Assembly (NCBI GenBank): GCA_002793035.1
Contig: PFPL01000033.1
Span: 1 to 58,853 of the forward strand
DNA from: Candidatus Magasanikbacteria bacterium CG_4_10_14_0_2_um_filter_33_14
GTDB taxonomy: Bacteria; Patescibacteriota; Patescibacteriia; Magasanikbacterales; UBA922
Length of the DNA stretch: 58,853 nucleotides
Direction of reading: 5' to 3'
Part shown: one piece after another, positions 1-58,853 of the stretch
How positions within the stretch are numbered: position 1 is the stretch's first letter
Layout: each line of letters begins with the position of its first letter
Translations under genes and position numbers: made by a program
Notes under the pieces: generated by a model
The model's database searches: none
The model's input: only the letters and a program-made list of their open reading frames with translations
Told to the model about the DNA's origin: nothing

Positions 1-2
1 TC

Positions 3-365
3 AAATCTCTTGTAGAGATGGTAGAAAAAATGTCTGTATTAGATCTTGCTGAACTTGTAAAAGTTCTTGAAGAAAAATTCGGCGTTAGTGCTGCTGCACC
101 AGCTATGATGATGGCTGCTCCTGGAGCTGCTGCTGGTGAAGCTGTTGCTGAAAAAGATGAGTTCACTGTTGAACTTACAGCTGCAGGTGACAGTAAAATC
201 AATGTTATCAAAGCTGTAAAAGCTGCTACAGGTCTTGGTCTAGCTGATGCTAAAGCATTGGTAGACGGAGCTCCAAAAGCTATCAAAGAAAACGTAAAGA
301 AAGCTGAAGCTGAAGAATTGAAGAAACAATTGGAAGAAGCTGGTGCTACAGTTACTTTGAAATAA
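3..365 (+). CDS. rplL: 50S ribosomal protein L7/L12 (5'-partial; true start probably left of the window)
   Basis: [24 protein letters not shown], an Ala/Pro hinge and C-terminal [55 protein letters not shown] are unmistakably L7/L12. The frame stays open back to nt 3 (KSLVE before the ATG at 18) and the usual first ~8-10 residues are missing. Confidence 0.93.
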
Positions 366-390
366 TTATTTCATTGAAAGAAAAAAATAA

Positions 391-424
391 AAAGACGCTT
401 ATCTTTTAAGAAGCGTCTTTTTTG
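391..424. terminator. bidirectional intrinsic terminator between convergent rplL and 489..2756(-)
   Basis: Perfect 10-bp stem AAAGACGCTT (391-400) / AAGCGTCTTT (411-420) with a 10-nt loop, a T-run after it and an A-run before it. Confidence 0.85.
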
Positions 425-488
425 TTTATAAAATATAGCAGATTAAGCAAATTAAGCAGAATAAGCTTTTGGCCTTTCTGGCTTTTTC

Positions 489-2756
489 TTATTTCGTTGA
501 AAACTTATAAATCTTGTTATCATCTAAAATATAGACAAGTTTGTTGTCTTCATCGATTAACATGTCTTGAGGTTCTTTCCAAATATTTGAAGTATATTGT
601 TCTATAAAATTACCATCTTTATCAAGTAAGATGACTCTCTTATTTTTTGGTTCTAGAAGATATAAGTAGTCAGAGTTGGCATAGGTCCAGATTTTGGTTG
701 GGCTTTCTAGTTCTGGATGGACACCTTGTATCTCAAAGTTTTTTTGTTCACCACCATAAAAATTTAATATGTGAGCATCATCTGTTAGTACAAATATATT
801 ACCATCCACTGCGAGAGAAATTGCATTTTTCAAGGAGTCAGACTTTTGTGTTATCCAAGCAGTACCTCTGTCATAACCTGTTTGTGTTGGATTGTGTTTA
901 AAAATTTGGTCGCTTTTTGGACTAAGTGTATATAGTCTACGATTGTATACAAAAATTTGGGTAATATCTACAGAATCTTGAGGGAAACTAATATCTTTGG
1001 CCGATAAAGATTCTGTTAGTTTGGTATATTCATAAACATTAGAATCTTTGGATAAGAAAATCATTTTATCATCTTCTTTTGGTGTATCAGAGGATATTAG
1101 ATTTTGTTGGTTATCATGATTTTTTGTTTTGGTTTCTTTGGAAATTATATTGACTTGATACATGTTGTCGTCTTTGCGTGAGTAAGCGAAGATATCTTCA
1201 CCTAAAATGGCTAATTTGTTTAAATCGCCATCTATATTTTGAGAATTCAAATCGGCAATAAGCTCTGTTTCGACATTATTTAGTTTTTGAAGTTTATTTA
1301 GTATTTCATCTATTGAAGATTTCATTTCATTGTATTTGGCTATTTCTTCTTCTGTTTTTTGAGGTAATGTTTCTACTAAGTTGCTAGCATTTTCCAATAT
1401 TTCTAGAGCTTTACCTTCTTCACCATATAGGAGTTTTGCTTCGGCATCATCTTTTTTTTCAGTGATAGTCACTAATATAGTGTCATATTGAGCTATTTTT
1501 GCTTCTTTGTTTTCTTTTATTTTAATATAGATTATGCTTCCTAAAAATATTATAGCCAAAATTATGAGTGCTATAAAAAGTACTTTGCTTATCAAGCTGA
1601 CATTGCGAAGTCTTTCACGTCTTTCATTTATATTACTTTTTAGATCATCCATAAGTACGGTTCTTTGTCCTGACTTGTTGGTTATAACAAAAAAGATTGT
1701 TTGGAAGGTTTTTAAAACAAAATTAAGTATTTTTTTTATTACAAAAAATATACCTGTAAAAATAAGAACAAGTCCTTTTCCAATTGTTATAAGTATTTTT
1801 TCTGATAATTTTTGTTTTTTATCACGAGAGTTTGTTCTATAGTTTGTCTCTATCTTGCCATAAGATTGGTTTGGAGATCCATGGTTGGTCTTTTTTAGCA
1901 GAGTTTCTTTTTTCTTTATTTCTTTTGTTTCATTTTTTTGAAAAGTTGTAGTGAATTTATCTTTGATATTTTTGAGTAAAGAAGGGGACAATGTATCTGC
2001 TGTATTGCGGGTAGTATTTACTAGTTCATCTATGGAAGCTTGAGATCCTACATCATCGGCTTTGATATTTTTGAAACGTTTGACTTCCAATTGTAGTTTG
2101 GGTGTATGAAATATTACACCCCCAAAAGAATACTCGTCTTTTAGATTGTCTAATACTTTTTGAATGTGTAGAGCCCCTTGTTTGGTGGCTCTATTTTGGA
2201 TGATTTTGCGGACTCTATCAGCTGAAAAGTGTTCAGATACACTCGGTGTTGAAACATATAAGTAGTCATCATCTTTCATGTCGCCTTCAATAACTGACGA
2301 AAATAATTGATCGTGGTTTTCTGATTCTTCAGGTTCTATGACTTGTGTGCTACGGAGACCTTCTTTGCCAGCAAAGAAAAGATAAGCATTTGGTTCACCG
2401 TGATATGCAAGTACTAAGTGTCTTTTTTGGATAATACCTACCAAAACATGCAACTTGTTGTCTGTATATTGTAGGACATTATGACTTTGTTGGTTGATTT
2501 CTTGTAAAACACTTTCAAAATAATTGTTTATATTACTATTTTCTTCAGAATAATAGCGAATTTCGATGTCGTCTACTATTTGCTGAAGTTGGCTTATTTG
2601 TTCAGAATAGCTGCCATTTACTTCTATAATTGCAAAAAAATAGCCCTTATCTTTTTCTGTTTGGGTGATAGGTTCTGCGATATGTAGTAGGACATGAGAT
2701 GCCCTTTGGTTGTCTCCTTCAACAAAGAATTCTTGGATTTCTAAACCATTTTTCAT
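489..2756 (-). CDS. hypothetical membrane protein (cytoplasmic N-domain, 2 TM segments, beta-propeller-like C-domain)
   Basis: 755-aa ORF with no competing frame. Hydrophobic segments are LILITIGKGLVLIFTGIFFVI and VLFIALIILAIIFLGSIIYI. The N-terminal ~220 aa only vaguely recall a PP2C/SpoIIE-like fold. The C-terminal ~250 aa show repeated strand-like motifs (IYKF, VILLD, IFVLTD, LYTLS). Function not assignable. Confidence 0.75.
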   Translation of the reverse strand: MKNGLEIQEFFVEGDNQRASHVLLHIAEPITQTEKDKGYFFAIIEVNGSYSEQISQLQQIVDDIEIRYYSEENSNINNYFESVLQEINQQSHNVLQYTDNKLHVLVGIIQKRHLVLAYHGEPNAYLFFAGKEGLRSTQVIEPEESENHDQLFSSVIEGDMKDDDYLYVSTPSVSEHFSADRVRKIIQNRATKQGALHIQKVLDNLKDEYSFGGVIFHTPKLQLEVKRFKNIKADDVGSQASIDELVNTTRNTADTLSPSLLKNIKDKFTTTFQKNETKEIKKKETLLKKTNHGSPNQSYGKIETNYRTNSRDKKQKLSEKILITIGKGLVLIFTGIFFVIKKILNFVLKTFQTIFFVITNKSGQRTVLMDDLKSNINERRERLRNVSLISKVLFIALIILAIIFLGSIIYIKIKENKEAKIAQYDTILVTITEKKDDAEAKLLYGEEGKALEILENASNLVETLPQKTEEEIAKYNEMKSSIDEILNKLQKLNNVETELIADLNSQNIDGDLNKLAILGEDIFAYSRKDDNMYQVNIISKETKTKNHDNQQNLISSDTPKEDDKMIFLSKDSNVYEYTKLTESLSAKDISFPQDSVDITQIFVYNRRLYTLSPKSDQIFKHNPTQTGYDRGTAWITQKSDSLKNAISLAVDGNIFVLTDDAHILNFYGGEQKNFEIQGVHPELESPTKIWTYANSDYLYLLEPKNKRVILLDKDGNFIEQYTSNIWKEPQDMLIDEDNKLVYILDDNKIYKFSTK

Positions 2757-2907
2757 AGCTAATATTCTAATCCTATATTAGAGTTTGCAAAGGTCTACCT
2801 TTGACTTTATTCTCGTTAATTATTATACTATAATTACAGATTTAATGCCAGTTTTTGTTAATAAAATTTTTATAGGCAATAATATTTGAAATTAGGGGGT
2901 AAAAATT

Positions 2908-3537
2908 TTGAGTACACTAATTATTTGTAAAATTATGCTTGAACAACTTTTTGGTTCAAAGACCAGATTAAAATTATTAAGGTTATTCTTTTCCGAACCA
3001 GATAACTCTTTTTTTGTTAGAGAATTATCTAGAAATATCGGTGTTCAGATAAATGCTGTCCGTCGTGAACTTGAGATATTACTTAATATGGATATTATAA
3101 AAGAAAAGGAAGCAGATGAAAAAAATAAAGAGAATGAAATGGAAGTAGGAGAAAAACTTCGTAAATATTATATTTTGAATTCTGAATCAATAGTATACTC
3201 AGAACTTCAAGCTTTACTTGTAAAAGATAAAGTAATTGGTCAGAAAGAATTTATCCAATCTTTCAAAGACAAAATGACAACTGTAAAATTGTTGATTTTA
3301 TCTGGAGAATTTACAGGAGACAAAAGAGCTCCAACGGATTTGTTAGTTGTTGGAAAAGTAAAACCAAGAGTACTGTCTTCTCTTATTGAAGATTATGAAA
3401 AAGAATTTGGTTTCAATATTCGTTATACTGTAATGACTGAAGAAGAGTTTGCTGATAGACGTTATGTTATGGATAAATTTTTGTATGCTCTTTTTGAAGC
3501 TGATAATCTAAAAATTATAAACGAGCTGGGGGTTTAA
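2908..3537 (+). CDS. winged-helix (ArsR/MarR-like) DNA-binding protein
   Basis: N-terminus LFGSKTRLKLLRLFFSEPDNSFFVRELSRNIGVQINAVRRELEILLNMDIIKE is a wHTH. A GGGGG RBS lies 8-13 nt before the TTG at 2908; an alternative ATG is at 2935. Confidence 0.7.
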   Translation: MSTLIICKIMLEQLFGSKTRLKLLRLFFSEPDNSFFVRELSRNIGVQINAVRRELEILLNMDIIKEKEADEKNKENEMEVGEKLRKYYILNSESIVYSELQALLVKDKVIGQKEFIQSFKDKMTTVKLLILSGEFTGDKRAPTDLLVVGKVKPRVLSSLIEDYEKEFGFNIRYTVMTEEEFADRRYVMDKFLYALFEADNLKIINELGV

Positions 3538-3567
3538 ATTTTTTTTAGAAACTACTTTATATATTTT

Positions 3568-3957
3568 ATGGACTATTTATTAATCGACATGTCAGAAAAA
3601 TCAGATATTCATTTGGTTCTTTTTGATGAAGAAAAAAAAGTAGAAAAAAATTTTGAAGGACAAAATAGAGAATTACTTTTGTGTATTGATAATTTTTTTA
3701 TTGAAAATAATGTAGTAAAAGAAAATATAAAAGGGATTATGGTGGTAGTAGGAGTAGGTACTTTTACTAGTACAAGAATTGCTTGTGTAGTTGCCAATAC
3801 TTTTGCTTTTGTTTTGCAGATTCCACTTTTGGCTATAGGAACTGATGATATTGTAAAAGTACAAGATTTGATACCAAGTTTATTAAAACAACCAAAAGGT
3901 CAATATATTTCAGCTACCTATAGTGGTGAGCCAAATATAGGTAAGCCAAAAAAATAA
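3568..3957 (+). CDS. tsaB: short TsaB/YeaZ-like protein (t6A biosynthesis partner, N-terminal domain only)
   Basis: GIMVVVGVGTFTSTRIACVVANTFAFVLQIPLLAIG matches the GPGSFTGLRIG...A..l..P core of TsaB. At 129 aa it is about half normal length. Confidence 0.5.
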   Translation: MDYLLIDMSEKSDIHLVLFDEEKKVEKNFEGQNRELLLCIDNFFIENNVVKENIKGIMVVVGVGTFTSTRIACVVANTFAFVLQIPLLAIGTDDIVKVQDLIPSLLKQPKGQYISATYSGEPNIGKPKK

Positions 3958-3959
3958 AT

Positions 3960-5444
3960 ATGCTCACAGATTATCAAAAATATCGTTTTTATGAAATTTT
4001 GCCAGGTTTGTCTATCTGGCTTACTCTTATTTTGGGTATTATATTATCATTTATCAAACCTCTTTGGATGATTTATTTTATCATTGTTTTCGATGTTTAT
4101 TGGGTTTTGAAAGTGGCTAATTTTGTTTTTTATCTCAATGTTGCTTGGCTTCGCTATCACAAAATAAAAAAAGTAAATTGGAAAGAAGCACTTTTTCATG
4201 AAATACCAGATTACAAAACAAAACATCACTTGGTTTTTTTGACATTATACAATGAAGAATGGGTAGTAGTGGAAGATGCTTTGAAATCTTTGAAAAATTC
4301 TGTTTATGATAAAAATAATTTTACTATAGTGATAGCAGGGGAAGCTCGTAAGAAAGAACATTGTGAAGATATTTTTGAAAAAGTAAAACAGAATTTCGAA
4401 GATTCTTTTTCTCATATTATATATACTTTACACCCTGGTGATTTAGAGGGTGAAACACCAGGCAAAGGTTCTAATTTGCATTATTCAGAACAAATTGCAA
4501 AGGAATATGTAGATAAACAAAATTGGAATTATGACAATGTCATTGTAACTGTCTTTGATATAGATACTATTTGTGATGAACAATATTTTGCCTATCTGAC
4601 TTATCTTTATTCCACAGTAGACGATCCTACCAAAACTTCTTTTCAGCCGGTAGCGCTTTATAACAACAACATGTGGGAATCTCCTTCGATTTTGAGAATT
4701 ATGGCTTTTGGTACTACTTTTTGGATGATGACGTCGCTTGCTCGTCAGGATGCTCTTGTTACTTTTTCTTCTCATTCACTTAGTTTTACAGCACTTGTCA
4801 AAGCTGGCTTTCATGAAAAAAGAATTGTGAGTGAAGATTCTAGAATTTTTTATCAGTGTTTGCTTGCTAATGGAGGAGACTATCGTGTAACTCCAATGTA
4901 TGTACCTGTATCAATGGATACTGTACGTGATGATAAGTGGTGGAAGAGTATGTCTAATCTCTACAAACAACAACGTCGTTGGGCCTGGGGTGTAGAGCAT
5001 GTTCCATATTTACTTTGGGAATTCAAAAAACATCCAGAGATTCCACTTTGGAAAAAGATAAAATGGGTTTTTGTAGAGTGGGAAGGTAAGTGGTCTTGGG
5101 CTTTGGCGGCTATTATAATTACTATTTTGGGTCGTTTGCCATTATGGTTGGCCGATGAAGGCGTGAGACAGAGTGCTTTGTTTTTAAACGCACCTTATAT
5201 GCTTGAAAAATTGATGGGTTTAGCCATGGTAGGGCTTATTTTGTCGGCAATTTTTAGTTTACCACTTTTACCAAAACCAAAAGCAAGTCAACCTAAGCAT
5301 ATGTATATTATTATGCTTTTGCAATGGGTGCTTCTGCCAATATCTATGATATTTTTATCAGCTATTCCGGCTATTGATGCAGTAACTCGTTTGATATTTG
5401 GAAAATATTTAGGTTTCAATGTTTCTCAGAAAAAGAGAAAATAA
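3960..5444 (+). CDS. membrane glycosyltransferase family 2 (processive, cellulose/chitin-synthase-like)
   Basis: N- and C-terminal TM helices. The GT-A core has VFLTLYNEE...TIVIAGEARK and FDIDT. A QxxRW motif is present as QQRRWAWG. Confidence 0.85.
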   Translation: MLTDYQKYRFYEILPGLSIWLTLILGIILSFIKPLWMIYFIIVFDVYWVLKVANFVFYLNVAWLRYHKIKKVNWKEALFHEIPDYKTKHHLVFLTLYNEEWVVVEDALKSLKNSVYDKNNFTIVIAGEARKKEHCEDIFEKVKQNFEDSFSHIIYTLHPGDLEGETPGKGSNLHYSEQIAKEYVDKQNWNYDNVIVTVFDIDTICDEQYFAYLTYLYSTVDDPTKTSFQPVALYNNNMWESPSILRIMAFGTTFWMMTSLARQDALVTFSSHSLSFTALVKAGFHEKRIVSEDSRIFYQCLLANGGDYRVTPMYVPVSMDTVRDDKWWKSMSNLYKQQRRWAWGVEHVPYLLWEFKKHPEIPLWKKIKWVFVEWEGKWSWALAAIIITILGRLPLWLADEGVRQSALFLNAPYMLEKLMGLAMVGLILSAIFSLPLLPKPKASQPKHMYIIMLLQWVLLPISMIFLSAIPAIDAVTRLIFGKYLGFNVSQKKRK

Positions 5445-5457
5445 TTTTATTATTTTT

Positions 5458-6885
5458 ATGAATACAAATTTTACACCTAAAAGAAAAAAATGGCCTTGGG
5501 TTTTGTTTATCGTTTTTTTGTTTATTTTTGCTGGTGGATTTTATGCCTACAGTTTTGTCAAAAATCTTACACCAGAAAAGTTACTAGAATCTGATTTTGT
5601 TCAGAAACAAATTATAAAACAAGTGGGTGATGAAAATTCTGATTTGTTAAATATTATTCCTGATTTGCTTGGTTTTGAAGAACCAAAAACTTATTTATTT
5701 TTATTTTTAAATAATACGGAGTTGCGTCCTGGTGGAGGTTTTATTGGTTCTTATGCTACTATGCATTTTGACAAAGGTCAGACTAGTATTTTGCAAATGG
5801 GTGGTACTGAAAATATTAGTAAAAGTTCTTCTTCGGATAATCCTCCTGGAATACTTAAAGATAAGTTGGGAGTGGATAAATGGTATTTCCGTGATAGTAA
5901 TTGGTCACCAGATTTTGCTTTTAGTTCGGAAAAAACTTTGGAATTTTATAAAAATGGTAATAATGTAGGGGCTGATGATATAGATGGTGTTGTTGGTGTT
6001 ACTACAGATGTTTTGGAAGATCTGATGCTGATAACGGGTCCTTTTGTGGTAGATGGTATTGAATTTACTTCTCAAAATGTGATAGAAAAATTAGAATATG
6101 AAGTAGAATACGCCTATGATGACAAAGGATTAGAATTTCATGAAAGAAAAGATATCTTGGAAACTTTTATGTTGGCCTTGATGAATCATGTCAAAGGCGA
6201 CATTTTTAAAAATTTGTCTAAATATAAGAATTTGGCTCTTGCTTTACTAAAAGAAAAAAATATAGTAATCTTCTCTTTGTCAGAAAAAAAAGAAGATATC
6301 TTGACCAAAAATAATTGGGGAGGTAGGATGAATGAATCAGATGGGGATTATTTACTTTGGGTGGATGCTAATTTGGCTGCTCTGAAGACAGATTATGTTA
6401 TTAAGCGTGATTTGTATTATTCGATAGATAGAAATGTTGCTACCATAAAAATGCTTTATAAACACACAGGAAAATTTGATTGGCGTACGACAAGATATTT
6501 GAGCTATGCTCGTGTTTATGTCCCTTCAGATTCACTCTTGCTTGCTGCTAAATTTGGAGGAGAGACAATCGATATGAAAAAAATAGACGGTGGAACTGAG
6601 GGAGGAAAACAATGGTTTGGCACTTTTATTAGTATTGAACCTGGGGAAGAAAAGGAGCTAGAATTTGAATATGAATTGCCGGTTGGTGTTTTGGACGATT
6701 TGGATTATTCATTGCTTGTCCAAAAACAGATTGGGATGAATAATGTAGATTTACATTTAAACTTGAATTTTAAATCGGATATTAGTTCAGCTGAACCTGC
6801 AGAAGAAGAAAATAAATTTGGAGACAATACATATAATTTTGAAACAGAATTAACAAAAGATTTAGAGTTTGATGTTAAATTTTGA
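5458..6885 (+). CDS. DUF4012 domain membrane-anchored protein
   Basis: N-terminal TM (WPWVLFIVFLFIFAGGFYAY) followed by the DUF4012 hallmark NNTELRPGGGFIGSYATMHFDKGQ. I prefer the ATG at 5458 over the track start 5419, which overlaps the upstream gene by 26 nt. Confidence 0.8.
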   Translation: MNTNFTPKRKKWPWVLFIVFLFIFAGGFYAYSFVKNLTPEKLLESDFVQKQIIKQVGDENSDLLNIIPDLLGFEEPKTYLFLFLNNTELRPGGGFIGSYATMHFDKGQTSILQMGGTENISKSSSSDNPPGILKDKLGVDKWYFRDSNWSPDFAFSSEKTLEFYKNGNNVGADDIDGVVGVTTDVLEDLMLITGPFVVDGIEFTSQNVIEKLEYEVEYAYDDKGLEFHERKDILETFMLALMNHVKGDIFKNLSKYKNLALALLKEKNIVIFSLSEKKEDILTKNNWGGRMNESDGDYLLWVDANLAALKTDYVIKRDLYYSIDRNVATIKMLYKHTGKFDWRTTRYLSYARVYVPSDSLLLAAKFGGETIDMKKIDGGTEGGKQWFGTFISIEPGEEKELEFEYELPVGVLDDLDYSLLVQKQIGMNNVDLHLNLNFKSDISSAEPAEEENKFGDNTYNFETELTKDLEFDVKF

Positions 6886-6900
6886 TAATTTAAATATACT

Positions 6901-7902
6901 ATGAAAAAAGTCGGCATCGATCTTGGAACAACAAATGTACTCGTCTATGTACCTAAATTAGGTATTGTTGTGAATGAACCTTCCGTTGTGGCTATCTCCA
7001 AAGATGATCGTAGAGTTTTGGCTGTGGGTGCTGAAGCCAAAGAAATGATTGGACGTACTCCTGATTCTATTATTGCTGAGAGACCTCTCAAAGATGGTGT
7101 GATTGCTAGTTATCGTACGACAGAAGCTATGCTTCGTTATTTCATCAACAAAGCTATTGGCGGTATGCGTATTTTCCGTCCGGAAGTCATGGTCGCCGTA
7201 CCTGCTGGGATCACTTCTACAGAAAGACGTGCTGTTGTTGACGCTGCTATGGCTGCTGGTGCCAAAGCTGCTTATATTATCAAAGAGCCCGTGGTGGCGG
7301 CGATTGGCGCGGATATTCCTATTGGTTCAGCTTCTGGACATATGATTATTGATATTGGTGGTGGTACAGCTGAGATTGCGGTGATTTCACTTGGTGGAAT
7401 TGTATCTGTTGGTTCAGTACGTATTGGGGGAAACCGATTTGATCAGTCTATTGCTGAATTTATTCGTCGTAAATATGGATTGGCAATAGGGGATAGAAGT
7501 GCTGAAAAAGTAAAAATTGACATTGGTTCTGCAATGTACATGGATGAACCTTTGTCTATGGAAGTAAAAGGACGAGATATGGTAACCGGTCTTCCGCGTA
7601 CTATTTTGGTAACTTCTGATGATACTACTGAAGCTCTTCAGCATGATTTGGAAGGACTTGTCGAAGCTATCAAAGAAGTTCTTCAAAAAACTCCACCAGA
7701 ATTATCAGCAGACGTCATGGACAAAGGTATGATTATGTCTGGAGGTTCAAGTCAACTTCGTAATTTGGATGAATTAATCTCACAAGCTATTGGTGTGGCT
7801 GCCTATGTCGCAGAAGAGCCTCTTCTTTGTGTGGCCAAGGGTACGGGTATTGCCCTAGAAAATTTGGATAATTATAAGAGATCTATTCTTACTACTAGAT
7901 AG
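6901..7902 (+). CDS. mreB: rod shape-determining actin homologue MreB
   Basis: GIDLGTTNVLVYV, NEPSVVA, PLKDGVIA, AVPAGITSTERRAV, IIKEPVVAAIGA, IDIGGGTAEIAVISLGG and GGSSQLRNLDELI are canonical MreB motifs over the full length. Confidence 0.95.
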   Translation: MKKVGIDLGTTNVLVYVPKLGIVVNEPSVVAISKDDRRVLAVGAEAKEMIGRTPDSIIAERPLKDGVIASYRTTEAMLRYFINKAIGGMRIFRPEVMVAVPAGITSTERRAVVDAAMAAGAKAAYIIKEPVVAAIGADIPIGSASGHMIIDIGGGTAEIAVISLGGIVSVGSVRIGGNRFDQSIAEFIRRKYGLAIGDRSAEKVKIDIGSAMYMDEPLSMEVKGRDMVTGLPRTILVTSDDTTEALQHDLEGLVEAIKEVLQKTPPELSADVMDKGMIMSGGSSQLRNLDELISQAIGVAAYVAEEPLLCVAKGTGIALENLDNYKRSILTTR

Positions 7903-7992
7903 ATTTGGTTTATTGGTTTACTGGATTATTAGTTAATAAATATATGTTGTGTAATAATAAACAAATAATCTAATCAACCAATAATCTCTTTT

Positions 7993-9729
7993 ATGTTTAA
8001 AAAAATATTTTTGGCAGTAATGATATCGTTTTCTATTTTTTTGTTTGCTTCGCCTGTAAAAGCTGAAGAAAAAATAAATAATTTTGTTACGAATATAAAA
8101 ATAAATGAAGATTCTTCTCTTCATGTTCAAGAAAAAATAGATTATGATTTTGGTGATGTAGAAAGACATGGTATTTTTAGAAATATCCCTTATGAATATA
8201 AAATCGATGGAAAAAAATATCAAATAAGTATTGATAATATTCAAGTTAGTGATATAAATAATAATGCTATTACTTTTGTAGTAAGTAATAAAAGTAAACA
8301 AAAAGATATAAAAATAGGAGACGCAAATATTTTACTAACTGGTCAAAAAACTTATGTAATTGATTACGATGTGGCAGGTGCTCTAAATAGTTTTGAAGAT
8401 CACGATGAATTGTTTTGGAATGTGACTGGTAATGATTGGGTGGTTCCAATAGATAATATTGAAGCCAAAGTTGAATTACCGGATATTTCGCCGGTAATAA
8501 ATAGTCAAGTTACTTGTTATGCTGGAAATTATGGTAGTACTAACAAATGTGATTTTTTTGAGCTTACTCACTCTGCAAGTAGTACTGATGAAATAGTAGG
8601 TGCTAATTTTGCTACCAAAAATCTACCTAGATCTTTTGGAATGACAGTAGTACTTGGGTTTGAAAAAGGAATTATAAGTATTCCCGTCCCAGAACCTATA
8701 ACTGAATTTCCTGCTTGGTTGGTAGTGTTAGCAGTATTTTTTTTATTTGGTGGAATACCTTTGTTAGTTTTAATAATAATGATTTTGATTTGGTTTTTTA
8801 GAGGTCGTGATAAAAAACTTCATGATCCAATAATTGCTCAGTATGATTCACCAGACAATTTGCCACCAGGTATTGTTGGTACCATTCTTGATGAACATGT
8901 TGATAAAGAAGACCTCAGTTCAGAAATTATTTATTTGGCAATTGCTGGTTATCTAAAAATAAATAGAATAGAAACAAAAAAAATATTTTCAAAAGAGGTG
9001 GACTATCAATTGGATAAATTAAAAGATGCTGATGATTCTTTGAAAGAATATCAGAAAATTTTATTGAAAGCTTTTTTCAAGAGTGGGGACTCAGTGAAAC
9101 TATCTAAATTGAAGTTTACCCTTTTTTTGAGTTTCAAAAATGCTAGCGAAGAAATGACTAAGTTTGCAGCTGACAATGGTTATTTTGAAAAAGATCCTGC
9201 TAAAGTAAAGAAAGTATATAATATTGTTGGTATATTTTTTGTAGCTCTGGGAATGGTAAGTTTCCCTGTATTTATCTTTTTTTCTTTTATTAATTTGGCT
9301 ATTTCTGGAATTATAATTATTCTTTTTGGAGCTATCATGTCCAAGAGGACACTCAAAGGTGTAAAAGCAAGAAATTATATTTTGGGTCTCAAAGAATATA
9401 TCAAGGTAGCTGAAAAGGAAAGAATAAAATTTCATAATGCTCCAGAAAAAAATCCACAAACTTTTGAAAAATTTTTGCCATATGCCATGGTGTTTGGTTT
9501 GGAAAAAGAATGGGCAAAACAATTTGAAGGAATCTACATGGAACAACCATCTTGGTATTCTGGGGCAGACTTGGCTACTTTTTCTGCTGTAAGTTTTGTA
9601 AATGAATTAAGTAGTTTTGGTTCTGTTGCTAATACTAGTTTTGCTCAAAACTCAGGATCATCATCAGGTTTTTCTAGTGGAGGATTTTCTGGAGGAGGTT
9701 TTGGTGGAGGTGGTGGAGGATCTTGGTAA
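7993..9729 (+). CDS. DUF2207 domain membrane protein
   Basis: Signal peptide, then INNFVTNIKINEDSSLHVQEKIDYDFGDVERHGIFRNIPYEY (DUF2207 N-domain), central TM helices and the typical Gly-rich tail SGGFSGGGFGGGGGGSW. Confidence 0.85.
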   Translation: MFKKIFLAVMISFSIFLFASPVKAEEKINNFVTNIKINEDSSLHVQEKIDYDFGDVERHGIFRNIPYEYKIDGKKYQISIDNIQVSDINNNAITFVVSNKSKQKDIKIGDANILLTGQKTYVIDYDVAGALNSFEDHDELFWNVTGNDWVVPIDNIEAKVELPDISPVINSQVTCYAGNYGSTNKCDFFELTHSASSTDEIVGANFATKNLPRSFGMTVVLGFEKGIISIPVPEPITEFPAWLVVLAVFFLFGGIPLLVLIIMILIWFFRGRDKKLHDPIIAQYDSPDNLPPGIVGTILDEHVDKEDLSSEIIYLAIAGYLKINRIETKKIFSKEVDYQLDKLKDADDSLKEYQKILLKAFFKSGDSVKLSKLKFTLFLSFKNASEEMTKFAADNGYFEKDPAKVKKVYNIVGIFFVALGMVSFPVFIFFSFINLAISGIIIILFGAIMSKRTLKGVKARNYILGLKEYIKVAEKERIKFHNAPEKNPQTFEKFLPYAMVFGLEKEWAKQFEGIYMEQPSWYSGADLATFSAVSFVNELSSFGSVANTSFAQNSGSSSGFSSGGFSGGGFGGGGGGSW

Positions 9730-9756
9730 TAAATTTAAATTACAAAAATTATTCAT

Positions 9757-10719
9757 ATGAAGAATGTTTATTTAGGAGCTATTAGTATCATGTTTGCGGC
9801 TTTTTTGTGGGCTGTGGATGGAGTAGTCCTCACACCTTGGGTTTTGAAGTTGGGTATGACAGATATCCCAATTTTTGTTTTTATGTTGCATGCTACATCT
9901 TCTGTTTTTTTGTTATATTTTTATTTCAAGAGATTCTCTGAATTAAAAAATCTTGATAAAAAAGATTGGGTTTCTTTTTTGTTGGTAGCTTTTTTTGGTG
10001 GAGCCTTGGGTACTATGGCTATCGTGGCAGCTATTTCAATAGTGTATAGTCAAGGGCTGAATATTTCAGTTGTTTTACTTTTACAAAAATTGCAACCAGT
10101 TTTCGCGTTACTTTTAGCTTTTGTATTTTTAAAAGAAAAATTGCAAAAAAGTTTTTATGTTTGGGCTTTGTTGGCATTATTGGGAAGTTATTTACTTACT
10201 TTTGGTTTTAGTTTTGGTAGTATTGATTTTTCTGGTATGTTTAGACCGGCTCTATTATCTGTTATTGCTGCTTTTTCTTTTGGTGCTTCGACAGTATTTT
10301 CCAAGAGAGCCGTAGACAAGATAAGTCACAGCTTAGGTACAGCTTTGCGTTTTATTTTGACTACTACTTTGATGTTAATAATTATTTTATTTTTGACATT
10401 TTTTAAAAAAATTGGTTTAGAAACATCTTATTTGGGTTTAGCTGGTTTTTCTCTTTTGAATATTAAGAGTTTGTTTGTTTTTATATTGATTGCGTTGACG
10501 ACGGGTGGTACTTCTATTTTTATTTATTATTATGGATTAAAAATGGTGTTGGCTTCCAAGTCTACTATTTATGAGTTGGTATTTCCTTTTAGTTCTATTT
10601 TGTTGGAATTTTTTATTCATGGTAAAATATTAGGGTTAGGTCAATGGATTGGTTTGATTATTATTTTGTTGGCAGTTTTCAAAATTACTAAGACTAAAAG
10701 AAAAGCAATAAGAATATAA
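9757..10719 (+). CDS. EamA/DMT-family transporter
   Basis: About 10 predicted TM helices in two similar halves. Composition is typical of the drug/metabolite transporter superfamily. Confidence 0.75.
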   Translation: MKNVYLGAISIMFAAFLWAVDGVVLTPWVLKLGMTDIPIFVFMLHATSSVFLLYFYFKRFSELKNLDKKDWVSFLLVAFFGGALGTMAIVAAISIVYSQGLNISVVLLLQKLQPVFALLLAFVFLKEKLQKSFYVWALLALLGSYLLTFGFSFGSIDFSGMFRPALLSVIAAFSFGASTVFSKRAVDKISHSLGTALRFILTTTLMLIIILFLTFFKKIGLETSYLGLAGFSLLNIKSLFVFILIALTTGGTSIFIYYYGLKMVLASKSTIYELVFPFSSILLEFFIHGKILGLGQWIGLIIILLAVFKITKTKRKAIRI

Positions 10720-10761
10720 GACTTTTTGTGTATTAGTGAATTTTACTAAGTAAATTTATTT

Positions 10762-11883
10762 ATGAAAATAGGTATAGATGTTTCTTACGTAAACAATGAT
10801 CAAAAGACAGGTGTAGAGTGGTATGTAGTCTATCTTTTGGAAAAATTAAAAAAAATAATTCCAAAAGAATATGAAGTTATTTTGTATACAAGCAGACCTT
10901 TACTAAATGATTTAGCAATTGATTTGCCAGAAAATTGGAAAGAAAAAATATTAAGTTGGCCTCCAAAAATATTTTGGACACAGCTTAGACTTAGTTTCGA
11001 AATGTTTTTTCATAAGCCAGATACATTTTTTGTACCTGCTCATGTTTGTCCGCTCATTCATCCCAAGAATACTATTGTCACTATTCATGATATCGCTTCA
11101 CTGCGTTTTCCAAAATCATATAGCAAAATCGAAAATTGGTATTATTTGTGGTCTGTAAAATTTGCTTTGAAAAGTGTTGCCAAAGTAATTGTACCAAGTA
11201 ATTTTACTAAAAAAGAAATAGGTTGTTTGAATTTGAAAAAAGAATTACTAGAAAAAATAAAAGTTGTTTATCATGGTTTTAATGAAGTTTATCAAAATAA
11301 TTTTTCGGATGTTGTAAAAAAGAATATTTTAAATAAATACAATATTGGTTCCAAATTTTTACTCAGTATCTCTAGACTTGAATACAAAAAAAATACATTA
11401 GGTATTGTCAAAGCTTTTGAAATTTTGAAAAAACAAGAAAAAAACAAAGATTTACAATTGGTTTTGGTTGGTAAAGCAGGTTTTGGTTTTGAAGAAGTAA
11501 AAGAAGCTATTCAAACAAGCTTTTACAAAAAAGATATTATTTTACCAGGATGGGTGGAAGAAGATGATTTACCAATTATTTTGTCAGCTGCCCAAATTTT
11601 TGTCTTTCCTTCACTTTATGAAGGTTTTGGTTTACCTATATTACAAGCTATGTCAGCGGGGGTGCCGGTGGTAACTTCTAATTTTAGTAGTTTGCCTGAA
11701 GTTGGTGGTGATGCTTGTCTGTATGTTGCCCCTGCCAATTATCAAGACATTGCTGACAAAGTAGAAATATTTTTGACGGATGAAAAATTGCGTCAAGAAA
11801 AAATTATTCTTGGTAAAAAACGTGCAAAAGAGTTTTCTTGGGAAAAATGTGCAAAAGAGACTTTTGAATTATTGATTAAATAA
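10762..11883 (+). CDS. glycosyltransferase family 4 (GT-B, RfaG-like)
   Basis: C-terminal signature FVFPSLYEGFGLPILQAMSAGVPVVTSNFSSLPEVGGDA (the E-x7-E region of GT4). Confidence 0.88.
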   Translation: MKIGIDVSYVNNDQKTGVEWYVVYLLEKLKKIIPKEYEVILYTSRPLLNDLAIDLPENWKEKILSWPPKIFWTQLRLSFEMFFHKPDTFFVPAHVCPLIHPKNTIVTIHDIASLRFPKSYSKIENWYYLWSVKFALKSVAKVIVPSNFTKKEIGCLNLKKELLEKIKVVYHGFNEVYQNNFSDVVKKNILNKYNIGSKFLLSISRLEYKKNTLGIVKAFEILKKQEKNKDLQLVLVGKAGFGFEEVKEAIQTSFYKKDIILPGWVEEDDLPIILSAAQIFVFPSLYEGFGLPILQAMSAGVPVVTSNFSSLPEVGGDACLYVAPANYQDIADKVEIFLTDEKLRQEKIILGKKRAKEFSWEKCAKETFELLIK

Positions 11884-11945
11884 TAAAAAGGCTAATAGAC
11901 TTTTTATCTTGCTTTATAGATGTTTTCATGCTATTATATGCCTAT

Positions 11946-12851
11946 ATGGAAAGTATTATAGGACATAAAAGAGTTTTGGATTTTTTTGAAAAAGTTAAAG
12001 AAAATGATAATTTTAGTCATGCTTATTGTTTTTCGGGACCTGAAAATGTAGGTAAATTTAGTGTAGCTAAATTTTTGGCGGCTCAAATATTGGGTGTAAA
12101 TGTGAACAAAATTTTTACTTCTACTGATTTTTATCTACTAGAACAGAGTATCAAAGAAAAAACAGGTAAGTTGGCAAAAGATATTAGTATTGATCAAGTT
12201 CGTGAAATGATAAGTTTTTTGTCCAAACATTCTTTTTTGGGAGGTTATCAAGTAGCTATTATCAATAATGCTGATTTATTGAACACCTCTGCTAGTAATG
12301 CTCTTTTGAAAACATTGGAGGAACCAGGTAAAAAAACTATTATTATTTTGATTACAGTAGATGAAAAAAAATTATTACCAACAATTTTGTCTCGTTGTCA
12401 ATTGATAAATTTTACGACTGTTTCAGAAGAAATTATTAGAGATTTTGTTTTAAATGGTGATTTACCAACAGAAAAACAAGAATATATCATAAAATACTCT
12501 TGCGGTTTACCTGGAATCACTGTAAAATTAATGTCAGAGGAAGATTATTATGATAAACATCTTCAAGAGACACAGCGTTTTGATGATTTGTTTGGTAAAC
12601 TTTTTTATGAAAAGTTGAAATCGGTAGAAGAATTGTTTGGAGATAAAAGTGACCATATCCAAGCTAGAAATAATCTTTTGCAAATTTTAAATATTTGGCA
12701 AATTAAGCTACATCTTTCTTTACAGGATGGGAAGATTAGTAAAGAAGTTTTTGAAAAATTGTACAATAGTTTAAAACAGGCCAGAAATAATCTTGGAAAA
12801 AATATTCATCCTAGACTATTGGTCGAAAATATTTTATTACAAATACCTTAA
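11946..12851 (+). CDS. holB: DNA polymerase III delta' subunit
   Basis: IIGHKRVLDFF...HAYCFSGPENVGKFSVAKFLA (degenerate P-loop), NALLKTLEEPGKKTIIILIT and LPTILSRCQLINF (SRC motif). The track start at 11928 is an alternative. Confidence 0.88.
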   Translation: MESIIGHKRVLDFFEKVKENDNFSHAYCFSGPENVGKFSVAKFLAAQILGVNVNKIFTSTDFYLLEQSIKEKTGKLAKDISIDQVREMISFLSKHSFLGGYQVAIINNADLLNTSASNALLKTLEEPGKKTIIILITVDEKKLLPTILSRCQLINFTTVSEEIIRDFVLNGDLPTEKQEYIIKYSCGLPGITVKLMSEEDYYDKHLQETQRFDDLFGKLFYEKLKSVEELFGDKSDHIQARNNLLQILNIWQIKLHLSLQDGKISKEVFEKLYNSLKQARNNLGKNIHPRLLVENILLQIP

Positions 12852-12874
12852 TTATTTAATTTATTATTTATCTT

Positions 12875-13963
12875 ATGGGTAAAAAATTAGCATTTTTTTC
12901 TAGCTTGTTGGCTGTAGTATTGCTGACTGGAGCTGGTTGTTTGAATATTGGTAATGAACAAGACATAAGTACTTCTGGTCCTGCCGGTGTATTTTTGTCA
13001 ACGGATAGAGGAGATACTTGGGTGTCTGTCTCAGCTATGCCAACAAACCAAGGTACTAAGACTTTGGAAAATATGAGTGTCTATAGTTTATTTGAAGACC
13101 CACAAGATGCTCAAGGTTTGTATTGGGGATCTAGAGAAGGTGGGCTTTTTTATAGCTTTGATAGTGGAAAAAGTTGGAAACAATCTGGAGCTCCTTTGAA
13201 TGTTTCTATGATTCGTTCTGTTACTATTCATCCTAATGACAAGTGTAGTATTTTTGCGACCAATGGACGTCAAATGTTTAGAACTACTGATTGTGTTCGT
13301 TCTTGGGAAGAAGTATTTATCGAAGGACGTTCTGATGTTTCTATTACTGAAGTTGCTTTCGATCCTTTTCATCCAGAAAATCTTTATATGACAGAGAGTG
13401 ATGGTGCTTTGTTAAAGAGTGTGGATGGTGGTGTTCACTGGGCTATTTTAAACACTTTCAAAGGTTATGCTAGAAGTGTTGTTTTTGATAGTAATAAAGA
13501 AGGTTTGATGTTTGTCACTACTTTGAAAAATGGTTTATTTAGATCAAGAGATTTTGGTGAGACTTGGACAGATTTGAGCTTAAAATTAAAGGAATATACT
13601 GGTGCACTTGATTATCGTCGCTTTTTGGTGTATCCTGGCCAAGCTGAAGAAATTTTCTGGATTTCTAAATATGGTATTTTGACATCACGTAATTCAGGTG
13701 AAGAGTGGGAACCTGTAAAATTGGTTACTCCTCCTGGTAGTGTAGATATTTATTCTTTCTCTGTTAGTCGTACTAATGACAGTGAAATGTACTATACTTC
13801 TACCAATGATGTAAAAAAGTCTACTTTTTATAGAACTGTAGATGGTGGTCAAAATTGGGAAACTAGAAAATTACCTTCTAAGCAAATTCCAACAGTTCTT
13901 TATTCTCATCCTGATAATGATGGTTGGATTTATCTAGGTTTTACTATTCCACCAAAAAATTAA
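12875..13963 (+). CDS. secreted BNR/Asp-box repeat beta-propeller protein (Ycf48/sortilin-like)
   Basis: Signal peptide with a possible lipobox (LLTGAGC). Seven S/T-x-D-x-G-x-(T/S)-W Asp-boxes are present: STDRGDTW, SFDSGKSW, TTDCVRSW, SVDGGVHW, SRDFGETW, SRNSGEEW, TVDGGQNW. Confidence 0.85.
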   Translation: MGKKLAFFSSLLAVVLLTGAGCLNIGNEQDISTSGPAGVFLSTDRGDTWVSVSAMPTNQGTKTLENMSVYSLFEDPQDAQGLYWGSREGGLFYSFDSGKSWKQSGAPLNVSMIRSVTIHPNDKCSIFATNGRQMFRTTDCVRSWEEVFIEGRSDVSITEVAFDPFHPENLYMTESDGALLKSVDGGVHWAILNTFKGYARSVVFDSNKEGLMFVTTLKNGLFRSRDFGETWTDLSLKLKEYTGALDYRRFLVYPGQAEEIFWISKYGILTSRNSGEEWEPVKLVTPPGSVDIYSFSVSRTNDSEMYYTSTNDVKKSTFYRTVDGGQNWETRKLPSKQIPTVLYSHPDNDGWIYLGFTIPPKN

Positions 13964-13980
13964 GTTTAAAAGTTTTAAAT

Positions 13981-14532
13981 ATGAATGTTGTAAAAAATAA
14001 TCAAGTAGTTTTTGATAAAGCCATCGACTTTTTGAAGCAAGATATCTCTAGTCTACGTACTGGACGTGCGACACCAGCTCTTGTTGAAGATATTGTTGTA
14101 GAAGCTTATGGAGGTAAACAACCTCTAAAGGCTGTAGCTTCTATTTCTGTTGCTGATGCTAAAACTATAAATGTAGATCCTTGGGACAAAGGTCTTTCTC
14201 AAGCTGTAGAATCAGCTATTCGCAATTCTGATTTGGGAATTAACCCTGTTAATGATGGTAAGCTTATTCGTCTACCACTTCCTGAATTAAATGCTGAACG
14301 CCGTCAAGAACTTATCAAAGTTCTTCATAAAAAATTGGAACATGCTCGTATTACACTTCGCAAAATTCGTGAAGATGTTCGTACTGAGATTGATAAACTT
14401 GAAAAAGCAAAAGAAATTTCAGAGGATGAAAAATTCAATGAACAAGATGAATTAGAAAAACTTGTAAAAGAATATAATGATCAAGTAAAGGAAATTGGAG
14501 AAGAAAAGGAAAAAGAGATTACAACAATCTAA
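13981..14532 (+). CDS. frr: ribosome recycling factor
   Basis: DFLKQDISSLRTGRATPALVEDIVVEAYGGKQPLKAVASISVADAKTINVDPWDK and INPVNDGKLIRLPLPELNAERRQELIK. The ATG at 13981 is chosen; the track start 13924 overlaps the upstream gene. Confidence 0.95.
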   Translation: MNVVKNNQVVFDKAIDFLKQDISSLRTGRATPALVEDIVVEAYGGKQPLKAVASISVADAKTINVDPWDKGLSQAVESAIRNSDLGINPVNDGKLIRLPLPELNAERRQELIKVLHKKLEHARITLRKIREDVRTEIDKLEKAKEISEDEKFNEQDELEKLVKEYNDQVKEIGEEKEKEITTI

Positions 14533-14606
14533 ATTTTCAATTTACTAATTTACAATTTTCAAATATTTTTTTGAAAATTGGAAAATGAAAATTTGTAAAT
14601 TATTTT

Positions 14607-15050
14607 ATGCGAATCGTTCTTCAAAAAGTTAAAAATGCAAATGTTAAAATAAACAATGAAACCGTTGGTGAAATATCCAATGGTTTTTTACTGTTACTTG
14701 CGATTGGCAAAGGTGATACTAGAGAACAATCTGATTTTCTTGTTGAAAAAGTTTGTAAATTGCGTCTTTTTTCTGATGCTGGTTCAGACAGCTTTATGGA
14801 GAAAAATATTTTGGAAGTGTCGGGTGAAGTCCTTGTCGTTTCTCAGTTCACTCTTTATGGGGATTGTAAGAAGGGGACTAGGCCAAGCTTTACAGATTCA
14901 GAAGAACCTATTAAAGCCAAAGAGATGTATGAATATTTTGTAAATAAAATAAAAGAAAAAGTCGAGCGTGTTGAAACTGGTAAATTTGCCGAACATATGG
15001 AAGTGGAGTTGGTAAATGATGGGCCGATTACTTTGATTCTAGAAAAATAA
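14607..15050 (+). CDS. dtd: D-aminoacyl-tRNA deacylase
   Basis: MRIVLQKVKNANV...GFLLLLAIGKGDT...VVSQFTLYGDCKKGTRPSF...VNDGPITLIL are Dtd family motifs (SQFTL, GxRP, NDGPVT). Confidence 0.93.
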   Translation: MRIVLQKVKNANVKINNETVGEISNGFLLLLAIGKGDTREQSDFLVEKVCKLRLFSDAGSDSFMEKNILEVSGEVLVVSQFTLYGDCKKGTRPSFTDSEEPIKAKEMYEYFVNKIKEKVERVETGKFAEHMEVELVNDGPITLILEK

Positions 15051-15124
15051 TACTAAACTCAGTCAAATATAAACGCTCTAAAAAATTTAGAAGCTTTTTT
15101 TCATTATTCAAAAAAGTTATCAAC

Positions 15125-15152
15125 TTGACTTTGAAATTTTAACATATAAAAT
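15125..15152 (+). promoter_or_regulatory. sigma70-like promoter for the GC-rich RNA at 15.16 kb
   Basis: TTGACT (15125-30), 16-nt spacer, TAAAAT (15147-52). The G-run at 15158-60 is a plausible TSS. Confidence 0.55.
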
Positions 15153-15158
15153 TAACTG

Positions 15159-15410
15159 GGTTTCGGACGCAGGGTCGTCCGATTTGTGGAGGATTAAGAT
15201 GTTGAAGTTGAACGTCGGGATTTTTGAGTGTCACCGCAAGGCTATCATCGGGGAGCACTTCAAGCAGTGCCCCTGCCGTGAGAGCAACTGCATTGTTAAG
15301 GAGATCCTCTGGTCATTAGAGGACAACAGTGTGCAAGTTGTAAGTTCTTGTGGTCGAGTCTCTCACGAAGAGCCCGATCCTTTTTAAGTAATTTCTCCAA
15401 CATCAACAGC
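15159..15410 (+). ncRNA. unidentified structured RNA candidate (class unknown)
   Basis: G+C is visibly well above the flanks. Helices: 7-bp hairpin TCGGACG/CGTCCGA (15163-82); GGGGaGCAC/GTGCCCC hairpin (15250-74); a ~90-nt irregular hairpin 15277-15367 with base CGTGAGAG/CTCTCACG, then CAACT/AGTTG, GCA/TGC, TTGTT/AACAG, TCCTCT/AGAGGA and a 19-nt 3' internal loop; long-range GATGTTGAAG (15198-207) / CTCCAACATC (15395-404). The only ORF here (15184..15387) has no RBS and looks spurious. Confidence 0.5.
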
Positions 15411-15465
15411 AGTTTTCGAGATTTCTGCTCAAACAAAAAATCTCCGGAGGTCCTCAATTGCTATA

Positions 15466-15494
15466 TTGACGAAAGTCGCACTATTTGCTATATT
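15466..15494 (+). promoter_or_regulatory. sigma70-like promoter upstream of the T-box-like leader
   Basis: TTGACG (15466-71), 17-nt spacer, TATATT (15489-94). Confidence 0.5.
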
Positions 15495-15500
15495 TAAGCC

Positions 15501-15731
15501 ATCACTAATGACAAACTTTTGGCGAGTTTCGAGGTGATACAAATTAAAAAAGTGTTCTGCTGATTTCGTTCTAAAATGGTAAATCAGCGGAGAACTTGGG
15601 TGGAACCGTCCTTCGCTTACCTTCGCTAAAGCTCAGGCAAGCTACGGCCGGCAAGCCTCTCTTCTTTTGAGAGCTTGTCAGTTTAGGACCCCAAGACTTC
15701 TATCAAGAGGTCTTTTTATTTTTTTATTGCG
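15501..15731 (+). promoter_or_regulatory. T-box-like tRNA-sensing leader (putative Gly specifier) upstream of glyQS
   Basis: AACTTGGGTGGAACCGTCC (15593-611) fits the T-box motif AAnnnGGGUGGnACC. CTTGGG/CCCAAG (15595-600/15690-95) and GTCC/GGAC (15608-11/15686-89) pair and leave TGGAACC as the 7-nt bulge. A Stem-III-like hairpin lies at 15554-95. The short stem ATCAC/GTGAT (15501-05/15534-38) has a loop carrying GGC-G. A terminator follows at 15693-727 and the next gene is the glycine-tRNA ligase. Confidence 0.55.
15693..15727 (+). terminator. intrinsic terminator of the T-box-like leader / upstream RNA
   Basis: 9-bp stem AAGACTTCT / AGAGGTCTT (one G-U pair), loop ATCA, followed by TTTTTATTTTTTT. 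Confidence 0.8.
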
Positions 15732-15863
15732 AAAAAAGCTATAAAATTTTGTCAAAGTTTTATTTTTCTTGTTTATATGGTGTGTTATAAAAAACACTAA
15801 ATTAACAGGTCAGCTTCTCGCAACAAGTAAAAAATGTTATAATAAACATAATAATTTATTTAT

Positions 15864-17240
15864 ATGAAATCACTCGAATCAGTAGTCAATTTTGCTAAGC
15901 AAAAAGGTTTTATTTTTCAATCATCAGAAGTCTATGATGGACTTGCTGCTGTCTATGATTTTGGTCCTTTGGGAATTTTGCTAAAAAATAATTTGCAAGA
16001 ATTGTGGTGGAAGGAAATGGTCCAAAGACACAATAATATTTATGGACTTGATGCTGCCATCCTCATGCATCCTCGCGTTTGGGAAGCTAGTGGACATGTG
16101 GCTAGTTTTTCTGATCCACTTGTAGATTGTAAAGAATGTAAGATGCGTCACCGTGCTGATCACTTACTTGAGACTGTCGGAGTAGAAGCTGATGATAAAA
16201 TGGGAATAGAAGTATTAAATAAACTTTTGCAAGAAAATAATGTTGTTTGTCCAAATTGTAAAGGTGAACTCACACCTGCTCGTGATTTCAATCTGATGCT
16301 TGAAACTCAGCTAAGTAAGACTGATGACAGTAGTAAAGTTTATCTTCGTCCAGAAACAGCTCAAGGTATTTATGTCAATTTCAAAAATGTTCAGACTGCT
16401 ACTCGCGCCAAGATTCCTTTTGGTATTGCTCAAGTTGGTAAAGCTTTTCGCAATGAAATCACAACCAAACAATTTATCTTCCGTACCAAAGAATTTTCAC
16501 AAATGGAAATGCAATATTTTGTAAAGCCTGAAACAGCTGAAAAATTGTATGAAGATTGGAAAAGTTCTCGTTTGGCTTGGTGGGAATCTCTAGGATTGAA
16601 AGCTGAAAATCTTCGCTATCACGAACATGAAAAATTGGCTCACTACGCCAAAGCTGCTTATGATGTCGAATACAATTTCCCTTGGGGTTGGAAAGAAATA
16701 GAAGGTCTTCATAACCGTGGAGATTTTGATCTTACTCAACATGAAAAATTTAGTGGCAAAAATTTGAAATATCGTGATCCAGAAACAAATGAAGAATATG
16801 TGCCATATATTATTGAAGCTTCATCAGGACTCGACAGAAATGTCTTCACTCTTCTTGTAGACGCCTATGAAGAGCTAGATGCTAGAAGTGGGGAAGAAGA
16901 TGCTAAACATGAAAAAGAAGTGGTATTGCGTATTCACAAGAGTTTGGCGCCTATCAAGATGGCAATACTGCCACTCTCAAAGAAAGAACCTTTGCAAAAT
17001 ATTTGTAATGAAATCCAAAATACGTTATCCAAAACTTATATGACTCAGTATGATGAGACAGGAAGTATTGGTAAACGTTATAGAAGACAAGACGAAATTG
17101 GTACTCCTTATTGTATTACAGTTGATTTTGATTCACTAGAAGATAAGAAAGTGACTGTACGTGATAGAGATACGATGGAACAGGAGAGAATTGGTATTGA
17201 TGATTTAGAGAAATATTTTGTTGAAAAATTTGTAGTATGA
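15864..17240 (+). CDS. glyQS: glycine--tRNA ligase (class II, alpha2 GlyQS type)
   Basis: FIFQSSEVYDGLAAVYDFGPLG, WEASGHVASFSDPLVDCKECKMRHRAD, YLRPETAQGIYVNFKNV, GIAQVGKAFRNEIT, FRTKEFSQMEMQYF, IEASSGLDRN and the anticodon-binding C-terminus GKRYRRQDEIGTPYCITVD. Confidence 0.96.
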   Translation: MKSLESVVNFAKQKGFIFQSSEVYDGLAAVYDFGPLGILLKNNLQELWWKEMVQRHNNIYGLDAAILMHPRVWEASGHVASFSDPLVDCKECKMRHRADHLLETVGVEADDKMGIEVLNKLLQENNVVCPNCKGELTPARDFNLMLETQLSKTDDSSKVYLRPETAQGIYVNFKNVQTATRAKIPFGIAQVGKAFRNEITTKQFIFRTKEFSQMEMQYFVKPETAEKLYEDWKSSRLAWWESLGLKAENLRYHEHEKLAHYAKAAYDVEYNFPWGWKEIEGLHNRGDFDLTQHEKFSGKNLKYRDPETNEEYVPYIIEASSGLDRNVFTLLVDAYEELDARSGEEDAKHEKEVVLRIHKSLAPIKMAILPLSKKEPLQNICNEIQNTLSKTYMTQYDETGSIGKRYRRQDEIGTPYCITVDFDSLEDKKVTVRDRDTMEQERIGIDDLEKYFVEKFVV

Positions 17241-17482
17241 AATTCTTTTATACATATGTATTAAAGAGTGAAAAAGATGGTAATTTGTATATTGGTTATA
17301 CAAAAAATTTGAAGAATAGATTTGAAGAACATAATAGTGGTTTGGTAAAATCTACAAAGGACAGAAGACCTATGGATCTTGTTTACTATGAAGCTTGCTT
17401 AAATGAAAAAGATGCGATAGCACGTGAAAAGCAATTAAAAACAGGATTTGGTAGAGCTTATCTAAAGAGAAGATTGAGTTAA
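17237..17482 (+). CDS. small GIY-YIG nuclease family protein (YhbQ/UPF0213-like), copy 1
   Basis: FYTYVLKSEKDGNLYIGYTKNLKNRFEEHNSG...AREKQLK has the GIY-(10)-YIG, R and E motifs. Its ATG overlaps the glyQS stop (ATGA at 17237-40). Confidence 0.88.
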   Translation: MKFFYTYVLKSEKDGNLYIGYTKNLKNRFEEHNSGLVKSTKDRRPMDLVYYEACLNEKDAIAREKQLKTGFGRAYLKRRLS

Positions 17483-17552
17483 TAGAGATACTATGCCCGC
17501 CTGCATCGCTATGCTCAAGCATTGCGGGCAGGGAACAAGAAAGAATCTCTAT
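17482..17552 (+). other. GC-rich nested hairpin element downstream of GIY-YIG copy 1
   Basis: Outer stem ATAGAGAT (17482-89) / ATCTCTAT (17545-52). Inner 7-bp stem TGCCCGC (17494-500) / GCGGGCA (17524-30) with a GCAT/ATGC mini-hairpin in the loop. Confidence 0.5.
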
Positions 17553-17601
17553 CGAGAATCTAGAACAATATTTTTCTAGTAAATTTTAATAATTTATTCT
17601 T

Positions 17602-17856
17602 ATGGTAAGAAATCTTCAAGAAGGAGGTCTTGAATATTCTATAATAGATTTTGAATTAAAATTGTTAAGTTTGGTTAAAAAATATCCAGTGTATAGTAAA
17701 GAAGATTTTTTGTGGTGGTCACAACATGTTGAGGAAGATTCTATAAACAATGAAATCTTAAAGATAAAATTTCCTGATGAAAATGAAAGAAAAGAAATAG
17801 TTAAAACTCTTTTAGAATTAAAAAAAATTAGTAAGAAAAAAGATATAATTAATTAG
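17602..17856 (+). CDS. hypothetical protein (84 aa)
   Basis: ORF with a K/E-rich C-terminus and no motif I recognise. It is the first gene of a tightly spaced + strand cluster running to 21656. Confidence 0.55.
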   Translation: MVRNLQEGGLEYSIIDFELKLLSLVKKYPVYSKEDFLWWSQHVEEDSINNEILKIKFPDENERKEIVKTLLELKKISKKKDIIN

Positions 17857-17882
17857 TAATTTTATTTTCTAATCAAAAGCAT

Positions 17883-18149
17883 ATGATGGCTACGCATTTG
17901 GAGTTTAGTAATAATACTGGTGAGTCTGAAAAATTTGATCCTAAAAAACATGAGCTAGATGAAACTAGTTTGTCTGAAATTTTTCGTAAAATGACTTTAG
18001 AACAGCTTTTAGATAAATTAGAAAGTTTAGAAAGTCATTCTATAAATCATGATGAAGCGGTACATAGTATTTCTGCTTTAGATACTCAAATAGATTTATT
18101 AAAAAAAGAAATTGAAAATAAAAAAAAATCAGGAAATAGTTTACACTAA
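17883..18149 (+). CDS. hypothetical coiled-coil protein (88 aa)
   Basis: Heptad-like LEQLLDKLESLES...IDLLKKEIENKKK. It ends 9 nt before the Mur-ligase gene. Confidence 0.55.
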   Translation: MMATHLEFSNNTGESEKFDPKKHELDETSLSEIFRKMTLEQLLDKLESLESHSINHDEAVHSISALDTQIDLLKKEIENKKKSGNSLH

Positions 18150-18158
18150 ATAGTATTT

Positions 18159-19421
18159 ATGAAAATAATTTCAATAACAGGTACCAAAGGTAAGACAACT
18201 GTCACTCGTGCTTTGAGTGAAATAATTTATAAAAGTGGAGAAAATGTTTTACGTGTTGATACAGATGGTCATTATATAAATGAAAAGAGAAAAAGTACTT
18301 TGGAGGACAGTAAAAAACTTTTTATGTTGGTACCAACTGTTTGTCCTGGTAAGTACCTTTTGGATGTAAAAAAATATTTTCCAGATTTTACGGCTGTCTT
18401 TGAAACGGCTATTGGTAGTAGTGGTAGTGCGGGACTTGGTTATGGATTGCATCAGATTGGTATTTTTACCAATATTTTGGAAGATCATTTGAAAGCAAGT
18501 AAAAGATTACAGACACAAGCTGATTTGGCCAAAGCTAAGAGATTTATTTTTAGTAGACTAGACGTAGGAGGAACTGCTATTTTCAATGCTGATGATAAAT
18601 ATGTTTGTTCACAATTAAGCTCTATACCAGAATTTAGAAAACCAATTTATTTTTTGCCTGTTGGCTTTGATTTTAAGTATTTTGATATTGAAAAAAATTT
18701 GAAAAATAATGGTAGTCTTATTACTATTGAAAATGCTTGTGTAGTAGTAAAATCAGCAAAAAAGACTCAAAAAATAATAAAAGTAAATGACGTGAAATGG
18801 ACTTTTGGTGGTAATTTCAAGCCTTCAGTTTATAATCTCATGTTTATTATCGCTGGATTACTTGTATTTAATGGAGGAAAAATAACTAAACAAAATAAAG
18901 AAGATTTAAAAAATTATAAAATGGATAAATTTGGTGGTAGATTGACTCTGTTAGAAAACAAAGAAGGAGTAAAAATTTTAGTTGATTATGCTCATGAAAA
19001 ATTTTCTTTGGTTGAAGTGGCTAAATTGGCTAAGAGTATTGGTAATGGAGAAGTAATAGGTGTAGTCCGTCTAGCACCTGACAGACAAGATGAAATAATT
19101 GCAGAAACAGGTAAATATATCGCCAACAAGTATGATCGTTTTGTTGTTTATGATAAAATAGATGGTGTAAATAGAAAAGAATATAAAGGTAGAAAATCTG
19201 ATTTTAATAGAAAAACTGGAGAAGTTTCTAAAATATTTTACGAAGGTATTTTGAGTAAGAAAAAATCAGACAAAGTGGAAAGAATTTTGGAAGAAAAAAA
19301 AGCTATAAAAAGATCTGCTGAGTTGGCTAAAAAAGGGGATGTCGTAGTTGTGATTTGTGGGGATGATCACAAAAAGACAGTGGAATATGTACAGGATTAT
19401 TTTAAAGCTAAATTTGTATAA
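18159..19421 (+). CDS. Mur ligase family protein lacking the N-terminal substrate domain (cyanophycin-synthetase M-domain-like / PgsB-MurT-like)
   Basis: The P-loop sits at the very N-terminus (ISITGTKGKTTVT). TDGHYI, ETAIGSSGSAGLG, NILEDHL and VDYAHEKFS (Mur DYAHNP-like) follow, with a C-terminal domain carrying RLAPDRQDE. Confidence 0.8.
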   Translation: MKIISITGTKGKTTVTRALSEIIYKSGENVLRVDTDGHYINEKRKSTLEDSKKLFMLVPTVCPGKYLLDVKKYFPDFTAVFETAIGSSGSAGLGYGLHQIGIFTNILEDHLKASKRLQTQADLAKAKRFIFSRLDVGGTAIFNADDKYVCSQLSSIPEFRKPIYFLPVGFDFKYFDIEKNLKNNGSLITIENACVVVKSAKKTQKIIKVNDVKWTFGGNFKPSVYNLMFIIAGLLVFNGGKITKQNKEDLKNYKMDKFGGRLTLLENKEGVKILVDYAHEKFSLVEVAKLAKSIGNGEVIGVVRLAPDRQDEIIAETGKYIANKYDRFVVYDKIDGVNRKEYKGRKSDFNRKTGEVSKIFYEGILSKKKSDKVERILEEKKAIKRSAELAKKGDVVVVICGDDHKKTVEYVQDYFKAKFV

Positions 19422-19425
19422 AATT

Positions 19426-20313
19426 ATGTCAAAAATTAAATTTTATTTGTTTACAGATAGTGAAAAAGATCATAGAATTCGCAGATTCAGGGAAGAATCT
19501 GCAAAAAAGAATATTGATTTTCAAATTGTTAATCTATATAAAATAGTTATTCAAGATAATCAGATAATAGATCAGGAAGGTAATGTCTTAAAAATTAAGA
19601 AAAATGATATTACTTGGATTCTGGCAAATGTGAGTACAGGCTACGTAGTTTCAAAATTTTTAAAAGATAGAAATATACAAGTTTGGCCAAATTTTGAAGC
19701 TGTAGCTTTTGCAGATAAGTTTATAACGAATAGCTTTTTTTCTGGGATACAAGTTCCAACTCCAAAAACTGTTTTTATAAATTCTTATCACATGGATGAT
19801 ATTATAAAAGCCATCGGTGGTTTCCCTTGTATTATAAAAAAGAATATAAGTACTGTTGGAAAATATGTAGAAATTGTAAAAAGTGAAAAAGAAGTATTGC
19901 AATTTATCAAAAATACTTTTGAAATAGCTTCTAAAAATATTTTACCAAATAATCGTATTAGTTTCATGTTGCAAGAATTTGTCAAAGAGGCTAAAGGAAC
20001 TGATTATCGTGTGCTTTGTCTAGATGGTAAAATATTAGGTGTTATAAAACGTACAGCCAAGTCTGGTTTCAAATCAAATATTTCTCTTGGTGGTACAGCA
20101 AAACAAATACCTCTACCTGAAAAAATAAAAAAATATACAAAGAAAATATTAAAAAAAGGAGATATCTTTTATGCGGGTATTGATTTTATAAAAAAAGGAA
20201 ATGAATATTTGGCTATCGAAGTGAATACTTCCGCGCAATTCAAAGGTTTTGAACAAGCTACAAATATCAATGTGGCTGAAAAAATTATTAATAAACTTAT
20301 AGAAAAAAATTAA
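19426..20313 (+). CDS. RimK-type ATP-grasp ligase
   Basis: LQEFVKEAKGTDYRVLCLDGKILGVIKRTAKSGFKSNISLGGTAKQIPLP and AGIDFIKKGNEYLAIEVNTSAQFKGFEQATNINVAEKII parallel the RimK core (QEYI.EA.G.DiR.lVvG..vvaai.R.a..gdFRSNlh.GG). The ATG at 19426 lies 4 nt after the Mur-ligase stop. Confidence 0.85.
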   Translation: MSKIKFYLFTDSEKDHRIRRFREESAKKNIDFQIVNLYKIVIQDNQIIDQEGNVLKIKKNDITWILANVSTGYVVSKFLKDRNIQVWPNFEAVAFADKFITNSFFSGIQVPTPKTVFINSYHMDDIIKAIGGFPCIIKKNISTVGKYVEIVKSEKEVLQFIKNTFEIASKNILPNNRISFMLQEFVKEAKGTDYRVLCLDGKILGVIKRTAKSGFKSNISLGGTAKQIPLPEKIKKYTKKILKKGDIFYAGIDFIKKGNEYLAIEVNTSAQFKGFEQATNINVAEKIINKLIEKN

Positions 20314-20348
20314 ATAATTAATATTGTAATTTAATAATATAAATATAT

Positions 20349-21656
20349 ATGCCTCCAATAGAACCAAACAATGTGGTAAATAGTGTGACTACTACTACCA
20401 AAACTGGTTATTTTAGTCGTATAGGTAATTCTATCAAAGGAATCTTTTTTGGATTTCTTATTTTCATAATTTCTTTTGTAGTACTTTATACAAATGAAGG
20501 TAGAGTAGACAAATCAGATGTAGCTTCTACTGCTGTAGAAATTAGTGCGACAAGTCTAAATACTGATGCTAATCTGGAAAATAAATTGGTACATCTTAAT
20601 GGAGATTTGGTTACAGATAATAAAATTTCTGATGGTATATACTTGCAAGAAAATAATTATTTAGCTTTGACTCGCAAAGTAGAAGTCTATGCTTGGGTAG
20701 AAGAAAGTAGCTCTAAGACAAAAACAAATGTCGGTGGTTCACAAACTACAGATACAACTTATACATATAAAAAAGATTGGGTGTCAGATGCTCCTGATTC
20801 TTCCAAATTTCAATCTACAACGGGTCATGAGAATATTATGAAAACTTTGGACAACAATACTTGGTATGCAAGTAATGCCAAAGTTGGTGTCTATGAAGTA
20901 GAACCTGCAAAATTGACTATGCCTGGATCTACCGGAATTGCTTTGACAAAAGAAAATACTATTTTGCCAGTTGTAATAGCTCCAACTACTACAGCAAAAA
21001 CAGTTCCACAAAATGATTTGATGAAATCTTTGAGTGCTAGTGACGCAGATTTGAATGCCGAATTTGGTACTCCTGCTAAAGTTGTGGAAGAAACTGTAGT
21101 TCCTGAAAAAGTAAAAAATGTAGTGTTGAATGGTAATTATATTTATGTTACTGAAAAAAATGTTAGTGCTCCAACAATAGGTGATATGCGTGTTAGTTAT
21201 AGTGCTGTGACTTCACCTATTTCAGTTACTCTCTTTGGTAGATTGACTGGTAGCAAAATTACTCCGATGACTGATGCTAAGACTGGTGTGGTACTTTATC
21301 GTGCTTTTAGTGGTACTTTCGAAGATGCTCTAGGTACTTTGCATGGTGAATACAAAACTTTACTTTGGATTTTACGTTTAGTTGGTTTCCTTATGATGTG
21401 GATTGGTCTTGGTATGGTATTAGCACCTCTTAGCGTATTGCTCGACGTCTTGCCAATTTTCGGTACTATTAGTCGTAGTGTTGTTGGTCTAATAACGTTT
21501 GTAGTAGCTCTTGTATTATCTATTGTGACTATTATCGTTTCTATGTTTTTACATAATCCATTGGTTTTGATTTTGGTGATTATTGCTGTGGGTGTGTATG
21601 TATTCAAATTGGTGAAAAAAGCAAAACAAAAAACACAAGAAGTAAAAAGTGTTTAA
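20349..21656 (+). CDS. TMEM43/DUF1625-like membrane protein
   Basis: N-terminal TM followed by LYTNEGR (the family NEGR motif), a long extracytoplasmic region and three C-terminal TM helices. Confidence 0.6.
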   Translation: MPPIEPNNVVNSVTTTTKTGYFSRIGNSIKGIFFGFLIFIISFVVLYTNEGRVDKSDVASTAVEISATSLNTDANLENKLVHLNGDLVTDNKISDGIYLQENNYLALTRKVEVYAWVEESSSKTKTNVGGSQTTDTTYTYKKDWVSDAPDSSKFQSTTGHENIMKTLDNNTWYASNAKVGVYEVEPAKLTMPGSTGIALTKENTILPVVIAPTTTAKTVPQNDLMKSLSASDADLNAEFGTPAKVVEETVVPEKVKNVVLNGNYIYVTEKNVSAPTIGDMRVSYSAVTSPISVTLFGRLTGSKITPMTDAKTGVVLYRAFSGTFEDALGTLHGEYKTLLWILRLVGFLMMWIGLGMVLAPLSVLLDVLPIFGTISRSVVGLITFVVALVLSIVTIIVSMFLHNPLVLILVIIAVGVYVFKLVKKAKQKTQEVKSV

Positions 21657-21741
21657 AGTTCATAAAGTAATTAGTGAAAATTTTTTTCTATAAAACTTTA
21701 CAAACTTTTAACTTTACAAACTTTATAAACTATATAAAATT

Positions 21742-23001
21742 ATGTACGAATATTTAGAATTGAAAAATAAAGCAAAAGTATATTTCATACCTTTGTTAGA
21801 TACCAAATCTTTGACAACTCTTGTCATGTATCCAGTAGGCTCTCGTTATGAAGCTGAAAAAATGGCAGGTGTTTCTCATTATGTAGAACATCTTATGTTC
21901 AAGGGTACTAAGAAAAGACCAAACACTTTGAATCTTACTCGTGAGATAGATAGGCTTGGTGCACAGTACAATGCTTTTACCGGCAAAGAATATACAGGTT
22001 ACTATATCAAGGCTGATGCAAAATATTCTGAAGTATCTATGGATATTTTGTCAGATATGCTTTTCAATTCCAAGTTTGACCCAAAAGAAATGGAAAGAGA
22101 AAAAGGACCAATCATCGAAGAAATTAGAATGTACCAGGATAATCCACTTATGAATATTGATAATATTTTTGAAGATGTAATGTATGCGGGATGTTCACTA
22201 GGTCGTGATATTGCAGGTACCGAAGCTCATGTACGTAGTTACAAACGTCCGGATGTTATCAAATATCGTGATACATATTACAGCCCAAACAATATGACAA
22301 TTGTCGTGGCTGGAGCGATTGATGAAAAAGTGAAAGAGCAGGTCAAAAAATATTTTGGTGCTGGCAAAAATAGTGGTGCCAAAAAAAGAGATTTTAAATC
22401 TGCATGTTTTGGACCAATTGAAAAAGATAAAAGAATTGTGGTACAGAAAAAGGATACCGACCAAGTACAACTTATGCTTGGTTTCCCTGGATTTGATTAC
22501 AATGATGATAGAAACTATGCTGAAGGAGTTATGAATACTATTTTGGGTGGATCTATGAGTTCTAGACTTTTTATTCAAATTCGTGAAAGGCGTGGTTTGG
22601 CTTATATGGTTCGTTCTGGTTCTGAAAATTTTCGTGATACAGGGCATGTTTTTGTTAGAGCTGGTCTTGAAGCCAAAAATATTAATAAAGCAATTGCTGT
22701 TATCAAAAAAGAAATTGAGCGTATTTGTGAAAAAGGTGTCAGTAAAAAAGAATTGGCAGATGCTAAGACACATATACGTGGAGCTATGACTTTGTCTCTT
22801 GAAGATTCTAGTGCTCAAGCAAATTATTATGCTAGTGAAGCTTTATTTTCCAAAAATATGGAAGATCCTGAAGAAAGATTAGAAAAGATTGAAAAAATTA
22901 CCAATGAGGATATAATAAAGGTAGCAAAGCAAGTATTCAAATGGAATCAAATGCGTGTTGCTATTATTGGAAATGTAGATAAAAAGGATATTAAATTTTA
23001 A
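21742..23001 (+). CDS. M16 (pitrilysin/insulinase) family zinc peptidase
   Basis: GVSHYVEHLMFKGT is the inverted zinc motif HxxEH. NAFTGKEYTGYY and EREKGPIIEEIRMYQDNP are also present. Confidence 0.9.
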   Translation: MYEYLELKNKAKVYFIPLLDTKSLTTLVMYPVGSRYEAEKMAGVSHYVEHLMFKGTKKRPNTLNLTREIDRLGAQYNAFTGKEYTGYYIKADAKYSEVSMDILSDMLFNSKFDPKEMEREKGPIIEEIRMYQDNPLMNIDNIFEDVMYAGCSLGRDIAGTEAHVRSYKRPDVIKYRDTYYSPNNMTIVVAGAIDEKVKEQVKKYFGAGKNSGAKKRDFKSACFGPIEKDKRIVVQKKDTDQVQLMLGFPGFDYNDDRNYAEGVMNTILGGSMSSRLFIQIRERRGLAYMVRSGSENFRDTGHVFVRAGLEAKNINKAIAVIKKEIERICEKGVSKKELADAKTHIRGAMTLSLEDSSAQANYYASEALFSKNMEDPEERLEKIEKITNEDIIKVAKQVFKWNQMRVAIIGNVDKKDIKF

Positions 23002-23010
23002 ATTAAATAA

Positions 23011-23117
23011 ATCCCCCTCCTAATAGGAGGGGCTAGGGGAGGTCTTTAGCAAGATAAAACGTCTTGTTCAAAGATGGACCCTTTCTAACCTGTTTGCCGA
23101 CAGGTAGGCTCCCCCTA
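23011..23117 (+). other. GC-rich multi-hairpin intergenic element
   Basis: 7-bp hairpin CCCCTCC/GGAGGGG (23014-32). Then TAGGGGAG (23034-41) pairs with CTCCCC(C)TA (23109-17), enclosing CAAGA/TCTTG and CCTGT/ACAGG hairpins. Confidence 0.45.
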
Positions 23118-23145
23118 ATAAAAAAAGAATAACAAAGAGGAAAAT

Positions 23146-23880
23146 ATGAAATATTTATTTGGCAATTGGAAAATGTATCTTGATTATAAGCAATCAGTTG
23201 AATTGGCTAATTCTTTAGTACAAGAAAATTTTGAGAATGAAAATGTAGAGCTTGCAGTGTTTCCAACTGCTTTAGCAATGAAAGATGTTACAGACATTTT
23301 GCAAGGACATTTTCAAACAGGATCACAAGATGCAGGGCATCCTTCCAAAGGTGCTTATACAGGTATGATTTCAGCTGAGATGTTCAAAGAAGTTGGTTGT
23401 ACTTATGCTTTGGCTGGACATTCTGAACGTCGTCATATTTTTGGTGAAACAAACAAAGATGTTCGTGCCAAGATAGAAAGTTATTTAGATGCAGGACTCA
23501 AACCTGTCATTTGTATTGGAGAAACCGAACAAGACAAAGATAATGATAAAGCTAGATATCGTTTATCAAAACAAATATTACGTGCTTTTGAAGGTTTGGA
23601 TTTTGAGGATGGTCAGATTTTGGTAGCTTATGAACCTGTTTGGGCTATTGGGACAGGTAATGCTTGTTTGCCGGCTGATGCAGTTGATAGAATTGTCTTT
23701 ATCAAATCAGAAATAGCTAAATATAGCAAAATTTCTGTACCTGTACTTTATGGGGGTAGTGTAAACAACGATAATGTGTTATCATATTTAACGCTTGAGA
23801 CAATAGATGGTATACTCATTGGTAGTGCGTCAACTAAGCTTCCAGAGTTTACTAATATTATAAAAAGTGTTTTGAAATAG
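23146..23880 (+). CDS. tpiA: triosephosphate isomerase
   Basis: GNWKMY, LAGHSERRHIFGE, ICIGE, AYEPVWAIGTG and LYGGSV. Confidence 0.95.
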   Translation: MKYLFGNWKMYLDYKQSVELANSLVQENFENENVELAVFPTALAMKDVTDILQGHFQTGSQDAGHPSKGAYTGMISAEMFKEVGCTYALAGHSERRHIFGETNKDVRAKIESYLDAGLKPVICIGETEQDKDNDKARYRLSKQILRAFEGLDFEDGQILVAYEPVWAIGTGNACLPADAVDRIVFIKSEIAKYSKISVPVLYGGSVNNDNVLSYLTLETIDGILIGSASTKLPEFTNIIKSVLK

Positions 23881-23884
23881 ATTT

Positions 23885-24787
23885 ATGTCCAATATTTTAC
23901 CATTTATCCTTATTGTATTATCTTTAGTGATAATAATTTTTGTGATTGTGCGTAAATATCCACAGTTATTACTTTTGGATGTAGAAACTTTACCAGAAAT
24001 AAAAACTGCACGTAGTAAAAATAGAATTATAATGCGTAAATCAGAACAGAGAGAAAAAATGTATTATTCTAATTTCAAAAAAAGACTTGAACCTTTTATA
24101 AAATTATTAAAAAAAACTCAATTAGCCTTTCGTATTCTTGTTGGTAAAGTAGAAAGAAAAGTAGGTTCAACTACAGAGATTGAAAATGGTCCTAGTATTA
24201 CGAAAGAACAAAGAAAAGAAAAAGTAATGACTTCCAAAGATTTGGTAAAAGATGCTCAAAATGATTTGGCTATTGAAGATTATCCGACAGCTGAAAAGAA
24301 ATTCTTAGCTTCACTTAAGCATGACCCAAAAAATAAAGAAGCTTATCGTGGTTTGGCAGCAGTTTATTATGCTCAAAACCAAGTGTCTGAGGCCAAAGAA
24401 ACTTATGATTTTCTTTTACAACTTGATCCAGAAGACGAAGATGCTAATGTAAAATTGGGAGAAATATGTGAGGAAGAGGGAAATAAAGAAAAGGCTGTAG
24501 AATATTATCAACAAGCTGTCCTTACAAATCCAAATAATCCTGAAAGATTTTTGAAGATTCACGAATTGTTGTTTTATTTGAAACATTATGAAACAGCTTT
24601 GGAGGCTATTGAACAGGCTTTGGATATTGAGCCACAGAACCCTAGATATGTTGACAATTTTATAGAAACTAGTATAATACTCAAGCGTAAAGAATTGGCT
24701 GAAGAAGGTTATAAGCAATTACGCATGATAAATCCTGATAATCAGAAGCTTGAAATCTTTAGGCAAAGAATTGATGAAATAAAGTAA
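23885..24787 (+). CDS. TPR-repeat protein with N-terminal membrane anchor
   Basis: TM ILPFILIVLSLVIIIFVIV, then 4-5 TPR-like units (AEKKFLASLKHDPKNKEAYRGLAAVYY..., AVEYYQQAVLTNPNN..., ALEAIEQALDIEPQN...). Confidence 0.8.
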   Translation: MSNILPFILIVLSLVIIIFVIVRKYPQLLLLDVETLPEIKTARSKNRIIMRKSEQREKMYYSNFKKRLEPFIKLLKKTQLAFRILVGKVERKVGSTTEIENGPSITKEQRKEKVMTSKDLVKDAQNDLAIEDYPTAEKKFLASLKHDPKNKEAYRGLAAVYYAQNQVSEAKETYDFLLQLDPEDEDANVKLGEICEEEGNKEKAVEYYQQAVLTNPNNPERFLKIHELLFYLKHYETALEAIEQALDIEPQNPRYVDNFIETSIILKRKELAEEGYKQLRMINPDNQKLEIFRQRIDEIK

Positions 24788-24810
24788 ATTTAGGTGTTAA
24801 CAATTAGAGG

Positions 24811-24839
24811 TTGACAATTGTCCTTTAATAATTTATTAT
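24811..24839 (+). promoter_or_regulatory. sigma70-like promoter for the tRNA-Thr(UGU) cluster
   Basis: TTGACA (24811-16), 17-nt spacer, TATTAT (24834-39). Confidence 0.55.
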
Positions 24840-24874
24840 ATTGTCATTGTTGATTATATTTTTCAACTGTACGT

Positions 24875-24958
24875 GCAATCTTTCCCGACTTGGTCGGGAG
24901 GTAAGCAATTATATGCCATCTTTCCCGATTTAATCGGGAGGTGGAGCAATTATTATAT
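24875..24958 (+). repeat. two tandem ~40-44-nt units: tRNA-Thr acceptor 5' strand copy plus TCCCGA-N-TCGGGA hairpin
   Basis: Unit 1 is GCAATCT+TTCCCGACTTGGTCGGGAGGTAAGCAATTAT. Unit 2 is GCCATCT+TTCCCGATTTAATCGGGAGGTGGAGCAATTATTAT. ATATGCCATCT occurs at 24911-21 and again at 24955-65, where the real tRNA begins. Confidence 0.85.
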
Positions 24959-25034
24959 GCCATCTTAGCTCAGCTGGTAGAGCAACGGTTTTGTAAACCG
25001 TCGGTCCGGGGTTCGAATCCCCGAGATGGCTCCA
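24959..25034 (+). tRNA. tRNA-Thr (anticodon UGU), CCA encoded
   Basis: Hand-folded cloverleaf: acceptor GCCATCT/AGATGGC, D arm GCTC-AGCTGGTA-GAGC, anticodon arm ACGGT-TTTGTAA-ACCGT, T arm CGGGG-TTCGAAT-CCCCG, discriminator T, CCA. Confidence 0.92.
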
Positions 25035-25083
25035 ATACCACAATTGACTTTTGACACTTAACATTTAACTGTTAATTGTATTT

Positions 25084-25437
25084 ATGAACACTTTTCGTTT
25101 TTTAGACTTTCCTGTTTATAAACAAACAAAAGTATTTCATAAAAGAATATTGTCATTGATTAATGGTTTTGAAAATCAATATTCTTTAAAAGATCAAATA
25201 AGTAGAGCATCATTATCAGTAATATTAAATATTGCTGAAGGTTCTGCTAAAAAATCTGATAAAGAATTTGCTCGTTTTTTAGAAACATCTATTTCTTCTA
25301 TGAATGAAGTAGTCGCTTGTTTAGATATAATGCAAGATTTAAATTTATTATCTAAAATAATTTATGATAATTTCTTGCTTGAAGCAACAAGCATTGTTAA
25401 ACAATTGGGTGGTTTCATAAGAAAATTATATAGTTAG
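25084..25437 (+). CDS. four-helix-bundle protein (23S rRNA intervening-sequence protein / Avd family)
   Basis: FRFLDFPVYKQTKVFHKRI...ISRASLSVILNIAEGSAKKSDKEFARFLETSISSMNEVVACLDI matches the family (NIAEG, F..fl..a.gS..E). Confidence 0.85.
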   Translation: MNTFRFLDFPVYKQTKVFHKRILSLINGFENQYSLKDQISRASLSVILNIAEGSAKKSDKEFARFLETSISSMNEVVACLDIMQDLNLLSKIIYDNFLLEATSIVKQLGGFIRKLYS

Positions 25438-25474
25438 TCAATTGTCAATAGTTAAAAGTAAATTGTCATTATAT

Positions 25475-25556
25475 GGGTCGGTACCAAAGCGGTCAACTGG
25501 GGCGGACTGTAAATCCGCTGGCTCTGCCTTCGAAAGTTCGAATCTTTCCCGGCCCA
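25475..25556 (+). tRNA. tRNA-Tyr (anticodon GUA), long variable arm
   Basis: Acceptor GGGTCGG/CCGGCCC (one G-U pair), anticodon arm GCGGA-CTGTAAA-TCCGC, 13-nt variable arm TGGCTCTGCCTTC, T arm GAAAG-TTCGAAT-CTTTC, discriminator A. Confidence 0.9.
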
Positions 25557-25625
25557 CAGAAACAATTTAAAAATTTTTAATTTTGAATTTTAAAACAATT
25601 TTTAATTAAACAATTTTTTAATTTT

Positions 25626-25653
25626 AAAATAGCTAATAATTAGCTATTTTTTT
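25626..25653 (+). terminator. intrinsic terminator after tRNA-Tyr
   Basis: Stem AAAATAGCTA / TAGCTATTTT with loop ATAAT, followed by a T-run. Confidence 0.7.
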
Positions 25654-25728
25654 ATGAGTATTTAGGATGTATTATTGTTTAATTTTCATTTTCAATGTAT
25701 AATTTAGTTTCTTAAGTTTATAAAATCT

Positions 25729-27078
25729 ATGGAAAAACAAAGAAAACTTCTAGGTGAAGAAAGTATTGGAAAATTGTTATTTAAACTATCGGCTCCAGCT
25801 ATGATTGGTATGTTTGTAATGGCTTTGTACAATTTGGTAGATACTATCTTCGTAGGTCATGGTGTTGGTGTGGTAGGTATTGCTGGTATTGCTATAGTAT
25901 TTCCGATTTCTATGATTGTAATGTCATTGTCGATGATGGTGGGTATTGGTGGTTCTTCAATTATTTCTCGTCGTCTTGGTGAAGACAGAAAAGAAGAAGC
26001 AGAAAAAGTATTGGGAAATGTAATTACTTTACTTTTTGGTTTGGGAATTTTGTTGACAATTTTTGGTCTTATTTTTATTAAACCAATTTTGATTGCTTTT
26101 GGTGCTACCGAAAGTATTTTGGGTCCTGCTCTTGAGTATGGACGTATTGTGATTGCTGGTACTTTATTTTTTTCTGTAACTGTTGCTGCCAACAATGTTA
26201 TTCGTGCAGAGGGCAATGCAAAGATGGCGATGTTTACCATGCTTATTGGTGCGATTCTAAATACAATTTTGGATCCAATATTTATCTTTGGTTTTAAGCT
26301 TGGTTTGGCTGGTGCTGCTTGGGCGACTATTATTTCACAATTCTTTTCATTTATTTATGTGATGTATTACTTTTCTAGCAAGACTCATAGTTTGCTTCGT
26401 ATCCATTTTTATAATTTGAAATTGAAGTGGTATATAGTCAAAGAAACTTTGGCTTTGGGTGTTGCTTCCTTTGTCCGTATGGCCTCTGGTAGCGTCATGT
26501 CTGTCGTTATAAACCATACATTGGCTGTTTATGGTGGAGATGTGGCGATTGCTACTTTTGGTGTTATCAATAGACTCTTGGCTTTTATATTCATGCCAAT
26601 GTTTGGAATTATTCAAGGTATGCAACCTATTGTTGGGTTCAATTATGGTGCTAGAAAATCAGACAGAGTAAAACAAGCTATTAGTTTATCATTAAAAATT
26701 ACAACAATGATGGCGCTAATCTCTTTTGTAATATTGTTTGTATTTGCTGGGACATTTATGCGTATTTTTAGTACTGATGTTGAATTATTATCTCTTGGTA
26801 CACATGCTATGAGAATAATTATTATTTTTATGGTAACAATGGGATTACAAGTTGTCAGTGCTGGTATGTATCAAGCCATGGGTAGAGCTTGGGCATCATT
26901 TATTATGTCATCTTTGCGTCAAGTAATTTTTCTTATTCCTCTTGTAATTATCTTACCTTTCTTTTTTCATTTAGAGGGTGTCTGGTATGCTTTTCCTGTT
27001 GCTGATTTTGCAGCTTTCGTAGTATCTTGGTATATGTATAAGAGAGAGATGAAGTTGATTGTGAAACATCTGGCGTAA
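25729..27078 (+). CDS. MATE family efflux transporter
   Basis: 12 TM helices. N-terminus IGKLLFKLSAPAMIGMFVMALYNLVDTIFVGHGVG and the overall two-lobe repeat are typical of MATE/NorM. Confidence 0.88.
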   Translation: MEKQRKLLGEESIGKLLFKLSAPAMIGMFVMALYNLVDTIFVGHGVGVVGIAGIAIVFPISMIVMSLSMMVGIGGSSIISRRLGEDRKEEAEKVLGNVITLLFGLGILLTIFGLIFIKPILIAFGATESILGPALEYGRIVIAGTLFFSVTVAANNVIRAEGNAKMAMFTMLIGAILNTILDPIFIFGFKLGLAGAAWATIISQFFSFIYVMYYFSSKTHSLLRIHFYNLKLKWYIVKETLALGVASFVRMASGSVMSVVINHTLAVYGGDVAIATFGVINRLLAFIFMPMFGIIQGMQPIVGFNYGARKSDRVKQAISLSLKITTMMALISFVILFVFAGTFMRIFSTDVELLSLGTHAMRIIIIFMVTMGLQVVSAGMYQAMGRAWASFIMSSLRQVIFLIPLVIILPFFFHLEGVWYAFPVADFAAFVVSWYMYKREMKLIVKHLA

Positions 27079-27080
27079 AA

Positions 27081-27113
27081 TCCGGATATCCGGATAATCC
27101 AGATTTACGGATG
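27081..27113 (+). repeat. octamer-periodic GGAT(A) array just after the MATE stop codon
   Basis: TCCGGATA TCCGGATA ATCCAGAT TTACGGAT G. A related array lies at 30677-30712. Confidence 0.6.
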
Positions 27114-27150
27114 TGAACTACGTTTTGATAATTTGTGTAATTTTTAAATT

Positions 27151-27186
27151 AAAAAAACGGTCTGTTAGATTAGACCGTTTTTTTAT
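27151..27186. terminator. bidirectional terminator between convergent MATE and bcp
   Basis: Stem ACGGTCT / AGACCGT with an 8-nt loop, an A-run before and a T-run after. Confidence 0.8.
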
Positions 27187-27195
27187 TTTTGAACT

Positions 27196-27660
27196 CTATT
27201 TCAGAGATTTCAAATCTTTTATTACTTCATCAACATGTTTAGCAGGATTTACTTTTTCATAATGTTTAATAATTTTACCATCTTTTCCTATTAGGAATGA
27301 ATCGCGTTGTATCCCCATATATTTTTTACCAAACATAGATTTTTCTTTCCAGACACCGTATTTTTCTACTACAACTTTTTTGTCATCAGAAAGTAGGGGG
27401 AAGTTTAGGCCATGTTTATTTTCAAACTTCTTGTGTGATTCGACAGAGTCGACACTGACACCTAAGACTTGGACATCATATTTTTTTAACTCATTGTTTC
27501 TATCACGGAAACACTTGGCTTCTATGGTACATCCAGGAGTCATATCCTTTGGGTAGAAGTAGAGAAGTACTAGTTTACCAGTATAGTCGGCAAGTTTGTG
27601 TTTTTTGCCACCTTGGTCTGGTAAGTTGAAAGCGGGGGCTTTTTTGTTTTCTAGAGACAT
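27196..27660 (-). CDS. bcp: thiol peroxidase / peroxiredoxin Bcp
   Basis: KAPAFNLPDQGGKKHKLADYTGKLVLLYFYPKDMTPGCTIEAKCFRD...VLGVSVDSVESHKKF. The PxxxTxxC active-site context (TPGCT) is present. Confidence 0.92.
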   Translation of the reverse strand: MSLENKKAPAFNLPDQGGKKHKLADYTGKLVLLYFYPKDMTPGCTIEAKCFRDRNNELKKYDVQVLGVSVDSVESHKKFENKHGLNFPLLSDDKKVVVEKYGVWKEKSMFGKKYMGIQRDSFLIGKDGKIIKHYEKVNPAKHVDEVIKDLKSLK

Positions 27661-27855
27661 ATATAGAATATTTAAGAATTATATTGTTATTATAAGTATA
27701 CCAGGCTAGTATAGATTTGCAAAGAGTGGAAAAATTGGTTAAAATTATAGCATTGAAGATATTTCCCACGTTTTAGTTATTTTGTTAATTAAATAAGTTT
27801 TAATTTAAGAAAGATCCTCACGCCGTGCTTCGCCGGCTCAGGATTAATTTGACCT

Positions 27856-28716
27856 ATGCCCGAATTACCAGAAGTAGAAACAATACGCCAAGATTTGCGT
27901 CAAAAAATAGTTGGTAAAAAAATAGAAGATTTGAAATTGAGCAAAAAAGCTAGACTAAACAAAAGTCAAAAGTTTTTTGTAGATTTTTTGGTTGGTAATC
28001 ATTTTGCTGAGATTGATAGAATCGGTAAACTCATTATTTTCATCTTGCCAGACGAAAAGCATGTCATGCTCGTGCATTTGAAAATGACTGGTCAGCTTAT
28101 TTACAAAAAAGATGACAAAATAATTCCAGGCGGACACAATGATGTTTCGACAGTGGATGTACCAAACAAACATACTCACGTACAGTTTCATTTTTCCGAT
28201 GGCTCAAAAGTATTTTTCAATGATATTCGTCGCTTTGGTTATCTAAGTCTTGAGCCAATTGAAAAATTAGAGAACATAAAAAGTAAGTATGGCATCGAGC
28301 CACTCACACCTAATTTCACTTGGGAGAATTTTGCCAAGATTTTTGCTGGCAAAAAAAGTACAATCTTGAAAGCATTACTTTTGAATCAACAAATTATTTC
28401 TGGACTTGGAAATATTTATGTAGACGAAGTGTGTTTTGATGCGGGGGTAAGACCAGATAGGCGGGTGAATACCCTTACTTTGGCAGAACTAAAAAAACTA
28501 TTTGCTTCTACCAAAAAAATAATAAAAAAAGCCGTAGATGAGAGAGGTACGACTTTTAATAACTACGTTGATGGAGATGGTAAACAAGGAAACTTTGTAA
28601 AATTCTTGAAAGTCTATGGACAAGGTGGAGAAGAGTGTATGAAGTGTAAAAATATTTTGAAAAAGACAAAAGTTGGAGGTAGGGGAACGGTGTATTGTGA
28701 AAAGTGCCAACATTAG
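27856..28716 (+). CDS. mutM: formamidopyrimidine-DNA glycosylase
   Basis: N-terminal MPELPEVETIR catalytic motif, H2TH region ALLLNQQIISGLGNIYVDEVCF, and a C-terminal zinc finger CMKC...YCEKCQ. Confidence 0.95.
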   Translation: MPELPEVETIRQDLRQKIVGKKIEDLKLSKKARLNKSQKFFVDFLVGNHFAEIDRIGKLIIFILPDEKHVMLVHLKMTGQLIYKKDDKIIPGGHNDVSTVDVPNKHTHVQFHFSDGSKVFFNDIRRFGYLSLEPIEKLENIKSKYGIEPLTPNFTWENFAKIFAGKKSTILKALLLNQQIISGLGNIYVDEVCFDAGVRPDRRVNTLTLAELKKLFASTKKIIKKAVDERGTTFNNYVDGDGKQGNFVKFLKVYGQGGEECMKCKNILKKTKVGGRGTVYCEKCQH

Positions 28717-28719
28717 TCG

Positions 28720-28800
28720 GAAGTCCATAAAGTCCTTAAAGTCTAAAGTTTTCTTAAATTAAAAGACTTTATGACTTTATAGACTTTCGACTTTTTGACT
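28720..28800. repeat. symmetric array of AAGTC / GACTT pentamers (long imperfect inverted repeat)
   Basis: AAGTC at 28721, 28730 and 28739. The reverse complement GACTT lies at 28765, 28773, 28782 and 28789, with a partial copy at 28797. The arms can pair imperfectly. Confidence 0.6.
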
Positions 28801-28879
28801 GTATTTTATTGACAAAACAATTTTTTTGTGTTATCTTAAAGCCGTCCTCAAACGAGGCCTTTTTATTTAAATATACTAT

Positions 28880-30670
28880 ATGGAAATTCGTAATATCGCA
28901 ATTATTGCTCACGTTGACCATGGCAAGACTACCTTGACTGATGCTTTGTTGCGTCAAACTGGCATGGTAGATGAAGCTAGTACTGGTAAAAGTATGGATA
29001 GTAATGTTCTAGAGCAAGAACGTGGTATTACTATTTACTCAAAAAATACTTCACTTTTTTATAAAGATACAAAAATAAATATCGTAGATACTCCAGGCCA
29101 TGCTGACTTCGGTTCAGAGGTAGAGCGTGTTTTGCGTTCTATTGACTGTGTGCTTCTTATCGTTGACGCCCAAGAAGGTCCTATGCCTCAGACCAAATTT
29201 GTGTTGAAAAAATCTCTAGAGCTTGGTTTGAAACCTCTTGTAGTTCTCAATAAAATAGATAAACCTGCTGCTCGTCCAGATGAAGTTCATGAAGAAGTTT
29301 TGGAATTATTTATGGATTTGGGTGCAACTGATGAACAAATGAATTTCCCATTTTGTTATGCTATTGGTAAACAAGGTATTGCCAAAAGAAAAATGGAAGA
29401 TGACTCACAAGATATTTTCCCATTGCTTGATATGATTTTGGAACACGTACCTGTAGCTAAGCAAGATGCTACTGCACCACTTCGTATGCAACCATTCAAC
29501 CTTGCTTATGATGATTTTGTCGGACGTATGGCTATTGGTCGTATTTACGAAGGTACTATAACCGTAGGTGAAAAAGTAGTAATAAAAGCAATTGATGGTA
29601 CAACTCGTACTGCTAATATCACCAAATTATTGCAATTCAAAGGTTTTGATACTATGGAAGTAAAAGAAGCTTCTGCTGGAGACATTGTGATGCTTGCTGG
29701 TATTGCTGATATTGATATTGGTGAGACTATTTGTCACTCTGTTGAGCAAGAAGCATTGCCTGCTATCAAAGTGGACGAACCAACTATCCAAATGGATTTC
29801 TTCGTCAACAATTCTCCATTTGCTGGTAAAGAAGGTAAATTCGTTACTAGTCGTCAAATTCGTGAAAGATTAGAAAAAGAATTGGAAGTAAACGTAGGAT
29901 TGCAAGTAGATTTCGCTGATGCTGATAGATTCAAAGTTTATGGACGTGGTGAACTTCATATTGCAATATTGCTTGAACAAATGAGTCGTGAAGGTTTTGA
30001 ATTACAAGTAAGTCAACCTCACGTTATTATCAAAGATGTAGACGGTGTGAAATGTGAACCTTTTGAAGAAGTTACAGTTGATCTACCTTCTGGTTTTTCT
30101 GGTACTGTGATTGAAAAAATGGGTAAAAGAAAAGGCACAATGACCAATATGATTAATCATGGTGATCAAACTAGAATAATTTTTGAAATTCCATCTCGTG
30201 GTCTTCTAGGGTATAGAAGTCAATTTGTGATGGATACAAAGGGTGAAGGTATCATGTCTAGTCAAACTACAGGTTTCAAACCTTATGTAGGTCCTATCGA
30301 GAAGCGTGCAACGGGCTCTATGATTTCTATGGTTGGTGGTAAAGCTCTTGGTTATTCTCTAGCCAACTTACAAATGCGTGGTGACTTGTATATAGAACCA
30401 AACGTTGAAGTTTATGAAGGTATGGTGATTGGAAATACCTCAAAAGGTGAAGATATGATGGTCAATCCTATCAAGGGTAAACAGCTTACCAATATGCGTG
30501 CTAGTGGTACTGACGATGCTTTGAATCTTACTCCACCTATTGAAGTCAATCTTGAACGTGGTCTTGAAATGATTGCTGAAGATGAATATTTAGAAATCAC
30601 TCCAAAAAGCATTCGTATTCGTAAACAAGTTTTGAGTGAAACTGATAGAAAGAAATTTGGTAGAAAATAA
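28880..30670 (+). CDS. typA: translational GTPase TypA/BipA
   Basis: [38 protein letters not shown] and LNKIDKP, plus full-length similarity to BipA domains III-V. Confidence 0.96.
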
Positions 30671-30676
30671 AAACAA

Positions 30677-30712
30677 TACGGATATGCAGATAATTTGGAT
30701 GATACGGATAAT
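30677..30712 (+). repeat. octamer-periodic GGAT(A) array just after the typA stop codon
   Basis: TACGGATA TGCAGATA ATTTGGAT GA TACGGATA. It matches the 27081-27113 array at 19 of its first 24 positions. Confidence 0.55.
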
Positions 30713-30729
30713 ATTTGTTAAATTTACTA

Positions 30730-30756
30730 AACCAAGCAGAGAATGCTTGGTTTTTT
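30730..30756 (+). terminator. intrinsic terminator after typA
   Basis: 9-bp stem AACCAAGCA / TGCTTGGTT with loop GAGAA, then TTTT. Confidence 0.85.
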
Positions 30757-30865
30757 ACAAATAAGTGTTTTTTTGTTAAGATACACACGTTCGTTTTGAA
30801 AAAGATTTTGAATCAAGTTCAGAATGACGATATTAGTTTATTCACAAAAATAATTATTTTGCTTT

Positions 30866-31927
30866 ATGAAAATTATAAATATATTGAAAGACTACTATTT
30901 TTTTGGGAATAGTTTATTAGATTATGCCATTTTTATTTTAGTATTTCTAGCTTCTTTTTTTATACTAAAATTTATCAAAGTCTATATCATCGCAAAGCTC
31001 ACAAAATTGGCCAAGAAAACAACAAATGATTTTGATGATGTGATTATTATTTCTATAGCTAATATAAAATCTAGTTTTTATTTAGTCGTATCTTTGTACA
31101 TTGCTTTTAGCTATATAAATTTGTTAGATTTTTTGCAAAAAATAGTTTACTTACTATTTGTATTGGTGTTAGTTTTCGAGGTTGTAAGATTTTTGGAAGG
31201 GATTATCAATTATTTTGTCAAAAAGAAAATGAAGTCTATTGATGGCGAGCAAGACAGAGAGACTCGTTCTGTCATGAAGATAATTACTTTGTTTTTGCGT
31301 ATTACTATTTGGTCTTTGGCTTTGCTCATGGTATTGTCCAATTTGGGTATAAATATTACCTCACTTATTGCTAGTTTGGGTATTGGTGGCATTGCCGTAG
31401 CTCTTGCTCTACAAAATATTTTGTCTGATCTTTTTTCATCATTTTCTATTCTTGTGGATAAACCATTTATGGTAGGGGATTATGTACAGGTGGGAAATGA
31501 CGATGGTATCGTTCAAAAGATTGGTCTGAAGACGACTAGAATCAAGACTTTGTTGGGTGAAGAACTTGTTATTTCCAACAAAGAGCTTACTACTTCTAGG
31601 ATCCAAAATTTCAAAAAACTTCAGAGAAGAAGAGTCGTGAATACTTGGGGGGTGACTTATGACACAGCCAAAGAAAAAATGGAAAAGATTACAGATATTG
31701 CCAAAAAGATAATTAGTTCTGTGGATGCCGTCACTTTTGAAAGATGTCACTTTTCTGCTTTTTCAGGTTCTAGTCTTGATTTCGAAGTAGTCTATTATGT
31801 AGAGAGTTCAGAATATGGTGCTTATATGGACGCCAAGCATGAAATAAATATGCAAGTCTTGGAAGCATTTAGAAAGGAAAAAATTGAATTTGCATTTCCT
31901 TCACAGACTGTATATTTGCAAAAATAA
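30866..31927 (+). CDS. mechanosensitive ion channel (MscS family)
   Basis: N-terminal TM helices, then LIASLGIGGIAVALALQNILSDLFSSFSILVDKPFMVGDYVQVGNDDGIVQKIGLKTTRIKT (MscS pore helix and beta domain). Confidence 0.9.
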   Translation: MKIINILKDYYFFGNSLLDYAIFILVFLASFFILKFIKVYIIAKLTKLAKKTTNDFDDVIIISIANIKSSFYLVVSLYIAFSYINLLDFLQKIVYLLFVLVLVFEVVRFLEGIINYFVKKKMKSIDGEQDRETRSVMKIITLFLRITIWSLALLMVLSNLGINITSLIASLGIGGIAVALALQNILSDLFSSFSILVDKPFMVGDYVQVGNDDGIVQKIGLKTTRIKTLLGEELVISNKELTTSRIQNFKKLQRRRVVNTWGVTYDTAKEKMEKITDIAKKIISSVDAVTFERCHFSAFSGSSLDFEVVYYVESSEYGAYMDAKHEINMQVLEAFRKEKIEFAFPSQTVYLQK

Positions 31928-31954
31928 GCAAAATATATAATGTTGATAATATTG

Positions 31955-31983
31955 TTGACATAAAGACGTATTTGTACTATAAT
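31955..31983 (+). promoter_or_regulatory. consensus sigma70 promoter for the tRNA-Val / GIY-YIG / tRNA-Thr cluster
   Basis: TTGACA (31955-60), 17-nt spacer, TATAAT (31978-83). An 8-bp inverted repeat AAAGACGT (31962-69) / ACGTCTTT (31988-95) brackets the -10. Confidence 0.75.
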
Positions 31984-31999
31984 TCTCACGTCTTTTACA

Positions 32000-32104
32000 A
32001 TGCGCGCCTTCCCGATGAATCGGGACTGCGCTGCGCTTGAGCTCATATTATGCGCGCCTAGCTCAGTTGGTTAGAGTCCCGACTCGTCGGGATTTACACC
32101 GAGG
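32000..32104 (+). pseudogene. two partial tRNA-Val copies carrying TCCCGA-N4-TCGGGA hairpins
   Basis: ATGCGCGCC plus hairpin TCCCGATGAATCGGGA lies at 32000-32025. 32050-32076 is identical to 32358-32384 (ATGCGCGCCTAGCTCAGTTGGTTAGAG). Then comes hairpin TCCCGACTCGTCGGGA (32077-92), then TTTACACCGAGG (32093-104), identical to the anticodon loop and 3' stem at 32392-403. No T arm or 3' acceptor follows. Confidence 0.85.
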
Positions 32105-32109
32105 AGAAT

Positions 32110-32382
32110 ATGAATTATTATACCTATATTATTTATAATAAAAAACACGATAAATTTTATATAGGTTCTACGTATAGTTTGAAAAAGCGTATAAATGAAC
32201 ATAAAACTGGTGAAGGTAATTACACTAGTCGCTATGACGGAGAATGGACATTTGTCTATTATGAAAAGCATAATGATAGAAGTGAAGCTGTGCAACGTGA
32301 AAGGTACTTCAAGTCATTAAAAAGTAAAGTATATCTAAAAAGATATATAAAAGAAAAATGCGCGCCTAGCTCAGTTGGTTAG
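32110..32382 (+). CDS. small GIY-YIG nuclease family protein, copy 2 (3' end runs into tRNA-Val)
   Basis: YTYIIYNKKHDKFYIGSTYSLKKRINEHKTG...RERYFK. The RBS GAGGAG (32101-06) is the tail of the tRNA fragment. The last 7 codons (CAPSSVG) and the TAG stop (32380-82) lie inside the tRNA-Val acceptor/D arm. Confidence 0.85.
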   Translation: MNYYTYIIYNKKHDKFYIGSTYSLKKRINEHKTGEGNYTSRYDGEWTFVYYEKHNDRSEAVQRERYFKSLKSKVYLKRYIKEKCAPSSVG

Positions 32383-32433
32383 AGCATCTCGTTTACACCG
32401 AGGGGGTCAGGGGTTCGAATCCCTTGGCGCGTA
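32360..32433 (+). tRNA. tRNA-Val (anticodon UAC)
   Basis: Acceptor GCGCGCC/GGCGCGT (G1-U72), D arm GCTC-AGTTGGTTA-GAGC, anticodon arm TCTCG-TTTACAC-CGAGG, variable GGGTC, T arm AGGGG-TTCGAAT-CCCTT, discriminator A. Confidence 0.88.
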
Positions 32434-32526
32434 CTGGTCTCCGCCTATGGCTACGCCCAGTAAACTTTTTAAAGTTTACGAGCTGGTTAGATTGGTGGAT
32501 ATTTTTTTACAAAATAATTGGGGGGT

Positions 32527-32769
32527 ATGATTTATTTTGTCTATATTTTGAAATGTAGTGATGAAAAGTATTATACAGGCTTGACTAAAAACATAAATAA
32601 TAGGATTCATCAACATATAAACGGAGAGGTGACATCAACAAAACATAGAAGACCACTAAAGTTAATTTTTTTTAGTGCATTTCCAGATAAGTATTTAGCT
32701 GCAAGTTTTGAACAATATTTGAAAACTAATTCTGGACGAGCTTTTAGAAATAAGCATTTTATAAAGTAA
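32527..32769 (+). CDS. small GIY-YIG nuclease family protein, copy 3
   Basis: MIYFVYILKCSDEKYYTGLTKNINNRIHQHINGE...SFEQYLK. The ATG at 32527 aligns with the starts of the two paralogues; the track start is the TTG at 32518. Confidence 0.85.
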   Translation: MIYFVYILKCSDEKYYTGLTKNINNRIHQHINGEVTSTKHRRPLKLIFFSAFPDKYLAASFEQYLKTNSGRAFRNKHFIK

Positions 32770-32824
32770 ATATTCGTTTTATCTACAAAAGGTGGCTTGC
32801 CTGGCGTAGCTTTAGCGAAGTCAG

Positions 32825-32897
32825 GCCATCATAGCTCAGTTGGTAGAGCGCATCCATGGTAAGGATGAGGTCTCCAGTTCAATTCTGGATGATGGCT
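32825..32897 (+). tRNA. tRNA-Thr (anticodon GGU)
   Basis: Acceptor GCCATCA/TGATGGC, D arm GCTC-AGTTGGTA-GAGC, anticodon arm CATCC-ATGGTAA-GGATG, T arm TCCAG-TTCAATT-CTGGA, discriminator T. Confidence 0.9.
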
Positions 32898-32944
32898 CAC
32901 AGTTATAAATAAATTTTAACTAAAAAAATAGTTGATTCAAATAT

Positions 32945-33008
32945 TCTCCAGTTCTCCCCCGACTAAGTCGGGGGATCCGCCTTGGGCGGAAATTCTGGAT
33001 GATGGCTC
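32945..33008 (+). pseudogene. duplicate of the last 28 nt of tRNA-Thr(GGU) split by a 36-nt double hairpin
   Basis: 32945-54 equals 32871-80 (TCTCCAGTTC) and 32991-33008 equals 32881-98 (AATTCTGGATGATGGCTC). Between them lie TCCCCCGACTAAGTCGGGGGA and TCCGCCTTGGGCGGA, inserted exactly within the T-loop. Confidence 0.9.
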
Positions 33009-33101
33009 TATATAGGTCTATTTTGACCTGAGAATAAGTAGTATTGACAAAAAATACAATATAATGTATTATATAGCAGTCTTAAACATTAGATTAAATA
33101 T

Positions 33102-33272
33102 ATGGCCTCAAAGTCAAAAGAAAGAAAAAATCGTAAGAAACTAAAATGTTCTGAATGCGGAACTGTGAATTATTTTGTAAAGAAAAATCACGTACTTCAA
33201 AACAGATTAGAACTGAAAAAATTGTGTAAAACTTGTGATAGTAAACACACATTGCACAAAGAGACAAAATAA
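33102..33272 (+). CDS. rpmG: 50S ribosomal protein L33 (56 aa; below the ORF-track length cut-off)
   Basis: My translation is MASKSKERKNRKKLKCSECGTVNYFVKKNHVLQNRLELKKLCKTCDSKHTLHKETK. It has the CxxC...CxxC zinc ribbon and the L33 C-terminus RLELKK.C..C..HTLHKE.K. A TTGACA-N17-TATTAT promoter lies at 33044-72. Confidence 0.93.
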   Translation: MASKSKERKNRKKLKCSECGTVNYFVKKNHVLQNRLELKKLCKTCDSKHTLHKETK

Positions 33273-33282
33273 GCTAAAATAA

Positions 33283-33307
33283 AACAGTCTAATCTAGACT
33301 GTTTTTT
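33283..33307 (+). terminator. intrinsic terminator after rpmG
   Basis: Stem AACAGTCTA / TAGACTGTT with loop ATC, followed by a T-run. Confidence 0.85.
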
Positions 33308-33326
33308 GTTATCTAAAATATTTATT

Positions 33327-34151
33327 ATGTATTATCTCAAAGCTTTTTTAAATAGTTTTTACAAATTTGACTGGTTGCATGCTCAAGCTGACAATAGCAA
33401 AAAAGCTGCCAATTATGTTATCTTACTTATTTTGTTATTATCGTTTGTTACCTCTGTTTTTTTGAGTACTATTGTCCCAAATAAATTGAGAGATCTAAGA
33501 AATGAGGTACTAAGCAAAGTACCAGCCTTTGAAGCAACTTTGGTCAATGGCAGTTTGAGTGTAACCCAACTTGAACAACCTTTTTTATACGAAGATGCTG
33601 AGATGTCTTTTGGTGTGAATACCAATACTAGTACAGAGGATTTCAATTTTGATACTTTTGTGGAAGGGAAGGATAAAGATATTTTGTATTTAACCTCTAG
33701 TAATATTTATTCTTATGATAGTGTCACAAAAATAAAGAATGTTTTGGATTATGATAAAGAGATAAATAAAAGTTTTAGTAAAGAATCTTTTATAAAATTT
33801 ACAGATAATTTTTTAAACAATTATAAATTATTTTTTGCTATATTTTTGATTATTTCTTTTGTTGGTTTTTCAGTATTCAAGTTGGTTAATCTATTGTTTA
33901 TAACATTGTTGGTTTGGATAATAAATAAGAATTCTGAGACAAACAATTTCAAATTTTCACAAATTTATACTATTGGATTATTTGCTATTACAGGTCCAAG
34001 TATAATTGTAGCCTTTTTACGTATATTTAACTATAGTATACCTTTCTTATATTCAATTTTATCTATTATGATTTTGATGATAGTTACTAGTAAAAAATAT
34101 AGTAGTTTGGAATTAGAAGAAAAAAATATAGAAACAGATATTCTTAAATAA
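33327..34151 (+). CDS. DUF1189-like polytopic membrane protein
   Basis: N-terminus YLKAFLNSFYKFDWLHAQADNSKKAANYVILLILLLSFV resembles DUF1189 (YvdJ-like). Four or more TM helices. The ATG at 33327 is preferred to the TTG at 33306, which lies in the terminator. Confidence 0.6.
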   Translation: MYYLKAFLNSFYKFDWLHAQADNSKKAANYVILLILLLSFVTSVFLSTIVPNKLRDLRNEVLSKVPAFEATLVNGSLSVTQLEQPFLYEDAEMSFGVNTNTSTEDFNFDTFVEGKDKDILYLTSSNIYSYDSVTKIKNVLDYDKEINKSFSKESFIKFTDNFLNNYKLFFAIFLIISFVGFSVFKLVNLLFITLLVWIINKNSETNNFKFSQIYTIGLFAITGPSIIVAFLRIFNYSIPFLYSILSIMILMIVTSKKYSSLELEEKNIETDILK

Positions 34152-34159
34152 TTTATTAT

Positions 34160-34339
34160 ATGAGTATAGAAAATCATAACCATAGTATTGGAAATTCACA
34201 CAAAGCTAAAGAAGATTTTGCAAATAATACGGATATTGTCAATATTGATAGATTATTGGGTGGTGATGACTTGTTTGGTGAATGTGAACATGGAGAGTTA
34301 TTTGGGACTTGTGATTTGTGTGCAGAAAAGAATGCTTAG
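34160..34339 (+). CDS. hypothetical 59-aa Cys-containing peptide
   Basis: My translation is MSIENHNHSIGNSHKAKEDFANNTDIVNIDRLLGGDDLFGECEHGELFGTCDLCAEKNA. The ATG lies 8 nt after the upstream stop. There is no supporting homology. Confidence 0.35.
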   Translation: MSIENHNHSIGNSHKAKEDFANNTDIVNIDRLLGGDDLFGECEHGELFGTCDLCAEKNA

Positions 34340-34436
34340 AAAAATGGCTAAAAGTAAATAAATAACAGTTTTTACACTTGATTTTTATTTCATTTTAGTG
34401 TATATTATTTGGGCAGTAAAAAGTTTGCTGTCTTAT

Positions 34437-34507
34437 GGGCGCGTCGTATAATGGTAGTACAGGGGTCTCCAAAACCTCTTGCGTGAGTTCGATTCTTACC
34501 GCGCCTG
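34437..34507 (+). tRNA. tRNA-Trp (anticodon CCA)
   Basis: Acceptor GGGCGCG/CGCGCCT (G1-U72), D arm GTAT-AATGGTA-GTAC, anticodon arm GGGGT-CTCCAAA-ACCTC, T arm GTGAG-TTCGATT-CTTAC, discriminator G. Confidence 0.85.
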
Positions 34508-34517
34508 CTCAGAAATT

Positions 34518-34543
34518 CGTGGCTAATTATAGCCACGTTTTTT
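34518..34543 (+). terminator. intrinsic terminator after tRNA-Trp
   Basis: Stem CGTGGCT / AGCCACG with loop AATTAT, then TTTTTT. Confidence 0.85.
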
Positions 34544-34632
34544 GTTGGAGGATAATAATAAAATTTTCTTGTACTTTATTATTATTTTTTGTTATACTAT
34601 CAATAATAAAAAGTGAATAATTATATGCCCAT

Positions 34633-36072
34633 ATGATAAAAAACGGTGGTGAAACTTTCTCTGTAAATTCATTTGAAAAAGAGGTATTACCAAAAAGACA
34701 AGATCCGGAAACTGATAAAGAAACATGGAATAAAAATTTATCTCCAACAAATTTGGTGGCGATTCATATTACTAATACATTCCCAACTGATGGAGTGGTA
34801 AGAAGTCATGTTGGTTGGACAGAGCATGATGGAAGACGACTTAAAGGTGTTAGAGATACTATTCATTTTACTCTCAATCATGTGGTTGTAGAAGAACATA
34901 ATGGAATTGACTCAAAAATGAGAGGTTCTTGGCATACCAGAAATTTTGTCGTACTTGCTCCTTTTGACAAATTCAAAAAGGAACAGATAAAAAATTTAAT
35001 ACGTCAGGATACTTTTACTCTTGGTGATTTTGAAATTCCACAAGGTTCGAGAGTTTTAATTGATTGGAAAGAACTTTCTTTATTGCGTGATTCTCATGTC
35101 ATCGATAATGATCAAATGCAAAGTATTATTGATCAGCTTGGAGTAAGTGATAATTATATTTCAACAGAAACAAATCCAGAAAAAGAGATAATAGTTGAAT
35201 CAAATGGTATTGAATATGTAATAGCAAATGTCTCTGATGGTGAATTTCGTCCATATATTGAAAAACAAATAAAAGATATGGGGTATAAGTTTGCTTATCC
35301 TAATTTTAATGAATCATTTTTTGAAAAATACGGATTTCAGCCTGGTCGATTGCACGAAGGGCATCCAGATGGAAAGCCAGAAAATTTGGGAGTGGTTATG
35401 GATAATTTGGTGCCTCTTGTTTTTTTAGACTGGTTTCTTTTAATGGGTACTACAGAATATATAGATAGGTTTGGTAATATTTCAGAAGGATATAAATATG
35501 AAGACAGGTTTTTTACTGCCAAAGAGAGTTTGCAAGAGGGCCTTAAGAAGGATTATAATTTTTTGCAAAATATTTCAGAAGATTTACGAGCAAAAAAATA
35601 TCTTAAGGATCGTTTTTTTCAATATTTATTTATAATAAGAGAAATTACAGAAGTTCACTTGGGAAAAATGGGGGATGGAAAATTCAAAGATATTTTTGGT
35701 GAATTTAAAGTATGGTTAGAAGATTTCATAAAAAAAAATTCTATAGAGATAGAGCTTGACGCAGAGTATTGTGTAGATTATCTAAAAAGTATTTGTAATG
35801 GGTATTTAAAAAAAATTATAGAGTTTGAACAACCAAAATCAGAGGATAGTATTTTTCACAGTCCTGCATCAGTTTTATTACGTTATGTACAGCAATTTAC
35901 AAAATTATTAAAGTCAACACATATATCTGAAAGTGATAGACAGGTTTTCTATAATTTTTTTGTTCAATTAAAAGATGATTTAGAAAGTAATATGCAAGTA
36001 GGTAGGATTCCCGATTGGCATTTAAGTACAATCCATAAAGTTATGGATACTATTGATTTAGTTTGTGAATAA
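34633..36072 (+). CDS. hypothetical protein (479 aa, no recognisable domain)
   Basis: Long clean ORF with protein-like composition and no motif I can name. Confidence 0.7.
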   Translation: MIKNGGETFSVNSFEKEVLPKRQDPETDKETWNKNLSPTNLVAIHITNTFPTDGVVRSHVGWTEHDGRRLKGVRDTIHFTLNHVVVEEHNGIDSKMRGSWHTRNFVVLAPFDKFKKEQIKNLIRQDTFTLGDFEIPQGSRVLIDWKELSLLRDSHVIDNDQMQSIIDQLGVSDNYISTETNPEKEIIVESNGIEYVIANVSDGEFRPYIEKQIKDMGYKFAYPNFNESFFEKYGFQPGRLHEGHPDGKPENLGVVMDNLVPLVFLDWFLLMGTTEYIDRFGNISEGYKYEDRFFTAKESLQEGLKKDYNFLQNISEDLRAKKYLKDRFFQYLFIIREITEVHLGKMGDGKFKDIFGEFKVWLEDFIKKNSIEIELDAEYCVDYLKSICNGYLKKIIEFEQPKSEDSIFHSPASVLLRYVQQFTKLLKSTHISESDRQVFYNFFVQLKDDLESNMQVGRIPDWHLSTIHKVMDTIDLVCE

Positions 36073-36140
36073 ATATTAGATGAGTTTTTTGTGTTAATTG
36101 GATAATAGTTCCAACTTCCTCCACGATGGCCTGCATTTGA

Positions 36141-36170
36141 AAGTATAGCTAAAATAAGCTATACTTTTTT
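36141..36170 (+). terminator. intrinsic terminator after 34633..36072
   Basis: 10-bp stem AAGTATAGCT / AGCTATACTT with loop AAAATA, followed by a T-run. Confidence 0.85.
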
Positions 36171-36232
36171 ATATAATTTATAGACTTAGAACCTTGTTGT
36201 TTGTATTTTACATAAGTTCAATAGAAAAATAT

Positions 36233-36841
36233 ATGAAAGATAAGCAAAAAGTTATAATGCTTCATGGGTGGACAGATGGTGATATTGCAGATATTCCAGA
36301 GTTTTTACCGGATAATCCTGCCAATTGGATGGGCTGGACGAAACAAGAGTTAGAAAAAATGGGTTACAAAGTTTTTACTCCCTTTATTCGGTATGGTTAC
36401 AAATCGGACTATGAAGACTGGAAAAAGAAAATTGAAAAATATGATATTGATGAAGATACCATTCTTGTTGGTTGGAGTTCGGGTGGTGCGTTTTGGGTTC
36501 GTTGGCTTGGCGAAACTAAACAGCGAGTTAAAAAATTAATTTTGGTAGCTCCTGCAAAAGTGGTAGGTAATTCCAAAATGAACAATGCTAAAGGAATTAA
36601 TCCTGTTCAGCGTTTAAAGTGGGACAAGTTTCATGATTTTGTGACTGACCCAACCATAAAGAATCGTGTGGATGAAATTATTATTTTTATTTCAAATGAT
36701 GCTGATTGGCTTGTGGAGTCCGCAAATTTATATAAAAAAGAGTTAAATGCAAAGTTGATTAGTATACCAGATCAAGGCCATTTTACTAATAAGGAAAGAC
36801 TTTCTCCTGAATTTCCTGAGATTTTAAAATATTTTAAGTAA
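36233..36841 (+). CDS. alpha/beta hydrolase (YdeN/RBBP9-like serine hydrolase)
   Basis: VIMLHGW, nucleophile elbow LVGWSSGG (GxSxG), and distal D (SNDAD) and H (DQGHF) complete a plausible triad. The ATG at 36233 is preferred to the TTG at 36194. Confidence 0.75.
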   Translation: MKDKQKVIMLHGWTDGDIADIPEFLPDNPANWMGWTKQELEKMGYKVFTPFIRYGYKSDYEDWKKKIEKYDIDEDTILVGWSSGGAFWVRWLGETKQRVKKLILVAPAKVVGNSKMNNAKGINPVQRLKWDKFHDFVTDPTIKNRVDEIIIFISNDADWLVESANLYKKELNAKLISIPDQGHFTNKERLSPEFPEILKYFK

Positions 36842-36941
36842 TACATTTAGACTTAGTAAATTAGGAGTATATACTTATTTTTTGATCGCAATTTTTTATA
36901 AATTATGATAAAATAAGCAGGTGATTAATTAAATATAAAAT

Positions 36942-37691
36942 ATGGAAAGAAAAGAAGCTTATATAGAATTTGAAAATAAAAAGGAATTACCACCTAATGT
37001 TCGCAAAGTACTTGAAATTGCTTTCCTGGAATATCCAGAATTTAAAAAAATTAGTGTTCAGACATTCTCACCTCGTGATGATTTTGATGCAGGAGGATAT
37101 TATGAATTTATTGAAAATGAAAAGGGAGAGCCTATAGCACAGATTTGTGTTTCTGAGGGGGGGGCTAATTTGTTAGCACCACTTTTAGATATTCGTAAAT
37201 CCTCTGTAGCTATTAATGCTGAAATGCTTGGTATAGATCCTAGTAAGATGTCCCCAGAATTATTACAAATTTTTATCATTACACATGAACTTGGTCATAT
37301 AAGAGATTACCAAGTTAATTTTTCTTCAGATCCAAATTTGGAAGGTTGGAAAGCTGTAGATGAGATGGCTTATCAAAGAGAATCGGTATTAACTATGTTG
37401 CCTATAAGAAATATAAATCCCACTGATTTAGCACGAGAATTGGCTGGTGTAGAAAATTTGCAAGAAGTTTTGGATAGATTCTCTGAAGTAAAAGAATACC
37501 CTAGATTTGAAGATATCAAGTCTGTTGATGACGTATTATTTGCTCAAGAGCGAGAGTATAGGTTGTCAGCACCTGAAGCTTATGCCGATGAGTTTGCTGT
37601 TAATTTCATTAAGAGACATTCTTCTAAATTAAATATTTCTGAATTGTTTGCTGAGAATGATAATATAAGGAGCTACCCTCTTGCGGCCTAA
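36942..37691 (+). CDS. hypothetical protein with HExxH motif (possible zinc metallopeptidase)
   Basis: IITHELGHIRD is the only recognisable motif; there is no signal peptide. Confidence 0.6.
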   Translation: MERKEAYIEFENKKELPPNVRKVLEIAFLEYPEFKKISVQTFSPRDDFDAGGYYEFIENEKGEPIAQICVSEGGANLLAPLLDIRKSSVAINAEMLGIDPSKMSPELLQIFIITHELGHIRDYQVNFSSDPNLEGWKAVDEMAYQRESVLTMLPIRNINPTDLARELAGVENLQEVLDRFSEVKEYPRFEDIKSVDDVLFAQEREYRLSAPEAYADEFAVNFIKRHSSKLNISELFAENDNIRSYPLAA

Positions 37692-37720
37692 TAAAATATT
37701 ATTATTTTTTAAATTTATAA

Positions 37721-37746
37721 AAAAACGTCTATTATGACGTTTTTTT
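37721..37746 (+). terminator. intrinsic terminator after 36942..37691
   Basis: Stem AACGTC / GACGTT with loop TATTAT, flanked by an A-run and a T-run. Confidence 0.75.
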
Positions 37747-37764
37747 GTTATTTAGTGGTTACTC

Positions 37765-37793
37765 TTGACAAAATCTTCAAAATATGGTATAAA
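37765..37793 (+). promoter_or_regulatory. near-consensus sigma70 promoter for the RNA candidate at 37.8 kb
   Basis: TTGACA (37765-70), 17-nt spacer, TATAAA (37788-93). Confidence 0.65.
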
Positions 37794-37798
37794 GATTG

Positions 37799-38030
37799 AC
37801 CGTCCGATATCCCTGAAGCGAGGAGCATCACCAACTCCTTATCTAACGAGTGCTTCACGGGTATAGACCCTTTCTGTCGTGCCTGACTCATCAGAAATAG
37901 GTATATACCTTTCTGAGATAGAGATTGGTGACAGAAGTGTGGAACTAGTTTCTGAGCAGTGTTGCTTCTTAATTAGGGACGGCTTTTACATTGTGGTGAG
38001 GTTTCGAGATTTCTCGTTGCCTCACCTCAT
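37799..38030 (+). ncRNA. unidentified structured RNA candidate (class unknown)
   Basis: GC-rich versus the flanks. Closing helix CCGTCC (37800-05) / GGACGG (37977-82). Arm 1 is CCC-TGAAGC / GCTTCA-c-GGG enclosing GAGGAG/CTCCTT. Arm 2 is TTCTGTC (37872-78) / GACAGAA (37930-36) enclosing the hairpin at 37891-916. A 3' hairpin GGTGAGG/CCTCACC lies at 37995-38026. The region is bounded by the promoter at 37765 and the terminator at 38083. Confidence 0.5.
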
Positions 38031-38082
38031 CCATTCAAATATTATTGTCATTCCAAAAGAATGATTTTTTATTTTTTAGAAC

Positions 38083-38114
38083 AAAAAACCACCTTTATTT
38101 AAAGATGGTTTTTT
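38083..38114. terminator. bidirectional terminator shared by the + strand RNA candidate and the - strand GC-rich gene pair
   Basis: Stem ACCACCTTT / AAAGATGGT (8 of 9 pairs) with loop ATTT, A6 upstream and T6 downstream. Confidence 0.75.
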
Positions 38115-38187
38115 GATTGCCCCCGATTTTGGTACGACAATCCTGTCGTTTTCCTCGTCGGGGTGTGTTCTCCTTATCTAGATCTTT

Positions 38188-38466
38188 TCACAGAAGAGAA
38201 AGGAACTCTCCCAACAGTCTTGCTGTGTGATCTTCCTCAGGATTGAGAGATTCGATTCCTCCCAGATTGCCAAGCATCTGGTGGACTTCGATGCCGACAG
38301 GGTGCTTGTACCCGACGACACTGAGAATCTCCTTCAGCTGACGGATGTCTTTTCCCAAGCCTAGGGCTTTGATATCCTCCCAGGCCTGGGTTTTGATTTC
38401 ATCACCGATTTTCTCGTCGCAGATGATAGCGACGAGTCGGTTGTTCTCTTCGAACTTCTTGGACAT
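38188..38466 (-). CDS. hypothetical protein (92 aa) with atypical C/G-ending codon usage
   Basis: RBS AGGAG lies 10 nt before the ATG. The helical-looking sequence is MSKKFEENNRLVAIICDEKIGDEIKTQAWEDIKALGLGKDIRQLKEIL.... Codons such as tcc aag aag ttc gaa gag aac aac cga ctc gtc gct atc atc tgc gac gag contrast with the A/T-ending usage of neighbours. Confidence 0.7.
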   Translation of the reverse strand: MSKKFEENNRLVAIICDEKIGDEIKTQAWEDIKALGLGKDIRQLKEILSVVGYKHPVGIEVHQMLGNLGGIESLNPEEDHTARLLGEFLSLL

Positions 38467-38479
38467 GAGTTATATTCTC

Positions 38480-38683
38480 CTAAATGTTCCAGGCCATGCA
38501 ACCTCTCGTAGCCTCTTCTGGCTCAGGGTGGTTGGTCTGGCTGGTGGTGTTGACCTTTTTAGACTTGTTACATTTCACGAAGGTCATGGTGATCGTTTCG
38601 CTACCACCTGGGTAGTTGGTGGTCTCGATAATCGACGTGATGTTACCTTTCTCGTCAAGAGTGGTCTTGGTGGTCACTGACAT
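38480..38683 (-). CDS. hypothetical protein (67 aa, Thr/Asn-rich) with atypical C/G-ending codon usage
   Basis: RBS AGGGGA lies ~11 nt before the ATG. Codons run acc acc aag acc act ctt gac gag aaa ggt aac atc acg tcg att atc gag acc acc aac tac. The stop is 13 nt before the next ATG. Confidence 0.65.
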   Translation of the reverse strand: MSVTTKTTLDEKGNITSIIETTNYPGGSETITMTFVKCNKSKKVNTTSQTNHPEPEEATRGCMAWNI

Positions 38684-38722
38684 TTTCAGTTATTTCCCCT
38701 GTGTAAAAGAAATTTTGGTTTG

Positions 38723-38774
38723 ATCTTAGAGGAAGAAAATACAAAAATGTTTATGTAATTTCTTCCTCTAAGAT
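38723..38774. promoter_or_regulatory. perfect 16-bp inverted repeat with 20-nt spacer in the divergent intergenic region
   Basis: ATCTTAGAGGAAGAAA (38723-38) pairs with TTTCTTCCTCTAAGAT (38759-74). It lies 40-90 nt upstream of the 67-aa gene start. No T-run follows on either strand, so it is probably not a terminator. Confidence 0.7.
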
Positions 38775-38879
38775 AATTTATAATTGTTTATTATAGCTGG
38801 TTTTTTGGTTTTTGTCAAGATTATTGTAAAATTTAAGATTTTATATTATAATTATTTAGTTAGTTTTAATTTATTATAT

Positions 38880-39506
38880 ATGCAATATCTAGCTCTTATT
38901 GGGACTGTGGCTGTAGTACATCTTTTGGGACTTATGAGCCCTGGACCTGATTTTTTTATCACTGTAAAAAATTCTCTTTCTTATTCTAGAAAAACAGGAA
39001 GGTGGACAGCTATTGGTGTTGGTTTAGGAATAGTGGTACATCTTTTATATTGTTTTGCTGGTTTAGCTTTTATTATTTCTCAATCTATTTTGTTGTTTAA
39101 TATTTTTAAGTTATTAGGTGCTGCTTATTTGATTTTTATTGGTATCAAATCTCTTTTTGCTAAATCTTTCAAAATGGATATAAAGAATGTGGCTCATAAG
39201 AAAGATATAAGTAAGATCAAAGCTTTGAGAAGTGGCTTTTTGACAAATGTCTTGAATCCAAAAGCAACATTGTATTTTTTGAGTTTATTTACATTTGTAG
39301 TTTCTCCAAATGAACCTTGGTTTATGATTGTAGCTTTAAGTGTTCTAATGGTTGTAGAGACTATGCTATGGTTTTATCTTGTTGCCACATTTTTTACTCA
39401 TCACAAAATCAAGAACTCTTTTGATAAGTTCAACGGTGTTTTCAATAAAGTTTTTGGAGGATTACTTGTCGCTTTGGGAATAAAGGTGGCTTTGGGTCAT
39501 AAATAA
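38880..39506 (+). CDS. LysE/RhtB family amino-acid exporter
   Basis: MQYLALIGTVAVVHLLGLMSPGPDFFITVKNSLSYSRKTG has the family N-terminal PGP motif. Six TM helices. The ATG at 38880 is preferred to the track start 38784. Confidence 0.85.
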   Translation: MQYLALIGTVAVVHLLGLMSPGPDFFITVKNSLSYSRKTGRWTAIGVGLGIVVHLLYCFAGLAFIISQSILLFNIFKLLGAAYLIFIGIKSLFAKSFKMDIKNVAHKKDISKIKALRSGFLTNVLNPKATLYFLSLFTFVVSPNEPWFMIVALSVLMVVETMLWFYLVATFFTHHKIKNSFDKFNGVFNKVFGGLLVALGIKVALGHK

Positions 39507-39510
39507 ATTT

Positions 39511-39966
39511 ATGAATTACTGGCTAATAAAAAGTGAGGCATCTACTTATTCGATAGATGATTTACAAAAAGACAAACAAACTCCTTGGGATGGCGTGCGC
39601 AACTATCAAGCACGCAATTTTATGCGTGACCAAATGCAGATAGGGGACAAAGTTATATTTTATCATTCCAATGACAATCCTCCACATATTGCTGGATTTG
39701 CTAAAGTAGCTAGTAAACCTTATTCAGACGCAACTCAGTTTGACAAGAAGTCACATTATTTTGATCCAAAGAGTAGTGATGAAAATCCTCGTTGGTTTTT
39801 GGTTGACATGGCTTTTGACAAAAAATGTAAAAGAAAAATAGGTTTAGATGAATTAAAAAATGACAAAAATTTGGAAGGATTGATGTTGATAAAAAAAGGA
39901 CAGAGATTATCTATCCAGCCAGTGTCTAAGGAACATTTTGAGTATATTGAGAAACTTTGTAATTAA
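39511..39966 (+). CDS. EVE (PUA-like) domain protein
   Basis: MNYWLIKSEASTYSIDDLQKDKQTPWDGVRNYQARNFMRDQMQIGDKVIFYHSN matches the EVE/THYN1 family N-terminus. Confidence 0.88.
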   Translation: MNYWLIKSEASTYSIDDLQKDKQTPWDGVRNYQARNFMRDQMQIGDKVIFYHSNDNPPHIAGFAKVASKPYSDATQFDKKSHYFDPKSSDENPRWFLVDMAFDKKCKRKIGLDELKNDKNLEGLMLIKKGQRLSIQPVSKEHFEYIEKLCN

Positions 39967-39973
39967 TTAACAC

Positions 39974-39998
39974 AACGGTATCTATACACCGTTTTTTT
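39974..39998 (+). terminator. intrinsic terminator after the EVE gene
   Basis: Stem AACGGT / ACCGTT with an 8-nt loop, then TTTTTT. Confidence 0.75.
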
Positions 39999-40055
39999 GT
40001 TTTCAAGCTAAAAATAGTGTATAATACAAATATTATTAATTTAACTTATAAATAT

Positions 40056-40325
40056 ATGGGAGACATGGAACAATACAAATCTCTAATTTCAGAAATTATT
40101 GCCAAACAAGCTGTGATTTTGGGACCAGACATTGCAATACTCAAAGCACGTAATGTAAAAGCTTTGGAATTATCTGCTGATGGTAAAGTTACTTCTATTA
40201 GTGGAGATCCTGAGGCTGCAATACAAGCTCTTATTGACGAATATGTCAATTTGTCTGGTATGATTGTTAAGAATGCTCTTGGTTCTATTTTTGCCAAATA
40301 TCCTGGTCTCAATAAAAGTGAATAA
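40056..40325 (+). CDS. hypothetical protein (89 aa)
   Basis: ORF MGDMEQYKSLISEIIAKQAVILGPDIAILKARNV... with no recognisable motif. The track start 40017 is an alternative. Confidence 0.55.
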   Translation: MGDMEQYKSLISEIIAKQAVILGPDIAILKARNVKALELSADGKVTSISGDPEAAIQALIDEYVNLSGMIVKNALGSIFAKYPGLNKSE

Positions 40326-40364
40326 ATCTCACTTTTTTATTTTTAAATTATTTAATTAATTTTT

Positions 40365-40688
40365 ATGTTAGAAACTATGAGAAATATAGTCCTCTTTGTA
40401 GGTTGGCCAATTTTGGTCGCTGGTAGTGTTTTTATTTTTATTAAGGGTAAGGGAGTATACGGTATGGTCAAAGGTTCTCTTATTGGTAAGATAAGTAAGA
40501 CACTTGTTTATACAATGCTTGTTGGTATGTATAGTTTGGGTATTGTTGCTACATTTTTCTTATATTGTAGTTTAGAGACAGCACTTTATGTTGTTATACC
40601 TGTATTTATCATTTGGGCTATCAATTTTTTTATGGCTATAAAAGTTTTGACTTACGCTACCAATGAAGCTAAAAAAATGTCTCAATAA
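40365..40688 (+). CDS. hypothetical membrane protein (3 TM)
   Basis: Three hydrophobic helices. It ends 6 nt before the histidine kinase start. Confidence 0.6.
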   Translation: MLETMRNIVLFVGWPILVAGSVFIFIKGKGVYGMVKGSLIGKISKTLVYTMLVGMYSLGIVATFFLYCSLETALYVVIPVFIIWAINFFMAIKVLTYATNEAKKMSQ

Positions 40689-40694
40689 TAAATT

Positions 40695-42461
40695 ATGGAA
40701 TTCTTTTTAGGTTTTTTTGGATTAATTTCTGTAGTAATCTTAGGCTTCGGTATATTTCTTTATCGACGTAGTTTGGGTTTGAAAAAAAATCTAGAAGAAG
40801 AACGTAAAAGCATGCAAAGAAAAATGTATGAGTTGGCAATTTTAAAAGAATTGGGTGAGCGTATTGGTTATTCACTCAATGTTCAAAATATTATTGATAT
40901 TATTACTGGATCACTTCATCAGTTTATTGAATATCAGATAGTGTCTTACATGCTTTTGCAACCAGAAAAAATAATTTTCAAGGTTCATCTTGAAGAATCT
41001 GTATCTAGAAAATTCATAAATGAAGTAAAGAACAGAATGTTGAAATCTCTGAGTGCACTTTTGAGTAAAGAATTTTCGGAAAATCAGGTAGAAGAAGTAT
41101 TGACAGGAGCTGTGATTATAGATGAAATAGAATCTCCTGTGCAATCTTTTTTCAATATCCCTTTAGTTATTGGTGAAAAAGTAGTAGGTGTCTTGACTGT
41201 AGCTCATAGTGATCCTGGCCTTTACAAAGAAGAAGAGACTACTATTCTTTATAAAATCACTAGACAGGCCTCAGAAGCTGTTACACGTTTACAAGAAGTG
41301 ATTACCAATGAGCAGAGGAAGCTAAATGCTATGGTAGAGAGTATGTCAGAAGGGGTGGTAATGACAGATACTGATTATCGCATTCTTGTTGCTAATCCTG
41401 CCATGAAGGAAATTCTAAATATTGTTGATAAAGAAGACATAAGTATTTTTGATTTTATTGATAATTTGGAAGGTAAATTCGATATTCGTGGTAAGTTAGA
41501 AGAAAGTGTGAAATTGGATAAAATATTACCAGTCACTGAAGTTTTACTTGCCAATCGTTATTTTCATATTTTGGTTTCTCCTGTAAAAGTAAATTCTGGT
41601 TTAAACAAAGGTCAGATTATTGGGGGAGTGGTTATTTTTTATGATATAACCAAAGAAAAAGAACTAGAAAAAATGCGTGAAGATTTTACTTCGATGATGG
41701 TACATGAATTACGTTCACCTTTGGCAGGTATAAAAGGTATCTCAGAAGTAATGATTTTGGAAAATAAAAAGAAGAAAAAAGCTAAAAAAGATCTTGAATA
41801 TGCTACCGTATTATTGGATAGTTCTTCTCGTATGCTTGATTTGGTAAATGATTTACTTGATGTGGCCAAAATTAGTGCTGGTAAATTTGAAATTCACAAA
41901 GAAGTTTTACCAATAAAAGATCTTTTAAAAACAAATGTCGAAATACTGGGTACTCTTGCCAAAGAAAGTAAAATTAATTTGAAAGTAAATATCGCCAAAA
42001 ATGTTCCTGAGGAAGTATTTTTGGATAAAAATAGAATAGGACAATCTTTGATAAATCTTTTGTCCAATGCTATAAAATTTACCAAAGAAGGTGGTGTTGT
42101 AACGGTACAGGTAATGTCGCATAATCAAGGTGTTAGTATTGTGAAAGAAGGTCAAGAAAATAATTTCTCTTGGTTTATTGATAAAGATAAAGAAGAATTC
42201 ATTAATTTACCTAGTTCTCTTTTTGTGGCTGTTACAGATAGTGCATTTGGTATTGCAGAGAATGATATCAAAAATTTATTCAATAAGTTCAAACAGTTAG
42301 AGGCTTCCTCTATTAGTGAACACAAAGGTACTGGTTTGGGTTTGTCTATTGTCAAAGGTATTATAGAAGCTCATGGAGGTATTGTAGGTGTATCTTCCAA
42401 AGAGGGAAGTGGTAGCACTTTTTATTTTACAATTCCTTTTGATACAAACGTAATTAGTTAA
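40695..42461 (+). CDS. sensor histidine kinase (TM, GAF-like, PAS, HisKA, HATPase_c)
   Basis: H-box FTSMMVHELRSPLAGIKG, N-box LINLLSNAIKFT, G-boxes GTGLGLSIVKGIIEAHGG and GSGSTFYFTIP. Confidence 0.92.
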   Translation: MEFFLGFFGLISVVILGFGIFLYRRSLGLKKNLEEERKSMQRKMYELAILKELGERIGYSLNVQNIIDIITGSLHQFIEYQIVSYMLLQPEKIIFKVHLEESVSRKFINEVKNRMLKSLSALLSKEFSENQVEEVLTGAVIIDEIESPVQSFFNIPLVIGEKVVGVLTVAHSDPGLYKEEETTILYKITRQASEAVTRLQEVITNEQRKLNAMVESMSEGVVMTDTDYRILVANPAMKEILNIVDKEDISIFDFIDNLEGKFDIRGKLEESVKLDKILPVTEVLLANRYFHILVSPVKVNSGLNKGQIIGGVVIFYDITKEKELEKMREDFTSMMVHELRSPLAGIKGISEVMILENKKKKKAKKDLEYATVLLDSSSRMLDLVNDLLDVAKISAGKFEIHKEVLPIKDLLKTNVEILGTLAKESKINLKVNIAKNVPEEVFLDKNRIGQSLINLLSNAIKFTKEGGVVTVQVMSHNQGVSIVKEGQENNFSWFIDKDKEEFINLPSSLFVAVTDSAFGIAENDIKNLFNKFKQLEASSISEHKGTGLGLSIVKGIIEAHGGIVGVSSKEGSGSTFYFTIPFDTNVIS

Positions 42462-42484
42462 ATATTCATTTTAATAATTAAGAT

Positions 42485-42862
42485 ATGTCAAAAAAAATTC
42501 TTATAGTGGAGGACGAAAAACTAGAGTTGATGGCACTAGTTGCAAGATTTAAGATGGAAAAATTTGAAGTTTTGGAGGCAACCAATGGTGAAGAGGGTTT
42601 GAAAGTAGCTTTGAATAAAAAGCCTGATTTTATTTTATCAGATATCAAGATGCCTATTATGTCTGGTATTGAAATGATTACTAAGATCAGACAAAGTGGC
42701 TCTTGGGGTAAAGAAGTACCTATGATTATGTTGACATCTGTCGTGGAGGCTGAAAGTATCGCCCAGATTGTAGAACAAGGGGTTCATGACTATATTATCA
42801 AAGGAGCTATGGACATGGATGATGTTGTTACAAAAGTAAAAGAAAAACTTAAAAAAAGTTAG
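42485..42862 (+). CDS. stand-alone response regulator receiver (CheY-like)
   Basis: KILIVEDEK, phospho-acceptor context FILSDIKMPIMSG, MLTS and K at IIKG. There is no output domain. Confidence 0.9.
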   Translation: MSKKILIVEDEKLELMALVARFKMEKFEVLEATNGEEGLKVALNKKPDFILSDIKMPIMSGIEMITKIRQSGSWGKEVPMIMLTSVVEAESIAQIVEQGVHDYIIKGAMDMDDVVTKVKEKLKKS

Positions 42863-42880
42863 TGTTTTTTTTATAAATTG

Positions 42881-42905
42881 AGGCCTAATAGTTTAGGTCT
42901 TTTTT
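42881..42905 (+). terminator. intrinsic terminator after the two-component pair
   Basis: 8-bp stem AGGCCTAA / TTAGGTCT with loop TAGT, then TTTTT. Confidence 0.8.
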
Positions 42906-43002
42906 ACTTGATTTTTTTGTTTATTTTTGCTATGCTATCAGCAGCTTTTAGGCGTCGTTTTTAAGATGTTTTTATTACGACGTTTTTTATAATATTGTAT
43001 CT

Positions 43003-44529
43003 ATGTTTAAAAAAATATTTTTATTTTTAGCTGTAGTTTTTTATTCTTTTTTTCCATTTATTACCTCTGCCCAAAATGTAGAGGATCTTGTGGTTGAAGG
43101 AAATTATTCAGCTGTTATTTTTTCTGAAGATTATGTACAAGTTGGTAAAAAAATAATCTTTGATTCTAGTAAATCAAGTTTGCCAACTACTGTAAAAAAT
43201 GCTGTTTATTATTGGAGATTTGGTGATGGTTCCTATGAATATGCTGATGAAGTAGTACATGACTATAAAAAGGTTGGGACGTACAAAGTTAATTTGGACA
43301 TTTCTTATATAAATGAACAAGGACAGAAAAAAACTCTTTCTAGTGAAAAGTCTGTTTTTGTTTATGATACAAGAGCTCTCATGATTGTAGATGAAAAAAG
43401 TCAGTCTGATATTGCTATGATGAAAGATCAAGCTAGAAATGAAGGAGTTGCTTTGGAAGTTTTATCACCTGTAGAAGATATGGGATTTTTTTCAGAAGAT
43501 GTTTTGATAAAGCTTATTAGTGAACATAATCAGTATGTAAAAAATTCTGATTTGATTTTATTTTATACTAAGTCACTTCGTGGTTTACAAGCTTTTACTC
43601 AATATTTTCAATCTTTAAATGATGTTGATAAAGAATTGATAAAGAATAAAATGTTTATTACCTTTACAGAAGGGAATATTGATGTAGTTACTCATGGTGT
43701 TTATCAAAATTATCAAATAATAAAACCTGAGTATATTTTACTCACCAGACCAGAAGCCTTGAGTGTTGTCTTGAATGCCAAAGATATTAGTGAAATAGAA
43801 ACTTCACTTTTTGGTAGAGGTATCGAGCTTAAAAAAGTTGATAATACAAGTGGCAAAAGTAAATTTTATATATTGTCTACTTTAGTTAATTATTTTATAG
43901 AAAAGGGTGTGCCTGCTGATAGTGTTTATCTTATTTTGATTATTCCTTTCTTGGCTTTTGTTATTATCTTTTTTAGAAATGTCGTGGGTATCAATACTTT
44001 TGGAGTATTTACACCTATTATTGTTACTATAGCTTTTTATACTTTAGGTCTTTATTTGGGATTACTGACTTTCTTTTTTGCTGTTATTGTAAGCCAAATT
44101 ATGAAGTATGCTTTTGAAAAAATAGAACTTTTGTATTTGTCCAAGGTAGCTTTGAATTTGTCTTTCATTTCTATTTCCTTTTTGTTTTTGATTGCTATAA
44201 TTTTGAAATTTAATTTAGCATTTTCTTTGACTGGAGCTATATTTCCAATGTTAGTGATGACTACACTTTCAGAAAAATTTATGGAAGCAAAATCTGAAAT
44301 AGGACTTAAGACTGCTTTATTTGGAGTCTTTGAGACTTTGTTTGTGGTTTTGTTATCTTATTATTTTATACTTTGGTCAAGTTTCAACAATTTGCTAATA
44401 TCTTGGCCAGAAATTATTATAACACCTATTCTTGCTATCTTAATACTTGGTAAATTTACAGGTTTACGTATTAGTGAGTATATTAGATTTAGAAGTTTAT
44501 TTGTAAATCATACAGGAGAAGAAGAATAA
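43003..44529 (+). CDS. signal peptide, PKD-like ectodomain and 7TM (7TM_transglut/UUP1-like) membrane protein
   Basis: YYWRFGDGSYEYADEVVHDYKKVGTYKVNLDIS is a PKD signature. The C-terminal half has seven hydrophobic helices beginning GINTFGVFTPIIVTIAFYTLGL, as in the 7TM modules that pair with RimK-related ATP-grasp genes. Confidence 0.65.
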   Translation: MFKKIFLFLAVVFYSFFPFITSAQNVEDLVVEGNYSAVIFSEDYVQVGKKIIFDSSKSSLPTTVKNAVYYWRFGDGSYEYADEVVHDYKKVGTYKVNLDISYINEQGQKKTLSSEKSVFVYDTRALMIVDEKSQSDIAMMKDQARNEGVALEVLSPVEDMGFFSEDVLIKLISEHNQYVKNSDLILFYTKSLRGLQAFTQYFQSLNDVDKELIKNKMFITFTEGNIDVVTHGVYQNYQIIKPEYILLTRPEALSVVLNAKDISEIETSLFGRGIELKKVDNTSGKSKFYILSTLVNYFIEKGVPADSVYLILIIPFLAFVIIFFRNVVGINTFGVFTPIIVTIAFYTLGLYLGLLTFFFAVIVSQIMKYAFEKIELLYLSKVALNLSFISISFLFLIAIILKFNLAFSLTGAIFPMLVMTTLSEKFMEAKSEIGLKTALFGVFETLFVVLLSYYFILWSSFNNLLISWPEIIITPILAILILGKFTGLRISEYIRFRSLFVNHTGEEE

Positions 44530-44533
44530 ATTT

Positions 44534-46882
44534 ATGAAATTTTTTGAAAGAGCAAATGCTATTTTGGGGATGAATGCTCGTAATTTATTGTATATCGGGC
44601 GTTATAATACCAAACAAAGTAAAAAATTTGCTGATGACAAAATTTATACAAAAAGTTTTTTGATGACTCGTGGAGTAGGCGTGGCAAAAATTTATAATAC
44701 TATAAAAAGACATAAAGAACTTTCAGATATCAATCCCAAAAGTTTACCTGCTAGTTTTGTTATAAAACCTAATCATGGTTTTGGTGGTGAAGGTATTATT
44801 GTGATTAGTGAACACAAAGGATTGAAATTCAAAGATGTCATTGGCAATCAGTATAATTGGCGTGATTTGTATTTGCACATGGTTTCTATTTTAGATGGTA
44901 AGTATTCAATATCAGGTTTATCTGATCAAATAATTATAGAGGAGATGCTAAGACCACATAAAGATTTGTTACCTTTTTCTGAAGTTGGTTTGCCGGATAT
45001 TAGAGTTATTGTTTTCAATTATGTTCCTATAATGGCTATGTTGCGTCTACCTACCTTTGAGTCTCATGGTAAGGCAAATTTGCATTTAGGTGGTGTTGGA
45101 GTAGGAATAGACATTGCTACTGGTAAAGCTAATTTTGCTGTACATCATAATAAATTTATAAAAAAATTACCAAATGGAGAAAAAATAAGAAATATTCAGC
45201 TACCTTTGTGGGATGATATTTTGATTATGGCTTCAAAAGCTCAAAAAGCTAGTCAGGTAAAATTTTTGGCAGTAGATTTGGTACTTAGTAAAACTGGTGT
45301 AAATATTCTTGAACTAAATGCTAGAGCAGGTTTGGGTATTCAAATTGCTAATCAGATACCATTACAGCATAGATTAAGGAAGGTTGAAGATTTGAAAGTT
45401 TCTAGTTCTGAAAAAGGTGTAGAAATAAGTAAAGCACTTTTTAGTGCTGTAACAAAAAAACCAGAAAAGAAAGGTAAAAACAAATTGGAAAAAAAAGTTA
45501 TTGGTATTTTCGAAGAAATAGATATTTTGAATACTCCAAATACTTCTGTTTTGACAAAAATAGATCCACATGGTAATGAAGTATTGTATGATGAAACATT
45601 GCCAGGTATTGACAAACTCAAGCGATATTCTGATATTTTGATCAGAGGTGAAAGAATACGTTTTCATTTCAAAAAGGCTGATTTATCAGCTAGCCCTTAT
45701 AAAGTAGTGATTGGTGGTAAAGCTTTAAATAATTTTTTTATTGATCCAAATCAAAAAGATATTGTAAATTCCAATGAAAAAAATTCAGAAAGTATTAGCG
45801 AAAAAATTATAAAAAATATAGATAAAAAACTTTATTTTACCGATAAGGAATTAAAAATTTTGTCTCATATAAAACCTTTGAATTTCTTGGAAGAAAAAAA
45901 TAAATTTTTGGCTACAAAAGATTTTTCACCTAAGTTTATTTACAAAAAACCAGACATGAATTTCACTGGACTTTTGCGTGATATTAGTGCTTTGCCAAAA
46001 AATGTGAATCACCCTCTTTATCCTTTGTTTATAAAAAAAATAGATGAGATGATCTCAAAGATTCAACTTTTGGATTCTGTGGGGACAGATGAATATAGTG
46101 AATCATCTGAAGAATTGTATGGTAATGTAAGTGATGAATTGTTTGAAAAAGCAAAACAATTTATAATTGATAATCCTGTAAAAGAGGATAATAGTAAGGA
46201 AATGACTGCCAAAATTATTTTCAAACATTTTGAATATTTTTTAGAGATAAATAGATTAAATGATTGGAAAGTGAAATTGTCAGAAACAGCACAATCTATA
46301 TCAGTAGATCCTTATAAGAAAACAATTTATATAAATAAAAAATCTAAGAGAAGTAAAAACAAACTCAAAGCTCTTTTGATACATGAGATTGGGACTCATA
46401 TTTATCGTTATGGTAATGGTACTTTACAAGATTACAGAATTTTTAAGAGAGGTACTGCTGGGTACTTGGATACTGAAGAGGGGTTGGCTATTTATAATCA
46501 AAGAGAATTGGGGCTAAATTTAGGTATGAAAGATTTGTGGCCTGCTTATTTGATAGTGGCTATTTATCATGCTAGGACTATGTCTTTTTTGGATTTGTTT
46601 CATTATTTGCAAAAAGAATACAATCTAAAAGATAGCAAGGCTTGGTCTGCTTGTTATCGTGCTAAGAGAGGTTTGTCTGATACTTCTCAACTAGGAGGTT
46701 CTACTCGTGACGCTATTTATTTTAGAGGTTATTTAAAAGTAGTAGATTTCTTATCAGAAGATAAAGAACAAAGATTAAAAGATTTGTATAGTGGAAAGAT
46801 ATGTATTGAAGATATTAAATATTTAGAATACTTATCAAAACCAAAGATAAAATATTTTGGTTTTGAAAATTTTGATTTTTAG
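44534..46882 (+). CDS. fusion of alpha-L-glutamate-ligase-like ATP-grasp and DUF1704 (QEGLA-motif, HExxH) peptidase-like domain
   Basis: N-terminus AILGMNARNLLYIGRYNTKQSKKFADDKIYTKSFL...VIKPNHGFGGEGIIV...LELNARAGLGIQIAN is RimK-related ATP-grasp. The C-terminus has LLIHEIGTHIYRYGNG (HExxH) and GYLDTEEGLAIYNQ (QEGLA-type motif). Confidence 0.75.
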   Translation: MKFFERANAILGMNARNLLYIGRYNTKQSKKFADDKIYTKSFLMTRGVGVAKIYNTIKRHKELSDINPKSLPASFVIKPNHGFGGEGIIVISEHKGLKFKDVIGNQYNWRDLYLHMVSILDGKYSISGLSDQIIIEEMLRPHKDLLPFSEVGLPDIRVIVFNYVPIMAMLRLPTFESHGKANLHLGGVGVGIDIATGKANFAVHHNKFIKKLPNGEKIRNIQLPLWDDILIMASKAQKASQVKFLAVDLVLSKTGVNILELNARAGLGIQIANQIPLQHRLRKVEDLKVSSSEKGVEISKALFSAVTKKPEKKGKNKLEKKVIGIFEEIDILNTPNTSVLTKIDPHGNEVLYDETLPGIDKLKRYSDILIRGERIRFHFKKADLSASPYKVVIGGKALNNFFIDPNQKDIVNSNEKNSESISEKIIKNIDKKLYFTDKELKILSHIKPLNFLEEKNKFLATKDFSPKFIYKKPDMNFTGLLRDISALPKNVNHPLYPLFIKKIDEMISKIQLLDSVGTDEYSESSEELYGNVSDELFEKAKQFIIDNPVKEDNSKEMTAKIIFKHFEYFLEINRLNDWKVKLSETAQSISVDPYKKTIYINKKSKRSKNKLKALLIHEIGTHIYRYGNGTLQDYRIFKRGTAGYLDTEEGLAIYNQRELGLNLGMKDLWPAYLIVAIYHARTMSFLDLFHYLQKEYNLKDSKAWSACYRAKRGLSDTSQLGGSTRDAIYFRGYLKVVDFLSEDKEQRLKDLYSGKICIEDIKYLEYLSKPKIKYFGFENFDF

Positions 46883-46961
46883 TTTGAAAAATAAAATTAT
46901 TCACTTTGTTCATAATTTGTTTATGTGATATAATTATCTCTAATTAAGAGATAATTTTTTT

Positions 46962-48338
46962 ATGTCTACAAAAAATAATTTTGACAAAGCTTATATAGTC
47001 ACCGTGGATATGGGATATGGTCACCAAAGAGCCGTTTATCCTCTTCATGAAATGGCACAAGTTGTCCCTGGTATTACAATGGATTCTTATGGCATTATCA
47101 ATGCCAATAAATATGGTGGTATTACCAAGTCTGATCAATTCAAATGGGAAGGTGGCCGTAAAATTTATGAAAAAATATCACGTTTGAAACATTTACCTCT
47201 TATTGGCAATTATATTTTTGCTATCATGGATTATTTACAAAGAATCGAACCTTTTTATCCTTATCGTGATTTGTCCAAGCCTACCCTACAAGTCAAACAA
47301 ATTTTTAAAATGATAAAAAAGGGTTGGGGAAAAGATTTGATAGATAAACTAAATAGATTAGAACATCTACCATATATTACGTCTTTTTTTACAACAGCTT
47401 TTTTTGCGGAAGAGCATGATTATAAGGGAGATATTTATTGTATTTGTACAGATACAGATATTAGTAGAGCTTGGGCTCCACTTGAACCAAAGCGTAGTCG
47501 TATCAATTATCTGGTACCAAATAGAAGAGTAAAAGAGCGTTTGATGTCTTATGGTATAAGAGAGCACAAGATTTCTATTACAGGCTTTCCTTTACCAAAA
47601 GAAAATATTGGTGGTAAAGATTTGGATGTTTTGAAAAAAAATTTAGCAAATCGTATTATCAATCTTGATCCTGAAGGAAGATATAGGTCGAAATATAAAT
47701 ATACGATTGATAAATTTTTGGGAACAAAAGTTTGTAGTAAAAATGCTAAGTCTGATCATCCTCTTACTATTACTTTTGCTGTGGGTGGAGCTGGTGCTCA
47801 ACGTGAACTGGGAGCTGAAATTGCTAGTTCTTTGAGAGATAAAATTATCAAAGGAGAAATAAGATTGAATCTTGTGGCTGGTGTAAAAAATGATGTTTTT
47901 CGTTATTACCAAGCTATCTTGCAAGATTTGAATTTGAGTAGTCATATAAACAAAAATATTTTTCTTATCTATTCAGGAGAATCCAAGTTTGATTATTTCA
48001 AACAATTCAACGAAATATTGCAGACGACAGATATTTTGTGGACCAAACCAAGTGAACTTTCTTTTTATGCTGGTCTAGGTATGCCAGTTATTATCGCTCC
48101 AACGATTGGTTCACAGGAAGAATTCAATAAAAAATGGCTGATTTCAGTAGGTGCCGGTGTTCTCCAAGAAGATCAAAGATATACCAATGAATGGCTTGAA
48201 GATTGGCTTGCTTCTGGTTGGTTGGCCCAGGCTGCTATGAATGGTTTTCTAAATGCACCTCGTCATGGGGCTCATCATATAGAAGAAATTGTTTTGAAAG
48301 GTGAAAAGAGTGAAATAGAGGATATGCATTTGTTTTAG
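46962..48338 (+). CDS. GT-B glycosyltransferase, MGDG-synthase/UgtP (GT28)-like
   Basis: N-terminal DMGYGHQRA and C-terminal ILWTKPSELSFYAGLGMPVIIAPTIGSQEEFNKKWL resemble the GxGH and PGQE motifs of diacylglycerol glycosyltransferases. Assignment is tentative. Confidence 0.5.
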   Translation: MSTKNNFDKAYIVTVDMGYGHQRAVYPLHEMAQVVPGITMDSYGIINANKYGGITKSDQFKWEGGRKIYEKISRLKHLPLIGNYIFAIMDYLQRIEPFYPYRDLSKPTLQVKQIFKMIKKGWGKDLIDKLNRLEHLPYITSFFTTAFFAEEHDYKGDIYCICTDTDISRAWAPLEPKRSRINYLVPNRRVKERLMSYGIREHKISITGFPLPKENIGGKDLDVLKKNLANRIINLDPEGRYRSKYKYTIDKFLGTKVCSKNAKSDHPLTITFAVGGAGAQRELGAEIASSLRDKIIKGEIRLNLVAGVKNDVFRYYQAILQDLNLSSHINKNIFLIYSGESKFDYFKQFNEILQTTDILWTKPSELSFYAGLGMPVIIAPTIGSQEEFNKKWLISVGAGVLQEDQRYTNEWLEDWLASGWLAQAAMNGFLNAPRHGAHHIEEIVLKGEKSEIEDMHLF

Positions 48339-48498
48339 TTTTGATTATGTAATTGTATAAAATATATTTTTTGTTAAGGTAAAAGTTTTTAAATTAAAAA
48401 TGAAAATTTCAAAATTAAAATAACAAATTACAAATTTGATATTTGTAGTTTATGATTTATTTGAAATTTGGATTTTCTAATTGGATATTTTATAAAGT

Positions 48499-49404
48499 AT
48501 GTTTTGGTTTCTTGTTGCAATTTTAGGGTATGTGAGTTTCGCGATTGTTTTTTTGTTGGACAAAGTGATTGTTAGTGACAAGTTGGGGGAGCCTGTTGTT
48601 TATACTTTTTATTCTACTATTTACATGTTTGGAGCTTTGCTTGCTTTGCCATTTTTAGGTTGGCAACTTTTGTCTGGAGTAGACTGGCTTTGGGCTTTGC
48701 TTTCGGGAATTACTTTTGGTTTTGGTCTTTGGTCTTTGTTCAAAGCTTTGCAAAGAGATGAAACTAGTCATATTTCACCTTTCAACGGAGCTTTTGTAAC
48801 TATTTTTGTATATTTTTTCTCTAACTTTTTTTTGGGAGAAAGTCTGACCCCTTATAGTCAAGCTGGAGTTATTATTTTGGTTTTTTCTGCTTTGTTACTA
48901 TCTTTTCAAAAAACAAAAAAAAGGCAAACTTTTAGTATGGGATTCTTTTGGGCAATTTTGTCAGGACTTTTGTTTGCAATATCTCATGTGTTAGCCAAAT
49001 ATCTATATGGTATTTATCCTTTTTGGTCGACTCTAGTTTGGACCAAAGCTTTTGTTGGTGTGGTAGGTCTGTTTACTTTGTTTTCCCCTTTGGTTCACAA
49101 AAAATTTGCCAAGAAAATTGTGAAAAAACAAACCAAAAAATCTAATACAGCTTTTTTGATAATTGTCGACAAAATTTTGGCAGTAGTGGGGGTAGTCTGT
49201 ATTCAGTATGCTATTGCTCTAGGTAGTGTGACGGTCGTAAATGCTTTGATTGGTGTACAATATGTTTTGATGTTTGTTTTAATAGTATTTTTTAGTAAGT
49301 TTTTTCCAAAGATTTTCAGCGAATATTTTACCAAAGAAGAATTGACCGTAGAGTTTATCGCTATTTGTTTGGTAGTGTTGGGAACGGCCTTTTTTGTATT
49401 TTAA
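48499..49404 (+). CDS. EamA/DMT-family transporter
   Basis: About 10 TM helices with a two-fold internal repeat. Confidence 0.7.
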   Translation: MFWFLVAILGYVSFAIVFLLDKVIVSDKLGEPVVYTFYSTIYMFGALLALPFLGWQLLSGVDWLWALLSGITFGFGLWSLFKALQRDETSHISPFNGAFVTIFVYFFSNFFLGESLTPYSQAGVIILVFSALLLSFQKTKKRQTFSMGFFWAILSGLLFAISHVLAKYLYGIYPFWSTLVWTKAFVGVVGLFTLFSPLVHKKFAKKIVKKQTKKSNTAFLIIVDKILAVVGVVCIQYAIALGSVTVVNALIGVQYVLMFVLIVFFSKFFPKIFSEYFTKEELTVEFIAICLVVLGTAFFVF

Positions 49405-49408
49405 CTTT

Positions 49409-50404
49409 ATGAAATTTCTCAAATTTATTTTTATGTTTATTATTTTGACAATTATTGTTGCTTATGCTTTTTTGTGGTTGTCTAGTATTAAGAAATACCC
49501 TGTAGAATATGGTATTTCATTTAGTGAAGGACATGCAACATATTTAGGTTTGGATTGGAAAGAAACTTATCAGAAAATGTTGACAGAATTAAAACCAAAA
49601 TATATTAGAATTTCTGCCGCTTGGAATTATGTCGAAAAAGAAAAAGGTAATTTTGATTTTAGTCATGTAGATTATATGATGGAAGAAGCTCGTAAAGCTG
49701 GTACGAAAGTAACTTTGGTCATAGGTCAAAAGGCCCCACGTTGGCCAGAATGTTATGTACCCGATTGGGCAAGTACTATGGAGGATAAAGATTATGCAAA
49801 TAGTCTAAAAAATTATATTGAAACTACAGTAAAAAGATATAAAGACAATTCTGCTTTGGAATATTGGCAAGTAGAAAATGAACCTTTCATTCCTTTTCAA
49901 TTTGGTGAGTGTGCAAATTTTCATCAAGATTTAGTAGAGGATGAGGTAAAGTTGGTCAATTATTTGGATGCACCACATTGGGTAATCGTGACAGATAGTG
50001 GTGAATTGAGTTGGTGGAAGAAAGCTTCCAAAACAGGAGATTTGTTTGGTACCACAATTTATAGAGTAGTACGTACTCCAAAAGGTTTTATTTGGAAATA
50101 TGATTGGTTGCCAGCATCCTTTTATCGTTATAAAGCACAATTGTTTGGTATTCACTTGGAAAGTATGTATGTCTCTGAATTGCAAGCTGAACCTTGGTTT
50201 ACAGATGCAGGACCAAATGAAACATCTCTGGAAGAACAAATGAAGACTATGGATCTAAAGAGATTAGAAAAGCATGTAAACTTTGTAGAGCGTATTGGTG
50301 TTAGTCGAGCGTATCTGTGGGGAGTAGAGTGGTGGTATTGGATGTCGGAGAAGCATGGGGATGATAGTTATATAAATTTTGTAAAGGATTTAATGAAAAA
50401 ATAA
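49409..50404 (+). CDS. membrane-anchored clan GH-A glycoside hydrolase (GH5/GH42-like)
   Basis: N-terminal TM, then a (beta/alpha)8-like sequence with the acid/base motif WQVENEP and a later SELQAEPW (candidate nucleophile Glu). Confidence 0.65.
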   Translation: MKFLKFIFMFIILTIIVAYAFLWLSSIKKYPVEYGISFSEGHATYLGLDWKETYQKMLTELKPKYIRISAAWNYVEKEKGNFDFSHVDYMMEEARKAGTKVTLVIGQKAPRWPECYVPDWASTMEDKDYANSLKNYIETTVKRYKDNSALEYWQVENEPFIPFQFGECANFHQDLVEDEVKLVNYLDAPHWVIVTDSGELSWWKKASKTGDLFGTTIYRVVRTPKGFIWKYDWLPASFYRYKAQLFGIHLESMYVSELQAEPWFTDAGPNETSLEEQMKTMDLKRLEKHVNFVERIGVSRAYLWGVEWWYWMSEKHGDDSYINFVKDLMKK

Positions 50405-50422
50405 TTGTTAAAAAATAAAACT

Positions 50423-51616
50423 ATGTTTGGTTTTTTTAGAAAAGATAAAGAAGAACAAAAGATGCTTCAGCATAATGGCGTTTTCAAAAAAGAAATTACT
50501 CTTTTTCAAGCTATTGCTCTGATTGTGACCTCGACACTTGGTGCTGGTATTTTTAGTTTGCCTTATGCTGTTTCCAAATCTGGTTTGTTTGTTGGTATTA
50601 TTTATTTAGTTTTATTTGGGGTACTCGTAATGGGTTTGAATCTTATGCTTGGACAAGTCGCCGACGAGACAGGGGAAAATATGCAGTTGGTAGGTCTTGC
50701 CAAAAAATATTTGGGTAGACCAGGAGAATATTTGATGACAGTATTATTTTATCTCATGTCTTTTGGTGTACTCGTGATTTATTTGATTGGAGAAGGGGAG
50801 GCACTGTCAGCTCTTTTTGGTGGAACCAAATTTATGTGGTCCATGATTTTTGTTGCTCTTGTTTCTTTGTTATTATTTGTTGGTTTGAGATTGGTGAAAA
50901 TTATTGATTTCGTTTTGAGTATTTCTATTTTATTTATTATTTTAATAATAATTTGGATCAGTGCTCCACATGTAGATTATCAAAATTATGTTTATACTGA
51001 TTTGAAAAATGTCTTTTTCCCTTTTGGTGTCATACTCTTTGCTTATTCTAGTATTACCGCAATTCCCGAAGCTCATAGCTTACTAAAAAACAAAAGCAAA
51101 GATTTGAAAAAATCCATTGTTATTTCTAGTGCTATAGTTATCACGGCTTACATTTTGTTTATAGTTGGTGTGCTTGGTGTGACAGGTGCCAATACTTCTG
51201 AGCTGGCTACCATCGCTTTGGGCCAGAAAGTCGGACCAATGATATATCTATTTGGTAATCTGTTTGCTATTTTGGCTATGGGTACAGGATTTTTGATGAC
51301 AGGACTTGCTCTCAAAGATTCTCTAATGTGGGATTACAAACTTTCTAAAGTAAAATCTTTTTTAATCACGATTGTCGTTCCACTTGTCTTGTTTGCGCTG
51401 GGTATTCGACAATTTATCGCGGTGATTGATGTAGTTGGTGGTGTGGTGGTTAGTAGTCAGATGTTGCTCGCTTTACTTATCTACTGGCGAGCCAAGACTA
51501 TGGGGCATTTGAAAAATGGTAAGTATCAGCTTCATCATATACTTTTGACGATGATTCCTTTGTTTCTGATTTTGCTCATTGGTACGATTTATAGTGTGGT
51601 GAAGTTGTTTTTTTGA
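50423..51616 (+). CDS. amino acid permease (aromatic amino acid/TnaB-Mtr-like family)
   Basis: 11-12 TM helices. The N-terminal FQAIALIVTSTLGAGIFSLPYAV motif is typical of APC-related amino-acid transporters. Confidence 0.75.
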   Translation: MFGFFRKDKEEQKMLQHNGVFKKEITLFQAIALIVTSTLGAGIFSLPYAVSKSGLFVGIIYLVLFGVLVMGLNLMLGQVADETGENMQLVGLAKKYLGRPGEYLMTVLFYLMSFGVLVIYLIGEGEALSALFGGTKFMWSMIFVALVSLLLFVGLRLVKIIDFVLSISILFIILIIIWISAPHVDYQNYVYTDLKNVFFPFGVILFAYSSITAIPEAHSLLKNKSKDLKKSIVISSAIVITAYILFIVGVLGVTGANTSELATIALGQKVGPMIYLFGNLFAILAMGTGFLMTGLALKDSLMWDYKLSKVKSFLITIVVPLVLFALGIRQFIAVIDVVGGVVVSSQMLLALLIYWRAKTMGHLKNGKYQLHHILLTMIPLFLILLIGTIYSVVKLFF

Positions 51617-51676
51617 TATTGATTCTTGTCCGCCTTGGGTGGAACACAGATTTAAAAAAGATTACACTGAAATTAA

Positions 51677-51700
51677 AACAACCTTGGAGAGGTTGTTTTT
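51677..51700 (+). terminator. intrinsic terminator after the permease
   Basis: Stem AACAACC / GGTTGTT with a 7-nt loop, then TTT. Confidence 0.75.
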
Positions 51701-51929
51701 AACTTTTTTGCAAAATTATTTTCCAGCATTTGCCTGCAACAATTTTGCAAGCTTTATTAATTTTGCTAGATGTTCATTTTGGACATTATCAATTATTAAA
51801 TGGTGAGGGGAAAAATACAATCCATTTCAATATCAATAGTTCCTTTTGCTGGTAATACAAAGATTTAACCTGATTTTGAATCTTTTGGCAGAATTAACAT
51901 AGTACCTTCTTCTTCTTCGCATCTTTTTA

Positions 51930-53000
51930 TTATTTCTTAGGTTTATTATGTTTAATTTTTTTCTTTACGTTTTTTTCGAGTTGTACAAAACGATCAAAAT
52001 CACTTGCAAATAATCGATCTTGTACGATGCGATACTTTTCAAATTCAGATTCGGCAAATTCTTTTGCAAGTTCGCGGGTGACTTTTCCTGCATCGGAAAG
52101 TACCTCTCGATCGGTCATCTGGATAAATCGATCAAGTCTTTCTGCCCAATCTGTCATGGTCATGGGGATGTGACGTGTTGCCATATCTTCTGCAAGATCC
52201 AAGTATGCAGAAACCATGCGTTCAAGAGAAAAAAGTTCTGTCTCTGTGAGATAATTTTTTGCCACGGAAACATCAAATTTTTGAATCTTCCCATCTGGAG
52301 CATCTGTCCAACTCGTAAGTCCCATATTGTCCTTTTCAGCGTTTGCTCGTGATACTATGACTTCAGCAGCTGTTTGTCCATGAATAGCCCAATGTAGTTT
52401 ATTTTGCACTATGGCAAAGAATTGTTTTGTCGTTTCGGCTTTCTGATCATAATCAATCGCCGTAGTATAAATGTCGGTTATTTTTTGATAAAATTTTCTC
52501 TCTGACAACCTAATTTCTCTTATACGGGAGAGTAATTCTTCAAAAAATTGTTCGGTAAGTATTGTCCCTCCATGTTTCAAGCGTTCATCATCCATGACAA
52601 ATCCCTTGATAGTAAATTCTTTGATAATTTCTCCTGCCCATTTGCGAAACTGAACAGCCCGTTCATTATTTACCTTAAAACCTATAGCTGTAATCGCATG
52701 CAGGTTATAGTGTTGGACGTTGTAATTTTTGCCATCTGAAGCAGTTATCCGGAATTTCCGGATAACTGAATCTTTATCTAATTCATTATCTTGAAATATA
52801 TTCAGGAGATGTTCATTTATTGTTCTGACATCTACTCCGTAGAGTGTAGCTATCAATTTTTGTGTGAGCCACAAGTTTTCATCTTCATATCGCAGTTCGA
52901 CCGCAGTTTCTTGTCCGCCAATAGCCGATACATAGGAAAGATACTCTGCTGCTGATGAACGAATGGTAATATTTTTTGTTTTTTTATTGGGTTTTGTCAT
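51930..53000 (-). CDS. RhuM-family (virulence-protein-like) protein
   Basis: IRSSAAEYLSYVSAIGGQETAVELRYEDENLWLTQKLIATLYGVDVRTINEHL...NLHAITAIGFKVNNERAVQFRKWA is the conserved RhuM N-terminal region. G+C is visibly higher than in neighbours. Confidence 0.8.
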   Translation of the reverse strand: MTKPNKKTKNITIRSSAAEYLSYVSAIGGQETAVELRYEDENLWLTQKLIATLYGVDVRTINEHLLNIFQDNELDKDSVIRKFRITASDGKNYNVQHYNLHAITAIGFKVNNERAVQFRKWAGEIIKEFTIKGFVMDDERLKHGGTILTEQFFEELLSRIREIRLSERKFYQKITDIYTTAIDYDQKAETTKQFFAIVQNKLHWAIHGQTAAEVIVSRANAEKDNMGLTSWTDAPDGKIQKFDVSVAKNYLTETELFSLERMVSAYLDLAEDMATRHIPMTMTDWAERLDRFIQMTDREVLSDAGKVTRELAKEFAESEFEKYRIVQDRLFASDFDRFVQLEKNVKKKIKHNKPKK

Positions 53001-53142
53001 ATTTCTGGTTTGTTTATATTGGTCATAGTAATGTAAACATTTTATACGATTTTGTTTATATTGTGAAGTGTGATATAAACTAAATGTATTTCAATTTTTA
53101 TATTATTTTTCATAAACTATAAAACAAGCTCTTTCATATAAT

Positions 53143-53592
53143 TCAAATCTTTTTCTCCAGCACAATCTGATCATCCCAACCTTCTACTCTAGCTTTTTTG
53201 TAGAGTATTCTTTCAAAGCCGTTTTTGTAATAAAAAGAGCGAGTTCTTTTATAAGGCTCATAATCATCTTCATCTGGCAAAGTTTCTACTTCAATTGAGG
53301 TAAAACCTAATTTTTTACTTTCATTTTCTAGCCACTTCAACAATTGTTGTCCGATACCTTTTCTTTGTTTTTCTTTTTTTATACCCATCCACATTAATAA
53401 CATTTTTCCACAATAGGATGTATAACATAGGAATCCCAAAACCTTTTTGTCTTCTTTTGCTACGACCACACTGTTCAATTCGAAATCAATCTTCATGTTT
53501 TTTAATCCTTCTTCATTGAACCAATCTTTTAGATCACTAGCTATTTTTAGGGCTTCTTTTTTGTCATTTTTTGTTGCTTTGGTTATTTTCAT
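53143..53592 (-). CDS. GNAT family N-acetyltransferase
   Basis: Acetyl-CoA motif A KKEKQRKGIGQQLLKWLENESKKLG (Q/R-x-x-G-x-G/A), then YYKNGFE. Confidence 0.88.
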   Translation of the reverse strand: MKITKATKNDKKEALKIASDLKDWFNEEGLKNMKIDFELNSVVVAKEDKKVLGFLCYTSYCGKMLLMWMGIKKEKQRKGIGQQLLKWLENESKKLGFTSIEVETLPDEDDYEPYKRTRSFYYKNGFERILYKKARVEGWDDQIVLEKKI

Positions 53593-53776
53593 AGGCGTTT
53601 TAATTTAAAGTGTCTTTGATGTTTAGTGGAGAATCATTCTTGATTATCATTTCAAGTAGGAGACAATTTGTCCCCCAGTAGGAATTAAGTTCAAAATCTT
53701 TTTTTTATCATTTTTTGTTATTTAAATATATGAAAGAAAAAATAAAGATGTGAATGATTGAAGTCCAAACATCTTA

Positions 53777-56700
53777 TTAATTTACGATTAGTCTACAAAA
53801 TTTTATATAACGATCAAATAAAGAAAGACACATATTTTTATCTTCTATAACTTCGTATGATTTTATAATATTTTGGAATCCACCATGTCCGCTATTTTTA
53901 AATAAATAGTTTAATGCTTCTTGTCTTGTATTTATGTCTTTTAGAGCAATTGCAAGTGGTAAATGAAAATATTTAGAATTGCTTGTCCAAAAATCTGTGT
54001 GAGGAAAATTGTTTTTCAATAAGTAATCTAAAAGTAATTTAAGATTTTTATTTATTTCAAAAGTTTTCTGTATAAGAATTTCCCATGATCTATAAGTTTT
54101 TAATATAATTCCATTATTATAGTTATCTAATTTTTTATATTTACCCGTTATTTGCATTGATGTTTTGCAAGCTTTAACCTCCTTTATAAATTGTTCTTCT
54201 GAAATATTTCTTTTTTTCTTTAAATAAGAATTCTCATCGGTATTTTGTTTATCAAATTCTAAATTAAAAAGTTTATTGTATTTTTTGCATAATTTCTGAA
54301 AGCGTAGTTTTTCATTTCCAAAATCATCATCTCTAAGATAATAATCTATTTGTTGTTTTTGAATTTCTTCGATTTGTTTGTATGATTTTTGAAAAGCCTC
54401 TTTTTGCTCTTCTTCTGTGTATAGATTTGATTCTGTAATTTCAAGGTAAATTATAAATTTCTGTTCATAGTAATCTGATCTAGGTTTACCTTCATGCCCA
54501 TAATCTTTTCTATACTCACTCATCTCTTCCTCTATTTTTTCTACTTCTACTCCATTTTTTACTTTTGCTTTTAAAATAGATGTAATGACTTGATTTGAAA
54601 AATTATGATAACCCTTAGCCTCAATTAATTCTTTTTTAAATTGTTCTGCAAGTTCAATATTTGTGTTTGCAATAATTTCAATCACCAAATAGGGACCTCT
54701 CCATGTATGATCCCCGTCAGTAATTTGAACAACATGCATTGTTAGATCAAAAACTTCTCTCGCATAACTTTCTTTTTTCTTATTATCCACCCAGTTGTTT
54801 CTCCAAATCACTTCAAATGCATCAGTCAATAAATAACTCACGATTGTATCTTTGTGCCAACCATGTCTCAAAATTCCTTCTAAAACTGCTTTTGTGAAAT
54901 AATATTTAGCTAGTTCTTGATCAATTTTTGAGAAAAACATACTGAGATCAAAACATCTATCAACATAAGAAGGAAAATCATCGTCCCAATTTGATAATTG
55001 ATCTTCAATTAATGTTAAATCATTTTTACTTACTATTTTGGAAAATCTACTTGGAATAATACGGTTGAGTTGCAAGAAAAAACTAAACGGAATAATATTA
55101 TTTTCTTCCTTAATTAATATTTTTTTTAGTTGTAATAGTTTTTCGTCATCCTTTTCAAGAGAAAATATATTAGCCCAAAAAAATGACATATCAACCTTTA
55201 GGTATTTTCCATAATATGTTCCTTCAAAATAAAAATTGATGTAACGAATATAATCTCTCACAATTGATTCAATCTCTTTTTCTCCCTTCAATAGTGAAAT
55301 AAAATCATTAAATAATGCAGAATATAATCCAAGCTCATTATAGTAACGAAATGGGTGTCCATCTTGTTTTTTTAAAAACTTCTCAAAGGAAAATGTATCA
55401 AGTATGTATGAAACAATGGCAAAATCTCTATTTTTCTTGTTGTGAGTTAAGTCAAAGTGATCCGCATTTTTTAGTTTTTCAAACACTGGATTTACGGCTT
55501 CCTTCTCCTTTTTTGATAGCTTTATATTAAAATATCTTTTGTAAAAAAGAATAAATACATTTCTTTCGTTAATTTCTTGAGAAAACTCGTTGATAAACGA
55601 TTTGATTTTTTTATGTATGGATTTTGATTGTGCAAAAATTGGCAAATATTCAATAGATTTGAAAATTTCTAAAAGTGCCACAAATTCATATTCATCAAAA
55701 TCATCTATCAGCTTATAAAAATCATTTCTTTTTTCTTTTAAACAAACACGAAAAAATGATTTTACTAACTTTTCTTTTCCATCTTCCTTGTAGCTCCAGT
55801 CATTACTATTAGAAAAATTTTTATAATTTTCTCTAACTAAACTATCAAAAAGATCTTTTACTGTTTCATTTTTTATTACCAATCTATAATAAATCCAGTT
55901 TTCAAACTGGTTCCAAAATGGATCTTCTAATCGGTCATTTTCTTTAAGATTCTCACTAAATTTGTATTGGTCATACAAATTCATGATATTTTGTAGTTGT
56001 TGTCTGAATTCTTTTGCAATCTCTGTATTGTCTGATTTCCATAATAAAACAACGATCTCTATTAGAGAAGCAACTCCATTACCCCAAACACTTTTTAAAT
56101 AATCATTTGAACGATAATCGTTTTTGTCTTTGTTCCATTTTTCAAACTTTTTTTCCAATTCTTGAAAATCAATAGATATTTTTTCGTTAATTTGTAAATT
56201 TTCGTTTTCAAACAATTCATTAAAAATACTTTTATCTTGCGCAACTAATGCAGGAATGAATTCGCTTGAATTCATGTAATAATCATCATCAACTCCAAAC
56301 CCTTTGTGTTTGCCTAAATAAACATCTATAAGATTTAATTCAACTAATCCAGGAAGATTATTTTCTTTCTCGTATTCCTTTCTAAGGTATGGACGAAAAA
56401 GATTTTCAAGATACTCACGATTAGAAAGTATTTTTAATTCTCTGATAATGCTGGGATTTTTCTCATATTCACTTTTGAGTTTCTGAGTAAAAAAATATTC
56501 TTGGTATCTTCTATGCTGATAAATATATGATGTTTTTAATTCCGAGCTCGTAGCATATGAATTTTCAAAGAATAAATCAGCAAGATAGCTAATAATGGAA
56601 TTTGTGGCTTCATAGTCTAAACGATCAAATCTATTAAGAATAATTTTTTGAAGTTCATCTTGTGAAAAACGAAATTGAAACTTCTTGTGAAATTCAAATG

Positions 56701-58021
56701 ATATGTCTTGATTTAATCTTAAAATCTGCTCTTTCTTTGTATTTAACAAATTAAGATGTTCAATATTCTTTCTATGATTTGGATCATCTAAAAGTAAATC
56801 TATTTTCTTGTTTAAAAGATCGAGTATAGTGCTAGATTCATTCAATTCTTCTATTGTATCCCATAATAATTTAACAAGTAATATATCTCCGATTTCCTGA
56901 ACAATAGATTGATTATATTTTTTAAGTGTTTTTAATTTATCTTGCTTGGATTTGTCGTTTTTTTTTGAAAAGTAATCATTTATATACTTTTCCTCTAAAT
57001 TTGATATTTGGTACTCAATAATATCGTTGAAATAGGTTTTTGCCATTATTTTATTGAGATTACCGGAACGACAAGAAATTATAATTATTTTTGTGTTAGC
57101 TTTTTGACTAAGCTCAAACATTTGAAATAAAACATTGTCTGCAATTTTCTCATCCAATTCGTCAAGTCCATCAAAAAGGTAAATAAACCCTAATTCCTGA
57201 CTATTAACTTTAGAGTCGTTCTTTCTGCCTCTAATAATATTTTCTAATGAATCATTTATGCAATTTTTGAGATTTATTAAAACAGGCACAGCACTATTGT
57301 CTGTCAAAACTTTAACCATTTCATCTTCCTTTTTCTTATCTAGCCCCCCAAAAACCTCTAAAAGTTTGTGCATAAAAATACTTTTACCGGTTCCTGGATT
57401 CCCTGTTAATAGGAATACTTTTTTCGTTTCATTATTTAAAACTTCATTCGAAACAGTAACTTTTTCTTTTTTATCATTTACACAAGGAAGATCTAGATAT
57501 TCTTGAGATTGAATAAAAGTTAAAAGTTTTGGACTAACACTATTCTTTATAAAACCAAGCTCATCTCCAATTCCAAAATAAAGTTGGGCTAAATCTAAAT
57601 TTGAAGGTTGAGATAATTTTAAGAGAATATCCTTGTCAGTCATATATTCTATTTCTGTTTTTTGCTTTTCAGCATCTTTGTCTATATCAGTTTCATAGTT
57701 TGTTTTTTTACTACCATTTTTTGTTCTATCTTTATTGGAATAAACAAAAATTTTATCCAAATCAGGATAAAGCCTTAACCCCTTAAGAATAGAGGATTTA
57801 ACTTGTTTCCAATCAAATTTACTATCAAAAAACTTCGCTTGAAATCCATATTTTTTGCTATTAGCTTCGAATGGTTCTGTTTCAATTCCTGGCTGATTTT
57901 GATAAGAATCAATTTTTGTAATTTTTAATTCTCTGCAACACAAAAACATACAAAGATCTTCAAACGATTTTTGTTTACTTTCTCCTTTAAGTCCAAATGT
58001 ATTCCAGTCAATTTGTTGCAT
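53777..58021 (-). CDS. 1414-aa NACHT/STAND P-loop NTPase with N-terminal PD-(D/E)xK-like module and long helical C-terminal arm
   Basis: Walker A LLTGNPGTGKS (aa 204-214, nt 57380-57412), NACHT-type Walker B FIYLFDGLDELDE (aa 279-291) and IIIISCRS (aa 312-319). N-terminus FEDLC...GIETEPFE...YGFQAKFF. About 1000 aa of K/E/N/Y-rich helical sequence follow. Confidence 0.8.
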   Translation of the reverse strand: MQQIDWNTFGLKGESKQKSFEDLCMFLCCRELKITKIDSYQNQPGIETEPFEANSKKYGFQAKFFDSKFDWKQVKSSILKGLRLYPDLDKIFVYSNKDRTKNGSKKTNYETDIDKDAEKQKTEIEYMTDKDILLKLSQPSNLDLAQLYFGIGDELGFIKNSVSPKLLTFIQSQEYLDLPCVNDKKEKVTVSNEVLNNETKKVFLLTGNPGTGKSIFMHKLLEVFGGLDKKKEDEMVKVLTDNSAVPVLINLKNCINDSLENIIRGRKNDSKVNSQELGFIYLFDGLDELDEKIADNVLFQMFELSQKANTKIIIISCRSGNLNKIMAKTYFNDIIEYQISNLEEKYINDYFSKKNDKSKQDKLKTLKKYNQSIVQEIGDILLVKLLWDTIEELNESSTILDLLNKKIDLLLDDPNHRKNIEHLNLLNTKKEQILRLNQDISFEFHKKFQFRFSQDELQKIILNRFDRLDYEATNSIISYLADLFFENSYATSSELKTSYIYQHRRYQEYFFTQKLKSEYEKNPSIIRELKILSNREYLENLFRPYLRKEYEKENNLPGLVELNLIDVYLGKHKGFGVDDDYYMNSSEFIPALVAQDKSIFNELFENENLQINEKISIDFQELEKKFEKWNKDKNDYRSNDYLKSVWGNGVASLIEIVVLLWKSDNTEIAKEFRQQLQNIMNLYDQYKFSENLKENDRLEDPFWNQFENWIYYRLVIKNETVKDLFDSLVRENYKNFSNSNDWSYKEDGKEKLVKSFFRVCLKEKRNDFYKLIDDFDEYEFVALLEIFKSIEYLPIFAQSKSIHKKIKSFINEFSQEINERNVFILFYKRYFNIKLSKKEKEAVNPVFEKLKNADHFDLTHNKKNRDFAIVSYILDTFSFEKFLKKQDGHPFRYYNELGLYSALFNDFISLLKGEKEIESIVRDYIRYINFYFEGTYYGKYLKVDMSFFWANIFSLEKDDEKLLQLKKILIKEENNIIPFSFFLQLNRIIPSRFSKIVSKNDLTLIEDQLSNWDDDFPSYVDRCFDLSMFFSKIDQELAKYYFTKAVLEGILRHGWHKDTIVSYLLTDAFEVIWRNNWVDNKKKESYAREVFDLTMHVVQITDGDHTWRGPYLVIEIIANTNIELAEQFKKELIEAKGYHNFSNQVITSILKAKVKNGVEVEKIEEEMSEYRKDYGHEGKPRSDYYEQKFIIYLEITESNLYTEEEQKEAFQKSYKQIEEIQKQQIDYYLRDDDFGNEKLRFQKLCKKYNKLFNLEFDKQNTDENSYLKKKRNISEEQFIKEVKACKTSMQITGKYKKLDNYNNGIILKTYRSWEILIQKTFEINKNLKLLLDYLLKNNFPHTDFWTSNSKYFHLPLAIALKDINTRQEALNYLFKNSGHGGFQNIIKSYEVIEDKNMCLSLFDRYIKFCRLIVN

Positions 58022-58305
58022 GTGTAAAATATAATCTTTTATTTAATGTAAATAAATTGTTTTTGTGGTGATATTGAAGAGAATGTTTTTAAAATAAAAA
58101 TTTTTCATTCGTTCCTTATTCTTAAAAAGAGATTTGGAAATATATCGTCTAAAACTCACTACACCAACTCCTTAAAATAATTGCTAAATTATACTATTAT
58201 TTTTGTATAAATTTCCATTCATAATATATTTATGAATTTATTGCTTTAATAATACCACACCACCCACAATTTGCAAGTAAAAAAATACCATTTTTTTCAA
58301 AAATC

Positions 58306-58314
58306 TGTTATAAT
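58306..58314 (+). promoter_or_regulatory. extended -10 promoter element upstream of uppP
   Basis: TGtTATAAT lies 26 nt upstream of the uppP ATG. Confidence 0.5.
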
Positions 58315-58339
58315 ATAAATAGCTAATTTTTAACACTTT

Positions 58340-58853
58340 ATGACTTTTCTTCAATCTATTGTTTTGGGTATTATCCAAGGACTTACCGAATTTTTACCAG
58401 TATCTTCTTCTGCTCATTTAATCTTTTTACCTCGTTTTTTTTCTTGGGGAGAACATGATATTGCTTTTGATATAATGCTTCACTTCGGTACATTGTTTGC
58501 TGTAGTATTTTATTTTCGCAAAAAATTGTGGAAGTTGTTCTTAGCTTTTTTCAATTATCGAAAAGATGTTTCGGTGGAAGTGAAATCTAACAAGAGATTA
58601 GCTTGGCTGATTGCCTTTAGTATTATTCCTGCTGGACTTGTCGGCTTCTTCTTTTCTGATTTGATTGAAAATACTTTTCGCTCATCGTCTTTCATGGCTT
58701 TCAACCTTATTTTCTGGGGTGTTGTCTTGTTTGTAGCAGATAGATTTAGCAAAAGACAACAGAGCTTGAAAACTCTGGAAAATATTTCTTGGAAAAACAA
58801 CTTTTTTATCGCTTGTGCTCAAGCCTTGGCGCTTATCCCTGGTACTTCTAGAT
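58340..58853 (+). CDS. uppP: undecaprenyl-diphosphate phosphatase (3'-partial, runs off the window)
   Basis: My translation is MTFLQSIVLGIIQGLTEFLPVSSSAHLIFLPRFFSWGEHDIAFDIMLHFGTLFAVVFYFRKKLWK. It contains the BacA/UppP signature GLTEFLPVSSSAHL. It is absent from the ORF track because no stop is reached. Confidence 0.92.
   Translation, partial: MTFLQSIVLGIIQGLTEFLPVSSSAHLIFLPRFFSWGEHDIAFDIMLHFGTLFAVVFYFRKKLWKLFLAFFNYRKDVSVEVKSNKRLAWLIAFSIIPAGLVGFFFSDLIENTFRSSSFMAFNLIFWGVVLFVADRFSKRQQSLKTLENISWKNNFFIACAQALALIPGTSR

Follow-up and report, generated by a model that had tools for sequence, protein, structure and literature searches.

A 58,853-nt stretch of DNA from Candidatus Magasanikbacteria (the window) carries a Mur-family ligase gene directly followed by an ATP-grasp ligase gene, and raises the question of what two such enzymes make together and which neighbours work with them. 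The first-pass annotation read positions 17602-21656 as an operon of five genes, encoding a possible split cyanophycin-synthetase-like polymer or peptide-tailing system. The five plus-strand ORFs, their spacing of 26, 9, 4 and 35 nt and all the quoted motifs are present in the ORF list and translations (Table 1).

Table 1 Features of the window discussed in the text
Feature	Position	Strand	Basis	Remark
Small ORF 1, 84 aa	17602..17856	+	ORF list	adjoins pair, membership unsupported
Small ORF 2, 88 aa	17883..18149	+	ORF list	adjoins pair, probably no conserved gene
Gene 3, stand-alone CphA-M-like Mur-family ligase, 420 aa	18159..19421	+	Pfam, TIGR02068, AlphaFold2/Foldseek	
Gene 4, divergent RimK/LysX-clade ATP-grasp ligase, 295 aa	19426..20313	+	Pfam, rimK_fam, AlphaFold2/Foldseek	
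Gene 5, TMEM43-family membrane protein, 435 aa	20349..21656	+	Pfam TMEM43 177.7 bits	neighbour, not conserved partner
7TM membrane protein (RloB-like)	43003..44529	+	Pfam 7TM_transglut 100.7 bits, PKD	probable remote partner
ATPgrasp_ST (RloC-like) fused to MATCAP/QEGLA metallocarboxypeptidase-like domain	44534..46882	+	Pfam	probable remote partner

The two ligases

The translation of gene 3 contains ISITGTKGKTT (P-loop G8-T14), TDGHYI, ETAIGSSGSAGLG, EDHL and DYAHEK. Pfam places Mur_ligase_M at residues 6-149 and Mur_ligase_C at 260-398 and finds no domain N-terminal to Mur_ligase_M, which bears out the earlier view that the enzyme lacks a substrate domain at its N-terminus. Gene 3 reaches 201 bits on TIGR02068, the NCBIfam model of cyanophycin synthetase (positions 481-860 of 862), against 90 bits on MurE and 24 bits on FolC. 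Its best PDB sequence matches are CphA1 without exception, and its AlphaFold2 model (pLDDT 91.7) retrieves CphA1 (7lgj/7wae) on top in Foldseek (TM 0.80, E 7e-27), with MurE behind (E 6e-20). The M domain of CphA1 (N + G + M; PDB 7LG5, 7WAC) aligns with gene 3 end to end. In the alignment, K12, T13, T35, E82, R261 and H279 correspond to TeCphA1 K499, T500, T522, E558, R731 and H748, and D109/H110 to SuCphA1 D585/H586; these shared positions are ATP, Mg and catalytic residues. Across alignment A1, K12, E82, D109, H110, R261 and H279 are invariant, T35 is nearly so, and T13 is Thr or Ser.

At E <= 1e-30 there are 284 representatives. Stand-alone proteins of ~420 aa, about 100 in number, score above 200 bits and rank ahead of full-length CphA1 proteins. 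The family of gene 3 amounts to roughly 100 clusters at 50% identity, and its source-named members come from CPR groups without exception. In neighbour-joining trees, the only kind built, all bootstraps (100/100 and 80/80) separate the family together with the CphA1 M domains from the other Mur ligases, MurE included; the stand-alone clade is recovered in 62/80 and the CphA clade in 67/80. The family is a sister clade of the CphA1 M domains, at ~26% identity and not nested inside them, and gene 3 has in these domains its nearest relatives by structure and phylogeny. Gene 3 is an intact, free-standing homologue of the CphA1 M domain and is predicted to be catalytically competent.

Other Mur-type ligases are less close. 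MurE, MurC-F and Mpl share the central and C-terminal superfamily fold, the P-loop and the DH motif, but gene 3 is without their UDP-MurNAc-binding N-terminal domain, scores much lower on their models and stands apart from them in every bootstrap replicate. MurT and PgsB/CapB, raised earlier as alternatives, likewise have no N domain for UDP binding, and use substrates other than nucleotides. Gene 3, however, scores 13.6 bits on the PgsB model (cutoff 222.7), and has neither a MurT_C domain in Pfam nor a GatD partner. Sequence, predicted fold and phylogeny agree in grouping gene 3 with the CphA1 M domains, away from MurC-F, MurT, FolC and PgsB.

Gene 4 was listed as an ORF at 19357-20313; an in-frame ATG at 19426 gives a protein of 295 aa, a start backed by homologues of 293-298 aa. 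About 127 homologues are found at E <= 1e-5, and all source names among them are CPR groups. The translation contains QEFVKEAKGTDYRVL...RTAKSGFKSNISLGGTA and scores 105.9 bits on the Pfam RimK ATP-grasp domain, 142.3 bits on rimK_fam (cutoff 143.4) and only 24.8 bits on TIGR02068. With its AlphaFold2 model (pLDDT 93.0), Foldseek returns RimK 7qys/7qyr first (TM 0.80-0.82), then ArgX/LysX, and CphA1 is not among the top 50 fold matches. The enzyme is therefore RimK-type, as first annotated, and belongs to the RimK/LysX clade, not to the CphA G-domain lineage, so the pair is not a simple fission of CphA. The ATP-grasp and Mur-like pairing does resemble that of G with M, but here the enzymes are separate polypeptides, the ATP-grasp gene follows the Mur-like gene, and the 58.8-kb window yielded no CphA N domain, G-like gene or RimB-like gene. 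The earlier interpretation is borne out in part.

Gene 4 shares the fold and the ATP/Mg residues of RimK, but is only 25-28% identical to it, and the poly-Glu contacts S7, R8, R64 and S68 are replaced by T, D, W and N. For this reason it is not an S6-RimK orthologue, and its acceptor site differs from that of the RimK acting on ribosomal protein S6.

Conserved partners and bystanders

Neighbourhoods were counted at 39 related loci, namely family genes with >=2.5 kb of flank on both sides; the unit counted is the locus and not the independent evolutionary origin. In 35 of the 39, the Mur-like gene has an ATP-grasp ligase no more than three genes away: a RimK, ATPgrasp_ST or G-like ligase in 33, and an L-amino-acid-ligase-type ATP-grasp immediately downstream in two more. 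None was found within three genes in 52 control loci of generic (MurE-type) Mur ligases. Ligase-labelled genes account for 66 of 334 genes within three positions of the Mur-like gene, versus 2 of 406 beyond. Four family genes are without an ATP-grasp neighbour (both tandem copies in L007, plus L008 and L137). The adjacency is thus far beyond chance. It could largely reflect inherited synteny within CPR lineages, but since it holds while gene order, partner subfamily and strand vary from lineage to lineage, synteny alone can hardly explain it. With gene 3 grouping with the CphA1 M domains and the pair co-conserved, the doubts voiced in the first-pass annotation, of a plain peptidoglycan or folate enzyme or of genes that relatives do not keep together, are not borne out.

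The partners include RimK with RimB, RimK-like, RloC-like ATPgrasp_ST, L-amino-acid-ligase-type and CphA G-domain-like enzymes. The link runs one way only: in three loci (L164-L166), gene-4-type ligases occur in 7TM/ATPgrasp_ST/PBP1A clusters without a Mur-like gene, which makes the Mur-like enzyme an optional add-on and not an obligate partner.

The other ORFs beside the pair fare differently in the nearest relative, L086 (92.4% identical to the window in DNA). ORF 1, seen only in these two, matches no Pfam or NCBIfam family and differs by 7 synonymous and 9 non-synonymous codons, giving no clear sign of purifying selection. ORF 2, also without a significant Pfam or NCBIfam match, has its frame destroyed in L086 by two deletions of 17 and 2 nt. 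The corresponding synonymous and non-synonymous changes are 29 and 12 for gene 3 and 32 and 13 for gene 4. The five ORFs are real, but the number of genes is probably below five. A TMEM43 gene accompanies the pair in 2 of the 39 loci, the window and L086. ORF 1, ORF 2 and the TMEM43 gene are best taken as bystanders, and neither the suggestion that the small proteins serve as primers or substrates nor the inclusion of TMEM43 in the system is upheld.

Likelier partners, in our judgement probable ones, are two genes that stand 22 kb from the pair, out of the earlier reader's sight. The first encodes the 7TM protein, which scores 61.7 bits on NCBIfam RloB and by eye has a hydrophobic, signal-peptide-like N-terminus. 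The product of the second scores 203 bits on Pfam ATPgrasp_ST, 133.6 bits on MATCAP, 250 bits on TIGR02291 ('alpha-L-glutamate ligase-like') and 147 bits on TIGR02421. In relatives 72-75% identical (L087, L089), a 7TM homologue is the second gene upstream of the Mur-like gene, and directly upstream is an ATPgrasp_ST ligase fused instead to a RimB/RloA-type retropepsin domain; in L090 the 7TM gene is the third upstream. These genes recall RloABC of Pseudomonas aeruginosa (retropepsin, 7TM inactive transglutaminase and ATP-grasp), whose genetics are known (PMC12239564): the relatives' genes match RloB, RloC and the RloA/RimB-type retropepsin, and the window's genes match RloB (7TM_transglut) and RloC (ATPgrasp_ST/TIGR02291). 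The differences are that the Rlo-like scores fall far under the NCBIfam cutoffs, ligase and peptidase form one fused protein, in which the window has a MATCAP-like peptidase and not a retropepsin, and additional ATP-grasp and Mur-like ligases are present. The Mur-like module is tied to both RimB/RimK-type and RloABC-type systems.

A proposed chemistry and its alternatives

We propose that genes 3 and 4 may form a two-enzyme, ATP-dependent module for non-ribosomal amide bonds, a reading to which we give about an even chance. By analogy with the G and M reactions of CphA1 (PMC9262961, PMC9427784) and with RimK, the ATP-grasp enzyme would activate a peptide chain at its C-terminal alpha-carboxylate and couple an acidic amino acid to it. 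Next, a free carboxylate of the chain, most likely that of the new side chain, would be phosphorylated by the Mur-like enzyme and joined in an amide bond to a second amino acid or an amine. The outcome would be a branched, cyanophycin-like chain.

Alternatively, a particular protein, ribosomal protein S6 or some other, receives a C-terminal tail from the ATP-grasp enzyme, and this tail is capped or branched by the Mur-like enzyme. RimK, LysX and ArgX, the enzymes structurally closest to gene 4, all work on a protein acceptor at its C-terminal residue. RimK makes poly-alpha-Glu, and RimB is a poly-Glu endopeptidase that stimulates RimK (PMC11957791, PMC10092738) and trims such tails (PMC11957791); the texts of this literature that we searched make no mention of a Mur-type ligase. 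In Saccharibacteria, the Mur-like gene sits in a RimB-RimK operon, including RimB-RimK fusions, and the RimK scores 318 bits on the S6 ligase equivalog (cutoff 331 bits). Gene 4, however, has lost the residues that hold poly-Glu, no candidate acceptor was identified, the C-termini of the adjacent small ORFs are not acidic, one of these ORFs is not conserved, and relatives do not share the acidic C-terminus that the 7TM protein has in the window. We regard this explanation as unlikely.

Somewhat less probable still is a genuine split cyanophycin synthetase, in which the RimK-like enzyme polymerises aspartate and the Mur-like enzyme adds arginine, giving ordinary cyanophycin as a store of nitrogen or arginine. 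The closeness of gene 3 to CphA1 M domains in sequence, fold and tree speaks for it, as do five loci (L091-L095) in which the Mur-like gene directly follows a stand-alone ligase of the CphA G-domain-like type (TIGR02068 positions 166-472, with scores of up to 172 bits), a true split G+M. Automated pipelines label family members 'cyanophycin synthetase', an annotation reported for 5 of 21 Saccharimonadia MAGs in a preprint that found no canonical cyanophycinase in those genomes (10.64898/2026.09.16.751625). The saccharibacterial partner is moreover a RimK of the orthodox glutamate-specific type with its poly-Glu-binding residues intact, the window partner is RimK-like and not G-like, the N domain was not found, and the family lies beside the CphA1 M domains, not within them.

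We hold it similarly improbable that the ligases, in an Rlo-like system that adjoins PBP1A in relatives, build or modify a wall-associated peptide, the Mur-like enzyme acting on a muropeptide-like carboxylate, as MurE, Mpl and MurT do. In Parcubacteria and Moranbacteria relatives the cluster is flanked by RuvC on one side and a class A penicillin-binding protein on the other, but this PBP1A adjacency may be mere synteny and is absent from the window, and saccharibacterial loci have neither a 7TM nor a PBP neighbour. The N-terminal PKD domain of the partner 7TM protein is predicted by eye, after the signal-peptide-like start, to be extracellular, and Pseudomonas rloABC mutants show morphology, ampicillin and osmotic phenotypes (PMC12239564). 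An N-terminal domain is missing from MurT too, but gene 3 is clearly nearer to CphA M than to MurE and lacks MurT_C, and the L005 contig carries a separate MurT/GatD pair. Least probable, and very much so, is that the ligases lengthen a glutamate tail on a small molecule or a cofactor, in the manner of folate, F420 or methanopterin, or that their functions are unrelated and only synteny makes them adjacent: gene 4 also scores 102 bits on MptN and 68 bits on CofF, both adding alpha-Glu to cofactors, and FolC is a Mur-ligase superfamily member, but the FolC score of gene 3 is low and the adjacency persists through changing gene orders, partners, strands and lineages.

Returning to the branched-chain module, we suggest that in the window's lineage the pair would belong with the Rlo-like set, now separated to 43003-46882, in which case its product may be handled at the cell envelope and not stored in granules. 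The pairing of a CphA-M-like ligase with an ATP-grasp ligase is kept across CPR bacteria and, by analogy with CphA1 and RimK, probably builds a branched amino-acid chain of an undescribed kind.

Identity of the two ligases

The locus consists of five closely spaced ORFs with intergenic gaps of 26, 9, 4 and 35 nt, in a window that is AT-rich (G+C ~31%). Every ORF, gap and motif that the first-pass annotation quoted for it was found in our ORF calls and translations. The internal ATG used for gene 4 gives the protein the length of its homologues. Housekeeping genes flank the locus (glycyl-tRNA synthetase and triose-phosphate isomerase, by eye; GIY-YIG; M16 peptidase). A promoter and terminator scan of 17200-21900 returned matches at the level of shuffled expectation in AT-rich DNA, and PADLOC matched none of seven proteins to defence systems. 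A hairpin between the GIY-YIG gene and ORF 1 is kept in L086, the nearest related locus; no T-run follows it, and it has no Rfam match.

Features of the ligase locus and of other parts of the window
Feature	Position	Strand	Length	Basis or content
GIY-YIG-type ORF, small, stand-alone	17237-17482	+		Pfam
Hairpin, G+C-rich	17496-17533	+		-20.9 kcal/mol, z = -2.5
ORF 1	17602-17856	+	84 aa	No Pfam family
ORF 2	17883-18149	+	88 aa	No Pfam family
Gene 3	18159-19421	+	420 aa	Pfam Mur_ligase_M and Mur_ligase_C
Gene 4	ORF 19357-20313, ATG inside at 19426	+	295 aa	Pfam RimK ATP-grasp domain
Gene 5	20349-21656	+	435 aa	Pfam TMEM43
GIY-YIG-type ORF, small, stand-alone	32110-32382	+		By eye
GIY-YIG-type ORF, small, stand-alone	32518-32769	+		By eye
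RloB-like membrane protein	43003-44529	+		PKD and 7TM_transglut; hydrophobic, signal-peptide-like N-terminus (by eye)
ATPgrasp_ST and MATCAP/QEGLA-type metallocarboxypeptidase fusion	44534-46882	+		TIGR02291, 250 bits (far under cutoff)
Long ORF	53777-58021	-	1414 aa	

Gene 3 aligns to TIGR02068, the NCBIfam model of cyanophycin synthetase (CphA1), over model positions 481-860 of 862 with 201 bits against a cutoff of 850 bits. This stretch is the M domain, end to end. Four CphA1 enzymes are the only strong PDB sequence matches of gene 3. An AlphaFold2 model built from a 14-sequence alignment (pLDDT 91.7, pTM 0.90) was searched with Foldseek, which ranked CphA1 first (7lgj, TM 0.80, E 7e-27), followed by MurE (E 6e-20). 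The likeness to the CphA M domain named in the first-pass annotation is thereby borne out. The P-loop spans residues 8-14, and Pfam places no domain ahead of it.

Experiments or structures point to key M-domain residues in the CphA1 enzymes of Trichodesmium (P-loop Lys499, Thr500, Thr522, Glu558, Arg731 and His748; PMC9427784) and Synechocystis (Asp585/His586; PMC9262961). Their counterparts in gene 3 are K12, T13, T35, E82, R261, H279 and D109/H110. Across the family alignment, K12, E82, D109, H110, R261 and H279 are invariant, T35 is nearly so, and T13 is either Thr or Ser. Gene 3 thus has the Mur-like M domain of CphA1 with an intact ATP/Mg site and catalytic Asp-His pair. With its CphA1-like sequence and fold and its retained catalytic residues, gene 3 looks like an active enzyme, predicted to be an ATP-dependent amide ligase.

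Gene 4 is a RimK-type ATP-grasp protein, as first annotated: besides the Pfam domain, its rimK_fam score of 142.3 bits falls just short of the cutoff (143.4), and its AlphaFold2 model (pLDDT 93.0) best matches RimK structures (TM 0.80-0.82), followed by ArgX and LysX. CphA1 is absent from its best 50 fold matches. The proposal of a split CphA therefore holds for the M-type half and fails for the G domain, since the TIGR02068 score of gene 4 is 24.8 bits and its rimK_fam score 142.3 bits.

Compared with the Pseudomonas and E. coli enzymes, gene 4 keeps the nucleotide- and metal-binding residues K141, E178, R189, N213, E260 and N262. In P. aeruginosa RimK, the poly-Glu acceptor is contacted by S7, R8, S14, R64 and S68 (PMC10092738); gene 4 has T, D, R, W and N there. 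The related loci L086, L087, L089 and L090 share D, R, W and N with the window, and L096 comes near this pattern with E at the R8 position. The RimK partners found in Saccharibacteria conserve the poly-Glu contact residues. Judged by these residues, gene 4 is a RimK-clade ligase, probably with another acceptor.

A stand-alone family and its neighbours

A word-indexed protein search with gene 3 returned 688 relatives at E <= 1e-5. Among the 120 matches listed, lengths are ~400-450 aa, and all members with an organism name belong to the candidate phyla radiation (CPR; Parcubacteria, Moranbacteria or Saccharibacteria). Their source annotations read "Mur ligase family protein", "UDP-N-acetylmuramyl tripeptide synthase" or "cyanophycin synthetase". 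In a profile search against 1.84 billion cluster representatives, 284 matched at E <= 1e-30. Some 100 of them, stand-alone and ~420 aa long, exceed 200 bits, and full-length CphA1 (~880 aa, matched at residues 480-865) starts only under ~177 bits.

We then built two neighbour-joining trees. In the first, with the family, the M domains of the four PDB CphA1 enzymes and MurE-type outgroups, all 100 bootstraps recovered the family and the CphA1 group as well as their union. The second drew on 83 stand-alone representatives, 43 CphA1-type sequences and 8 MurE outgroups; of its 80 bootstrap replicates, all recovered the union, 62 the stand-alone clade and 67 the CphA clade. As read from these distance-based trees, with CphA sampled as returned by the profile search, the stand-alone family is the sister group of the sampled CphA1 M domains and not a recent CphA1 fragment. 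The same profile search returned two proteins of ~600-645 aa (P0213, P0219) in which the CphA N domain is joined straight to an M domain, with no G domain detectable; they may be mis-called ORFs. To our knowledge, this architecture is undescribed for CphA. One 972-aa protein, P0202, carries two Mur-like modules.

To count neighbours, about 70 metagenomic loci were fetched with family-specific patterns, together with a few named genomes; ORFs were called and neighbours labelled. The counted set comprises 39 family genes, each with 2.5 kb or more of flank on either side, and neighbours were taken within three genes. A RimK-type ligase is a neighbour in 27/39 loci, as is a RimB-type retropepsin; ATPgrasp_ST ligases and CphA G-like ligases occur in 9/39 each, and 7TM_transglut proteins in 8/39. 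At least one RimK-type, ATPgrasp_ST or G-like ligase lies within three genes in 33/39 loci, and two further loci (L115, L120) have an ATP-grasp_4 or L-amino-acid-ligase-type enzyme immediately downstream. Only the tandem pair in L007 (7935-10471), L008 and L137 have no ATP-grasp neighbour. Ligase-labelled genes make up 66/334 within three positions vs 2/406 beyond. None of 52 ordinary Mur-ligase control loci has such a neighbour; these are mostly MurE-type loci from a contig scan with full-length alignment that used generic Mur P-loop patterns and returned two true family loci and otherwise nearly all MurE-type.

The Mur-like and ATP-grasp genes are thus co-conserved in relatives, as the first-pass annotation required of its proposal. 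Because gene orders, strands and partner subfamilies vary, the association is more than a single inherited arrangement. The loci are, however, not independent events. Three remoter gene-4-type ligases (L164, L165, L166) lie in clusters without any Mur-like gene, in the order RuvC, 7TM_transglut, ATPgrasp_ST (with RimB), one to three more ATP-grasp ligases and PBP1A. Since such clusters occur, the Mur-like enzyme of Parcubacteria is an optional additional ligase of a variable multi-ligase cluster. The three belong to Parcubacteria/Moranbacteria, and their ligase content differs by lineage. A 469-aa protein of L164 in the Mur-like position was considered and is unrelated to the family (hhalign probability 0.15%).

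Layouts in relatives and Rlo-like genes of the window

Three layouts recur. In layout (a), from Saccharibacteria, DnaJ is followed by a 350-aa gene in some loci, then by the Mur-like gene, RimB and RimK, the last two fused in some loci. This RimK is orthodox (298 bits to PDB 7qyr; 318 bits on the S6-ligase equivalog vs a cutoff of 331; poly-Glu contacts kept). Layout (b), of Moranbacteria type, begins with 7TM_transglut and an ATPgrasp_ST fused to a RimB/RloA-like retropepsin, and continues with up to two more RimK-like ligases, a ~320-aa ligase, the Mur-like gene and PBP1A. Among NCBIfam models, that ~320-aa ligase fits the G domain of cyanophycin synthetase best (positions 166-472, at most 172 bits). 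Such free-standing G-like ligases occur in L091-L095, L106, L112, L117, L147, L148 and L154. In L091-L095 the G-like gene lies directly upstream of the Mur-like gene, in the G-then-M order of CphA1 and without an N domain; these are true split G+M pairs.

Layout (c), found in L087, L089 and L090, reads 7TM_transglut, ATPgrasp_ST-retropepsin, Mur-like and RimK-like, with PBP1A next in L087. These three loci hold a full RloABC-type triad (7TM, ATPgrasp_ST, retropepsin) beside the Mur-like gene, and their Mur-like proteins are among the closest to gene 3 (72-75% identity). The window lacks the two upstream genes of layout (c) at 17.6 kb and has them 22 kb downstream, where a 7TM_transglut gene and an ATPgrasp_ST gene adjoin (43003-46882), both scoring far under NCBIfam cutoffs. 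The peptidase domain of the second has an HExxH motif (HEIGTH) where relatives carry the RimB/RloA retropepsin; no retropepsin or RimB-like gene was found within 58.8 kb. Having a ligase and a C-terminal peptidase in a single polypeptide is reminiscent of the tubulin tyrosination cycle. The acidic end of the 7TM protein (...HTGEEE) was considered as a RimK-type acceptor and rejected, being absent in ten homologues from related loci.

ORF 1 and ORF 2 sit where the layout (c) upstream genes have been lost. They had been proposed as primers or substrates; we reject them as carrier or primer proteins because their homologues occur in L086 only (92.4% DNA identity to the window), 17-nt and 2-nt deletions destroy the ORF 2 frame there, and neither C-terminus is acidic. 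Between the window and L086, ORF 1 has 7 synonymous vs 9 non-synonymous changes, gene 3 has 29 vs 12 and gene 4 has 32 vs 13. The TMEM43 gene, also listed with the system, is dropped from it: it is a neighbour in just 2/39 loci and lies 3' of the pair in the window and L086 only.

Elsewhere in the window, two of the GIY-YIG-type ORFs (those identified by eye) adjoin tRNA-Val and tRNA-Thr genes. The GC skew changes sign at ~51.6-53 kb, where genes pass from the plus to the minus strand, a convergence that resembles a replication terminus.

Possible chemistry and significance

In CphA1, Asp is attached to the C-terminal backbone carboxylate by the ATP-grasp G domain; its side-chain carboxylate is next phosphorylated by the M domain and joined to Arg (PMC9262961, PMC9427784). 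The product of RimK is alpha-linked poly-glutamate, free or on S6, and its synthesis is stimulated by RimB, an endopeptidase of poly-Glu (PMC11957791). The rloABC genes act in one pathway that affects envelope-related phenotypes (PMC12239564). In all contexts of the family, the ATP-grasp enzyme would be expected to build an acidic alpha-linked chain, usually in the company of a peptidase able to cleave chains of this kind. A CphA-M-type ligase would most simply amidate a free carboxylate on that chain, which would give a branched product; the peptidase may supply primers, like the N domain of CphA1. The window pair is likely a cooperating two-ligase peptide-building module, and by analogy the specific chemistry proposed for it is plausible. 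We give this explanation of the pair, taken as a whole, an even chance of being correct.

Several rival explanations were weighed. Ordinary cyanophycin as the product, an Asp polymer that carries Arg on every side chain, would suit the M-type half; Pfam finds no CphA N domain (PF18921, Cyanophycin_syn) among the five gene products, and neither a CphA G-like gene nor a second Mur-type gene was found within 58.8 kb. Tailing of protein C-termini would suit the RimK clade of gene 4, which scores 70 bits on the S6-ligase equivalog PRK10446 (cutoff 331). Wall-peptide chemistry would go with the PBP1A genes of some relatives. Gene 3 lacks the MurC-F-type N-terminal UDP-MurNAc-binding domain (Pfam) and MurT_C (DUF1727), and the window has no GATase (GatD) neighbour; L005 has a MurT/GatD pair separate from its family gene. 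The alternatives PgsB/CapB and MurT named in the first-pass annotation fall away, with 13.6 bits on the PgsB model TIGR04012 (cutoff 222.7). So does clustering with MurC-F or FolC: the best MurE model gives 90 bits and FolC 24, and MurE split off in all bootstraps. This FolC score and the varied gene orders speak against cofactor tailing or adjacency by synteny alone.

It is tempting to ask whether the CPR widely has a second, new cyanophycin-type biopolymer, synthesised by CphA-M-like enzymes with their RimK-family partners and either used for amino-acid storage or associated with the envelope; we regard this as a tentative reading and rather unlikely. Under it, the backbone might be poly-alpha-glutamate or a mixed acidic chain, to whose side chains amino acids are attached by amide bonds. 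CphA1 would then have an unfused ancestral state, preserved in some lineages as free-standing G-like and M-like genes.

Full-text searching turned up no paper with "cyanophycin synthetase" and "Candidate Phyla Radiation" together. In the titles and abstracts found for RimK, Mur ligase, cyanophycin and ATP-grasp, the pairing does not occur; the 2009 classification of ATP-grasp amidoligases (PMC3268129), which lies outside this coverage, may mention a Mur-ligase association. The passages of two RimK/RimB papers covered by a term search do not mention Mur ligase. A 2026 preprint lists a "cyanophycin synthetase" annotation in 5/21 Saccharimonadia MAGs, without analysis, and found no canonical cyanophycinase in them (10.64898/2026.09.16.751625). 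So far as these searches show, neither the stand-alone CphA-M-like family nor its coupling to RimK-, RimB- and Rlo-type genes has been described. Both nevertheless recombine enzyme kinds already known.

For 420-aa proteins of this family, neither pipeline label, "cyanophycin synthetase" or "UDP-N-acetylmuramyl tripeptide synthase", is justified. We know of no characterised enzyme other than CphA1 that joins ATP-grasp and Mur-type ligases for a branched amino-acid polymer. Here its Mur-type half is a free protein family, common in the CPR and recombined with RimK, RimB and Rlo-type components, and the family supplies testable partners for RloB and RloC proteins. CPR organisms are noted for minimal metabolism. 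Should the pair prove to make a polymer, the product would be a new natural poly-amino acid and its synthesis a rare biosynthetic capacity for such organisms, and the finding would inform how CphA1 was assembled from separate ligases.

Follow-up and report, generated by a model that had tools for sequence, protein, structure and literature searches.

A GIY-YIG nuclease gene and a short palindrome as a candidate selfish cassette at the tRNA-Val(UAC) gene of a Magasanikbacteria genome

Candidatus Magasanikbacteria bacterium CG_4_10_14_0_2_um_filter_33_14, an ultra-small groundwater bacterium, carries a GIY-YIG gene together with a GC-rich hairpin within its tRNA-Val(UAC) gene. We consider it moderately probable that this locus is a selfish nuclease and hairpin cassette with the tRNA-Val(UAC) gene as its special target. 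Its parts would be a minimal GIY-YIG nuclease gene, the palindrome TCCCGA-loop-TCGGGA and pieces of tRNA-Val, and this nuclease lineage, palindrome and tRNA species travel together across unrelated genomic contexts. A duplicated front half of the tRNA keeps one tRNA-Val copy working. The window, i.e. the whole stretch of 58,853 nucleotides that was analyzed, is contig PFPL01000033.1 of assembly GCA_002793035.1; the features of the locus are listed in Table 1.

Table 1. Features of the tRNA-Val/tRNA-Thr region, in positions of the window.
Feature	Position	Strand	Evidence or remark
Native sigma-70-type promoter of the tRNA-Val/tRNA-Thr operon	31955..31983	+	TTGACA-N17-TATAAT, 12/12 consensus positions
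Native leader TCTCACGTCTTTTACAAT and original tRNA-Val nucleotides 1-8 GCGCGCCT	31984..32009	+	collinear with empty sites of G001 and G003
Hairpin 1, TCCCGA-TGAA-TCGGGA (TCCCGATGAATCGGGA)	32010..32025	.	placed after tRNA nucleotide 8
Decayed fragment CTGCGCTGCGCTTGAGCTCATATT	32026..32049	+	common to window and G005
Exact copy of AT and tRNA-Val nucleotides 1-24 (acceptor 5' strand, D arm to GAG)	32050..32076	+	27/27 identical to 32358-32384
Hairpin 2, TCCCGA(C)-TC(G)-(G)TCGGGA (TCCCGACTCGTCGGGA)	32077..32092	.	in place of tRNA nucleotides 25-31 (CATCTCG)
Copy of anticodon loop and 3' anticodon-stem strand (nucleotides 32-43), TTTACACCGAGG	32093..32104	+	12/12 identical to 32392-32403
Gene for 90-aa single-domain GIY-YIG nuclease	32110..32382	+	Pfam E 2.3e-16
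Intact tRNA-Val(UAC)	32360..32433/34	+	ARAGORN and Rfam, 64.6 bits
Second, different GIY-YIG element	32436..32823	+	ORF 32527-32769, Pfam E 7e-17
Displaced original tRNA-Thr(GGU) 3' end, nucleotides 47-76	32945..33008	+	repeat families D6 and D15

A preliminary description, made from the sequence alone, had reported the consensus promoter, both hairpins, the exact 27-nt and 12-nt repeats and the GIY-YIG identity of the ORF, and all of these were confirmed. Both hairpins fold as DNA, with -7.4 kcal/mol (z -4.3) for hairpin 1 and -5.5 kcal/mol for hairpin 2. The ORF was also correctly described as running into the intact tRNA: since it occupies 32110-32382 and the tRNA begins at 32360, the two overlap by 23 nt and the end of the ORF is read from the tRNA 5' end, with the stop codon TAG lying in the D loop. 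At its other end, the Shine-Dalgarno sequence GAGGAG (32101-32106) continues the copied anticodon-stem strand, as had been noted, and the beginning of this motif is in this way supplied by tRNA sequence. The ancestral 5' end, however, is not the 27-nt copy, as had been assumed, but the 8-nt piece at 32002-32009, which is displaced and still joined to the native promoter and leader. It forms part of AATGCGCGCCT (31999-32009; tRNA nucleotides -3 to 8), the left copy of an 11-nt direct repeat (family D4).

The insert comprises all of 32010-32359 and was built up in layers by at least two or three events. The decayed fragment behind hairpin 1 probably derives from an earlier partial copy of the tRNA 5' end and would correspond to about nucleotides -1 to 14, its likeness to TGCGCGCCTAGCTCA being weak and judged by eye alone. 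The exact copy that follows is called as a tRNA by neither ARAGORN nor Rfam. The intact tRNA is the sole tRNA-Val(UAC) of the genome, whose Val tRNAs are Val-GAC and Val-TAC only, and it is 99–100% identical to the tRNA of four genomes of the same genus (G001, G003, G004 and G005). The two promoter hexamers are likewise unchanged in these four. Within the locus, the only 12/12 promoter match is the tRNA's own and internal sites upstream of the ORF are weaker (10/12); downstream of the promoter no terminator-like site lies ahead of 33008. The native promoter would thus now also drive both GIY-YIG ORFs (32110-32382 and 32527-32769). A terminator role for the hairpins was considered and dropped, there being no Rfam match and no terminator-like site.

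A comparison of orthologous loci, as the preliminary description had proposed, was carried out with six genomes of the same genus and anchored on the tRNA itself, because the MscS gene, the first anchor tried, is absent from all six. In G001 and G003 the site is empty and consists of promoter, leader and tRNA-Val; compared to these, the occupied site of the window has 358 extra nt between two copies of AATGCGCGCCT. None of the six genomes has an ortholog of the ORF at the locus. G005 holds a 71-nt insert with an identical hairpin 1 in the same position and without the ORF, and one genus therefore contains empty, intermediate and occupied alleles. The G005 allele may be a precursor or a deletion derivative, about 13 A-rich nucleotides being the only argument for a deletion.

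The interpretation given earlier was upheld in part. Its core was that a tRNA gene had either undergone a GIY-YIG-associated invasion or been occupied by a selfish cassette that makes use of tRNA promoters and processing. This is supported because the sites of G001 and G003 are empty, because the ORF has no ortholog there and its nearest relatives sit at tRNA-Val(UAC) in other contexts, and because no strong promoter-like site other than the native tRNA promoter lies upstream of the ORF. The proposed equivalence to an insertion of the ORF and a 5' half behind the anticodon stem is valid formally, but does not describe the likely history, because the ORF of relatives usually lies between two tRNA copies, of which one is disrupted. 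In addition, a duplication found regardless of GIY-YIG genes had been named as evidence against the interpretation, and this is partly what G005 presents with hairpin 1 and the 8-nt duplication in an allele that lacks the ORF. The hairpin, rather than the ORF, is the more constant partner of tRNA part-duplications.

An assembly error, against which the preliminary description had advised a check, does not account for the duplication. Contigs of four independent aquifer or groundwater runs match exactly and reproduce all junctions. In detail, the pseudo-copy, the hairpin, the ORF and the real tRNA are all bridged by a single contig (32053-32387), a second one (31980-32076) covers the part from hairpin 1 to the pseudo-copy, and both have the same depth as the flanks. 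Among the run contigs there was no convincing case of a same-strain empty allele, the joints seen belonging to tRNAs of other organisms, and no excision or circle junction was seen.

These contigs also bear on the suggestion that the locus is an ordinary product of known kind, that is, an integrase island at a tRNA site, a group I intron with a homing endonuclease or an artefact of assembly. Although tRNA genes are classic integration sites and GIY-YIG genes do occur in group I introns, we regard such an origin as extremely improbable. The 358-nt insert contains one 90-aa ORF and has no integrase in or beside it, and the duplicated end is the 5' and not the 3' one. Rfam found no intron or other RNA family in 31000-35000, even at an E value of 1, and splicing could not restore the tRNA because seven nucleotides (25-31) are missing from the interrupted copy.

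The ORF evidently encodes an intact GIY-YIG nuclease under purifying selection. Its match to Pfam PF01541 scores 60.3 bits (cut-off 22.6), with residues 2-73 aligning to profile positions 1-74 of 78. The catalytic residues Y6, Y17, R27, H31 and E64 show no variation or a conservation of at least 90% among 48 homologs, and pN/pS is 0.15–0.25. The AF2 model (pLDDT 88.6) contains the three-stranded sheet and the helices of the GIY-YIG fold, and the top PDB folds for it were UPF0213, Slx1 and the catalytic domain of I-TevI. In detail, the nearest solved structures are the UPF0213 proteins BH0048 (PDB 1zg2) and EF2693 (1ywl), with a sequence E value of 1e-4 and a Foldseek E value of 4.5e-5, whereas the Slx1 nuclease domain was matched at a Foldseek E value of about 0.02–0.03. 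UPF0213-like copies of this genome (contigs C41 and C9), which we take to be YhbQ-like, form a separate clade and do not adjoin tRNA genes; we know of no function or tRNA linkage of UPF0213 proteins. Slx1 cuts branched and hairpin-like DNA by structure and needs Slx4 and extra domains. NCBIfam and PADLOC gave sub-threshold matches only, and the ORF thus belongs to no named family and is no known defence protein.

The purifying selection would also suit a protein of Ssn or UPF0213 type that has been domesticated by the host. The disrupted tRNA copies would then be RNA-processing or regulatory signals instead of scars of invasion. Such a protein might restrict incoming single-stranded DNA or resolve structures at heavily transcribed tRNA operons. 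The ORF is probably co-transcribed with essential tRNAs, a host-level role of Ssn is described in Neisseria (PMC11893778), and RNase P and RNase Z could still cut the disrupted full-length copies of L084 and G028, in which the acceptor and T arms are retained. The upstream fragment of the window, however, lacks the 3' half needed for recognition by these two enzymes. Moreover, presence and absence vary within one genus with precise empty sites, the same module occurs in different genomic contexts, G028 has an intact tRNA of foreign type beside a disrupted copy of native type, and stacked decayed fragments and tandem arrays resemble repeated invasion and not a fixed regulatory design. A host protein of this kind is therefore quite unlikely in our view.

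The selfish cassette finds its main support in the relatives of the ORF. The nearest ones are 59–76% identical and lie at tRNA-Val(UAC) in other genomic contexts. A single close copy was present among 60 relatives (68% identical, in another genus and with different synteny), and a scan of species-representative genomes with a single protein yielded only five distant loci. In the tree, eight proteins, all adjoining tRNA-Val(UAC), form a clade with a support of 99/98, together with a sister linked to tRNA-Asn. As members, the protein of the window, L049 (P0005), P0002-P0004 and P0006-P0009 were given, and the proteins come from at least five genomic contexts. Seven of the eight Val-clade loci were read in sequence, while L086 was checked for the tRNA gene only. 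In each of the seven, the palindrome TCCCGA-loop-TCGGGA replaces nucleotides 25-31 of the adjoining tRNA-Val copy, and the same arms stand for the same 7 nt in the tRNA-Val copies of G028, L083, L084, L085, L087, L088 and L089. The palindrome looks functional, as its arms do not vary, its seventh pair shows covariation (T:A or C:G) and every loop is different. It had also been considered whether the hairpin loop is a retained 5' anticodon-stem strand (CTCG in Val, CAAAG in Ile); this was rejected because the loops of seven other Val-clade copies are unrelated.

The usual layout of these loci is disrupted tRNA, intact tRNA, ORF and disrupted tRNA. In the window both hairpins lie upstream of the ORF, and its order of disrupted fragment, ORF and intact host-type tRNA would be a permuted variant, so that the cassette reading needs an extra rearrangement here. 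In G028 and L089 the intact tRNA beside the ORF has the acceptor stem GGGCAAT, and the copy disrupted by the hairpin shows the acceptor type that is native to this family; no further full tRNA-Val(UAC)-like match was found in G028. The intact tRNA thus looks like cargo. L083 has a second hairpin in the T loop which its syntenic counterpart L084 lacks.

Similar arrangements exist in other lineages. L081 (Patescibacteria, tRNA-Asp) and L082 (Planctomycetota, tRNA-Pro), which are paired in the tree with weak support (89/0), both have the hairpin GTCGCC-N3-GGCGAC in place of the anticodon arm. L079 (Saccharibacteria, tRNA-Asn) carries TCCGCC-AGCT-GGCGGA in the D loop and shows the order of the window, namely promoter, fragment, ORF and tRNA. 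The nuclease lineage thus appears to match the hairpin type. Among 29 homolog loci in relatives, 15 abut a tRNA gene, all of them co-oriented and with 13 tRNA species involved, and at six loci the ATG lies 3–5 nt past a tRNA 3' end, so that expression of the nuclease looks tied to tRNA genes.

Within this genome, the association of GIY-YIG genes and GC hairpins with tRNA genes exceeds chance: 5 of 11 GIY-YIG genes lie at most 150 nt from a tRNA gene (random mean 0.2), as do 14 of 45 GC hairpins (random mean 0.55). Some GC hairpins are found by themselves in intergenic regions. Part-copies interrupted by a hairpin exist for at least 12 other tRNA genes, most of them without a nuclease gene, which is a point against the cassette. 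Of two candidate half hairpins, after tRNA-Thr(CGU) and tRNA-Glu(CUC), the Thr case was not counted, because a 3-nt insertion in a diverged copy explains it better. Across genomes, copies of hairpin A number 0–29 (control 0–1) and correlate with the copy number of GIY-YIG genes (rho 0.40, p 0.0016, the genomes being treated without phylogenetic correction). Exceptions that likewise speak against the cassette are G050, with 21 copies of hairpin A and no GIY-YIG match at the threshold used, and G042 and G048, with 7 GIY-YIG genes and zero copies of hairpin A.

Such findings could also mean that the GC hairpins are themselves the mobile agents, tiny palindromic elements moved by another enzyme or by replication slippage, with the GIY-YIG gene as a passenger. 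They would insert at loops and junctions of tRNA genes, where only cells with a duplicated tRNA segment survive, and an unrelated GIY-YIG gene would settle by tRNA genes for their strong promoters. The excess of hairpin part-copies, at 12 or more tRNA genes against five linked to a nuclease in this genome, agrees with this, as do the ORF-less hairpin 1 of G005, the extra T-loop hairpin of L083, the lone intergenic hairpins and the 21 hairpins of G050. On the other hand, each nuclease lineage has its own hairpin type across genomes and even phyla, the copy numbers of hairpin and nuclease correlate, and at the seven read Val-clade loci the ORF is physically joined to a tRNA copy that a hairpin disrupts. 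Nucleases could furthermore act in trans, the genome having 11 copies, and hairpin specificity has been proven for the related Ssn nucleases (PMC11893778). Mobile hairpins with a passenger gene are thus rather unlikely.

The Ssn proteins (cd10448), site-specific single-stranded-DNA nucleases with hairpin repeats called NTS or SRM (Chenal et al. 2025, PMC11893778), are among the closest known systems. They too are single-domain GIY-YIG proteins of about 90–100 aa (90 aa here, with the domain at residues 2-73) and are accompanied by GC-rich hairpin repeats with conserved stem and free loop, clustered at or around the gene. Ssn tolerates any loop, just as the loops of the Val-clade palindromes all differ, and the usual Val-clade layout with hairpins on both sides of the gene resembles NTS-ssnA-NTS. 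Many further hairpin copies across the genome, and distinct nuclease lineages with distinct hairpins, are also common to both. Unlike in the Ssn system, the hairpins here replace defined parts of tRNA genes and come with tRNA duplications; tRNA is not mentioned in PMC11893778. The SRM consensus HGTCWY..RNCYNB was matched once in the genome (0.9 times in shuffles), at a distance of 21 kb from the nearest GIY-YIG gene, and in the tree the ORF falls outside the clade formed by those GIY-YIG genes of this genome that are flanked by repeats and lie away from tRNA genes.

By analogy with Ssn nucleases and their repeats, the palindrome may be the cognate recognition hairpin of the nuclease. A cut at or beside it would create recombinogenic ends, which could lead to spread, tandem amplification and repeated invasion, visible here as stacked 5' fragments. 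The carried tRNA pieces would serve as portable homology arms into any sufficiently similar tRNA-Val gene, with entry by host homologous recombination, in which either taken-up linear DNA would undergo a double crossover or a small circle would be integrated by a single one. In both cases, one intact gene would remain together with directly repeated tRNA sequence, and the cassette would keep or bring one intact tRNA. Lacking a strong promoter of its own, the ORF would be transcribed from the tRNA promoter and its mRNA shaped by tRNA processing; since a cut by RNase P at 32360 would remove the stop codon, its expression may be limited. That the protein cleaves DNA, what the hairpin does and how recombination takes place are inferred here. 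The intact tRNA keeps nucleotides 25-31, so that a nuclease aimed at that duplex would cut the rescue copy, and the tRNA of the occupied allele is identical to that of the empty one, which argues against simple duplex targeting.

It is also conceivable, though fairly improbable, that the cassettes are natural 'cleave-and-rescue' elements, in which nuclease and palindrome disable the resident essential tRNA gene and a linked intact tRNA is supplied. The hairpin could then replace a defined segment of 7–17 nt in a single-copy tRNA gene, and the cell would be dependent on the cassette because the intact tRNA is linked to it. Bare scattered hairpins could be the smallest members, mobilised in trans, and the tRNA could act as a homology arm between genera and even phyla because its sequence is nearly universal.

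Two further mobile systems resemble the proposed cassette in part. SegB of phage T4 has about 220 aa and a DNA-binding domain. It is a free-standing GIY-YIG homing endonuclease in a tRNA gene cluster, which recognises the T-psi-C stem-loop, a conserved tRNA motif, and spreads with neighbouring tRNA genes by break repair (PMC2330249). Here as there, a GIY-YIG gene lies among tRNA genes and is missing from related genomes; it is patchily distributed in the manner of a Seg-type gene, G001 and G003 having precise empty sites and six same-genus genomes having no ortholog. SegB, in contrast, acts in phage crosses and leaves neither a hairpin nor a tRNA part-duplication, whereas the present ORF has 90 aa, is chromosomal and comes with a palindrome-disrupted tRNA copy. 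Only 17 residues, read from leader and tRNA sequence, follow its domain; a C-terminal DNA-binding domain as in Seg proteins is absent and the protein is the catalytic domain alone, which is a further point against the cassette.

Fungal mitochondria provide the second system, the mORFs with a replacement gene end, as in atp6 of Allomyces. In Glomus such mORFs are mobile endonuclease ORFs that carry the replacement end with them (PMC3630166). In both cases an ORF enters an essential gene and brings the part that it displaces, resulting in an intact hybrid gene and a stranded fragment. Indeed, displaced nucleotides 1-8 lie upstream of the intact tRNA in the window, and the second copy (nucleotides 1-24 and 32-43) likewise lies upstream of the ORF, with the intact tRNA downstream. 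The mORFs differ in that they concern mitochondrial protein genes, are often fused in frame and have no signature hairpin and no tRNA target. Elsewhere in the window, at 17237-17600, a GIY-YIG ORF follows an aminoacyl-tRNA synthetase gene together with a displaced copy of that gene's end, an arrangement of the same logic.

The neighbouring tRNA-Thr gene was affected as well. The ORF of the second element lies between imperfect inverted repeats (32436-32462 and 32795-32823; I10), and the element fills the Val-Thr spacer, which measures 390 nt here and about 46 nt in G001, G003 and G005; a sister copy is located between tRNA-Ala and tRNA-Phe on contig C52. Two hairpins lie inside the T loop of the displaced tRNA-Thr piece, between TTC and AAT (DNA fold -16.9 kcal/mol). 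The native downstream flank, as in G001 and G003, comes after this piece and not after the working tRNA.

A search of the literature found no description of tRNA-linked cassettes of a minimal GIY-YIG gene and hairpins, a design that recurs at tRNA genes of other bacteria including one planctomycete. For genome annotation, it means that interrupted tRNA copies are miscalled as odd tRNAs and that ends of ORFs are read from tRNA sequence. If the proposed reading is true, tRNA genes of CPR and some other bacteria would host selfish elements of less than 400 bp without transposase or integrase, whose tools would be a nuclease of roughly 90 residues, a short palindrome and borrowed tRNA sequence. 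This would explain the clustering of small 'GIY-YIG family protein' genes and odd tRNA fragments at tRNA loci, and compact hairpin-specific nucleases might be of use as tools. It would also extend the pairing of Ssn nuclease and hairpin to a mobile, tRNA-targeted setting and assign a function to the single-domain GIY-YIG proteins of a large, uncharacterised branch.

The tRNA-Val(UAC) gene was located in 40 relatives, and the loci of the same genus were then read. In two of these genomes, G001 and G003, the order is TypA, the promoter seen in the window, the leader TCTCACGTCTTTTGCAAT (ACAAT in G003) and an intact tRNA-Val, with tRNA-Thr(GGU) approximately 46 nt beyond it and then the rpmG promoter; tRNA-Val is likewise uninterrupted in G004, behind a different leader. 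In G005, GCGCGCCT precedes an identical hairpin 1 and the decayed stretch known from the window, after which come about 20 A-rich nt and the intact tRNA; the insert amounts to 71 nt between 9-nt repeats. The occupied allele of the window has 358 extra nt between two copies of AATGCGCGCCT. Comparison of related tRNA-Val loci, as proposed in the preliminary description, thus yielded empty (G001, G003), G005-type and occupied sites, three states which are cleanly separated in a five-way alignment. This alignment identifies the 8-nt piece at 32002-32009 as the native 5' end of the tRNA-Val gene and shows the insert of the occupied allele to be layered. The locus is an insertion polymorphism with direct repeats of tRNA sequence, in which one intact tRNA is preserved. 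G005 may be a precursor or a deletion derivative; only about 13 A-rich nt of it match the end of the ORF, and no ortholog of the ORF was found at the locus in six same-genus genomes. These six also lack the MscS-type channel gene of the window, the tRNA-Val promoter lying directly 3' of typA in the same-genus genomes. The best homologs of this gene (43–49%) are found in other genera, so that it looks like a separate insertion.

Features of the tRNA-Val(UAC) locus and of further structures in the window, in other contigs of its genome (C) and in loci of other genomes (L)
Feature	Location	Description
Sigma-70 promoter	start of 31955-32434	perfect, 12/12 positions
Leader	between promoter and tRNA-Val start piece	18 nt
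tRNA-Val nucleotides 1-8	32002-32009	GCGCGCCT, directly 3' of leader
Hairpin 1	32010-32025	TCCCGATGAATCGGGA, after the 8-nt piece
Decayed stretch		24 nt, 3' of hairpin 1
Exact 27-nt copy		AT + tRNA-Val nucleotides 1-24, 3' of decayed stretch
Hairpin 2	32077-32092	TCCCGACTCGTCGGGA, replaces tRNA-Val nucleotides 25-31
Exact 12-nt copy		nucleotides 32-43, 3' of hairpin 2
GIY-YIG ORF	32110-32382	90 codons, starting at the ATG of GAGGAG-N3-ATG
Intact tRNA-Val(UAC)		first 23 nt double as end of ORF
MscS-type channel gene	30866-31927	between typA and tRNA promoter
Second GIY-YIG element	32436-32823	ORF 32527-32769, imperfect inverted repeats either side
Sister of second element	C52 25643-25997	between tRNA-Ala and tRNA-Phe; same GTAAAC..GTTTAC stem upstream
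tRNA-Thr(GGU) piece	32945-33008	nucleotides 47-76; two hairpins exactly between TTC and AAT of T loop
Units 5' of tRNA-Thr(UGU)	24875-24958	two in tandem: leader, GCCATCTT (nucleotides 1-8), TCCCGA..TCGGGA hairpin in place of nucleotides 9-17, GGT(G/A)AGC (nucleotides 18-25)
81-aa GIY-YIG ORF with gene-end duplicate	17237-17600	ORF overlaps stop of class II aminoacyl-tRNA synthetase gene (15864-17240)
Palindrome pair	23014-23032, ~12 other genome places	CCCCTCCT-N3-AGGAGGGG and CTCCCCCT-N3-AGGGGGAG, ~75 nt apart, conserved core (...AAAACGTTTTA...)
Split tRNA-Asn(GUU)	C30 39900-40125	arms TCCCGAT ... ATCGGGA
ARAGORN tRNA calls	C51 10440-10524; C61 6367-6454	85-nt tRNA-Cys(ACA); tRNA-Ser(ACU)
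Paralogous GIY-YIG ORFs	C68 17830-18270; 19900-20520	between and after Fe-S cluster genes
tRNA-Thr(GGU) with insert	L018 (G001) ~140-260, minus strand	copy of its first 13 nt and a ~95-nt insert lie 5' of it
tRNA-Pro(GGG) cassette	L082 1120-1430	intact tRNA, 3 nt, GIY-YIG ORF, disrupted tRNA-Pro copy

The layout agrees on every point with what had been claimed from the sequence, namely a consensus promoter upstream, an exact copy of the tRNA-Val 5' end followed by a hairpin and the copied anticodon loop and 3' stem, a Shine-Dalgarno GAGGAG continuing that stem (the 12-nt copy runs into GAGGAG-N3-ATG) and an overlap of the ORF with the intact tRNA, its TAG lying in the D loop. The same D-loop TAG ends the ORF in the related loci L084 and L085. 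The host genome comprises 1.10 Mb in 71 contigs (33% GC, 40 tRNA genes), and an assembly error as the source of the duplication is refuted by independent Logan contigs from four different aquifer/groundwater runs, which reproduce every junction with zero mismatches and at a depth (approximately 7–9) equal to that of the flanks. A single unitig (32053-32387) covers the pseudo-copy, hairpin 2, the ORF and the real tRNA, and another covers 31980-32076. Ordinary explanations of the locus are given hardly any weight here.

The ORF matches the Pfam GIY-YIG family (E 2.3e-16), with no match above threshold in NCBIfam or PADLOC, and its catalytic residues Y6, Y17, R27, H31 and E64 are conserved among 48 homologs. 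AlphaFold gives a confident model (pLDDT 88.6) whose PDB neighbours are, best first, two UPF0213 NMR structures, Slx1 and the I-TevI catalytic domain; the protein has no binding domain. The pN/pS values of 0.21 and 0.25 against the 76%- and 68%-identical relatives, for which synonymous sites are saturated, mark the ORF as a working gene and not debris. That the locus has a domesticated function is considered improbable.

Among 60 relatives the sole close copy (68% identity) lies in G028, a genome of another genus, and a search of 5.8 billion proteins gave eight relatives with 59–76% identity. The lineage loci examined were the window, L049 in G028, L083-L086, L087, L088 and L089, reported as eight; L083 to L086 have one common synteny (permease ... 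GH42-like gene), and L087, L088 and L089 represent three further genomic contexts. The ORF adjoins tRNA-Val(UAC) in all eight. Seven were read in sequence, L086 being checked for the tRNA gene only, and in 7/7 TCCCGA-loop-TCGGGA stands in place of nucleotides 25-31 of the adjoining tRNA-Val copy, with invariant arms, a different loop in each locus and a seventh pair that reads T:A five times and C:G twice. Nuclease lineage, palindrome and target tRNA are co-inherited, and the nuclease genes are co-oriented with the tRNA genes and tightly spaced.

The usual order in this clade is a disrupted copy (1-24, hairpin, 32-45), a spacer, the intact tRNA and, after 4–14 nt, the ORF, a second disrupted copy (x-24, hairpin, 32-76) and a terminator, so that hairpins flank the intact tRNA plus ORF. 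Tandem arrays occur as two complete disrupted copies in L084 and two ORF-plus-disrupted-copy units in L085. The window shows a permutation of this order, with a truncated disrupted copy first, then the ORF and finally an intact tRNA of host type; the permuted order recurs in L081 (tRNA-Asp) and L079 (tRNA-Asn). The acceptor stem of the intact tRNA next to the ORF is GGGCAAT/ATTGCCC in both G028 and L089, where the disrupted copy is of the GCACGCC or G.ACGCC type, which is native to this family's genomes (93–97% identity to the window's tRNA, full length); no second full-length tRNA-Val(UAC)-like match was found in G028. Fragment and intact tRNA-Val are both of host type in the window. The G028 and L089 sequences suggest that the intact tRNA beside the ORF can be cargo.

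Eleven small GIY-YIG ORFs are present in the host genome, five of which abut tRNA genes (random mean 0.2), and 15 of 29 homolog loci in relatives have a tRNA gene within approximately 135 nt, in all 15 cases on the same strand and involving 13 tRNA species. A 13-member clade of the tree, containing UPF0213-like copies and copies flanked by ~35-nt inverted repeats, never adjoins a tRNA gene; the rest is occupied by tRNA-linked genes. Hairpin type and nuclease lineage go together across the tree. L081 (Patescibacteria) and L082 (Planctomycetota, a GC-rich Phycisphaeraceae MAG), which pair with weak support (89/0), have the common hairpin GTCGCC-N3-GGCGAC in place of the anticodon arm, present as GTCGCCTGGGCGAC in the tRNA-Pro copy of L082, whose ORF appears to carry an internal deletion. 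L079 has TCCGCC-AGCT-GGCGGA in the D loop. The tRNA species can change within nuclease lineages, as in the Asp/Ser-GGA sisters; in another case a tRNA-Gln copy has a gene-end copy as its sister.

The 81-aa ORF at the synthetase gene shares 71% identity with the copy beside tRNA-Gln(CUG) in G003 and is followed by a diverged duplicate of the last ~25 synthetase codons, with the GC hairpin CCCGCCTGC...GCGGGCAG interrupting it; the arrangement repeats the design of the tRNA cassette on a protein gene. An unrelated second element, with a sister of 58% identity, occupies the tRNA-Val/tRNA-Thr spacer, which measures 390 nt in the window versus ~46 nt in same-genus genomes. The ORFs in C68 belong to a different clade and lie among genes which we take, by eye, to be nifS-like and nifU-like; each is flanked by ~35-nt imperfect inverted repeats beginning TCCCGA/TCCCTGA and ending TCGGGA/TCAGGGA.

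Part-copies adjoin at least 12 of the 40 host tRNA genes; those upstream are 5' pieces and those downstream are 3' pieces. GC-rich hairpins interrupt almost every one of them, and three positions recur: after U8 or inside the D loop up to G18, from nucleotides 23/25 to 31/33, and between TTC and AAT in the T loop. Five GC-rich palindrome families have 45 copies in this genome, 14 of which have a tRNA gene no more than 150 nt away (random mean 0.55). Most of the interrupted part-copies are without a nearby nuclease gene. Hairpin-A copies number 0–29 per genome (61 genomes) versus 0–1 for a reversed-pattern control, and correlate with the number of GIY-YIG copies (rho 0.40, p 0.0016, uncorrected for phylogeny, with clear exceptions). 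That the hairpins are independent agents and the nuclease a passenger is not our preferred reading, and we regard it as unlikely. In C30 the 'loop' between the arms that split the outer tRNA-Asn consists of caaagc, a complete working tRNA-Asn and tttt, and the outer 5' part bears a further hairpin. Unlike the syntenic L084, L083 carries a second hairpin, which lies in the T loop.

Several further structures were noted. The tRNA-Thr(GGU) piece of the window is the displaced original 3' end; the native downstream flank (as in G001 and G003) adjoins this piece and not the working tRNA-Thr, so that the invasion of tRNA-Thr came from the opposite side and stranded a 3' piece. The units at tRNA-Thr(UGU) have no GIY-YIG gene closer than 7 kb. 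The two ARAGORN calls, with implausible anticodons, belong to clusters with many tRNA part-copies and may themselves be interrupted or chimeric. The palindrome pairs form a separate small-repeat family. The L018 insert has terminal inverted repeats (CACGTAAA...TTTACGT) and no ORF; it is a different small element, likewise built on a duplication of the tRNA 5' end.

Ssn nucleases, which consist of a single GIY-YIG domain, cleave single-stranded DNA beside cognate hairpin repeats, reading the stem and leaving the loop free, and their genes are often flanked by their own hairpin repeats (PMC11893778), an order which the C68 layout resembles. This logic fits the tRNA-Val cassette; however, the published SRM consensus is absent from the window's genome, and the hairpins here lie in tRNA copies, whereas tRNA is not mentioned in PMC11893778. 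Phage T4 encodes within a tRNA cluster the GIY-YIG homing endonuclease SegB, which recognises a tRNA T-psi-C motif (PMC2330249); it acts in phage crosses and leaves neither hairpin nor duplication. Fungal mitochondrial mORFs bring a replacement for the end of a gene, the original end being left stranded (PMC3630166). We found no paper on tRNA-linked minimal GIY-YIG plus hairpin cassettes.

The palindrome may be the recognition hairpin of the nuclease, and cutting at it would give recombinogenic ends. Integration would be of RecA type, by double crossover of linear DNA or single crossover of a small circle, with the carried tRNA pieces serving as homology arms, and expression of the ORF would rely on the tRNA promoter and tRNA processing. 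We favour, with some reserve, the reading that the locus is a selfish nuclease-hairpin cassette.

Follow-up and report, generated by a model that had tools for sequence, protein, structure and literature searches.

A stand-alone NACHT protein with an Avs4-type nuclease domain and a family-specific helical arm, a probable NLR-like antiphage protein, in a Candidatus Magasanikbacteria genome

The STAND gene and its genomic setting

The window analysed here (58,853 nucleotides, contig PFPL01000033.1) originates from a CPR bacterium, Candidatus Magasanikbacteria, in agreement with the CPR-like host proposed in an earlier note on this DNA. It contains a STAND gene in a block of three co-oriented genes, which is bounded by a divergent housekeeping gene:

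51930..53000, minus strand: RhuM-family gene, 356 aa, downstream of and co-oriented with the STAND gene (Pfam Virulence_RhuM)
53143..53592, minus strand: GNAT acetyltransferase gene, 149 aa, downstream of and co-oriented with the STAND gene (Pfam Acetyltransf_1)
53777..58021, minus strand: complete STAND gene including stop codon, encoding a tripartite protein of 1414 aa (nuclease, NACHT, helical sensor; ORF list, homologues)
58340..58853, plus strand: 5' part of bacA, undecaprenyl-diphosphatase (read from the sequence; BacA Pfam match on the full gene in L001)

The 1414-aa reading frame, starting with ATG according to the ORF list, is uninterrupted over 4.2 kb, and all motifs quoted from it in the earlier note (Walker A, Walker B, IIIISCRS, FEDLC, GIETEPFE and YGFQAKFF) were located. 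The spacing between the last two, given there as 10 residues, is actually 5 (ANSKK). A chance origin of 1414 codons in DNA of 27% GC is far beyond expectation, and since more than 160 full-length homologues with identities down to 18% exist (165 in the conservation analysis), 53777..58021 represents a real gene. The identical 1414-aa protein is present on 22 metagenome contigs. GC3 of the gene is host-like (0.20), providing no compositional sign of recent transfer. On the minus strand beyond 28 kb of the window, every long ORF is overlapped by a longer plus-strand ORF except for the STAND gene and the two genes downstream of it; the GC skew changes sign at ~52 kb.

The immediate flanks in the window genome are housekeeping genes (bacA, gpsA and an amino-acid permease gene), and no recognised defence system was found adjoining the STAND gene there. 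In case of the homologues, 31 full- or part-length loci from many phyla were analysed. Their flanks contain integrases, a resolvase, a relaxase, phage remnants, HigB and HEPN_Apea (ApeA) as well as type I RM, McrBC, AbiE and methylases, and across about 30 loci no neighbour family is conserved, with only type I RM recurring (3-4 loci). The homologues are patchily distributed across phyla and reside in variable mobile/defence neighbourhoods, as anticipated by the earlier note, rather than in conserved housekeeping operons.

Domain organization and family

The features of the protein, all on the minus strand, are as follows:

57527..58021, minus strand: predicted Avs4-type Mrr-like PD-(D/E)xK nuclease effector domain, aa 1-165 (PADLOC, NCBIfam, PDB 8DGF)
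57881..57883, minus strand: E47, predicted metal-binding acidic residue, corresponding to E49 of EcAvs4 (alignment to 8DGF)
57833..57841, minus strand: Q61-A-K63, (D/E/Q)xK element, corresponding to Q63-S-K65 of EcAvs4 (alignment to 8DGF)
56942..57436, minus strand: NACHT nucleotide-binding domain, aa 196-360 (Pfam NACHT aa 202-353; Foldseek NLRC4/NLRP3)
57380..57412, minus strand: Walker A LLTGNPGTGKS, aa 204-214, position confirmed
57149..57187, minus strand: Walker B FIYLFDGLDELDE, aa 279-291, with D284-G-L-D-E288, the NACHT-diagnostic D[GAS]hDE signature
57068..57076, minus strand: S316-C-R318, closing the IIIISCRS strand, with R318 as predicted sensor-1 arginine (AF2 strand)
56432..56941, minus strand: helical and winged-helix domains of the NACHT module, aa 361-530 (AF2 helix/strand pattern; structural match to NLRC4/NLRP3)
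56501-56515, minus strand: conserved H503-R-R-Y-Q507 motif
53780..56431, minus strand: family-specific all-alpha solenoid, presumed sensor, aa 531-1414 (AF2 model, conserved patches)
54848-54868, minus strand: sensor polar patch RHGWxKD, invariant in the family
54713-54721, minus strand: sensor polar patch TDG, invariant in the family
53876-53890, minus strand: sensor polar patch GHGGF, invariant in the family

The N-terminal module, previously suggested to be a restriction-endonuclease-fold effector, matches the Mrr-like domain of Avs4 and Avs2: (i) PADLOC Avs4 with E 6.7e-29 (aa 1-180) to 2e-31 and the PADLOC Avs2 models with E=1.8e-11 (aa 1-180), (ii) NCBIfam NF041815 with E 3e-31 to 7e-33, and (iii) aa 1-248 of EcAvs4 (PDB 8DGF) with E=1.3e-33. 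Conversely, the nuclease HMM of the family recognises plasmid EcAvs4 with E=1e-36. FEDLC, GIETEPFE and YGFQAKFF occupy aa 20-24, 45-52 and 58-65, respectively. Of the core E47/E49/Q61/K63 proposed earlier, three residues are nearly invariant among the 162 full-length homologues in which nuclease residues were scored (E47 in 162, Q61 in 160, K63 in 161), whereas E49, kept in only 105/162, is ruled out as a conserved catalytic residue; E21 is a further acidic residue conserved in the full-length homologues. As judged from these alignments, the module is a restriction-endonuclease-fold nuclease of the Avs4/Avs2-type Mrr-like kind, with predicted activity.

The central module (aa 196-530) belongs to the NACHT clade. 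GNPGTGKS (aa 207-214) fits the Walker A consensus GxxxxGK[ST], and K213, D284, D287 and E288 are each retained in all of the 165 homologues in which NTPase residues were scored (G285 in 161). The Walker B form D[GAS]hDE is the NACHT-clade signature as defined in the preprint of Kibby et al. Invariant R318 (165/165), part of IIIISCRS (aa 312-319) and located within strand 310-318 of the AF2 model, probably acts as sensor 1. H503 (163/165), in the motif YxHRRYQEYF, may be equivalent to H443 of NLRC4. Foldseek retrieved NLRC4 (4KXF) and NLRP3 (7ALV) with E 1.5e-10 to 5e-10 over 400-530 columns; EcAvs4 was the best overall structural match for aa 1-620 (E=1.6e-17). The Pfam NACHT score (PF05729; 21.9 bits for the full length, 25.7 on the segment) stays below the gathering cut-off of 26.7, which marks a near-threshold divergent member and is no evidence of a different fold; many homologues carry a precomputed PF05729 hit. 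The earlier assignment of the P-loop to a NACHT/STAND protein is supported by the D-G-L-D-E Walker B and the NLRC4/NLRP3 match, which also rule out a housekeeping AAA+ or ABC ATPase.

The C-terminal arm had been described as helical-looking and with no nameable repeat family. In the AF2 model of aa 561-1414 (pLDDT 89) it forms an all-alpha solenoid of 47 helices, and no sequence match of the ~880 C-terminal residues was found in Pfam, PADLOC, NCBIfam or PDB sequences. Since there is a weak structural likeness to the sensor of SeAvs3, however, the arm is not wholly without relatives: 8DGC was the best Foldseek match in the PDB (E=3.8e-5 and 5.7e-4, probability 1.00), with the remaining matches being generic HEAT/ARM solenoids at E 1e-2 or worse. 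The 8DGC match is weak (TM 0.39, rmsd 14 A, 10% identity) and therefore points to no particular trigger.

Among 1.84 billion representatives, the sensor was found in only 185 clusters, nearly always within the same three-part architecture. The 52 long sensor-carrying representatives all contain NACHT and 49 of them the nuclease, two of the remaining three being N-terminally truncated. Hosts of homologues comprise at least six CPR lineages, Bacillota, Bacteroidota, Acidobacteriota, Proteobacteria and one methanogen-related archaeon; full-length homologues with 50-56% identity occur in cultivable Bacillus and Priestia strains. Priestia megaterium WP_108674370.1 is one representative of the family. 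One CPR relative contains 48 UGA-glycine codons and must therefore have evolved in place.

Relation to known systems and proposed function

The protein shares with EcAvs4 (AVAST type 4) the single-polypeptide order of nuclease, STAND NTPase and long helical sensor, and the Mrr-like nucleases are homologous with aligned E/Q/K residues. The homology goes no further than the Walker A loop, and the family HMM aligns only to aa 1-248 of Avs4; the Walker B of EcAvs4 reads DSAEK in contrast to the NACHT form D[GAS]hDE of the present family, whose NTPase is thus not that of Avs4. The protein is not a full Avs4, since it scores 113 bits with NF041815, for which 1500 are required, and covers only model positions 1-226. 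Neither sequence nor fold relates the portal sensor of Avs4 to the sensor of the window protein, the model of which gave no 8DGF hit. With KpAvs2, composed of an Mrr endonuclease, STAND and a long sensor (PMC11564622), and with other Mrr-carrying Avs2, the effector alone is common; the PADLOC Avs2 models match neither the NTPase nor the sensor of the window protein.

Alike in class and domain order are bNACHT25 and bNACHT32 (E. coli bNACHT clade 6), combining a PD-(D/E)xK DNase, a NACHT module with DxxDE Walker B and a helical C-terminus, NCH1 in bNACHT25, like the window protein, and requiring the nuclease for antiphage function (PMC12169576). The nuclease of bNACHT25 is nevertheless of a different subtype and does not align to that of the family: with the first 399 aa of bNACHT25, BLASTP was not significant, and the hhalign alignment (probability 62%) was confined to the stretch between the Walker A and Walker B motifs. 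SeAvs3 (PDB 8DGC, a terminase sensor) is the only solved structure with a sensor arm specifically like the modelled solenoid (TM 0.39) and shares the tripartite logic, but its STAND is non-NACHT, and searches with the PADLOC Avs models and PDB sequences revealed no sequence similarity. The nuclease of Avs3 is of the Cap4 type. Animal NLRC4 and NLRP3 have the NACHT fold, the D[GAS]hDE Walker B and the winged-helix-region histidine in common with the window protein, yet at only 12-15% sequence identity, and they carry a CARD or PYD adaptor as effector and LRRs as sensor in place of an enzyme and an alpha-solenoid. By comparison with Avs1-4 and bNACHT25, these proteins appear to make up a stand-alone family within the known Avs/bNACHT kind that has no name yet; regarding the named sensor structural clusters Avs7-Avs24 (Lee et al. 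2026, PMC13581612), the accession numbers gave no match in any searchable text.

The protein is probably (at roughly 0.78) a stand-alone bacterial NLR-like antiphage protein of the Avs/bNACHT class, in which solenoid-triggered oligomerisation would activate a non-specific DNase and cause abortive infection. By analogy with EcAvs4 and SeAvs3, the solenoid would hold the NACHT NTPase autoinhibited and monomeric in the resting state and, upon infection, engage a cue, for which a conserved and directly bound phage protein is the likeliest candidate. The NACHT module would then bind ATP and oligomerise, gathering the N-terminal nuclease domains into active units; non-specific degradation of DNA would stop phage replication at the expense of the cell. 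Phages activate Avs3 and Avs4 as non-specific DNA endonucleases (PMC11564622), and many STAND families directly sense core phage proteins (PMC13581612).

Two of the other readings concern the trigger. The solenoid might represent a divergent Avs1-3 sensor binding the large subunit of phage terminase, since terminase-bound SeAvs3 was the only standout PDB match of the sensor model. The poor values of this match, the lack of hits of the sensor to PADLOC Avs1-3 models and of the sensor profile to any PDB sequence, and the tendency of large solenoids to match by general geometry alone render this rather unlikely. Alternatively, the same effector and switch could be coupled to a sensor that guards a host factor perturbed by phage infection, for instance a chaperone or a translation factor. 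Indeed, bNACHT25 and some other NACHT proteins sense perturbation of host factors instead of a bound phage protein, bNACHT25 requiring host DnaJ (PMC12169576), and Avs7 incorporates EF-Tu (PMC13581612). The invariance of RHGWxKD, TDG and GHGGF from CPR to archaea would fit a universally conserved ligand of the cell no less than one from a phage. However, a host factor common to CPR, Bacillus and a methanogen-related archaeon would need extreme conservation, direct binding of phage proteins prevails among the characterised Avs families, and any detectable similarity of the present family to bNACHT25 is confined to the Walker A to Walker B region; guarding is therefore considered unlikely.

Dependence of the STAND gene on the GNAT and RhuM-family genes is suggested by their common strand, gaps of 142-184 bp and constant association in contigs of the window organism. 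Since all of these contigs come from one near-identical population, this co-occurrence is uninformative, and neither a GNAT nor a RhuM neighbour was found beside a STAND homologue in about 30 other, independent loci, RhuM adjoining the STAND gene solely in contigs of the window organism. A three-gene system is accordingly very unlikely. A non-immune role (regulator, DNA-repair or maintenance factor) or a catalytically dead nuclease might be considered, as many STAND clades do not function in defence (PMC13581612) and the flanks in the window genome are housekeeping genes. It appears extremely improbable given the near-invariant catalytic residues of nuclease and NTPase, an effector otherwise known from the defence proteins Avs2 and Avs4, the Pfam search showing no DNA-binding regulator domain, and the patchy homologues adjoining integrases, RM, Abi and TA genes. 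Antiphage action as a directly triggered, single-gene NLR-like protein remains the preferred reading.

Implications for CPR bacteria

While the concept of bacterial NLR immunity itself is unchanged by this finding, the family illustrates module shuffling, with an Avs4/Avs2-type nuclease head placed on a NACHT-clade switch instead of the Avs4-type one. The homologues of cultivable Bacillus and Priestia make trigger and mechanism directly testable, with results transferable to CPR biology. CPR phages are poorly known. The genomes of CPR bacteria measure about 1 Mb and each hold few defence systems (PMC12259885); here 4.2 kb of such a small genome is given to one NLR-like gene. Together with the relatives in at least six CPR lineages and the UGA-glycine member, this suggests that pattern-recognition-type abortive immunity is maintained in reduced cells. 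Tentatively, and with somewhat less than even confidence, one may speculate that the proteins constitute a distinct, unnamed Avs/bNACHT family with a clade-specific sensor that recognises its infection cue via an interface absent from solved Avs structures, and that ultra-small CPR episymbionts, including UGA-glycine lineages, have kept an abortive-infection NLR in the long term. If true, the family would help in tracking down proteins conserved among the CPR phages, which are largely unknown.

Nuclease head and NACHT module

The observation of a giant nuclease-NACHT gene in this DNA was confirmed and its interpretation in the earlier note is supported: the window protein belongs to the bacterial NLR-like antiviral STAND class (Avs/bNACHT), of which it is a stand-alone member. 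All motifs described previously are present, i.e., FEDLC (aa 20-24), GIETEPFE (aa 45-52) and YGFQAKFF (aa 58-65) in the N-terminal part, followed by Walker A (aa 204-214), Walker B (aa 279-291) and IIIISCRS (aa 312-319); the sole slip in the motif description concerned the distance from GIETEPFE to YGFQAKFF, where 5 residues intervene instead of 10.

The proposed restriction-endonuclease-like module was recovered as homology of aa 1-165 to the N-terminal nuclease of Avs4 (PADLOC Avs4, E=2e-31; NCBIfam NF041815, E=7e-33), with the Avs2 models of PADLOC matching more weakly. Among PDB sequences, the sole match to the family profile was aa 1-248 of EcAvs4 (8DGF, E=1.3e-33), pairing E21, E47, Q61 and K63 of the window protein with E22, E49, Q63 and K65 of EcAvs4, respectively. 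The double exchange Q63A/K65A is presumably the nuclease-dead mutant of EcAvs4. Conservation was assessed with 165 full-length homologues, whose identity to the window protein ranges from 18 to 95%. Of the four residues put forward in the earlier note, E47 (162/162), Q61 (160/162) and K63 (161/162) are conserved, but E49 is variable (105/162). Avs3 and Avs4 are phage-activated non-specific DNA endonucleases, and KpAvs2 bears a Mrr-family head (PMC11564622).

Every Avs4 match of the window protein ends at the Walker A loop, and alignment of the family HMM with a plasmid EcAvs4 is limited to aa 1-248 of the latter. Whereas the Walker B of plasmid EcAvs4 reads DSAEK, that of the window protein (D284-G-L-D-E288) carries the NACHT-diagnostic signature D[GAS]hDE (Kibby et al. 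preprint). Residues K213, D284, D287, E288 and R318 were each found in 165/165 homologues, and H503, located in the winged-helix region, was retained in 163/165. The Pfam NACHT model scores 25.7 bits on aa 202-353, just under its gathering score of 26.7, which many homologues exceed. The AF2 model of aa 1-620 (pLDDT 83) matches EcAvs4 best (E=1.6e-17), followed by the NACHT modules of NLRC4 and NLRP3 (E ~1e-10), in agreement with the NACHT/STAND NTPase recognized earlier.

Two closer affiliations were considered and rejected. Despite the homologous nuclease head, the window protein is not an Avs4 orthologue, since its NF041815 score (113 bits) falls far below the equivalog cut-off (1500 bits) and the NTPase is different. 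A close relationship to bNACHT25, a characterised PD-(D/E)xK-NACHT protein, appears unlikely in view of the nuclease of the latter, which represents a different subtype and does not align; over the first 399 residues of bNACHT25, the alignment is confined to the stretch between Walker A and Walker B, with an hhalign probability of 62% and no significant BLASTP match. A recent catalogue comprises 589 STAND clades and 684 sensor clusters (Lee et al. 2026; PMC13581612). Because Mrr-type effectors and GenBank proteins served as seeds of these searches, the catalogue probably already contains the family, albeit uncharacterised. Six accessions were found neither in the searched supplements to the Kibby et al. 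preprint nor by a full-text literature search.

Presumed helical sensor

The description of the C-terminal arm as helical and without a nameable family stands: aa 531-1414 have no match in Pfam, PADLOC, NCBIfam or PDB sequences, with the sensor profile yielding only noise (E up to 10) against the latter, and the AF2 model of aa 561-1414, predicted with confidence (pLDDT 89), is entirely alpha-helical (47 helices). In a Foldseek search of this model against the PDB, the two outstanding matches were both chains of terminase-bound SeAvs3 (8DGC; E=3.8e-5 and 5.7e-4, TM 0.39-0.40, identity 10%), all others being generic HEAT/ARM solenoids (E 1e-2 or worse). The modelled resemblance to SeAvs3 is taken as a lead rather than as an identification.

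Against 1.84 billion representative proteins, the sensor profile retrieved only 185 clusters. The long representatives all comprise 1140-1490 aa, with the sensor extending from about residue 550 to the end. The family NACHT HMM matched 52/52 and the nuclease HMM 49/52 of these long representatives, two of the three proteins without nuclease match being N-terminally truncated. Therefore, the three modules travel as one fixed architecture, and no sign of effector swapping was observed among the 52 proteins.

The otherwise fast-evolving sensor contains three almost invariant polar patches, an unusual feature for a pure repeat scaffold:

54848-54868, minus strand: RHGWxKD, aa 1052-1058
54713-54721, minus strand: TDG, aa 1101-1103
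53876-53890, minus strand: GHGGF, aa 1378-1382

These patches could form a ligand site or an autoinhibitory contact with the NACHT module.

Gene setting and CPR host

The gene was indeed found as an uninterrupted ORF on the minority strand, followed directly downstream by two further genes:

53777..58021, minus strand: STAND gene, 1414 aa, ATG start, single unbroken ORF (ORF list)
51930-53592, minus strand: GNAT acetyltransferase gene and RhuM-family gene

Nearly all remaining long ORFs of the window are located on the plus strand, and the GC skew changes sign at ~52 kb. The three-gene minus-strand block is flanked by bacA on one side and an amino-acid permease gene on the other. All contigs encoding the identical STAND protein share this organization, with bacA and gpsA on one side, STAND/GNAT/RhuM on the opposite strand and the permease gene on the other side; a search via the GNAT neighbour for strains of the same population lacking the STAND gene returned none, as every contig had the same arrangement. 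A three-gene operon system was rejected, since GNAT and RhuM occur beside no other family member (~30 loci compared) and are thus regarded as neighbours rather than components. Direct or inverted repeats around the block did not exceed AT-rich chance matches, promoter-like sites of the STAND gene were no more frequent than in shuffles, and no convincing terminator was detected. The low GC content of the STAND gene (26.9%) reflects amino-acid composition. Its GC3 (0.20) is the same as in host genes, so that base composition gives no indication of recent acquisition and was dismissed as evidence of transfer.

Elsewhere in the window (43003-46882, plus strand), a gene for a PKD/7TM-transglutaminase-like protein (508 aa) adjoins one for an ATP-grasp TupA-like/MATCAP protein (782 aa). 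Judged from Pfam matches on the identical genes of contig L001, this pair has the appearance of a peptide-modification or conflict module.

The glycyl-tRNA synthetase (GlyRS) of the window belongs to a 90%-identity cluster with Candidatus Magasanikbacteria MAG proteins, identifying the host as a CPR bacterium, as previously suspected. Contamination or mis-binning behind this assignment was rejected on account of the GlyRS cluster and of a homologue, P0020 (L052:6001-10281, JGI 3300029449; 58% identical to the window protein), whose gene contains 48 in-frame TGA versus 13 GGN codons. Since 33 of the 48 TGA codons fall on columns with glycine as the family majority residue, the host of P0020 reads UGA as glycine (code 25, CPR lineage) and the gene has long evolved there; the database protein wrongly has W at these positions. 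This gene also rules out contamination as explanation of the CPR occurrences.

Distribution and proposed function

Full-length homologues are present in Bacillus, Priestia, Neobacillus and Clostridium, in Flavobacterium, Chryseobacterium and Lacibacter, in Colwellia, and in Acidobacteriota, Oligoflexia and Ignavibacteria. Within the CPR, they occur in Peribacteria, Saccharibacteria, Kaiserbacteria, Wolfebacteria and Gracilibacteria, besides the Magasanikbacteria of the window. One homologue from a Methanomassiliicoccales archaeon MAG (L042:8001-11984; 27% identity over query residues 1-1414) is suggestive of a transfer between domains of the complete three-module gene, taking the MAG binning as given. 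The closest relatives, encoded at L013 (CAZAKN010000017.1; 85% identity) and by cluster member P0121 (MDY0143607.1; 90% or more), stem from contigs no longer than 6-7 kb and carry the labels 'uncultured Gammaproteobacteria' and 'Bacteroidales', which are probably due to erroneous binning or, alternatively, indicate very recent transfer. Searches of PLSDB plasmids (tblastn) recovered the Avs4 N-terminus (26% identity) but no family member, and the phage genomes searched contained no match to the family.

The neighbourhoods proved variable, all-against-all comparison of flanking ORFs from ~30 independent loci revealing no conserved neighbour. The two nearest genes per side include type I restriction enzymes, McrBC, AbiE pairs, DNA methylases, resolvases and a phage capsid gene, and single loci show integrases, relaxase/MobC, HigB, HEPN_Apea and SNIPE/T5orf172 proteins. 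The sole recurring neighbour type is a large upstream protein family common to L030 and L039 (Chloracidobacterium MAGs), L017 and L025, apparently type I restriction R subunits according to T1R_D3-like and ResIII (Pfam) and REase_I (PADLOC) matches in the neighbour set.

The analysis shows the identity of the modules, the conservation of their residues, the architecture of the protein and its gene context; for the mechanism beyond these, we infer from analogy to EcAvs4 and SeAvs3 that an infection cue would engage the solenoid and release the NACHT module, which would then oligomerise in an ATP-dependent manner. The oligomer would activate the Mrr-like nuclease, leading to DNA degradation. Notable features of the finding are its CPR setting, the homologue with code 25 and the joining of an Avs4-type head to a NACHT switch.
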